A DNA stretch of 32,904 nucleotides from the IMG/VR virus record IMGVR_UViG_3300009702_000013, positions 1-32,904 of that record, one strand, 5' to 3'. Positions 1-32,904 of this stretch are shown in pieces (positions within the stretch are counted from its first letter, which is position 1; every line of letters starts with the position of its first letter). The stretch is from a virus. Under the pieces are notes generated by a model. It worked only from the letters and a program-made list of their open reading frames with translations, ran no database searches and was not told the origin of the DNA. A program made the translations under genes and the position numbers.

Positions 1-123
1 AGTGGCGCTAACCTCAGTGGCGCTAACCTCAGTGGTGCTAACCTCTATGATGCTAACTTCCGAGGTGCTGACCTCTATGGTGCTAACCTCCGAGATGCTA
101 ACCTCCGAGGTGCTAATCTCTAT
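1..123. repeat. Left copy of a 123-bp terminal direct repeat, identical to 32782..32904. It is either an assembly overlap of a circular or circularly permuted genome, or a short DTR.
   Basis: Base-by-base comparison of 1..123 with 32782..32904 shows identity over the full length. Confidence 0.95.
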
Positions 124-279
124 GATGCTGACCTCAGTGGTACTAACCTCTATGGTGCTAACCTCCGAGGTGCTGAAATGCAAAATGTAAAATTCTATGG
201 CAAGGGCGGTGGAAAAGTGTTGAAAAAAAGCCAGTTGTCTGCATTTTTAGGAGCATTAGGTTTTATTATTAAGTGGTAG
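1..279 (+). CDS. Pentapeptide-repeat protein, C-terminal part. It continues the ORF that starts at 32539; the joined product is 173 aa.
   Basis: Frame 1 reads [92 protein letters not shown] and stops at TAG 277..279. It shows the canonical A(D/N)LXX 5-aa periodicity with a 15-nt DNA period. The supplied ORF 2..190 is the wrong frame of this repeat. Confidence 0.85.
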   Translation, partial: SGANLSGANLSGANLYDANFRGADLYGANLRDANLRGANLYDADLSGTNLYGANLRGAEMQNVKFYGKGGGKVLKKSQLSAFLGALGFIIKW

Positions 280-298
280 GTTTAACCAACAAACATAG

Positions 299-517
299 AT
301 GAAAAATAAAAACTCACTCAAAAAACAAGTAGCAGGCAACCACTACAAAAATATTCCAATCCAACCATGGGAGATAATCGACGCACATAATCTCAACTTC
401 TACGAGGGTAACTGTCTAAAGTACCTTCTCCGACACCGGTATAAGAACGGCAAAGAGGACTTGCAAAAGGCAATCCACTATTTGGAGCATTTAATAGAGA
501 TTTATGATGAAGTGTGA
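299..517 (+). CDS. DUF3310-family phage protein (SaV-like)
   Basis: The 72-aa ORF carries the family-typical pattern GNHY..IQPWEII....NFYEGNCLKYLLR...K....DL.KA.HYL. A terminator follows immediately. Confidence 0.7.
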   Translation: MKNKNSLKKQVAGNHYKNIPIQPWEIIDAHNLNFYEGNCLKYLLRHRYKNGKEDLQKAIHYLEHLIEIYDEV

Positions 518-547
518 TATAATCAAATTAGCAAGTTTCTAGACAAC

Positions 548-581
548 AAAAAAGCCGGGAGCAAATGCCCTCGGCTTTTTT
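548..581. terminator. Bidirectional intrinsic terminator
   Basis: An A6 tract is followed by the stem GCCGGG (554..559) pairing with CCTCGGC-side bases 70..75 (one G.U), then a T6 tract at 576..581. It sits 30 nt after the DUF3310 stop. Confidence 0.7.
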
Positions 582-694
582 GTTTGCATGAAGAATTATG
601 AGATGTCCCATATCAAAAGAATTATGAGATGTTGGTATCAAACCAATGCTCAAAAACTGTTTGATAATCGAATAATTCTTTCTTTTATTATACC

Positions 695-725
695 AAAAAA
701 TCCGCCTTGTGCAAGCGGATCTTTT
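695..725. terminator. Intrinsic terminator, mainly for the minus-strand lysis operon and weaker on the plus strand
   Basis: The stem is TCCGC(c)TT / AAGCGGA at 701..719. It is flanked by A6 (695..700, which is T6 on the minus strand) and by TCTTTT on the plus strand. Confidence 0.6.
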
Positions 726-858
726 GGTATATCTGATAGTCGAGGTTCTATTCGTCTTCCTCGACATCTGCACCCTCTACTACGACCTCTTTTTCTTCTT
801 CCATAGGTTTAAGGTTAGCTGATAATATTTGCTCCCACTCGGAGCACATGCGAGCCAA

Positions 859-1017
859 TCATTTTGCTTCTGTTTTCGCGATGCCTGCTCGCATAGTGAT
901 GAAACCAAGACCCTCAAGAATCATCTGATTATCACCATTCATAAGACCGAGCGCAATCATCAAAAGCCCGATGATGTATGTCTTCTTCCCTTTAAAAAAA
1001 TCGATTACTTTTGTCAT
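859..1017 (-). CDS. Small membrane protein (52 aa), last gene of the lysis cassette. It is a holin/antiholin-like candidate.
   Basis: This ORF is below the 60-aa cutoff of the ORF track: MTKVIDFFKGKKTYIIGLLMIALGLMNGDNQMILEGLGFITMRAGIAKTEAK. Its ATG is 4 nt after the M23 peptidase stop. It has one clear hydrophobic helix after a KGKK motif. Confidence 0.55.
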   Translation of the reverse strand: MTKVIDFFKGKKTYIIGLLMIALGLMNGDNQMILEGLGFITMRAGIAKTEAK

Positions 1018-1021
1018 AATA

Positions 1022-1684
1022 TTATTTCTTCTTATTCCTAATAAAAGTTACGACCTGAAAGATAACTTTCCGTGCTATATCAATAACGGAAAGTGCCCTT
1101 TGTTTCACCTTAAGAACATCCAATACAAAGACATTCTCGTAGTGGTCTTCAAAACTCTGCGCGCCATAATATCCATTGTATGGATCAGTCGGCCGCCCAT
1201 TCTCATCACACTTTTTCTCGCTCCAATGCAAGTGGTCGCCTCCACTAATGCCAGTGCTATCGCATCGCCCCATATATTGCCCGAGCTCCACTTCATCACC
1301 GTCTGCAAGTGCGCTCTCTTTCAAATGCCAAAACTTATATTTGAGATAGGTATCACCTACTTTATTTTTTGAAACCACATCAATCCCCTTCCCTCCGTTA
1401 TTATCAATCTCATTCTTAACCCACCATCCACCTGCTTCCGGGCAATCCACCGGAAAATATAGTGGCTCTCCATGCCATGCTCCATTATCTTGCCCATTGT
1501 GTCCTTTCATTCCGAGCGCTGGGTAGAGTTTTGTTGAACCTACGGGACACGAATTAGGAAATACATTATGAAGAACTTGATACGGTACAAACACTCTGCC
1601 TTGACTATCTGTTTTCGTACACGCAAGGTTCTCGCCAAAGCTCTGGGTAAGGATATTTGTTTTTATTGGTCTATATATTTTCAT
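1022..1684 (-). CDS. M23 (LytM/lysostaphin-type) zinc metallopeptidase, probable endolysin
   Basis: It carries the HxxxD motif (HNGQD) and the HxH motif (GDHLHW) in the order typical of peptidase M23. It lies directly downstream of the holin-like gene. Confidence 0.8.
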   Translation of the reverse strand: MKIYRPIKTNILTQSFGENLACTKTDSQGRVFVPYQVLHNVFPNSCPVGSTKLYPALGMKGHNGQDNGAWHGEPLYFPVDCPEAGGWWVKNEIDNNGGKGIDVVSKNKVGDTYLKYKFWHLKESALADGDEVELGQYMGRCDSTGISGGDHLHWSEKKCDENGRPTDPYNGYYGAQSFEDHYENVFVLDVLKVKQRALSVIDIARKVIFQVVTFIRNKKK

Positions 1685-1686
1685 GG

Positions 1687-1989
1687 TTACTTTATTTTAA
1701 TGCGAGAAGCTAAAATCTCTTGCATTGTCTGCACCAACCAGCGCAAATCCTCGACTCCGAGATATCCACCAGAGGCGGTAATGGCAAGCGAAATGTATGA
1801 ATCTCCGAAGAAGTTAAGCGCCACAAGCCCGAACACTACTCCCGAGAATGAGGCAATGATCGTCTGCACAAGAATATCAACAAAGTTCATTTTCCCTTTA
1901 TCGACGACGAGTGCATGAACAACGCCTCCGAATACTGCGAATATTCCGTGCGCTATCATAGGATCTTTAGGAAAATGGTTAAGTGGCAT
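1687..1989 (-). CDS. Holin-like membrane protein (100 aa)
   Basis: MPLNHFPKDPMIAHGIFAVFGGVVHALVVDKGKMNFVDILVQTIIASFSGVVFGLVALNFFGDSYISLAITASGGYLGVEDLRWLVQ.. has about 3 hydrophobic segments, and its stop is 2 nt before the peptidase ATG. The start is uncertain. The track ORF extends to a GTG at 2100, but that extension overlaps a better small ORF in another frame. Confidence 0.6.
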   Translation of the reverse strand: MPLNHFPKDPMIAHGIFAVFGGVVHALVVDKGKMNFVDILVQTIIASFSGVVFGLVALNFFGDSYISLAITASGGYLGVEDLRWLVQTMQEILASRIKIK

Positions 1990-1993
1990 AATA

Positions 1994-2122
1994 TTATTTT
2001 TTCTTTTTCTTATATCCGTTTGCATAGATAACACGTGCTTGGCGCTGCGCCCCTGCTTTGGTTTTGTATACCTTTCCGCTCTTACCCCATTTCCACCCAC
2101 CTTTTGTTTTATGTACCGGCAT
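1994..2122 (-). CDS. Lys/Gly-rich 42-aa protein of unknown function
   Basis: MPVHKTKGGWKWGKSGKVYKTKAGAQRQARVIYANGYKKKKK starts at an ATG 10 nt after a TGGTATAAT element. Its stop TAA is 4 nt before the holin ATG. It is not in the ORF track because it is under 60 aa. Confidence 0.45.
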   Translation of the reverse strand: MPVHKTKGGWKWGKSGKVYKTKAGAQRQARVIYANGYKKKKK

Positions 2123-2132
2123 ATGTTTATAT

Positions 2133-2143
2133 ATTATACCATA
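2133..2143 (-). promoter_or_regulatory. Extended -10 promoter element, TATGGTATAAT on the minus strand
   Basis: The plus strand reads ATTATACCATA at 2133..2143, immediately after the fibre gene stop. The same 11-mer recurs at 20462..20472 and 20590..20600. Confidence 0.5.
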
Positions 2144-4363
2144 TTAAGTGAATAAATCTCCTGTATCTTCTATTGGCAACTCAAACTCATCTCCCATATC
2201 AAGCCCTTTGAGTATCGTTGTGATACTGTCGAGCTTTCTATCTATCGTCATAGTTGTTTCCTCTGTCTGAAATCCTTGTTTCACGATTGAAAGTTTATAT
2301 GGATTATAGTCAATAACTGCAGACCACTCATAGTTATTTACCGCCCAAGCCTCTGGACTGTATTCTTTCACTCTCACATACGGAATAATGATATAGGTGC
2401 TGGTAGCGTCGGGGGTAACCTGCCAATCTGCGTGAACAGTTAGAGTGTTTGAAGTATTGCCTTTCATAATTATTCTTCTCTGTCCTGCTCCTGTGCCTGA
2501 AGTAATGTAAATCTCTTTGAACCACCACTGGCTTGTTGTCCACGCCTTTGATGTATCAGTAATGGTATTGGTTGTTGCAGATGTTGCTGTACCTGTTTCC
2601 TGCCCGATATATCCCTCTGCTGTGGTTGTGTAAGAGAATATCTGTGTTCCGTTTGTATCGGTAAGAGTTACCGTTGCTCCTGATAATGCTGTGCCGTCTT
2701 CTTTTATCACCTTGAGAAGCATTGAGTAGGTTTCAAACATTTTAGTGTTCTGGTAAGTAAGATTATGCAATTTCCAACGAACTTTATTTCTATCGGCAAA
2801 TACTCCCCAATTAGCGTCTACTTGGTCAAAAACAAAGCCATCTATATCATCTGTATTCCACGGATTGATTGGTGATGTGATAGCTGCTGAAAAATCATTG
2901 TTATGAGTGTAATCTCCCTTGTTTGTACTGTTCGGTCGTTGTGCAAAATTACCTCCAAAATTAACAATACCGTCATCAATCGCTCCTGGGGTTTCATTAT
3001 GTGCTCCTTGTACTTTTGCTCCAATAACCGAGTTGTTATCACCAGAGAAACTAGACTGTCTAAAGCCCTCAAGGTAAGCGTCAATCACTCCTTGATTACT
3101 ATCAGAACCAATACTCCCTCCCCAAAAGCCGTGGAAGTGGTCAGCAGTTCCTGTCGGCAAATGCTTGCAACGGATATGAGTATTGTAAAACTTCCCTTGA
3201 TTATATCCAATGAAACACCCCGACATATCCCAATCCTTGCCTTCAAATATAAAGTCTGTTCCTTTCTGCACCTTATCACCAGTATATACTTCTCCGATAG
3301 TAATCGGTGAACGGATATTCGGTAACCAATTCTTAAAGAACACCACTGTTTCTTGTTTCGTAATTAAATTGGTCGTTCCAGACGTGTATAAGTTACATTC
3401 AAAACCATAAGAACTATTTGCCATTTTGTGCACCACTCCCCACTGTCCCATTGTCAACGTGTAATCAAAAGAACCTGTGCCTGTTACTGCTGTTACTTGT
3501 GTTTGATTGAGTGTCTTAAAATACTTCGTGGCATAATTAGTGCCATTCCCTGTAATGACAATATCTTCTGTTTGAGCAACATCTGCTATGTCTGTGCCGA
3601 TTAGTCGCACCGTAGCATTTGTGAAACCTGTGTAATTGGCAATAGTAAGATAGAGGTCATTTCTTGCTCCACCTAAAACTTTATAATCAGCTGGTCTTAA
3701 ATAATCCTCTGTTGTAATAGGCGAAGCGTCTGTTGTAGTAATCCCTGTGCGTGTATCAAGGTCAACCGTTCCTGCTTTATCAGCATTGTATAAATCATCA
3801 AGTGTAAGTGCTGTTTCTGCGTTTGAGGAAATAGTCAAACCGATTGCCTTGGAATTGGTCGTGGAATGTAACCCTCCGTTGGTAATGCTTGATACTGAGG
3901 TAATTCTTGCTCTTACAAACCAATTATAATAAACTGCTGAGCTAAAACCGTTATGCCCTGCAGTAGCGTTTAAGTAATTCTCCCAACCATCTGGTATCTC
4001 CCACGTTACTCTCTTAACTCCTGTATTTTGAAAAGCATTTGTCTGGTCTTTCACATTTGGTAACGGAGCCCAGCTTGCACCATAATTATAATTTACTGAC
4101 CTATCAAAATAGCAATACTCCCATACAACGGTTAATCCTGTGGCAGTAATAGGCGTAGCAATGTCAAACTCTATGCCCTGATACTTACCATAGCTTCTTG
4201 TGTTCTGTGCAGAGAACATTAAGCAATCTCCTACAACTGCAGAAGTCGGGAAAAACTGATAAGAATTTACATTGGTACTTTTCAACAAAGTATATGTATC
4301 TGTTGCCAGCACATACTTAAAAACTGAGTACAAATCTTTTGGGTCCTTAAATGTGATTGCCAT
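2144..4363 (-). CDS. Tail fibre / tailspike-like receptor-binding protein (739 aa)
   Basis: It is the largest ORF in the structural arm, it is Thr/Ser/Gly/Asn-rich, and it sits just upstream of the lysis genes. The C-terminal part has a prealbumin/CarboxypepD_reg-like strand pattern (VIKEDGTALSGATVTLTDTNGTQIFSYTTTAEGYI ... YKLSIVKQGFQTEETTMTI). Confidence 0.65.
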   Translation of the reverse strand: MAITFKDPKDLYSVFKYVLATDTYTLLKSTNVNSYQFFPTSAVVGDCLMFSAQNTRSYGKYQGIEFDIATPITATGLTVVWEYCYFDRSVNYNYGASWAPLPNVKDQTNAFQNTGVKRVTWEIPDGWENYLNATAGHNGFSSAVYYNWFVRARITSVSSITNGGLHSTTNSKAIGLTISSNAETALTLDDLYNADKAGTVDLDTRTGITTTDASPITTEDYLRPADYKVLGGARNDLYLTIANYTGFTNATVRLIGTDIADVAQTEDIVITGNGTNYATKYFKTLNQTQVTAVTGTGSFDYTLTMGQWGVVHKMANSSYGFECNLYTSGTTNLITKQETVVFFKNWLPNIRSPITIGEVYTGDKVQKGTDFIFEGKDWDMSGCFIGYNQGKFYNTHIRCKHLPTGTADHFHGFWGGSIGSDSNQGVIDAYLEGFRQSSFSGDNNSVIGAKVQGAHNETPGAIDDGIVNFGGNFAQRPNSTNKGDYTHNNDFSAAITSPINPWNTDDIDGFVFDQVDANWGVFADRNKVRWKLHNLTYQNTKMFETYSMLLKVIKEDGTALSGATVTLTDTNGTQIFSYTTTAEGYIGQETGTATSATTNTITDTSKAWTTSQWWFKEIYITSGTGAGQRRIIMKGNTSNTLTVHADWQVTPDATSTYIIIPYVRVKEYSPEAWAVNNYEWSAVIDYNPYKLSIVKQGFQTEETTMTIDRKLDSITTILKGLDMGDEFELPIEDTGDLFT

Positions 4364-4637
4364 AAATCTCGTTTAATAATGCTTTCTTCTTTTTCAATTC
4401 CTCTTGCGTGTTATACAGTACAGGTTGCAAGTCGCTCCCGATATTATTTTGCACTGAATTTTGGATGTTCTGCGGTAGCCCTTGCGAGTCAGCAATAAGA
4501 GTGTCAATCTCTGTTTGAATACTCGCTACACTTGCCTCTAAATCAGCAATCTCTGCTTGGAGCACTGTAACGTCAACAACAGCAATCGGCTCATCATATG
4601 ATTGTGCGTATATATTATTGTTTATTTTTATCCACAT
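4347..4637 (-). CDS. Hypothetical coiled-coil protein (96 aa), possibly a fibre-associated or assembly protein
   Basis: The ORF overlaps both neighbours. A heptad-like segment is present (VTVLQAEIADLEASVASIQTEIDTLIADS). Confidence 0.55.
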   Translation of the reverse strand: MWIKINNNIYAQSYDEPIAVVDVTVLQAEIADLEASVASIQTEIDTLIADSQGLPQNIQNSVQNNIGSDLQPVLYNTQEELKKKKALLNEIYGNHI

Positions 4638-4827
4638 GTTTTTTGTGCTTAATCTTTTTCTTTTTCTTTTCTGCCTTTATTTTTTCAACCTTCTTTTCCT
4701 CATCGTCTATTTTCTTTTTCTGACGTATATCAAGCAACCCATCATGTTCGAGCAAATGCCGTGCTTGTTTTATATCAAATATATGCTTTTCGTCTGTATC
4801 AAGTTTTCGCATATTATCGTAATTCAT
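4615..4827 (-). CDS. Hypothetical Lys-rich protein (70 aa)
   Basis: The ORF fills what would otherwise be a 176-nt gap and overlaps both neighbours. Its low-complexity K-rich C-terminus lowers confidence. Confidence 0.45.
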   Translation of the reverse strand: MNYDNMRKLDTDEKHIFDIKQARHLLEHDGLLDIRQKKKIDDEEKKVEKIKAEKKKKKIKHKKHVDKNKQ

Positions 4828-6019
4828 AACCTAATAAATAAATATCTGCGGTCGCCATTCCTGCGTTGTCGGTGAATTTCAAATAAACCTTTTGCAATGA
4901 AGTGGTATCGATATAGGGATAATGAAGATTGACCATATAACTTCCATTCCTATTCTTGACCAATTTCAATGATGGGAATAACCCTAATTCGTCAAAGTTT
5001 GCGTCTGGATATATATCCAAATCCCAATCGGTTGAAGTGGTGGTAACTCGTATCCACTCAATCATTGCTTTATCAACCGCCCAATTCGTATCTGATAAAG
5101 TGAGATTGCCCTCTGCTTGCGTTAAAGCTTTTATGTAAATGAAGCGAGGGCTTCCTGCATCGTGCCAATTTGTACCGTCGCTGTATTCTAAAGCTACATT
5201 CGTTGAATTATAGCGAATACTGCCAGCACCATTTTTTGCGGTGTCAGAAGCGAGAACGAGTGTGCCTGTCATTGCATTATTACCTGCAACATCAAGATAA
5301 TCCGTGGCGGTTTCGTACGCCATTGTGCCGAGTCCAAGAGATGTTGCAAGATCCGTGTATGACTTTTGCCCAAGATTTTTATTTGAATCTGATGTAAGTA
5401 TATAGTTTGCCGAAGCTCCATTTATTGGCCGGCCGAGAACAAGACTTCCTCCACTCCCTGCTAACACATGGGATGACATACCAACGGATGCTAACTTCTT
5501 TTCAATATCCTCGATACCCTTGATCGCTTTTTTATCAAGACGATCATCATTCTGTAAAAGCTCGAGCGAGTTCCGGATTTCTTCCGGATCAAGGTCTTTG
5601 ATATGGCCATCAGCTCCGTCTTTTCCATCTTTCGGGAATGGGAAATCCACGCCGGCAACCGGAGTCTTGCCCGGAGCCCCATTCTCTCCTCGTTCGCCTC
5701 GCTCCCCCTTGGGGCCTCGTTCCCCCCTATCTCCTTTCTCTCCCTTGACTGGTTTAGGTATAAGCGGAATGATAAGAGCACGCAATTCTTCCTCGGTCGG
5801 GCTGTCACCCTTTAATTTCCCAGAAACAAGAGCATTATGGATTGCTTGCACATCCTTCTCATTAACCGCAAACCGCTCTGCTAACGCTTGTATCATCTGC
5901 CCATGCTCGTCTGTGGTGGTTTCCAGCTCTTGTATCGCCTTAAAAAACGCAGAGTTCGGGTCTGCCATAACATGGAGCAACTTTTTCAGCTTTTTGCGTT
6001 TTTCTTCGTTAGATGGCAT
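4814..6019 (-). CDS. Collagen-like repeat-containing tail fibre protein (401 aa)
   Basis: It has an uninterrupted G-X-Y run, GEKGDRGERGPKGERGERGENGAPG, followed by a Gly/Ser/Thr-rich beta-type C-terminal domain. Confidence 0.75.
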   Translation of the reverse strand: MPSNEEKRKKLKKLLHVMADPNSAFFKAIQELETTTDEHGQMIQALAERFAVNEKDVQAIHNALVSGKLKGDSPTEEELRALIIPLIPKPVKGEKGDRGERGPKGERGERGENGAPGKTPVAGVDFPFPKDGKDGADGHIKDLDPEEIRNSLELLQNDDRLDKKAIKGIEDIEKKLASVGMSSHVLAGSGGSLVLGRPINGASANYILTSDSNKNLGQKSYTDLATSLGLGTMAYETATDYLDVAGNNAMTGTLVLASDTAKNGAGSIRYNSTNVALEYSDGTNWHDAGSPRFIYIKALTQAEGNLTLSDTNWAVDKAMIEWIRVTTTSTDWDLDIYPDANFDELGLFPSLKLVKNRNGSYMVNLHYPYIDTTSLQKVYLKFTDNAGMATADIYLLGYELR

Positions 6020-6028
6020 AATGGATAT

Positions 6029-6139
6029 ATGAAATATCTCTTTTTAGGACTCACGATATTCGGCATATTAGCATTTATTTTTGCGTTCCCTTTATTCGTT
6101 ATCGCGGTTGTTTTGCTGTTAATATTACTTGGTGATTGA
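6029..6139 (+). CDS. Possible 36-aa hydrophobic peptide antisense to the late operon (very tentative)
   Basis: MKYLFLGLTIFGILAFIFAFPLFVIAVVLLLILLGD occupies the only sizeable gap (105 nt) in the late operon. It may be a by-product of T-rich sequence. Confidence 0.2.
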   Translation: MKYLFLGLTIFGILAFIFAFPLFVIAVVLLLILLGD

Positions 6140-7825
6140 TTTTGCTGATTTTTTTAACGCGTCCTCAAGTAATATACGCAACGCCTTCTGTTGGTATTTA
6201 ACATCTGGAGCACCAGCGTTGAGAACATTTTTTACAATATCGCTCACACCTGTTCTGATTCCACCGATAAAACCTGTTTTCGGTATTGATTCAGGATTTA
6301 ACTTCCTTAATTCCTCCGCAAAGTTGATCAAATCTTCTGCTTTTGCTCCCTTGTAACCTAAATCTCGCGCAAGTAGATCAGTTTGCTGTGCAACTTCTCG
6401 ATATAATGGCGAACTTTGTGCTTCACCCATAAGACGACGCAAGTTTACTTTTGCAAATTCTGCTGGATCGCTAGTATTAACAAGTTGAACATTCGGTGCT
6501 TTTAATAATGTTTTATCAATAGAATTTTGTGTTGTTCGTAATATACGATATTCATTGTTCAAACTCCTAATTTTCGGAGAAAGATTATCAAGCTGATTCC
6601 TAAATATACCTCTGAATACATCAAACGCATTCACATCTTTTCCATTTACTTTCAAGAATATATTATCCAATTTTTCAAACCTTGCTTCTCGCTGGAGCTG
6701 TGAAAAGACTCTGTCCATGCCATGAACCAATTTTGCATCTATTTTGCCACTTGCCTCAAGAGCTTTGCTATAAAGCTCCTGCAACCGAGCAAGCTGTTGG
6801 TTAGTAAGAATAGGCGATTGTAACACACCGTCTTTTACGATAATTCGATTTTGCGCTAATATATCTTCAACTTGTTTTATACTCGGTCGCATATCAACAG
6901 TAGAATCAGGAAGATTGTTGATTGCTTCTTCAATTTTCTTTCCGACTGCTTGTCGTTCTTTGTTTATTATATTATATTGATCATTAATAACACGACCTGC
7001 AACAATAGACGGCTGACGCTTTGGAGTAAGGCCGACGCGCGGTTTCTCTGCAATATCAACCATTTCTTTACTTGCTTTCAACGTAGCATTATCAGCTTTT
7101 TCAACATAAGTAATAAATCCATCATTGAGATTCGATTTAATAGCATTTTGAACTGATGGAGCTGACCTCTCGAGCCGTGCTGCCTTTTGTGCGGATTCTT
7201 CAATACCTGTTCGCACACGGCCGAAATAACGTGGAAATCGTTCAGCTACATCTTTTAATGATTGTTTCAACCCTTGTGACGCTACACTTCCTAATGCTTC
7301 TGAACCACGGCTAAATGTTTTAGCACCACGAGCTAATACACGTTCTCCTAATCCTACTCCTTTTTGAACACCCTTACGCGCCAAATTGAACCCTCCACCA
7401 ACACCTAATTCAGCACCAAACCCTATGACTTTTCCCAAAGATTGTTCAGCATTCGAGGATTTTAACATATCATCAATAGCAAGTGCTTGTTCACCTTTCA
7501 GTGCCGGTATCCCTGTCTGCTTCTGTATCTGTGCAAAGTTTCTTGTCGGGTCAATTCCTGCGAGGATTGCCTGTCCGCCTGTTTGCAATAATCGAGCTGT
7601 ACCTATCGAACTATCTAAAAACTCCTTCCCGGCTCCAATAGTAATATCCCCCAATGCTTGCGCTGCATTTTTCTGTCCTCCGGCATACACAAGACCAGAT
7701 TTATTCCCCTCATTCGGTTTTATCCCGAGCCAATAATTCATTAAAGAATCTTCTGCTTGTTGCCGAGTAAATCCATTCGCTTTTGCTGTTTGTAATATAC
7801 TTAATTCTTCTTTTGAAAATGCCAT
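6125..7825 (-). CDS. Large virion protein (566 aa), candidate internal/ejection protein
   Basis: The call rests on its position between the tail genes and the fibres, and on an Ala/Gly/Lys-rich helical composition. I recognised no catalytic motif. Confidence 0.5.
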   Translation of the reverse strand: MAFSKEELSILQTAKANGFTRQQAEDSLMNYWLGIKPNEGNKSGLVYAGGQKNAAQALGDITIGAGKEFLDSSIGTARLLQTGGQAILAGIDPTRNFAQIQKQTGIPALKGEQALAIDDMLKSSNAEQSLGKVIGFGAELGVGGGFNLARKGVQKGVGLGERVLARGAKTFSRGSEALGSVASQGLKQSLKDVAERFPRYFGRVRTGIEESAQKAARLERSAPSVQNAIKSNLNDGFITYVEKADNATLKASKEMVDIAEKPRVGLTPKRQPSIVAGRVINDQYNIINKERQAVGKKIEEAINNLPDSTVDMRPSIKQVEDILAQNRIIVKDGVLQSPILTNQQLARLQELYSKALEASGKIDAKLVHGMDRVFSQLQREARFEKLDNIFLKVNGKDVNAFDVFRGIFRNQLDNLSPKIRSLNNEYRILRTTQNSIDKTLLKAPNVQLVNTSDPAEFAKVNLRRLMGEAQSSPLYREVAQQTDLLARDLGYKGAKAEDLINFAEELRKLNPESIPKTGFIGGIRTGVSDIVKNVLNAGAPDVKYQQKALRILLEDALKKSAKSITK

Positions 7826-7829
7826 ATTT

Positions 7830-9449
7830 TTATATCTTAAATGGAGTTGAACTATTTGTTAATGGAGCATAAGCAGTCGGATCAAATTGATTTTGATTAT
7901 CAGTATTCCACAAATCATCCATAACAGCTACCTCATCATCCGTCATAACCCCAGTACGAGCTTTCTGCAATTTTATAGAATCATCATATTGTTTAATAAG
8001 TTTCTTTAACTGTGCTTTAAATGTTTCTTCTGATACTGCAAAATATATCGAACCATCATCGCGTTTCTTTTCCCACCCAGCAAGAGGACTCGCAGCACTA
8101 GCGAGAATTGATAACTCTGCATCTGACAAAGCACCAAATGTAGCACCACGGTTTTTAGCGTCAATTAATTTATCCAATGTCAATTGACTGAGCAAATTAT
8201 CCATAACACCAGTAAACTCGTTCACCGCGTCTTGATCAATCTGAAATGGTGTCCAACGAGCTATCCCATATGAACCAACAGCCCTCGTCATACCTTTATG
8301 ATTTAAAAGACCTTCGAGCGTTGATTTTGTTGCTTCTTCATTTTTGATAGATAACTTTGTTTGCTCTAATTCAGTTTCAGCTTTTTTCTGTTCAGTGATT
8401 TTATCCTTTTGGTAACTTTCATATTCCTTCCTCGTCATACCTCCAAATAAATTAAGATAATATTGTTGCTGTAATTCTGAATCAATTTGTATCTTCTTGA
8501 GTGTATTACCCAGCTTGAGACCAACCAAACTTTCTTTTGCAGCCGGGTCTTGCAAAAATCCAGAAGCATTCGCAATCGCTTCATTAGCATTTTTAGATTT
8601 CATTATCTCTTGAACGGTCGTTGAGTCAGCACCATATTGACTGGCTAAAAGCCCTATATTATAGATATTCTGTTTTTCTGCTTCGTCTTTTTTCAACACC
8701 CTCTCCCTCTCTTGTAGCGCAATCGCCAAAGCGTCGGAACGCTTTTTGTCGATGCGGTCGAGCGAGTCTTTGTTCATGTTATAAGCCTTTTGCAAATATT
8801 CAAGTTTTAATTTCTCCGCTCCGAACTCGGCATCAAGTGCAGATTGAATGTTTTGCTGTGCAAGCCCGATGTTTCCTTGTAGTGTTTGCCCGATAGCAGA
8901 AAGACTTAACGCATGTATCGCATTTTTTCGCATCCTGCTCGCTTCGATAGGGGCAACGCCACCTGCTGTAGCACCACGGCCGGTAAACTCCTGCTGTATC
9001 TGTAGAGGTATTGCCAACGCTTCTTTTTGCACCGCTTGCAATTGGTTGGTGATGTCTTGAAGCTGTTGTTTCTGCTCCGGCAAACCTGCTTGCTGTTCGA
9101 GCTGGGTCTTTTTCGCACCTTCTCCGCCTAATGTTTGCAACGAGTCCAAAATTTGTTTTTGCAAATCCGATTGCTGTGTTTCACCCTTCGTTTGGTCTTT
9201 TGTCAGAGAAGCGATATTCGCATTCACAGTGTTCGTGAAATCCTGTACTCCTGTTGGCACTTCCGGTAAGTTGATATTATTATTGGTGTTGGTTTGAGTG
9301 TCGGCAGTTATTGGAGTTGGGGATGATGGAAAATTCCCCGGATTGTCCACAACAGTACCATTATCATAAATTGTCTTCGAAGCTCCGGGAGAATATGCTT
9401 TTCCTATTGCAAGTTTTCGATTCTTTAATTGTTGTTCTGTAGGGTTCAT
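7830..9449 (-). CDS. Large virion protein (539 aa), Gln-rich coiled coil, candidate internal/ejection protein
   Basis: It lies in the structural operon and has long Q/L/E-rich heptad-like stretches. Its ATG follows the context TATAATATAAAAAT. Confidence 0.5.
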   Translation of the reverse strand: MNPTEQQLKNRKLAIGKAYSPGASKTIYDNGTVVDNPGNFPSSPTPITADTQTNTNNNINLPEVPTGVQDFTNTVNANIASLTKDQTKGETQQSDLQKQILDSLQTLGGEGAKKTQLEQQAGLPEQKQQLQDITNQLQAVQKEALAIPLQIQQEFTGRGATAGGVAPIEASRMRKNAIHALSLSAIGQTLQGNIGLAQQNIQSALDAEFGAEKLKLEYLQKAYNMNKDSLDRIDKKRSDALAIALQERERVLKKDEAEKQNIYNIGLLASQYGADSTTVQEIMKSKNANEAIANASGFLQDPAAKESLVGLKLGNTLKKIQIDSELQQQYYLNLFGGMTRKEYESYQKDKITEQKKAETELEQTKLSIKNEEATKSTLEGLLNHKGMTRAVGSYGIARWTPFQIDQDAVNEFTGVMDNLLSQLTLDKLIDAKNRGATFGALSDAELSILASAASPLAGWEKKRDDGSIYFAVSEETFKAQLKKLIKQYDDSIKLQKARTGVMTDDEVAVMDDLWNTDNQNQFDPTAYAPLTNSSTPFKI

Positions 9450-9469
9450 ATTTTTATATTATACCATGA

Positions 9470-9823
9470 TTAAGCGGTTATCCCTATCGTTGCTAACCGT
9501 GTACGCAAATCGTCAACAGCAGTTTTAAGATTATTTAGATTCGTTGTAAGAGAAGCAATGCTCACCGTATCGGAGCCGACAAAACTACCGATAGAAGGAC
9601 TTGTGATAGATGCCTGTTGTGCTGTGCCTGACGTTCCATAGAAACCAACAACAGAACTTGCAGAACCCCCGAGAATGAATGGATCAGCAAAGCTCCTACC
9701 TTCAGCTAGATATATATCTTTGTTAAAAATATATTTATCAGAGGTTTCAAACTGCTCCCACTTTCTTGTAAGATATGCTACTTTTTTCTCAAGCTCTTTT
9801 ATTTTTATATCTTTTGGATCCAT
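9470..9823 (-). CDS. Hypothetical virion-module protein (117 aa)
   Basis: It is an ORF in the structural operon with an N-terminal coiled coil and a Ser/Thr/Gly-rich centre. Confidence 0.55.
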   Translation of the reverse strand: MDPKDIKIKELEKKVAYLTRKWEQFETSDKYIFNKDIYLAEGRSFADPFILGGSASSVVGFYGTSGTAQQASITSPSIGSFVGSDTVSIASLTTNLNNLKTAVDDLRTRLATIGITA

Positions 9824-9824
9824 A

Positions 9825-9971
9825 TCAATATGGTTTTTTATCTATTTCTTCATACTTCCAATTAATACCGGTAATCACTACACCGTTTTTACTCTCAACA
9901 CGAAATTGCAATTCTTTGTACTCGGGGAACTGCGCTCCAGTACTTTCAATGTTTACTGATGAATGCGAAAG
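9825..9971 (-). other. A 48-codon in-frame continuation of the upstream 456-aa gene beyond its TAA, ending at TGA 9825..9827
   Basis: The same frame as 9972..11342 reads LSHSSVNIESTGAQFPEYKELQFRVESKNGVVITGINWKYEEIDKKPY. There is no in-frame ATG or GTG, and the first TTG is at codon 21. The stretch ends 1 nt before the next gene's ATG. Confidence 0.6.
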
Positions 9972-11342
9972 TTAACCACCAAACTCCTCATAATGCGAAA
10001 ATATCTGTGTCCAGCTCGTTTCTTCATCTTTACGATATTTTAATACAACAGTACCATTAACTGGCATTGGTTCCGTTGTTACCGTAACCCCGAGTAGTTT
10101 TTTCGTCTGTGAACTGTCGCCTCCATTCAATATCAAACTTTCATACACAGAAGTGTAACCATAAACACCATTATTATCAGTCCTATTCACCGAACCATCG
10201 TTAGAATGAGCGATCCACCACTCACCCGCAGCTTTATAGATACCTTGAAATGCATTAGAAGAAGTCGCATCCTCCTCAACAATCTCCAAAACTAACTTTC
10301 CATTGGCATCAACACTATATATACCAGTATTCGTATCCCCTCCGTTAATTATCTTTGCAGGGAAATAAAGTTTTGTTCCATCAGAAAAACTATTTGCTAC
10401 ATTCTCAAATAAATCAGATGAAGCATTATCAACTTGTATAACACGCAAATCTTCTGCAATTGGACCGGAAATACGTTTAATTATAACTTTGCGCTCGGTA
10501 AAAGCTAAAAAAATATTTATAAAATAATCCATCACAACAAGCAAATATCCACCTACCTCTGCCATATAAGCAACCCTCCCTTTCCCGAGATTTACCTTTT
10601 CACTTACCGTCGCAAGCGATCCGTTTCGATTCCATAAATAAACATAGCTATCGCCACTATAGGAATACAGGCTCCCCGAGGCACCTTTCGGCGAAGTCGC
10701 AATCGCAAGATAATTTCCTAACGCCGCGCCGGCAGTAATGATTGAATTATCAGGGAGTGTCAAAACATTACTTGACCATGTCGTATTATCAAGCGTATGT
10801 ACTTTGTTATCACTGAAAAAATATGCAATATCATCATTCGGATGATGTACCGGCTGTGCAACATCGGTATAAGCGATTGATTGATATGCGTCAGTGAATG
10901 TGGCGCCACTTGTCAGGTCGCCAAAGCGTTGTAACACCGTTCCACCAGCCCAATTGTAGAGATAATTCTTATAATGAAAAAACACGCGTTCATCTCTCCC
11001 GGTAATTGTTCCCTCACTACTTGATGGTACAGTCCAGTTTGTAGTATCAGGTGTTCCAGCGTTTATATCATAAAAATAAATTCTAGCTGCGGTCGAAGTT
11101 GCAGCTTTTCCGTAACCCCAGAGCTTAAATGTCGTCGAAGACGTTCCGGGAGCATATAAAAACTTTGTAATATCATATGACTTTGTTTCATCAGCTTCTG
11201 TTTTTGGATATGGTATCAGCTTATGTGGATACGTTGTATCAAAATGCTTTACCATCGCAGCAAAACGAAAGTCAGTACTCCGCAGATCATCTGCAATACC
11301 TCCATCAAATCTATTTATTTTTTGTTCGTAAATCTTTCCCAT
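9972..11342 (-). CDS. Virion/tail structural protein (456 aa up to the TAA, 505 codons if read through)
   Basis: It is a large beta-rich ORF in the tail region, and its stop TAA is at 9972..9974. See the extension feature above. Confidence 0.65.
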   Translation of the reverse strand: MGKIYEQKINRFDGGIADDLRSTDFRFAAMVKHFDTTYPHKLIPYPKTEADETKSYDITKFLYAPGTSSTTFKLWGYGKAATSTAARIYFYDINAGTPDTTNWTVPSSSEGTITGRDERVFFHYKNYLYNWAGGTVLQRFGDLTSGATFTDAYQSIAYTDVAQPVHHPNDDIAYFFSDNKVHTLDNTTWSSNVLTLPDNSIITAGAALGNYLAIATSPKGASGSLYSYSGDSYVYLWNRNGSLATVSEKVNLGKGRVAYMAEVGGYLLVVMDYFINIFLAFTERKVIIKRISGPIAEDLRVIQVDNASSDLFENVANSFSDGTKLYFPAKIINGGDTNTGIYSVDANGKLVLEIVEEDATSSNAFQGIYKAAGEWWIAHSNDGSVNRTDNNGVYGYTSVYESLILNGGDSSQTKKLLGVTVTTEPMPVNGTVVLKYRKDEETSWTQIFSHYEEFGG

Positions 11343-11344
11343 AA

Positions 11345-12613
11345 TTAGTTTTTATCCAAAAAAGTCCACGTTGTTACATTCTTCGCAAACTTCTCCCACC
11401 GTGCTTTGAACTTTGAGAGAACGTCGGTTATCCCGATTGATTCGCTCAAAGATATAACGGCATGACGTATGGAAGAAACAGAATCAGATGAGAATAAAGT
11501 ATCAGAAACTGAAATTCCTTTACCTTTCGCTGCATAAATATTATCCAAGAAAGATAATGTATCTGATACTGAAACGAGTTGTCCTTTAAAATGTTCAACA
11601 ACAAGTTTTGGATCAGTCGAAGTACCTATTTGATCTGCTGTATAAAACTGTATTCGATTTAAACCTGATGGTACTATGTTATTTAAATCGTTGCTATCTC
11701 TTATCCCAAATTTACTAATTCCTGCTTTTGTTATGTTAGAGAGTCCAGCAGAATTCAGAGAGAAATCTTGATAACTATCTACAGCAAAAGAAGCATAAGG
11801 TACTGAAGCAAAAGAAATTGAACCTACTTGATCATAATCTCCAACAACTAAACTTGTATTCGATGCTGGAGAAGAAGAAACAATATGTGTCGAAACAGAA
11901 TCTGCATTAGCTGTTGTATGAGTTGTACTTTCATATACTGAAAGTGTTGCAGAAAGTATTGTATATGTTGTAGAAATCGCAGAAGTATCAAATAACAAAA
12001 AACCTCTTTCGAGAAAATACCCAGTATTAGTTACTATATTTATAATTGTCCCAGAATCATCACTACCAGTAGCAATGGTATTATTTCTTGTATTTGTCCA
12101 GTTTGAATCATGATCATCTCTATACAAATGACCATCAACACTCGTACTTTCGGGATCTGCATCAGGATAAAAAGTAGAAATAGTATTTCCAACTTTACCT
12201 TTTAAAATATTCTTATCACTCTTTCCAACAAGAGATATTGTATGGCTTAAAGATTGCAATATTGCCTCTTTCGGGTCTTCTCGAAGTTTCCTATCAGGTT
12301 GTTTTTTCCCATCAAAATCTATTCCTCCTTTTCTCACGATTGCCCCATTCGGGTCATCAACTAAAACAGGTGGATTAAATATCCGAAACCGTTCAATATC
12401 AACAGAACCATCCTTGCCAAATCCAATCTGTTTTTCTTTTTCCCATGCCCGCGCAAATATCTCAATGCCACCAGCTATTTTTTTAACAGATTGCACTTCT
12501 ATTTTTATGCCGTTTTTAACGTGTTGTCCTTTAAAATCTATCTTTGTAATCTCTTGTACTTTCAAAGCAGCACGTTGTTTGGCATTTTTATTTTTAAGAA
12601 GTTGCTCAATCAT
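11345..12613 (-). CDS. Virion/tail structural protein (422 aa)
   Basis: The ORF is tightly packed with 2-nt gaps on both sides. Its central Ser/Thr-rich beta domain shows the pattern RGFLLFDTS...ILSATLSVY. Confidence 0.6.
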   Translation of the reverse strand: MIEQLLKNKNAKQRAALKVQEITKIDFKGQHVKNGIKIEVQSVKKIAGGIEIFARAWEKEKQIGFGKDGSVDIERFRIFNPPVLVDDPNGAIVRKGGIDFDGKKQPDRKLREDPKEAILQSLSHTISLVGKSDKNILKGKVGNTISTFYPDADPESTSVDGHLYRDDHDSNWTNTRNNTIATGSDDSGTIINIVTNTGYFLERGFLLFDTSAISTTYTILSATLSVYESTTHTTANADSVSTHIVSSSPASNTSLVVGDYDQVGSISFASVPYASFAVDSYQDFSLNSAGLSNITKAGISKFGIRDSNDLNNIVPSGLNRIQFYTADQIGTSTDPKLVVEHFKGQLVSVSDTLSFLDNIYAAKGKGISVSDTLFSSDSVSSIRHAVISLSESIGITDVLSKFKARWEKFAKNVTTWTFLDKN

Positions 12614-12615
12614 TT

Positions 12616-13080
12616 TTAACTAAATACAAATTTGTAAGTAGCATCAAGTATATCGGTACTATTCACCGTCTTGGTCGTCGTCAACTTTCGTCCGAGCATG
12701 GTACCAGCTGATGCCGCGTTGAACGCACCGATTTCCTCAATACTCTTGGTCGCGGTCGCAGTCCATGTGTGATCAAGCTGGAGTGTATCATTCGTCTGCG
12801 TTGTCGTTGATTGTGTAGCTGTTGCAGCCGCTCGAGCAAGTCCACTGTCAACAATCTCAGCTTGCAGTGCCGTGTGTGTCGCACTTTCTGCGGCGTTACT
12901 TGTACCTACCGCAAGATAAGTAAACGCCGTTTTGCTCCCGGTGTTTCCGACAAGTCCTGACACTTCTGCAAGAGCAGCATTAGTGATGGTATTTTGCATG
13001 AATCCGGTATCCCATTTAAGATTACCATCTTTGTCCCGGCACTGGAGCCGAGCGAATCCTTTGATTTTTATTGTTCTCAT
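12616..13080 (-). CDS. Virion structural protein (154 aa)
   Basis: The ORF lies in the structural operon, has an Ala/Thr-rich beta-type composition, and is tightly packed with its neighbours. Confidence 0.55.
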   Translation of the reverse strand: MRTIKIKGFARLQCRDKDGNLKWDTGFMQNTITNAALAEVSGLVGNTGSKTAFTYLAVGTSNAAESATHTALQAEIVDSGLARAAATATQSTTTQTNDTLQLDHTWTATATKSIEEIGAFNAASAGTMLGRKLTTTKTVNSTDILDATYKFVFS

Positions 13081-13083
13081 ATT

Positions 13084-13761
13084 TTAACGATTATTCTGAT
13101 AAAGTGGCGTTACTGTCGCTTTTTCATCTTCCGCCCTTCGACCATAATATTCTACCAACATAGTCTCATATCCTGCTATCTTCTTCTCATACAACGCGAC
13201 ACGGTCTTTTTTGTACTTCTGGCAATACGGAAGCGCGATCATGTACGGCAAGATCATATGCGCCGATAAGTAAAAGCCCGGAACGGTGCTATCAAATGAT
13301 GTAATCACTTGCAAACTCCGCTGAAAATAAGCTTTTAAACCACCTGTAAGATCGTAATTCGGCGTAGCATAGAGAAATATACTATCCCCGATCTTGTCAT
13401 ATTCTGACGGTATCCCTTGATTTGGTTTGTATTCTCCTGTCGCGATACTAATATCCTTCTCATCAATTGGTGTCAGCTTCGTTACATTCCCACTTGAATC
13501 CGTTACCTCCAATCGCTGTATCGTAAGAAAGGAATCATCAAACTGATATTGCTGTTGTCCGCTTTTAATATCAGTTGTACCAATCGGCAAGTTCGTAAAA
13601 TTAGTATCATCAAACTGCCATCTCCCATCTGCACCAATAGCAACACCGGCAACATGATCACCGGCATTATTGGCATAAATGAGCCGAGTTGCAGTCGGAA
13701 AGTCCGTTGTATTCGCGTCTGTCAGGTCGGTAACGATTGTGTTTACTTCATCCCAAGTCAT
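13084..13761 (-). CDS. Virion protein, possible head-tail adaptor/connector (225 aa)
   Basis: The call rests on its position shortly downstream of the capsid gene and on its size. The function is inferred from synteny only. Confidence 0.45.
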   Translation of the reverse strand: MTWDEVNTIVTDLTDANTTDFPTATRLIYANNAGDHVAGVAIGADGRWQFDDTNFTNLPIGTTDIKSGQQQYQFDDSFLTIQRLEVTDSSGNVTKLTPIDEKDISIATGEYKPNQGIPSEYDKIGDSIFLYATPNYDLTGGLKAYFQRSLQVITSFDSTVPGFYLSAHMILPYMIALPYCQKYKKDRVALYEKKIAGYETMLVEYYGRRAEDEKATVTPLYQNNR

Positions 13762-13775
13762 TTATTTTTATTTGA

Positions 13776-14045
13776 TTATGCCGCAGTGGTAACATTCGTC
13801 CACGTTGTTGCACCATCAGTGTTCACATACAACCGAGTGGATACAGAAGACCCATCAGTTCGCATATACAACGATCCTTTCGCTGCTGATATTGTCGGTA
13901 ACCCTGACCCGAAGAAAATACCAAAATTAGATGTTGAAGATACCAAGAAGCCAACTCCTGAAGTACCTCCTGCCGCTGGTGCTGTCGTTGCCCCAGCTGT
14001 TACTGCTCCTTGAAATGATGGATTATTTGAATTTGCTAATGCCAT
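13776..14045 (-). CDS. Small virion protein (89 aa), Gly/Ala/Thr/Ser-rich
   Basis: The ORF follows the capsid gene and has a C-terminal GSLYMRTDG....LYVNTDGATTW motif typical of small phage structural proteins. Confidence 0.5.
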   Translation of the reverse strand: MALANSNNPSFQGAVTAGATTAPAAGGTSGVGFLVSSTSNFGIFFGSGLPTISAAKGSLYMRTDGSSVSTRLYVNTDGATTWTNVTTAA

Positions 14046-14052
14046 ATTTTTA

Positions 14053-14319
14053 TTATTTATCTGTTAATTTTTCGTCTTTCTTTACAATAGGTTCCTCCGG
14101 TTTCTTCACTGGTTCATTAGAACCTTGCAATTTTGCAATCTTTCTCGCTAATTCTTCGTCTTTCTTTTTAAGAGCGTAAACTTCCGGGTGAAGTTTTTTT
14201 GCCAAAGCATAAATCTCTTTTAAAGATTCTACCGTGTTAACTTCATTTACTAACGGTGAATCTGTTTGAGGTTCCTTGACGTCGATTTTAACGTTGAGTG
14301 CATTTTTTGGTCTGCCCAT
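14053..14319 (-). CDS. Hypothetical charged helical protein (88 aa)
   Basis: It is an ORF in the structural operon with a K/E-rich composition. Confidence 0.5.
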   Translation of the reverse strand: MGRPKNALNVKIDVKEPQTDSPLVNEVNTVESLKEIYALAKKLHPEVYALKKKDEELARKIAKLQGSNEPVKKPEEPIVKKDEKLTDK

Positions 14320-14418
14320 AACATTTTTTACAAATTACCTTTTTGAGGGGTATATGGAGCAGAGAAATTGGTGCAAAAACTCTGCGCCATAGACCCCCAA
14401 AAAAGGGGATCTAATAAC

Positions 14419-15285
14419 TTAAGGAGTTACTGTGACATCAATAGTAAGAGCTGCGCGAGGAACCCATGCCTTAAATCCGACATAGCCCCATACAACAACT
14501 TCTTTTCCTGTCTTCCCGGTAACACCTTTCTCATCATACTGAACACCACGAGGTGCAGCATAAGTGGTAACGTTCTTGACACCTGCTACACGGTGACCAG
14601 AGTTCGTCCACGTCTTTGTACCAGAATCAGTAGTGGTAGTTGCGTCTATATACGTTCCGGCAGGAACAACATAGATGTCAACACCTGCTTGATTCCCGAC
14701 AAGACCATTCCGCAATGCAGAATCGGCGAAGTTGAAACCAGAAGTCATTTGGCTCTGGATAACTCCGACAAGGTCAGCATCCTCAAGAATGATATACAAA
14801 CCATTCATCTTGTCTGCGTATGCAGCAGTCTGCGAGAGAATGTTTGAGAGAATGACCGGCCAGTTTGCGGCTGTGGTAAAACCACCTGCTGGAGTCGAGT
14901 ACGTTCCTGTACCATTTTCGCAAAGCTCGTTGATGACCCACTTGTCAATCGCCGCCTTGACTGAATACGTCATCTCATCAATGCGAGAAGCGTAAAGATC
15001 AAACTGCGACAAAGCTGACTCAAAGTCATAAATATGCTCCGAAACGATGAACTCGTCCGCAACAGTAAGACCAGAGTCAGTCGTCGTGAAAGCAGCAGGG
15101 GTGTAGGTACCAGCAATGGCCTGAACAACAGTCGCCGGCGCTGAACCGTACGGATTGTCAATGTAGCGAACATCTGACGTATCTACTCTACAAACCGCCT
15201 CTGCTACGAGCATGTGTCGGAGCGAAGTATCGATTTGTGCGAGCGCATACTTTCGTCTGTTCGTGTATGTACTAATTGTATTCAT
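14419..15285 (-). CDS. Major capsid protein (288 aa)
   Basis: It lies immediately downstream of the scaffold-like gene and the portal. Its size and composition suit an HK97-fold coat protein. A hairpin-rich 99-nt gap follows it. Confidence 0.65.
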   Translation of the reverse strand: MNTISTYTNRRKYALAQIDTSLRHMLVAEAVCRVDTSDVRYIDNPYGSAPATVVQAIAGTYTPAAFTTTDSGLTVADEFIVSEHIYDFESALSQFDLYASRIDEMTYSVKAAIDKWVINELCENGTGTYSTPAGGFTTAANWPVILSNILSQTAAYADKMNGLYIILEDADLVGVIQSQMTSGFNFADSALRNGLVGNQAGVDIYVVPAGTYIDATTTTDSGTKTWTNSGHRVAGVKNVTTYAAPRGVQYDEKGVTGKTGKEVVVWGYVGFKAWVPRAALTIDVTVTP

Positions 15286-15340
15286 GTGAATAAAAAATTA
15301 ACGTGATAAATCACACCAGTTTTTTTATTCACCAATTTTT

Positions 15341-15952
15341 TTATTCCTTGATCCCAAGACGTGCTTTTGCAAGTTTCCGCATTCCCTCATCAGTGTCCGG
15401 CATTTCGCCTTTACTGCGAGCTTTATCCAAAAGACTTGCTCCGCTTGATTGCCTCTGACCGCCCGGTGTCTTTTTTACATTCGCCGCTTTTGCCGTTTCG
15501 CGTTCCTCGGCTAGCGAGGCCAACCGAGATTTCATAAATGACGTTTTAAGAGCTTCCGACACCGTCGTACCCTTGAGTTGAGCGTAGTCAATGACTTCCT
15601 GCACATCTTCCTCATCGACGTTGTTTTTCACAATTGCAAGCAAATCAAATTGCGATAATCCTTCAGGTTTTTTCTCATCTTCCTTCGGCTTCGTGCCCTT
15701 AATCTTGCGCAACTCTGCTTCTGCTTTCTCTGCTCGTATCTTTTGATTCTTGGTAACTTCGGTTAGTTTCTTCGCGGAATCAGCTTCTTCATTCAACCGT
15801 GCAATTTCCATGTAAATTTCTTCTTGCTTCCGCTCCGCTAACTTCTGTGTTTTCTCATCTTCATCAAGATCAACGAGTGAATTCTGAAAATCAACATCTT
15901 CCTCCAACTTTGATTCAATTGAGGCCTGAATCTCGGCCAATGTTTTTGCCAT
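15341..15952 (-). CDS. Scaffolding protein (203 aa)
   Basis: It is a highly charged E/K-rich predicted coiled coil between the portal and capsid genes. Confidence 0.6.
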   Translation of the reverse strand: MAKTLAEIQASIESKLEEDVDFQNSLVDLDEDEKTQKLAERKQEEIYMEIARLNEEADSAKKLTEVTKNQKIRAEKAEAELRKIKGTKPKEDEKKPEGLSQFDLLAIVKNNVDEEDVQEVIDYAQLKGTTVSEALKTSFMKSRLASLAEERETAKAANVKKTPGGQRQSSGASLLDKARSKGEMPDTDEGMRKLAKARLGIKE

Positions 15953-16019
15953 AGTTTTTTTTAGGACTTTTTTAGGTGAGCTACAACACCACTATTACTT
16001 ATAATTATACACTATTTCC

Positions 16020-16601
16020 TTACTTTGCGCTATCTTTTTTAATCCTTTCTTTCTTCTCCTCGGGCGTTTCTTGTTTGGAATATGCCAACACATTGAGCAA
16101 CACAAGCTGTTGTTCAATGTAATTGATAAATGTATTCCGTGCAATAATTCTATCAATCGGTGTTTGTTTATCTACACTGAAATCAACACTGAAATCAACA
16201 GGTTCTTTGCTAGGTTCATCAAGAAGCCCAAACGCTTGCTCTAACATCTGCAAAAGAATATACCGAGCAGCAAGTCTTTGTTTCTGCTGTTCCGGTGTCG
16301 CTTCGAGAATATTAACCGAACTCCACAAGTCAGAACTATTGGATGAGCCGATCGGATTCTCACGAGATAGCGACGGAATGATAACTTTGCGCAACACTCG
16401 TTTTACTTCAGGTTTCATACTTGTGACGACGCTTTTCTCCCATTCTGACAGTTTAAATCCGAAGAACAGATCACGAATGATAGTCAATGTAACCCATTCA
16501 TCACGAAATGCACCACGGATGATGTCTTTATCTTCTCTTGTGAGCCTGTCTTTCATTACCGGAGCTTCCGGATTCACTTTTTTAATTGTTTCGTTATCCA
16601 T
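16020..16601 (-). CDS. Hypothetical head-module protein (193 aa)
   Basis: Its ATG overlaps the portal stop (ATGGATAA). It contains a short internal DFSVDFSV duplication. Confidence 0.55.
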   Translation of the reverse strand: MDNETIKKVNPEAPVMKDRLTREDKDIIRGAFRDEWVTLTIIRDLFFGFKLSEWEKSVVTSMKPEVKRVLRKVIIPSLSRENPIGSSNSSDLWSSVNILEATPEQQKQRLAARYILLQMLEQAFGLLDEPSKEPVDFSVDFSVDKQTPIDRIIARNTFINYIEQQLVLLNVLAYSKQETPEEKKERIKKDSAK

Positions 16602-18396
16602 TTACTTTTTGTTTATTTTTAGCTAATAAAGGCGTTCTATTTTCTGCTGGTTGTTGCCCTTGCCCTTGTGGTTGCACTTGCACTTGCCCTTGCTGTTGTT
16701 GCGCTTGTGCAAGCTCTGGTGCTGTCAATGCGTTGTTCTTCACTACTTGCAAGAATGTTTGCAATGCTCCGAACAATTGTCTTTTGTCAGCACTTTCACC
16801 ATCCTCAATGACAACTTCCCATTCAAAATCTTTCAAAGACTCCGACCACGTCTTTTTTTCCATATCCGACGGCTTAAATGTACGCTTGTTGCCTTGAGCA
16901 ATAAGCGATTGTTGCACATTCGCCTGTGCAGTCGCCGGGTCAAATTGCGGTGGCACTTGCATATTGAACAATGCGTCAGCCGCCGCTTTATCAAACTGTT
17001 TTCTCGCTTCTTGTGGAACAAAAGAAGCATCCAATTTTTTGATATCGTCATCAGCCAATATCGCTGTGACTTCCTCGACAGTATCCATGTTCTTTTTCAA
17101 ATTCGGTAAAATAAACTTCCGCAACATCGTGTTCAAATACATCTTTTTATTCTCCACCATCATATCAAACAACGACAACGCTTGCTCTTGCAACGATTGT
17201 ACTTGAAGCCCTGACGTTCCTGATGGTTGCGTTGAACCTCGGAGAGCATCCGGTGTAGCCGATACGTCCTGACCACCAACACGCCATTGATTGAGATACG
17301 ATGTCAGCGCACCAATGTTTTGAACGGAATTATCTACTCTTGAAATCGGAGATTGTGTTTGGAATATGTCGCCTGTTTGCATCGCGGTTATAACATTCCT
17401 CCCTTGGAAACCCTGATCGGCTGTTTGGAAGATTATCATCGAAGCAAGGTCGAGATAATCTTTCATGTTCTTCATTGTATGATTAACCATCCACTGGTTA
17501 TCAAACATATACTCAACCGCTCCCTTACCTTTCGTTCTGCCGTCTTCTTCGATCAAGTGCGTGATCATGTATGGGTCTTGTTTTTCTTTCCCGACAAACA
17601 AAGTATAATCATCAAAACCACTATCGGACTTTACAAACGACACAACATGCATTTGTTGGAAAAAATTACTTTCATCACCTTCATATACGTCAATTCCTTT
17701 TCCGTTTTTATACATCTCCTCGGACAACTCCCCATGTACCTCATACAGTTCAATAAACTTTGATACATTGTCTTTCTGATTTCCACGACCTGTCTTGCGC
17801 GTGGTCACGTTCTCAATCAAATTCTGCACTGCTTTAACATCATACCCGGCATAATCTGGGTGACCTTTCGTCGCCATCGCTTTTAATTGTGCTGGTGTTT
17901 TGTAAAACTTTTCTATCCTCGGTAATGCGTAGAAGTCAATCGGGTCAACGATAAGTCTGTTCCACGGTACAACACTTGCAATAAGTTTTTTATCAACTTC
18001 GATAAACTTTACAACTGCTGACCCATGCCGTGCAAGTGTCAATCCCCATTGGTTTAGGAACAACCCGAAATTATTTCTTCGTATCCAATTTTGCAAGAGA
18101 GCATATGCAGCGTATGTTTGTATTGTTTTTTTCAATGATGGAGGCAACAACATTATCCTTGATGTATCCACATCTGTCGCCCTCCACCAGATATTGGCAG
18201 CCGCTACTGAGATATTAAAAAACGGTTTCTCTCTCCCTAAAGAATCCGTCAACCCTGATGTATGCACTGAATTAAGATACGCATCCTCGGTAGCAAGCGT
18301 GTCGTAAAGATTATGCGTAACGTGTTCGGATATTTGCACATCTTGTTGCATTGCTAACTCTCCATCGCGCATTGTTTCGAAAATTGATTTATCCAT
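16594..18396 (-). CDS. Portal protein (600 aa from MDKSIF...)
   Basis: The call rests on its size and its position directly after the large terminase; the terL TAA is separated from this ATG by 1 nt. The track ORF allows an earlier start at 18441. The C-terminal tail is Gln-rich (QAQQQQGQVQVQPQGQGQQ). Confidence 0.7.
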   Translation of the reverse strand: MDKSIFETMRDGELAMQQDVQISEHVTHNLYDTLATEDAYLNSVHTSGLTDSLGREKPFFNISVAAANIWWRATDVDTSRIMLLPPSLKKTIQTYAAYALLQNWIRRNNFGLFLNQWGLTLARHGSAVVKFIEVDKKLIASVVPWNRLIVDPIDFYALPRIEKFYKTPAQLKAMATKGHPDYAGYDVKAVQNLIENVTTRKTGRGNQKDNVSKFIELYEVHGELSEEMYKNGKGIDVYEGDESNFFQQMHVVSFVKSDSGFDDYTLFVGKEKQDPYMITHLIEEDGRTKGKGAVEYMFDNQWMVNHTMKNMKDYLDLASMIIFQTADQGFQGRNVITAMQTGDIFQTQSPISRVDNSVQNIGALTSYLNQWRVGGQDVSATPDALRGSTQPSGTSGLQVQSLQEQALSLFDMMVENKKMYLNTMLRKFILPNLKKNMDTVEEVTAILADDDIKKLDASFVPQEARKQFDKAAADALFNMQVPPQFDPATAQANVQQSLIAQGNKRTFKPSDMEKKTWSESLKDFEWEVVIEDGESADKRQLFGALQTFLQVVKNNALTAPELAQAQQQQGQVQVQPQGQGQQPAENRTPLLAKNKQKVNG

Positions 18397-18397
18397 T

Positions 18398-19810
18398 TTA
18401 TCTTGAGCTATCTTGTATCTTTTTAGACTCAGTGATGTCAAATTGTCTATTAAGTTCTTCCACTAACCGTGTGGTATCAAATGATTGTTTCGGGATCATA
18501 CTATTTTTTACATCAAAATACATTCTCATCAAAAAGGTATCAGATATATCCGGGCTTCTTCCGAGCAAATCTTTAACATCTTCTTTCGGAGTCGCAAACC
18601 TTTTTCCGTCACCTTTTGACGCATCTTGATAAAGTGAAAGTTCTTCGATAATCTGCTCTTGTATTATACCATCTTTCACTGTGCAAGCCAACAAGTGATT
18701 GTTTACTTTTTCAGCAAGAGTAAAAACACATTGTGAGCGTAAGTTTTTATAATCAGTCACGAGTGGAGCTTCTTTTGTATAGTGTACATTCGGAAGCAAG
18801 ACAGGGGAAGCGTCGGTACGAATCGCTTGATATGAACTTTTATATCCAACAATGCCATCAAGCATTGAAGATGACGCAACCCCGGCACCAACCCCTATAG
18901 CATCTACGGCAATCCCCGAGAACGGTATGCGCTCGGCTGCCGCTATCTCTCGGATCTTGTTGATAATATTTTCGGTATTCAATCGCTCGTACCTTTCGAT
19001 CCTGTAACACTCCAAGTCCTCCCAGAGCGCGAAAATGGTCTTGTCAGTGCCATCATCAGCGATGTCAACAGTCATGTACTTGTCGCCTTGTTTTGTAACC
19101 GTGTTAGTGAATATATCAAGCAGTGAGTCATACCGGAACAATGCTCCGATGTTATCCACATACTCGCCAAGTATTTCCTGACGATAGGTATTCGCGTCAA
19201 GTTCCTTTTGTGCTTTTGTCAGCTCGTCTGGTGGAATGGCCGGATTGTCCTGACTTGTGAAATGAAAGAACTCCCACTCTTTATCTTCGGCATACATTTT
19301 CTCCAACCTCCGCAAGTTCGGGTTTTCTTTTTTCGGCGTTCCTCCGAACCCGGCCGAACCTCCTGTTTCGATAAGCATCGGCCGAAAGATCTCTTGCCAT
19401 CCAATGAAAAAGTTTTTCATCGTGTCGGTTTCGTCAAACTCAATGTGGATGACGTTTGACATTCCACGATAGTTTTCTCGGTTCTCCCATCCACCAATGA
19501 AGATTGTTGTTTCACCGCCGAGCTCGTTTGGTATTTTTATTTCAAGCCGCGACTCATTGTAGTCACCTTGACCTTTGAGGCGTTGCTTAAACGATTCCCA
19601 TACGATTGTTCGGGCTTGTTTCTGTGTTGGTGCGATAAATATCACAGAACGATATTTAAACTCTCGAGCGAGTTTTACTTTTTTAGACGTGCCCTTAAAG
19701 AGCATCCGTTCTCGTTTGAGAATGGTCTTGCCACTTCTCCTGCCCCAGCGTTCAACAGTAAAGCGAGCTTTACTTCTTGCTGTCTTTTTTTGATGAGGAT
19801 ACAAAAGCAT
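18398..19810 (-). CDS. terL: Terminase large subunit (470 aa)
   Basis: It has a Walker A-like motif WGRRSGKT, a Walker B-like motif IHIEFDE, and C-terminal RNaseH-like nuclease acidic motifs (VDIADDGTDKT, AVDAIGVG). Confidence 0.85.
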   Translation of the reverse strand: MLLYPHQKKTARSKARFTVERWGRRSGKTILKRERMLFKGTSKKVKLAREFKYRSVIFIAPTQKQARTIVWESFKQRLKGQGDYNESRLEIKIPNELGGETTIFIGGWENRENYRGMSNVIHIEFDETDTMKNFFIGWQEIFRPMLIETGGSAGFGGTPKKENPNLRRLEKMYAEDKEWEFFHFTSQDNPAIPPDELTKAQKELDANTYRQEILGEYVDNIGALFRYDSLLDIFTNTVTKQGDKYMTVDIADDGTDKTIFALWEDLECYRIERYERLNTENIINKIREIAAAERIPFSGIAVDAIGVGAGVASSSMLDGIVGYKSSYQAIRTDASPVLLPNVHYTKEAPLVTDYKNLRSQCVFTLAEKVNNHLLACTVKDGIIQEQIIEELSLYQDASKGDGKRFATPKEDVKDLLGRSPDISDTFLMRMYFDVKNSMIPKQSFDTTRLVEELNRQFDITESKKIQDSSR

Positions 19811-20030
19811 TATCTATTTTGAGTACGAACGGTTTTCCTGCGCTCATAATATCTTGCGGTATCATTCGCACATACGCTTTCTCAAGTCTTTCAACCGCCC
19901 ACTTTCTGTCAGCTTTATTTTTACTCTCGAGCATTTTTTTCAAAAACTTGAAAAACGGCTCGCTTAATGCTTTATAGCGATCTGCTATTAATAATTCCTC
20001 TGTCCATGATTTTCTTCCCGGTTTTCCCAT
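19770..20030 (-). CDS. Putative terminase small subunit / DNA-binding protein (86 aa)
   Basis: It lies immediately upstream of terL and overlaps it. The N-terminal GRKSWTEEL motif resembles terS-type HTH starts. The call rests mainly on synteny. Confidence 0.4.
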   Translation of the reverse strand: MGKPGRKSWTEELLIADRYKALSEPFFKFLKKMLESKNKADRKWAVERLEKAYVRMIPQDIMSAGKPFVLKIDNAFVSSSKKDSKK

Positions 20031-20055
20031 ACCTAATTAAAATTGACACCTTTTT

Positions 20056-20454
20056 TTATTTATGATACTTCCTTATCCTTGTTTTTGCTTGCTCTTTTGT
20101 AAGATCGAGTCCATACAATGTTGCAAGATTTATCCCATACTCCTCTAAATATTCCTTTGCTTCTTTGTCATTTAAACTTTGCTTCACGAGTTGATATTGT
20201 TTCGCATATGCTATCAACTCCTCCTCAAACCTGAACTCACTATCCGTGCAATACTTGTTCCACCACGTTTGCGGATCATCTCCTTGGCGTTGTGAATGGA
20301 TGTGTTCGTGATAATCCAAATCTATTGGCACCTCTTTCTCACCAGATGGAATATAGATCGCGTCGCCATAACAATATATATTTCCTTCTGCTACCAACCC
20401 GGCAGCTCGAATCATATCAATGTTCGGCGGATAGCTATTCACTATCTTCATCAT
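20056..20454 (-). CDS. Hypothetical protein with an HExxH motif (132 aa)
   Basis: The sequence DYHEHIHSQRQG contains HEHIH, a zincin-type HExxH. Its ATG lies 7 nt after a TGGTATAAT element. Confidence 0.55.
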   Translation of the reverse strand: MMKIVNSYPPNIDMIRAAGLVAEGNIYCYGDAIYIPSGEKEVPIDLDYHEHIHSQRQGDDPQTWWNKYCTDSEFRFEEELIAYAKQYQLVKQSLNDKEAKEYLEEYGINLATLYGLDLTKEQAKTRIRKYHK

Positions 20455-20461
20455 TACCGCA

Positions 20462-20472
20462 ATTATACCATA
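20462..20472 (-). promoter_or_regulatory. Extended -10 promoter (TATGGTATAAT) placed 7 nt before the ATG at 20454, a leaderless arrangement
   Basis: The plus strand reads ATTATACCATA. The minus strand reads TATGGTATAAT-tgcggta-ATG. Confidence 0.55.
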
Positions 20473-20589
20473 ACAGCTATTGCCAAAGCAAGGGGCGCGC
20501 CCGATACAGAACCCATTATCTTATTGACGATGTAATCTGTGCTCAATAAGTACTTTGGGACAATGCTACCCCGATGCTCCAGCATTGTG

Positions 20590-20600
20590 ATTATACCATA
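20590..20600 (-). promoter_or_regulatory. Second copy of the TATGGTATAAT extended -10 element, just after the rusA stop
   Basis: It is the same 11-mer as at 20462..20472 and 2133..2143. It points into a hairpin-rich 125-nt spacer. Confidence 0.45.
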
Positions 20601-20603
20601 ATA

Positions 20604-20954
20604 TCACGCTATCACTATCTCAACCTCGTCTTTTTCACCTTTTTCAACAAAGATATGGATTTCTCCAACATATTTCGGCGTATCATCCGGCAAAAGCCCA
20701 ATTCCAACAAGGCCATCTTCCAACAACTTGATCATCGCAGCGGTATTTGAAACATCGAGCAATTTTCCCTTAAATCGAAACAAATAGCTGATAGATACCG
20801 GATAGTCATCTCTCTCCACGCTGTACTTGCCCTTAAACGCCCAAAATGCCCCGTGGAAGAGGTCTGCGAGCTGTTTACGTCTAGACCAGTGCATACCTGA
20901 ATAAAACTTGTTTAAGCTCACTTTTTGGGGCAATGGGATGGTTATAGTTATCAT
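20604..20954 (-). CDS. rusA: RusA-family Holliday junction resolvase (116 aa from MITITIPLPQK...)
   Basis: It has the N-terminal ITIPLP...N.FY..MHW pattern and the catalytic-region pattern LDVSNTAAMIKLLEDGLVGIGLLPDDTPKYV (compare DLDN...D.L....DD..V of RusA). The 73-codon upstream extension in the track ORF is microsatellite sequence. Confidence 0.8.
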   Translation of the reverse strand: MITITIPLPQKVSLNKFYSGMHWSRRKQLADLFHGAFWAFKGKYSVERDDYPVSISYLFRFKGKLLDVSNTAAMIKLLEDGLVGIGLLPDDTPKYVGEIHIFVEKGEKDEVEIVIA

Positions 20955-20961
20955 CCACCGA

Positions 20962-20967
20962 ATTATA
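20962..20967 (-). promoter_or_regulatory. TATAAT hexamer 7 nt upstream of the rusA ATG
   Basis: The minus strand reads TTATATAAT-tcggtgg-ATG, the same geometry as at 20454. Confidence 0.4.
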
Positions 20968-20990
20968 TAACTTTCCACGAGAAAATGCAC

Positions 20991-21131
20991 ACAACACCGA
21001 CCAACACTGACCAACACTGACCAACACCGACCAACACCGACCAACACCATCAATACCATCAATACCATCAATACCATCAACACCATCAATACCATCAATA
21101 CCATCAACACCATCAACACCATCAATACCAT
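20991..21131. repeat. Two abutting microsatellite arrays: about 5.7 copies of a 10-mer CCAACACYGA (20991..21047) and 10 copies of a 9-mer CAAYACCAT (21042..21131)
   Basis: This was read directly from the sequence. The units differ only by a C/T at one position. The plus strand of the 9-mer array contains no G at all. Confidence 0.95.
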
Positions 21132-21346
21132 AAACACCCCCGAGATCCCATTTGCACATTTCTCACCTTCCAAAAGACTTGTGCAAAACCCGTTTGCACT
21201 TTTCTCTCACACACACTACACCAAAAACCAGTAAAAAACACAAAAATCAAAAAAAGAAAATTTTTTTCCATAAAACAAAAGACTTGTGCAAAAAACGTAC
21301 TTTCCCTTATAGTGTTTGCACTTTGCACAAGTCTCCAAAAACCTTG

Positions 21347-21377
21347 ACCAGCTACACTTAAATGTGGTGTAGCTGGT
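21347..21377 (+). other. Perfect 11-bp hairpin (ACCAGCTACAC / GTGTAGCTGGT, 9-nt loop)
   Basis: This was read directly. It lies between the two 22-mer repeats. Confidence 0.6.
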
Positions 21378-21378
21378 G

Positions 21379-21420
21379 GTCAGTTTTTTTAGTGCGGGAA
21401 AGTCTAAAAACTGACTTTTC
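21379..21420 (+). terminator. Hairpin plus T-run, terminator-like
   Basis: GTCAGTTTTT (21379..21388) pairs with AAAAACTGAC (21406..21415) around a 17-nt loop, followed by TTTTC. Confidence 0.4.
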
Positions 21421-21499
21421 ATCGTGGTTTGCACTTTGCACAAGTCTCAAAAAACCCTTATTTCTACGTCAACCAAATGTATGGCATATCATCAAAAAG

Positions 21500-21508
21500 T
21501 TATCCACA
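21500..21508 (+). promoter_or_regulatory. Consensus DnaA box TTATCCACA within the 14-mer AAAAGTTATCCACA
   Basis: It is a perfect 9/9 match to the consensus. The same 14-mer recurs at 26876..26889. Confidence 0.55.
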
Positions 21509-21581
21509 TTTGCGTGCACTGAAAAGTATGCTACCATACACCACATGGTACGAATGGCTATGAACAATATATTTTATTACA

Positions 21582-21642
21582 AAAAAGGAGTAAATCGTTT
21601 TCCGGCTTTTAGCCAGCCAGTACCAGCGGTTTGCTCCTTTTT
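21582..21642 (+). terminator. Long leader hairpin / bidirectional terminator-like element ending 13 nt before the primase ATG
   Basis: AAAAAGGAGTAAATCG (21582..21597) pairs with CGGTTTGCTCCTTTTT (21627..21642) for 16 bp, including 2 G.U pairs. An A-tract lies 5' and a T-tract 3'. Confidence 0.5.
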
Positions 21643-21654
21643 CGTTGTAAAATT

Positions 21655-23496
21655 ATGAATAAAACAACAAAACAAGCACTATCATATCTATCAATGGGGC
21701 TATCTATTATCCCGATTGGTAGCATTTCTATTGATAAAAATGGGAAAAAAGTCATCAAATACCCTATCTCATGGCGGAAATACCAGAAACAGAAGCCAAC
21801 CGAGGACGAAGTAATCGAATGGTTTGAGCAAAAGCAATATTCTAATATCGGGATAATTACCGGTAAAATATCAGAATTGTTTGTTCTGGATTGTGACTCA
21901 TACAAAGAACATTTTGATAAGAAACTTTTTGATAGTTTTCAAATTCCAATAACACCGGTGCAAACAACAGCGCGAGGGGGGAAACAATACTTTTTTCATT
22001 ATACTGGTGAAGCACGAAACGCCACGGGGATACTCAAAGAAGATTCCGGAATGGATATTCGAGCAAATGGTGGGATGGTAATAGCACCACCGACAATAAC
22101 AAGTTATGGTGAATATACATGGGAAATACCACCGGAAGAAGAGATGTTTGCACCACTCCCGCCGGAACTGGAAAAACTATTTGCAAAAAAAGAGCGGAAG
22201 AACTTACAAGATCTTATTTCATTGAATGAAGGATCGCGTGACGATTCCATTGCCTCTCTTGTTGGAAGGTTATCGCTTGCGCTACCACAACGGCAATGGT
22301 TATCTGAAATATGGCCGACAATACAAAAGATAAATGAAACGTACAAACCACCATTACCGAAGCAAGATTTGGTGAGGATATACCGTTCAATTACGCAAAA
22401 AGAATTAGCGCGACGAGGAGAGAAAGAAGAAAAGCAAGAAGATTTTGCGCCGTCGGTACCGTTCGCTAGTCTTATGGAAACGGAGTATCCGGATGCTCGG
22501 TATGCGATAGAACCATTTTTTGAAGCGGAAACCATCAATATGGTGTCAGCCCCACCGAACACATGGAAGTCATGGTTGTTACTTCTCATGGCGGCGAGTA
22601 TGGCGAATGGTGTTGAATTGTTTGAGAAATTCAAGGCGGATAAATTACCGGTAATGATAGTCAATGAAGAAGATTCGGCGCGAGCATTGCAAGAACGCAT
22701 GAAGCTGCTTGGTATAAAAGGTGATCTTCCTATATGGTTTCGGATAATGCAGGGGGCGAAATTAGAGAAAGAGTATATTGAAAGGCTGCTGGTGGAAATG
22801 AAAGAGAAAGGAGTAAAGGTTGTATTCTTCGATAGTTTGCGCGCGGTACATAATGCCGAAGAAAACGATTCCACGGCAATGCAGGAGATAATGGATCTGT
22901 TGAAATTGATCTCACGAGAAGGGATCACCGTTATCTTTACTCATCATCACCGGAAGAAAACTCCGTTTGTAAAAAATAATGGTGACCCGGAAGCGAGCCG
23001 TGGTTCGTCTGCGATAAATGCTGCGGTGTCGGGGCATATATCATTGGAAGAAGTAGAACGTGAAAATAAAAAATATATTATCGTTCGTCATCTTAAAAGT
23101 AAGGTATGTGAAAAGATAGATCCATTCGAGATTGAGATTGATACAACGGAGGGTGTCAGGTTCACCTATTATGGGTTATTGGAAACACAAGATAAAAAAT
23201 TAACGAACGCGAAGAATGAAATATACGCTCTGCTTGATAATAACCAGCGGTGGATTTCGACGAAAGAAATCGTTGCGATGGGGTTTGCGTCGGAGCGAAC
23301 GACAAAAACGGCTCTTGCTGAATTACGCAAAGAAGAAAATGTGACGGTGAAAACAAGGAAAGAACTTTTGACGGAGGGTGTGCGTGTTGATAGTGATGGG
23401 AAGAAGCAAGAGAATATGTATTTTGTGAATAAAGAAAAGCGAGAAGAAGGCGCGATTGATGTTGATGCGATTAGTGAGGAGTTTATGGATTTCTAA
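21655..23496 (+). CDS. Bifunctional primase-polymerase (Prim-Pol) / PriCT / AAA_25 (RepA/DnaB-like) replicative primase-helicase
   Basis: The N-terminus has the prim-pol pattern (ALSYLSMGLSIIPI...KYPISWRKYQ...EWF...NIGIITGKISELFVLDCDS). The middle is PriCT-like (EGSRDDSIASLVGRL...PPLPKQDLVRIYRSI). A P-loop region follows (VSAPPNTWKSW ... VMIVNEEDS ... FDSLR). The chosen ATG is at 21655, while the track starts at a TTG at 21631. Confidence 0.85.
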   Translation: MNKTTKQALSYLSMGLSIIPIGSISIDKNGKKVIKYPISWRKYQKQKPTEDEVIEWFEQKQYSNIGIITGKISELFVLDCDSYKEHFDKKLFDSFQIPITPVQTTARGGKQYFFHYTGEARNATGILKEDSGMDIRANGGMVIAPPTITSYGEYTWEIPPEEEMFAPLPPELEKLFAKKERKNLQDLISLNEGSRDDSIASLVGRLSLALPQRQWLSEIWPTIQKINETYKPPLPKQDLVRIYRSITQKELARRGEKEEKQEDFAPSVPFASLMETEYPDARYAIEPFFEAETINMVSAPPNTWKSWLLLLMAASMANGVELFEKFKADKLPVMIVNEEDSARALQERMKLLGIKGDLPIWFRIMQGAKLEKEYIERLLVEMKEKGVKVVFFDSLRAVHNAEENDSTAMQEIMDLLKLISREGITVIFTHHHRKKTPFVKNNGDPEASRGSSAINAAVSGHISLEEVERENKKYIIVRHLKSKVCEKIDPFEIEIDTTEGVRFTYYGLLETQDKKLTNAKNEIYALLDNNQRWISTKEIVAMGFASERTTKTALAELRKEENVTVKTRKELLTEGVRVDSDGKKQENMYFVNKEKREEGAIDVDAISEEFMDF

Positions 23497-23497
23497 T

Positions 23498-24679
23498 ATG
23501 TTGCGTTGGTATCAAAAAAAAGCAGTTGAAAAAATAATGTGGGCGTTGTCACTTGATGGTAATGACGTTGTTGTGCTTCCGACAGGGTCGGGGAAGTCCC
23601 ATGTGATAGCTGAGGTTGCTGGGCGTATAGCTGATAATGTACTTATTTTGCAACCGAACAAAGAGATACTTGAGCAGAACTTGGAGAAATTATTGCAGTA
23701 TGTTCCAAAAGAGAACATTGGTGTGTACTCGGCGAGTATGAGGGAGAAAACAGTGCGAAAGATAACTTTTGGAACTATTGGCACGGTGCGGAATAATCCG
23801 GGGGCATTTGTCGGAGTGAAATTAGTGTTGATTGATGAGTGTCATTTGGTGCCGATAAAGGACATGGGAAGTATGTTTATGTCCTTTATAAAAGCAATTG
23901 GTTCTCCGAAAATTATCGGGCTTACTGCGACACCGTATCGGATGGATGTTACATACCGCCCTGATGGGTGGGGTGGGTGGAATACTTATACCACGACGAA
24001 GATAATAACAAGGACAAAAGGACTTTTTTGGAGGCGTATTTTGTTGAATGTAAATGTTGAGGATCTTATCAAAGAAGGATATTTATGTCGTTTGAAATAT
24101 TATGATAATTCTAAAATTGGCCATTCCGAGATTCCAACGAATAAAAGTATGTCGGATTTTGATTTGGAAGCGTACGAGAATCTTCTGTTACCGTATGAGC
24201 AAGGTGTTTTACAAACAATTAGTCGAGCGCAAAAGGTATCAAGAAGTGTGTTGGTATTCAACAGTAGCGTAGCGCAAGCTGAGCGTATGGCGAAAGCTAT
24301 CAATGGAGAGGTTGTAACTGCGAAAACAAAAGCAAAAGACCGGGAAAGAATTATTGATGAGTTCAAACAGGGGAATGTAAAGACGGTGTTCAATGTGGGG
24401 GTGTTGACGACCGGCTTTGACCACCCCGCGCTTGACACTATAGTTTTGCTTCGGCCGACCCGTAGTATCGGCTTGTATTATCAGATGCTTGGCCGTGGGT
24501 TGAGGACGGCCCCCGGGAAAGAGTTTTGCCGTGTGATTGACTTTACCGGAACAGTGCGAGAATTGGGGAGAATAGAATCAATACGGCTTGTTCGGAGAAA
24601 GAAACAAGAACTGGAATCGAATACCGGCTCATGGCATAATAAAATATTATACTCATATCATATACAAAATGAAAACTAA
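23498..24679 (+). CDS. Superfamily 2 DEAD/DEAH-box helicase (ResIII + Helicase_C type)
   Basis: Motif I is LPTGSGKS, motif II is LIDECH, motif III is TATPYR and motif VI is QMLGRGLR. Its ATG is 1 nt after the primase stop. Confidence 0.85.
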   Translation: MLRWYQKKAVEKIMWALSLDGNDVVVLPTGSGKSHVIAEVAGRIADNVLILQPNKEILEQNLEKLLQYVPKENIGVYSASMREKTVRKITFGTIGTVRNNPGAFVGVKLVLIDECHLVPIKDMGSMFMSFIKAIGSPKIIGLTATPYRMDVTYRPDGWGGWNTYTTTKIITRTKGLFWRRILLNVNVEDLIKEGYLCRLKYYDNSKIGHSEIPTNKSMSDFDLEAYENLLLPYEQGVLQTISRAQKVSRSVLVFNSSVAQAERMAKAINGEVVTAKTKAKDRERIIDEFKQGNVKTVFNVGVLTTGFDHPALDTIVLLRPTRSIGLYYQMLGRGLRTAPGKEFCRVIDFTGTVRELGRIESIRLVRRKKQELESNTGSWHNKILYSYHIQNEN

Positions 24680-25256
24680 CATAAAATACCCAGTATCATA
24701 TTCCCAGCTTTCATCGTTCGAATTTGATCCAGAGCAGTGGTATCGGCGGTATGTACTTAAGAAAAGAGATCCGGCGACTCCGGCGATGGAATATGGAAAA
24801 CTTGTCGGTGAACGTCTTGCGAGCGATCCTGATTTCCTCCCAAAAGTACCTCGAGGGGACATATACGAGTATGAACTCAACGCAAAGCTCGGAGATGTAC
24901 CGTATATCGGCTATATTGACGCCTACACACCCCATCACACCCTCCATGAGTACAAGACCTCGGAAAATAAAAAACGTTGGACACAGGCGACTGTAGATGC
25001 TCACACGCAACTTGATATGTACGCGATGTTGCTCTATCTCCAGCATAAAGTTAGACCCGAAGACCTTACCATCGCCCTGACCTATATTCCGGTACGGCGC
25101 AAGGGAGATTTTACTTACGAATGTTACGGAGAACCAAAAACATTCCAGACCAAGCGCACCCTCTCGGGGATAATGCGGTATGCTACATATGTGGAAAAAC
25201 TGTTAAAAACTATGGAAAGATACGCTTGTAAAAAGCAAGCCGATGCGTTACCATAG
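24669..25256 (+). CDS. PD-(D/E)XK (RecB/Cas4-like) nuclease
   Basis: It has the core pattern GYIDAY....LHEYKTS (D...E.K), followed by QLDMYAMLL. It overlaps the helicase 3' end by 11 nt. Confidence 0.7.
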   Translation: MKTNIKYPVSYSQLSSFEFDPEQWYRRYVLKKRDPATPAMEYGKLVGERLASDPDFLPKVPRGDIYEYELNAKLGDVPYIGYIDAYTPHHTLHEYKTSENKKRWTQATVDAHTQLDMYAMLLYLQHKVRPEDLTIALTYIPVRRKGDFTYECYGEPKTFQTKRTLSGIMRYATYVEKLLKTMERYACKKQADALP

Positions 25257-25260
25257 AAAA

Positions 25261-25311
25261 GCCCTTGAGACGCGAACTCCGCATACCTCTCAAGGGCGTG
25301 CGGAGTTCGCG
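25261..25311. repeat. Two interleaved GC-rich inverted repeats in the order A-B-A'-B'
   Basis: A is GCCCTTGAGA (25261..25270) and A' is TCTCAAGGGC (25288..25297). B is CGCGAACTCCGC (25271..25282) and B' is GCGGAGTTCGCG (25300..25311). Both pairs are perfect. Confidence 0.9.
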
Positions 25312-25360
25312 TATAGGTCGAACAAGAGTGTAAATTATTGAGTAAATTAAGTGTAAAAAT

Positions 25361-26035
25361 ATGAGTGAAGAACAAAAGAAAGATCTCTTGATAACACCGA
25401 TCAAGAGTGAAGAACAAAAGAAAGATCTCTTGATCACACCGATCAAGAGTGAAGAACAAAAGAAAGATCTCTTGATCACACCGATCAAGAAAGATATTAG
25501 TAAAGTGCAACATGCCGCTATGGCTCTCTCCATAACGCACAAAGATGATCTGCCGAAAGCGACAGAGCTTTTGGGGCGTATAAAATACGTTGGCAAGATC
25601 ATTAAGAACCGCAAGGAGGAAATTATCAGACCAAGGCTCGACGCGTTAGCAAGTGCACGGGCGCTGTTCAAGCCACTCGAGTTGCAATACAAGCAAGCTG
25701 AGGATGTGGTAAAGACCAAGATGTTGGATTTTTACGCGGAGCAAGAAGCGAAGAAAAAGAAGCTTGAGGATCGTGTTGATCGAGGAACAATGCGGTTCGA
25801 TACCGCCGTGGCAAAAATGGGGCATCTCGAAGTTGACAAGACCGTAGAGAGCACATCCTCGATCATTACCTACAGAACCGTCAAGGAAGTAGTGGTCAAA
25901 GATGAAAAAAAGATTCCTGTGGAATATTTTGTCCCCGACATGGTACGAATCCGTAAGGATGCACTCGCCGGGGTTGCTATTCCGGGGGTGGAAGTTGTCG
26001 AAAAAAAGACTATTGCAAGTAAATTAAAGATGTAA
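25361..26035 (+). CDS. Siphovirus Gp157-like replication/recombination-module protein with three N-terminal 14-aa repeats
   Basis: It has a coiled-coil centre and a C-terminal pattern KIPVEYFVPDMVRIRKDALAGVAIPGVEVVEKKTI that resembles Gp157 C-termini (D..aIk.alkaG.eiPG..l). This assignment is from memory and has not been searched. Confidence 0.5.
   Translation: MSEEQKKDLLITPIKSEEQKKDLLITPIKSEEQKKDLLITPIKKDISKVQHAAMALSITHKDDLPKATELLGRIKYVGKIIKNRKEEIIRPRLDALASARALFKPLELQYKQAEDVVKTKMLDFYAEQEAKKKKLEDRVDRGTMRFDTAVAKMGHLEVDKTVESTSSIITYRTVKEVVVKDEKKIPVEYFVPDMVRIRKDALAGVAIPGVEVVEKKTIASKLKM
25364..25489. repeat. Three tandem 42-bp repeats, each containing the dyad CTTGATC-ACACC-GATCAAG, with 8 GATC sites in total
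   Basis: The units are 25364..25405, 25406..25447 and 25448..25489. Units 2 and 3 are identical, and unit 1 has one substitution (GATAAC). Confidence 0.95.
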
Positions 26036-26039
26036 AATT

Positions 26040-26822
26040 ATGACGAAAAAAGAAACAAAAGAAGTTGCAAACGTAGTGTCAGACGCAACATTAGCAATGT
26101 TAAACGAAACCGTACCGCAGGAAGCAACATTCCAACGCGTGATGTTGCCTCGTATCTCATTCGTTGCAAAAGATCGAACGGAAGGCAAAGGTAAGAGTTT
26201 GAAAGTAACGACCGAGGGTGGAACATTCACTATCAATCAGAAAAATGAAGATGGAGAATGGGAAGAAAAAGAGATCGGTAAGGAGATAGAGGTACGAATG
26301 TTCTATAACCGCCGCCAGCTTCGTAAGTGGGATAATTCAGCAGAGAACTTTATCAGCTCACCGCTCTATGATAACGACGAAGATGTTGTGCCTTTGTTCC
26401 AAGACAAAGAGGAAATTGATCGAGGAACCCAAGCGGAATTGCAAGCTAAATATCCGCCAGAAGCAGGTCGCAAGACAAGCTCGCTTCAGGACGAACGTGT
26501 GTTGTATGTGGTCTATAACGATGAAGTTTACACGCTCAATGTAAAAGGTGGGTCGAAGTACGAGTTCTTTAACTTCGCGAAGAAGCAGAATCCGGCGACA
26601 GTGGTGATCAAAATTACGAGCGAGGAAAAGACGCACGGTGCGACAACATATTACTCAATGGTGTTTAATGCCGTTCGCCCCATTACCGAGGACGAAGCTC
26701 GCGATACGATTGTCAAAGCCAATGAACTCAAAGACGCAATCGCCCAAGAAAAAGCGTACTATGCCAGCCCCGGTGTTGCGGAAGCCAAAAAAGAAACCGA
26801 CGAGGAGTTTGAGAAGTTTTAG
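26040..26822 (+). CDS. Putative ssDNA-binding protein (260 aa) with an acidic C-terminal tail
   Basis: It lies in the replication/recombination module. Its C-terminus KKETDEEFEKF is acidic and ends in Phe, as in T7 gp2.5 and bacterial SSB tails. The fold has not been verified. Confidence 0.35.
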   Translation: MTKKETKEVANVVSDATLAMLNETVPQEATFQRVMLPRISFVAKDRTEGKGKSLKVTTEGGTFTINQKNEDGEWEEKEIGKEIEVRMFYNRRQLRKWDNSAENFISSPLYDNDEDVVPLFQDKEEIDRGTQAELQAKYPPEAGRKTSSLQDERVLYVVYNDEVYTLNVKGGSKYEFFNFAKKQNPATVVIKITSEEKTHGATTYYSMVFNAVRPITEDEARDTIVKANELKDAIAQEKAYYASPGVAEAKKETDEEFEKF

Positions 26823-26831
26823 TTGGTATCT

Positions 26832-26856
26832 CTTGTGCTCTTATAAAGAGCGCAAG
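26832..26856 (+). other. An 11-bp hairpin (CTTGTGCTCTT / AAGAGCGCAAG, loop ATA) 10 nt after the stop, with no U-tract
   Basis: This was read directly. The stem has one G.U pair. Confidence 0.5.
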
Positions 26857-26880
26857 GATATGCCAGTTACCACCCAAAAG

Positions 26881-26889
26881 TTATCCACA
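26881..26889 (+). promoter_or_regulatory. Second consensus DnaA box TTATCCACA (14-mer AAAAGTTATCCACA at 26876..26889)
   Basis: It is a perfect 9/9 match, and it lies 11 nt upstream of a TTGACT -35 hexamer. Confidence 0.55.
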
Positions 26890-26899
26890 GTTTAGCTCC

Positions 26900-26927
26900 T
26901 TGACTTATGTACGCATATGCGTATGAT
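26900..26927 (+). promoter_or_regulatory. Sigma70-type promoter TTGACT-N16-TATGAT
   Basis: The -35 hexamer is at 26900..26905 and the -10 hexamer at 26922..26927. It lies in a 225-bp intergenic region upstream of the gene at 27048. Confidence 0.55.
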
Positions 26928-27047
26928 ACATATAGACAAGGACGAGCTGGAGCATACCTTGCGGAATGGGGAATATCAGTACTGACACCACCCATTGTCC
27001 GGAGGATGCTCTGGTTATGGACTTGTTTTATAAGCAGATATAGAACC

Positions 27048-27617
27048 ATGAAAAAACCAAAAGTATATTACATGGGTAAACGTATCTATACCAAACGGGA
27101 TAAGCTCGGACGGTTCAAGCGCAAAGCAAAGACACGAGCCAAACACGCTCTTGTACTGTTTTCACTTGTTGTGATAATTGCAACAACAGGGTACATCTCG
27201 TTCAACATTCCCAAAAACAATCCGATCGTTGTTGAAAACACACTTACCGCTTATGCCGGAGAAACACTCGACGCAAGAATTGACGCTTTGAAAGATGAAA
27301 CCATAGAGGAGCTTGCACAGTGCGAAACAAAAGGTGTTGCGGAACCCGACGCCGCCATTGTCTTTGACACGAATTCACAAGCCAGTTTGGGGGCACTTCA
27401 ATTTCAAATCAAGACTGTGCAATACTATGTCAAAAAATTGGATGACAAAGACATCACAAGAGTGCAAGCAATAGCCATTGCAATAGATCATGACGAAGCC
27501 CGGGAGCTTGCAAAGCGTATTATCTTTGAACTCGGGGTGACGAAAGATTGGGTCAATTGCGGTCGGAGAATTGATCTCGATAAAACAGTCGACATTATTA
27601 ACCAGTTAGAAAAGTAA
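27048..27617 (+). CDS. Membrane-anchored Rpf-like / transglycosylase-like domain protein (189 aa from MKKPKVYY...)
   Basis: It has a basic N-terminus plus a TM helix (HALVLFSLVVIIATTGYISF). It then shows AQCETKG...SLGALQFQIKTV, which matches the A.CES.G....GGLQF signature of the transglycosylase-like (Rpf) domain. Confidence 0.5.
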   Translation: MKKPKVYYMGKRIYTKRDKLGRFKRKAKTRAKHALVLFSLVVIIATTGYISFNIPKNNPIVVENTLTAYAGETLDARIDALKDETIEELAQCETKGVAEPDAAIVFDTNSQASLGALQFQIKTVQYYVKKLDDKDITRVQAIAIAIDHDEARELAKRIIFELGVTKDWVNCGRRIDLDKTVDIINQLEK

Positions 27618-27618
27618 T

Positions 27619-27777
27619 ATGAGCGAAGAAGTAATCAATGTAAGAATAAAAAGACCGGTACACCGACTAATCAAGATCCGTGCGGCAATCAATGGTCTGA
27701 CTATCAGCAATTACCTGCACCGCCTTGCTCGTGAAGAAGAAAAAGCAGATGGGTTGGATAAGATGAAAACGAGATAA
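27619..27777 (+). CDS. Ribbon-helix-helix (CopG/Arc-like) DNA-binding protein (52 aa)
   Basis: MSEEVINVRIKRPVHRLIKIRAAINGLTISNYLHRLAREEE shows a beta-strand then helix-helix pattern. Its ATG is 1 nt after the previous stop. It is not in the ORF track because it is under 60 aa. Confidence 0.6.
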   Translation: MSEEVINVRIKRPVHRLIKIRAAINGLTISNYLHRLAREEEKADGLDKMKTR

Positions 27778-27781
27778 AAAC

Positions 27782-28117
27782 ATGGACATAATAATGATTG
27801 CGAGAATAGCAGTAGGGATTGTGTTATTTGAAATAACCGTCGTTATAATTGGGCTTATAGGTTTTGGTATCAGTGATAGTGAAAATGAAAAAATGAGAAA
27901 AGAAAATCAACAATACAAAAAAGCTATGGAGGAGATGGAGTGCTGGCGTGCAGAACAGCATTTAAAGGAATGTGGAAATACAATGTACACACACTTCGAC
28001 AATGAAATAGAATACTACGAGCCAGAGGATAAATGGATGTGGCGGATCTTCCTTGCACTTGTGGCGTTCGTTATCCTCTACTTTGGAGGGCATATTATTA
28101 TTAGCATTATTAAATAA
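27782..28117 (+). CDS. Membrane protein (111 aa, TM helices at both ends)
   Basis: It has hydrophobic N- and C-terminal helices flanking a charged, Cys-containing central segment. Confidence 0.6.
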   Translation: MDIIMIARIAVGIVLFEITVVIIGLIGFGISDSENEKMRKENQQYKKAMEEMECWRAEQHLKECGNTMYTHFDNEIEYYEPEDKWMWRIFLALVAFVILYFGGHIIISIIK

Positions 28118-28129
28118 CATAATAAAATT

Positions 28130-28450
28130 ATGAAATTAGCTATACAGATTATATCGTGGATCACTGTGGCCATTTATGGGCTTTTGATCTTATCATCTTT
28201 GGGTGGTGATAATACCGAGCTTCTTGTTGGATCAGTTGTCATTGGGGCATTACCGGTGATCAATTTAATTTTCTTGGATAAGAAAGGCAAAGAGATCGTC
28301 ATACAAACTATTGCATGGATCAATATCGCAATTTATGGGTTGATGTTCTTGTCGTATCTCGGAAGCACTGACTCTAGTATTCTCGTATGGGTTATGCTTG
28401 TGAGTGTCTTGCCGATCTTGGACTTGATTTATTTCGGAGAGAAAAAATAG
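28130..28450 (+). CDS. Four-TM membrane protein formed by an internal tandem duplication (106 aa)
   Basis: The two halves align: IQIISWITVAIYGLLILSSLGGDNTELLVGSVVIGALPVINLIFLDKK against IQTIAWINIAIYGLMFLSYLGSTDSSILVWVMLVSVLPILDLIYFGEKK. Confidence 0.65.
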   Translation: MKLAIQIISWITVAIYGLLILSSLGGDNTELLVGSVVIGALPVINLIFLDKKGKEIVIQTIAWINIAIYGLMFLSYLGSTDSSILVWVMLVSVLPILDLIYFGEKK

Positions 28451-28454
28451 AAAC

Positions 28455-28622
28455 ATGAAAGCAAAAGGATGTGTAGTATATGTGGAGAATATGAAAGGGG
28501 ATTTTTATCAAGTTGCTCTTAAAGAGAAAGATGAAAATACTGTATTAAATCTCGTTCAAGAATTGCAAGGTACAATAACAGTTATTAAAGGGAAAGAGCC
28601 ATTAAAAAGAGTAAAATCATGA
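28455..28622 (+). CDS. Hypothetical small protein (55 aa)
   Basis: MKAKGCVVYVENMKGDFYQVALKEKDENTVLNLVQELQGTITVIKGKEPLKRVKS. Its stop overlaps the next gene's ATG (ATGA). Confidence 0.45.
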   Translation: MKAKGCVVYVENMKGDFYQVALKEKDENTVLNLVQELQGTITVIKGKEPLKRVKS

Positions 28623-29086
28623 AATACATATTCGTAGACATAGACGGCACCATATCAAACCCAAGCAAACGACTTCACCTTATTGAGGGGGAGAAAAAGG
28701 AGTTCGATAGGTTCCATGAAGAAAGCATTAACGACGAGCCGATACAATGGGTTCTGGATTTTGTGCGGAGGTTGAATGATAAGGGATATAAGATTGTGTT
28801 CGTTTCTGGGCGCAGTAAGAAGTTTCTGGATATTAGTTATAAGTGGCTTGATAAATATTATGGTGAAGATTATAACTATCGTATCGAATTACGACCAGAT
28901 GACGACTACAGACCAAACTCAGAATTGAAACGAGGATGGGTAAAAGATATTGGAAGAGACAATCTCCTCCTTGCCATCGACGACAACCCCGATGTGATAA
29001 AGATGTACGAGGAGGAGGGTATCCCAGCATTGCTTGTGCCGGGAGGTATCGGGAATGAGTATGAGAAAATTAACAGCAGTAAGTAG
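28619..29086 (+). CDS. HAD-superfamily phosphatase (155 aa), polynucleotide 3'-phosphatase/nucleotidase-like
   Basis: Motif I is FVDIDGT, motif II is VSGR, and motif III is K....DDNPD. Confidence 0.7.
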   Translation: MKYIFVDIDGTISNPSKRLHLIEGEKKEFDRFHEESINDEPIQWVLDFVRRLNDKGYKIVFVSGRSKKFLDISYKWLDKYYGEDYNYRIELRPDDDYRPNSELKRGWVKDIGRDNLLLAIDDNPDVIKMYEEEGIPALLVPGGIGNEYEKINSSK

Positions 29087-29093
29087 ATTAACC
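29070..29093. repeat. Copy A of a 24-nt boundary repeat TTAACAGCARTAAGTAGAYTAACC
   Basis: It matches 22 of 24 positions with 29995..30018. It overlaps the HAD gene stop and precedes the next ATG. Confidence 0.85.
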
Positions 29094-29095
29094 GT

Positions 29096-29338
29096 ATGAC
29101 AAAGAAGATATATATAGTAGCAAACCGTGATCCGAGATCTGATTTCGAGTTTAGCAGAGATTTAGTAAACCTGTATGGATATGAACCTTATCATGATGCT
29201 GGACTTGTTATTCTTGCAGATAGCTTAGAGGAAGCAAACAGAATAATGATTGAACGCAAAGTATGGCTAACAGGTACACTCACAGAAATAGAACCAAATA
29301 AAAGCGGTTTATTATTAGAATGTGATGGCGCTTGTTAA
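29096..29338 (+). CDS. Hypothetical protein (80 aa)
   Basis: It is an ORF with tight spacing to its neighbours. I recognised no motif. Confidence 0.5.
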   Translation: MTKKIYIVANRDPRSDFEFSRDLVNLYGYEPYHDAGLVILADSLEEANRIMIERKVWLTGTLTEIEPNKSGLLLECDGAC

Positions 29339-29346
29339 ATAGAATC

Positions 29347-29994
29347 ATGAAAAACATCTTATACAAATCACTACCAGCAGATAGAAAACCACACGGCTTT
29401 CAATTCAAACTCAATACTTGGCATAAGACCAAAGGAGAATTGGCGATCTGTAAAAATGGTTTTCACGCCTCTAAAAATATCATAGATGCTATGTGCTATG
29501 TTGATTGCGGATATGTGGCTAAGGTAGAGGTGAAAGGAAAGTCTATCAAGCAATATGATAAAGAATGTTGGGATGAAATGAGAGTGTTACAATGGAAAAA
29601 ATGGACAAAGAAAGACAGTGTTGCTTTGGCTATATTTGCGGCTGAACTTGTAATTGATAATTACGAAAAAGAATATCCTAACGATACGCGACCGAGAGAA
29701 GCTATTGAAGCAGCAAAGATGGTGCTAAAAAGTGATACAACCAAAAATAGAAGTGCGGCGTGGAATGCGGCGAGTGCAGCGAATGTGGCGTGGAGTGCGA
29801 GGAATGCGACGAGTGCGGCGTGGAGTGCGTGGAATGCGGCGAGTGCAGCGAATGCGGCGTGGAGTGCGGCGTGTGCGGCGAATGCGGCGTGGAGTGCGTG
29901 GAATGTGAGGAATGCGGATGAGAGTGCAGTGGATGATGTGGATATATTAAAAAAATGCCATGACTTTGTGATTAAAAGAAAAGGACTTAAGTAA
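29347..29994 (+). CDS. Hypothetical protein with a DUF7666-like N-terminal domain and an Ala/Trp/Asn-rich repeat region (AAWSAWNAASAAN...)
   Basis: The N-terminus carries KNGFHASKNIIDAMCYV. The C-terminal part has about 16 trinucleotide-phased repeats encoded by a locally GC-rich tract (29755..29905). The chosen ATG is at 29347, while the track starts at a TTG at 29332. Confidence 0.55.
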   Translation: MKNILYKSLPADRKPHGFQFKLNTWHKTKGELAICKNGFHASKNIIDAMCYVDCGYVAKVEVKGKSIKQYDKECWDEMRVLQWKKWTKKDSVALAIFAAELVIDNYEKEYPNDTRPREAIEAAKMVLKSDTTKNRSAAWNAASAANVAWSARNATSAAWSAWNAASAANAAWSAACAANAAWSAWNVRNADESAVDDVDILKKCHDFVIKRKGLK

Positions 29995-30018
29995 TTAACA
30001 GCAATAAGTAGACTAACC
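29995..30018. repeat. Copy B of the 24-nt boundary repeat
   Basis: See copy A. It lies directly after the stop at 29992..29994 and directly before the cassette promoter. Confidence 0.85.
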
Positions 30019-30019
30019 A

Positions 30020-30028
30020 TGATATAAT
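30020..30028 (+). promoter_or_regulatory. Extended -10 promoter TGATATAAT at the 5' edge of the GC-rich cassette
   Basis: It is a perfect TGnTATAAT match. Confidence 0.5.
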
Positions 30029-30124
30029 ATAACCATCACCCTCCGCCACCTGTTCGTGTACGGGAAAGCACACGAGCAGATGATGGGGGAGAATGGGTAG
30101 TTCTTTACAACTAAAGGAGGGAAT

Positions 30125-30202
30125 ATGACCAAAGTACAGGCAATATGCTTGATTGTGTACGCCGTGGTATTCGCCATCGGGCAATACTATCTCAACCACT
30201 AG
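30125..30202 (+). CDS. A 25-aa hydrophobic peptide, first ORF of the GC-rich cassette
   Basis: A strong SD, AAGGAGG, lies 4 nt upstream of the ATG. The peptide is MTKVQAICLIVYAVVFAIGQYYLNH. Confidence 0.45.
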   Translation: MTKVQAICLIVYAVVFAIGQYYLNH

Positions 30203-30212
30203 GGAGGAAGCC

Positions 30213-30431
30213 ATGCACTACGAAAGGAGGTACGCAGACATGACAAGTTACCATGAGTTCTTCGTGTACAACGAGGGCGGAATGTTCCAGTTTCGTACGA
30301 GGTACGAGCACACGGCAATCCGCAACTGCCATGACGGCTATGTCGAGGCTCACTGGTTTGACCACGGCGAGCGCAAGGTTCGCATCATTTTCGACAATCG
30401 AAAGAAAGGAGACGCAAAAGATGAAAAATAA
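30213..30431 (+). CDS. Hypothetical 72-aa protein (cassette ORF2)
   Basis: An SD, GGGAGG, lies 5 nt upstream of ATG 30213. The product starts MHYERRYADMTSYHEFFVYNEGG... The track ORF starts upstream at 30153 without an SD. Confidence 0.55.
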   Translation: MHYERRYADMTSYHEFFVYNEGGMFQFRTRYEHTAIRNCHDGYVEAHWFDHGERKVRIIFDNRKKGDAKDEK

Positions 30432-30651
30432 TCGTCTGAGTAAACACCATATCCTACCGATTAGCAGGGGTGGTAGAGACAAAGATGTTGTGTTTCTACC
30501 ATGCAAGGTACACGATGCCTACCATCGCCTATTCTCAAATCTCACACTGGAGGAGGCGCACACGTTCCTTGATGTGTTGATGACGCCGGGTGTCCGGTGG
30601 TACGGCAACACCATCATGGATTTACAGTGCAAGATACGGGGGAAGCCATGA
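30421..30651 (+). CDS. Small HNH-like endonuclease-motif protein (76 aa, cassette ORF3)
   Basis: An SD, AAGGAG, lies 9 nt upstream. KHHILPISRGGRDKDVVFLPCKVHDAYHRLF matches the HH-I-P-x-S-x-GG ... H..YH.LF pattern of small HNH proteins. Confidence 0.6.
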   Translation: MKNNRLSKHHILPISRGGRDKDVVFLPCKVHDAYHRLFSNLTLEEAHTFLDVLMTPGVRWYGNTIMDLQCKIRGKP

Positions 30652-30845
30652 GCAATTTCGTTTATCTGAAAAAGTGTCCGTGCCCACTTTGTAATCCGGA
30701 AGGAGAGTCCAACCCAATCTGCTTTGCGATAATCAATCGCAGGGCAAAACTGGCGTGGATTTTCTGCTCTCTTTGCATGTCCAGCTACAAGGCGCGCAAC
30801 GTAGTCATGAACGAAAGGAGCGACGATGAAGACACGACTACTTAA
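30648..30845 (+). CDS. Cys-rich zinc-ribbon-like protein (65 aa, cassette ORF4)
   Basis: Its ATG overlaps the ORF3 stop (ATGA). It has the cysteine pairs CPCPLC ... CSLC and an acidic tail. Confidence 0.5.
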   Translation: MSNFVYLKKCPCPLCNPEGESNPICFAIINRRAKLAWIFCSLCMSSYKARNVVMNERSDDEDTTT

Positions 30846-30915
30846 AATCCGTGTTATGTGGTGGATATTCACCACGGAAGTGAAGATGCTCTGGAAGCGA
30901 GTGTTCCCTCATTAG
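30826..30915 (+). CDS. Possible 29-aa peptide (cassette ORF5)
   Basis: An SD, GGAG, lies 5 nt upstream. It overlaps ORF4 by 20 nt. The peptide is MKTRLLKIRVMWWIFTTEVKMLWKRVFPH. Confidence 0.3.
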   Translation: MKTRLLKIRVMWWIFTTEVKMLWKRVFPH

Positions 30916-30922
30916 TACAAAG

Positions 30923-30964
30923 TCCACGAAAGTGGAAAGGGGAGTTTCGGCTCCCCTTATTATT
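30923..30964 (+). terminator. Tandem hairpins ending the cassette: TCCAC-GAAA-GTGGA, then AAGGGGAG-TTTCGG-CTCCCCTT followed by ATTATT
   Basis: This was read directly. The 8-bp GC-rich stem at 30937..30958 is followed by T-rich sequence. Confidence 0.6.
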
Positions 30965-30979
30965 CGGTAATGTAGTAAT

Positions 30980-31168
30980 ATGAAACACCAACTCCATTGG
31001 TTCAAAAATAGAATAGGCAAACGCATTTATCGTGATAAGTGTGGATGTACTTGCAAGATTTGCACACAAGCATGGCACAAGGGGGTTATAGTACGAGATG
31101 AGCAATACGCAGAATATCTCCACATGGTGCAGTATGATCTTGATATAAATTATAGGGATGAGAAATAA
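30980..31168 (+). CDS. Hypothetical Cys-rich small protein (62 aa)
   Basis: It is an ORF with a CGCTCKIC cluster and the AT-rich composition typical of the rest of the genome. Confidence 0.5.
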   Translation: MKHQLHWFKNRIGKRIYRDKCGCTCKICTQAWHKGVIVRDEQYAEYLHMVQYDLDINYRDEK

Positions 31169-31174
31169 AAGTTT

Positions 31175-31540
31175 ATGAAAAATAAAATTAAAAAAGAGTT
31201 TTGGAAAAAGTTATCTTCTTGTGGTTTTATATCATTCACCGATAGTGTTACTGAAGAAAAGAAAAATCTTGTTAATATAGTAGAAGATAGAGATGAAGTT
31301 ATATTTATTCATGGCGAGTTTGATAAATATGCTATAGAAGAATGGTTTGACCACACCATAGACCGAATAAGAGAGGACACTTTTAATATGAATATTTTAA
31401 TGGGGATAGAAATGGCACAAAAAGCTGCAAAACGTTCAAGTTATTATTACATACAAAAGTTGAAATATGAATTTGTAAAATCTAACCTTAAAAAAATAAA
31501 GAATAAAAGTTTATCCAAGAAATTAGAAATAAATTACTAA
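31175..31540 (+). CDS. Hypothetical protein (121 aa)
   Basis: It is an ORF with tight spacing to its neighbours and no recognised motif. Confidence 0.5.
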   Translation: MKNKIKKEFWKKLSSCGFISFTDSVTEEKKNLVNIVEDRDEVIFIHGEFDKYAIEEWFDHTIDRIREDTFNMNILMGIEMAQKAAKRSSYYYIQKLKYEFVKSNLKKIKNKSLSKKLEINY

Positions 31541-31543
31541 AAT

Positions 31544-31888
31544 ATGGGAACAAATTATTACACAAAAACAAAAAAATGTTCAGAGTGTGGGCGTAAACCA
31601 TAAGGAATACACCTCGGTAAAAGCTCTTTCGGGTGGCAATTTTCTTTCCAATATAATGGTGGGCAATACTATAAAAATGTTGATGAAATGAAAGAATGGT
31701 TGAAAGATAAAGAAATTGAAAATGAATACGGAGAAAAAGTTTCACACAAAGAGTTTTGGGATATGGTGAAAGAAAAACAAGTTAAAGGGAATAGAAATCC
31801 TGCTGAATATGCCAAAATATACTGCCCTGATTCGTTGAGAGATTTTACTATTGACGGATATTCGTTCTCAGATGTAGAGTTTAGTTAA
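31544..31888 (+). pseudogene. Conserved-looking phage gene interrupted by an in-frame TAA at 31601..31603. It may be a nonsense mutation, a readthrough site or a sequencing error.
   Basis: ATG 31544 gives MGTNYYTKTKKCSECGRKP, then TAA, then in the same frame GIHLGKSSFGWQFSFQYNGGQYYKNVDEMKEWLKDKEIENEYGEKVSHKEFWDM... The CxxCGR...H(I/L)GKSS.GW.F pattern spans the stop. Confidence 0.6.
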
Positions 31889-31901
31889 TAATATAAATAT
31901 T

Positions 31902-32213
31902 ATGGAGAAAAAAACATTCATAAAATTCATGAAAGAATGGCAGTACCTTGAAAAAGACGTCGAAAATGCGCGAAAGGCAATGAGGGCTCTTGCTCCAGAT
32001 TTTGGTGGCATATACCTCGACAGGCATTCTATTCTGATTGGTTCACTTCTCAAGGAAGCAATGGAAGACAGTGATGACTGGATTGGATATTGGGCATGGG
32101 AATGTAATTGGGGGAAACGAAAAGACTTTACTAGCAGTATTACAGACAAAGACGGGAAAAAGATACCATTCAAAACGCTCGGTGATTTATACGATTTAAT
32201 TACAAAAAAATAA
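31902..32213 (+). CDS. Hypothetical protein (103 aa)
   Basis: It is an ORF with no recognised catalytic motif. Confidence 0.55.
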   Translation: MEKKTFIKFMKEWQYLEKDVENARKAMRALAPDFGGIYLDRHSILIGSLLKEAMEDSDDWIGYWAWECNWGKRKDFTSSITDKDGKKIPFKTLGDLYDLITKK

Positions 32214-32215
32214 CT

Positions 32216-32353
32216 ATGCCATTCAAAGAAACAAAATACGGACAAACCCATTCATTCAATGATGGATGTGGAGAAGAAGAACATAATGAGAAAAATGATA
32301 AATCCCCAAGTACCAACCCACCACCCCAGTCAGAAGAACCTCTTACAAGCTAA
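32216..32353 (+). CDS. Possible small protein (45 aa)
   Basis: MPFKETKYGQTHSFNDGCGEEEHNEKNDKSPSTNPPPQSEEPLTS. Its ATG is 2 nt after the previous stop. The composition is low-complexity. Confidence 0.3.
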   Translation: MPFKETKYGQTHSFNDGCGEEEHNEKNDKSPSTNPPPQSEEPLTS

Positions 32354-32369
32354 TTTTAAGCGTTAAAAT

Positions 32370-32534
32370 ATGGCTAAGAATAAGGATAGTTTAATAAAAA
32401 CAATAAAGCAAAAATACGGTGTTGATTTAGGTTACAGCTCGGATGAACAATTTTATACTGCACTCAAAAAAGAAGGTGTACCATCTCTCTCAAAATTACT
32501 CAAAATGACAAACATTTATAAAATAAGTAAATAA
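32370..32534 (+). CDS. Possible small protein (54 aa)
   Basis: [54 protein letters not shown]. It ends 4 nt before the pentapeptide gene ATG. Confidence 0.4.
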
Positions 32535-32538
32535 AATT

Positions 32539-32904
32539 ATGAAAATTACAAAACAACAAGTATTAGATAATTTAGAAGAAGTCAAAAAGTACATAAGTGA
32601 AGCAGAGAATAAGGTTGAAGAAAAAAACATAGGTGTTGCAATAAAAAACAGATGGACGGGAAATATAATTTTCCAATCAACTAAGACTACAATCATAGAG
32701 GCGGTTTTAGAAAGATTAGAGAGTGATACTGACCTCCGAGATGCTAACCTCCGAGGCGCTAACCTCCGAGGCGCTAACCTAAGTGGCGCTAACCTCAGTG
32801 GCGCTAACCTCAGTGGTGCTAACCTCTATGATGCTAACTTCCGAGGTGCTGACCTCTATGGTGCTAACCTCCGAGATGCTAACCTCCGAGGTGCTAATCT
32901 CTAT
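32539..32904 (+). CDS. Pentapeptide-repeat protein, N-terminal part. It runs off the window end and continues at position 124 after the terminal repeat is removed.
   Basis: ATG 32539 gives [86 protein letters not shown]... There is no stop before the window end, and the ORF is absent from the ORF track. Confidence 0.85.
32782..32904. repeat. Right copy of the 123-bp terminal direct repeat
   Basis: It is identical to 1..123. Confidence 0.95.

Follow-up and report, generated by a model that had tools for sequence, protein, structure and literature searches.

A premature TAA interrupts a predicted tail gene in the phage genome analysed here (the window; 32,904 nt, IMG/VR record IMGVR_UViG_3300009702_000013), and very probably this stop is a recent unselected nonsense substitution or a damage or assembly artefact, as opposed to a recoding signal. 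As a mechanism it is nothing new: we are dealing with an ordinary private change of TCA to TAA, or with an artefact. Comparison with two near-identical assemblies, hereafter the sister assemblies, and with distant relatives of the encoded protein supports this reading.

The interrupted open reading frame lies on the minus strand and runs for 456 codons from an ATG at 11342 to GGT GGT TAA (9974..9972). Past the TAA, the frame stays open for 48 codons (LSHSSVNIESTGAQFPEYKELQFRVESKNGVVITGINWKYEEIDKKPY) and ends at a TGA (9827..9825), 1 nt before the ATG of the next gene at 9823. An earlier sequence-only reading of this DNA had pointed out the in-frame stop and its coding continuation, and we confirmed the observation, including the coordinates and both peptides. 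If the TAA is obeyed, the 48 codons at 9825..9971 stay untranslated. The features of this region are as follows.

9825..11342, minus strand: predicted nozzle or tail-hub gene, 505 codons plus TGA, broken by one premature TAA at codon 457
9972..9974, minus strand: the premature TAA, a window-private substitution at 9973 (G>T on the plus strand; TCA Ser to TAA in the coding sense)
9825..9971, minus strand: 48 codons plus TGA, predicted to encode the three beta-strands that end the C-terminal domain
9470..9823, minus strand: neighbouring late gene of 117 aa; in the sister contigs, too, it comes immediately after the 505-aa gene

Were the gene to end at 9972, the gap to its neighbour would measure 148 nt and be the largest in the late operon, whose other junctions, counted from ORF coordinates, are overlaps or gaps of 1–105 nt. 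An open frame of 48 codons arises by chance in ~5% of genes (our own estimate, at 41% G+C) and is unremarkable in itself. What lifts the extension beyond chance is its homology to a conserved family C-terminus. Searching with the joined 505-aa sequence returned 298 proteins—all unnamed metagenomic sequences, nearly all 480–520 aa in length and covering 98–100% of the query—and the extension aligned with the family's C-terminal consensus, NSISHSAxNIESxGAxLPxFKEIQFRIESTGGAVITGLKFKxE...Y. In the family alignment, the TAA falls within a short variable loop. Among 58 related loci taken from viral and metagenome contigs, in which relatives were at most 47% identical, 51 extend to the C-terminus, and in all 51 a single tblastn segment runs through the TAA site uninterrupted by a stop. 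The residue at the stop column in 52 distant homologues was S (18), A (12), E (7), T (5) or another amino acid, and never a stop. Relatives thus do not end at EEFGG—the outcome that the sequence-only reading had set against its own proposal—and the roughly 500-aa homologues, about 300 in number, span the stop.

Because homologues cross the TAA site, the 48 codons are the gene's true C-terminus and the 456-aa product is a truncation. That the 148 nt after the TAA might be intergenic or hold a separate gene, leaving the 456-aa protein as the native form, is a reading whose probability is close to nil. The gene caller of the source database did report the 456-aa product (P0001), but the 48 codons align to the conserved C-terminus of some 300 homologues, the full 505-aa gene is called in the sister contigs, and possible in-frame starts within the extension are limited to a TTG at codon 21 and a GTG at codon 32 (9878..9876), the latter yielding a peptide of 17 aa only. 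The TTG had been listed correctly in the sequence-only reading; its statement that the extension holds no GTG was wrong. Homologues extending across the stop already refute a spacer or small gene.

For the sister protein of 505 aa, an AlphaFold2 model (39 homologues; pLDDT 89.5, pTM 0.89) predicts a beta-propeller to about residue 400, followed by a C-terminal beta-sandwich. Strands of the sandwich lie at residues 398–401, 413–423, 431–438 and 445–451 before the stop and at 459–462, 478–485 and 490–500 after it, the latter group with pLDDT values of about 90–96, such that in the model the stop removes three of the ~7 strands of this domain. The extension had been described, from its letters, as the final strands of a beta-rich domain, and this is where the model puts the last strands. 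The truncation would probably give a defective protein, as opposed to a useful short isoform.

The best match of this model in a Foldseek search of the PDB was the Pa223 tail (9nwi_Y; E 8e-13, TMq 0.58), and the other top matches comprised P22 gp10 (8eap_D), Sf6 gp8 (7sg7_S), T7 gp12, the PhiM1 nozzle and SU10. At the level of sequence, neither the protein nor the extension matched Pfam or PHROGs; a sequence-profile search of the PDB with the protein and searches of the INPHARED public phage genomes (megablast and tblastn) likewise returned no match, and the protein belongs to a distant, unnamed sequence family. Upstream are terminase and head-protein genes and two tail-module genes:

13084..13761: SU10_adaptor-like gene, just below the Pfam cut-offs
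12616..13080: GP4 fiber gp80-like gene, just below the Pfam cut-offs

Since its propeller-based fold matches solved nozzles and it follows the adaptor gene within the tail module, downstream of the gp80-like, terminase and head genes, we assign the interrupted gene as the putative nozzle or tail-hub gene of a small podophage, with a P22 gp10 / T7 gp12-like fold. Relatives of this nozzle family in metagenome contigs were found mostly on JGI contigs named Ga0222xxx and Ga0075xxx.

Clustered at 90% identity, the 456-aa protein is joined by one other sequence, P0121, which is 505 aa long and identical except for Ser457. It is carried on a Logan contig of 21,079 bp (L059; assembly of SRR6056608), which aligns to positions 6..21084 of the window at 99.934% identity; the alignment is gapless and has 14 mismatches, the TCA/TAA difference among them. 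A contig in the ENA assembly ERZ27249683 (32,787 bp) covers the whole genome and likewise carries TCA at this site, leaving the gene uninterrupted. The two assemblies agree with each other at 20 of the 21 sites at which the window differs (the remaining site, 25393, is covered by the ENA contig alone), although they may stem from one run and hence perhaps represent one independent witness. The flanks of the stop are identical between the window and both TCA-bearing assemblies, with 100% identity across 9825..9971, and the family consensus at the stop agrees with the sister assemblies in having a sense codon. No other contig in the collection encodes the exact 456-aa protein of the window, nor the window's form of a 566-aa neighbour protein, which bears three private changes; judged by these two proteins, the window haplotype was absent from every other dataset searched. 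No paper on run SRR6056608 was found. On this comparison of assemblies, the TAA is private to the window.

A second in-frame TAA, noted at 31601 in the sequence-only reading, is equally real and interrupts another gene:

31544..31888, plus strand: second interrupted gene, 114 codons, phrog_12436-like; TAA at 31601..31603 replaces GAA (Glu20)

This stop falls after codon 19 (MGTNYYTKTKKCSECGRKP*GIHLGKSS...), and the phrog_12436 match covers residues 1–78 across it (E 4.5e-7). Both sister assemblies have GAA (Glu) at 31601 and an uninterrupted 114-aa gene. When uninterrupted, the gene encodes a CxxC protein. The TAA at 31601 is of the same nature as that in the putative nozzle gene: each is a single-base difference from near-identical genomes with a sense codon (TCA>TAA at 9973, GAA>TAA at 31601).

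Across the 32.8-kb genome, the window differs from the sister assemblies at 21 scattered sites, among them 355, 1748, 5235–5236, 5469, 6196, 9973, 15814, 17346 and 31601. A neutral expectation was simulated by scattering these base changes randomly over the sister sequence, and compares with the observed changes as follows.

Missense: 14 observed, 13.2 expected without selection
Nonsense: 2 observed, 1.3 expected without selection
Synonymous: 2 observed, 4.4 expected without selection
Non-coding: 3 observed, 2.0 expected without selection

Two or more nonsense changes arise with P = 0.38 in this simulation and two or fewer synonymous changes with P = 0.15; the numbers are small, and 2 of the 18 coding changes are synonymous. 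From sister to window, the spectrum comprises nine C>A, seven C>T, three T>C and two T>A changes, so that C>A and C>T account for 16 of 21; each of the two stops arose by C>A. Guanine oxidation and cytosine deamination classically yield C>A and C>T changes, and new mutations that selection has not acted on are commonly biased in the same way. As for the ancestry of the 19 differences other than the stops, distant homologues could be aligned at 4 of 13 missense sites, with more than one sequence at two portal-gene sites only, and are informative at these two sites alone. The private differences show no sign of purifying selection, small as the sample of 21 sites is; their neutral-looking pattern is that of substitutions never filtered by selection.

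Individual private changes have visible consequences elsewhere in the genome. The adjacent double change at 5235–5236 converts GCA (Ala) to AAA (Lys) in a collagen-repeat tail-fibre-like gene. At 26909, a private A>G turns ATA (26907..26909) into ATG and lengthens the apparent ORF to 236 aa; since the sister gene measures 181–189 aa, the substitution has probably produced a spurious 236-aa call. The signature of the private changes as a whole resembles damage or unselected mutation.

Among the explanations offered in the sequence-only reading, programmed ochre readthrough was not supported, whereas a recent nonsense mutation and a base-call or assembly error both fit. Readthrough would make the TAA leaky, giving a 456-aa short and a 505-aa long isoform of the tail protein. 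In its favour, the frame remains open right up to the next gene, the extension plainly codes for protein, and a C follows the stop, which in E. coli constitutes a weaker termination context. Yet a ~99.9%-identical phage has a sense TCA between the same flanks, represented by two assemblies, and no homologue has a stop at this site; the stop is thus not conserved in related genomes. The sense-codon sister assemblies have identical flanking sequence, so the flanks do not form a context evolved for readthrough. Nor was a stimulatory RNA structure found: the 131 nt around and after the stop fold no better than shuffled sequences (z = +0.59). TAA is, moreover, the least leaky stop, since it is read by both RF1 and RF2, and it is the standard terminator in this genome, where 39 of 50 ORFs close with it, among them all late-operon genes from 1022..1684 to 20056..20454. 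A short isoform would be missing three of the ~7 strands of a folded domain, and the contig contains a second, unrelated private TAA along with neutral-looking private changes. Taken together, we give programmed readthrough hardly any credence.

Other forms of recoding were considered and rejected. A change of the genetic code is ruled out by the use of TAA as the main terminator together with the lack of a tRNA gene, ARAGORN having found none in the complete genome and hence no phage-encoded suppressor tRNA. Among the subset of genes scanned, two in-frame TAAs were found, and both are private; frequent in-frame use and avoidance of the codon as a terminator, as in reassignments of the code 15 or code 4 type, were not seen. 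A pair of frameshifts around the stop was rejected as well: the other two frames, read by eye, are unlike the family consensus, and the zero frame aligns best to the family, with a 2-residue insertion only. The stop is bracketed by two copies of a 9-nt direct repeat (TTTCGCATT), 30 nt apart at 10000..9992 and 9970..9962 on the minus strand, which encode F-S-H and L-S-H. Bypassing of the T4 gene 60 type via this repeat was discarded, given that the same repeats occur in the sister assemblies with a sense codon, and that a hop would delete 10 residues that homologues mostly retain. The bracketing of the stop is most likely coincidental.

A further reading would take the contig as a faithful copy of a replicating lineage in which both TAAs are real and tolerated, be it via a host ochre-suppressor tRNA, high TAA readthrough or complementation, with the nozzle protein supplied in trans by intact genomes that infect the same cell. 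Both stops within this one complete genome are ochre, none TAG or TGA, and both genes are otherwise intact, with undamaged downstream parts. However, two nonsense changes among 21 unselected substitutions are expected by chance at the frequency given above, and in an A+T-rich genome C>A changes naturally make TAA from TCA and GAA. An efficient ochre suppressor would extend most of the proteins, given the 39 of 50 genes that end in TAA; the phage has no tRNA of its own, and the haplotype was found in no other dataset. We regard such a lineage as highly unlikely; if it existed, it would amount to a natural 'conditional-lethal' phage.

The preferred reading—a recent unselected substitution or an artefact—involves one base change, TCA (Ser457) to TAA, existing only in this assembly; it falls in a variable loop of the predicted nozzle's C-terminal beta-sandwich and cuts the last 48 residues from the protein. 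The private changes look unfiltered by selection, which leaves two possibilities: the window may represent a genome variant of very recent origin, laden with mutations and probably defective, or DNA-damage or amplification errors, dominated by C>A and C>T, may have been fixed into the consensus. Each has a weakness. The artefact requires an implied consensus error rate of ~6e-4 per base, which is high for a normally covered Illumina assembly, while selection should rapidly remove a replicating lineage whose essential tail gene contains a stop. We consider the two about equally likely. The truncation would leave the protein without function, and the stop would not be programmed. In-frame stops that arise from sequencing error or pseudogenisation form a category in the literature (PMC7918605).

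The window holds a complete phage genome of about 32.78 kb (G+C 40.9%), with late genes on the minus strand. Its first and last 123 nt (1..123 and 32782..32904) form an exact direct repeat, which shows the genome to be complete, circularly closed or terminally redundant. The terminal junction lies inside a pentapeptide-repeat gene with 15-nt DNA repeats, and the ENA assembly is one 15-nt unit shorter here (32770..32784). At the boundary between the divergent late (minus) and early (plus) gene blocks, positions 20992..21138 contain tandem arrays, CAACACCGAC x5.7 followed by CAATACCAT x10, in which the ENA assembly is 36 nt (four 9-nt units) shorter. These arrays could be iteron- or origin-like, a regulatory region, or part of a repeat-containing ORF (20604..21173).

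The case is a warning: where intact coding sequence continues past an in-frame stop, the gene looks recoded, until a near-identical genome reveals a private point change. The contig itself should be flagged for an unselected C>A and C>T load of about 6 per 10 kb, two stops included. Gene calls and proteins derived from it are affected, and the 456-aa database entry represents a truncated form of the putative nozzle protein. At the same time, an unnamed metagenomic family of ~300 members, with no Pfam or PHROG match, becomes assignable by fold to the podophage nozzle or tail-hub proteins.

Podophage nozzles with solved structures (P22 gp10, Sf6 gp8, T7 gp12, Pa223) share the propeller-plus-sandwich fold predicted here (E 8e-13 to 1e-10, TMq up to 0.58), and P22-like nozzles are of comparable size, at about 470–510 aa; in these phages, too, the gene follows an SU10-type adaptor gene in the tail module. 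Sequence identity to the solved proteins is only about 8–11%. With respect to the stop, the closest parallel is to nonsense (ochre) mutants of phage structural genes, in which one base change likewise creates a TAA in a conserved gene whose downstream frame has not decayed. Laboratory ochre mutants were selected, however, whereas the window is a metagenome assembly with no known suppressor host. The read-through coat protein A1 of Qbeta, which arises at a leaky, conserved UGA and whose extension is an added domain, resembles the present gene in that coding sequence for a virion protein continues in frame past a stop. Here, in contrast, the stop is a TAA that is private to one assembly and interrupts a single domain that is continuous in all relatives. 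Phages with reassigned stop codons (TAG to Gln, code 15; TGA to Trp, code 4; PMC9523058) likewise show in-frame stops within late or structural genes, in phage genomes from metagenomes. They carry many in-frame copies of a codon that is avoided as a terminator, often together with a suppressor tRNA, whereas the genome described here has two in-frame TAAs, both private, ends 39 of its 50 ORFs with that same codon and encodes no tRNA.
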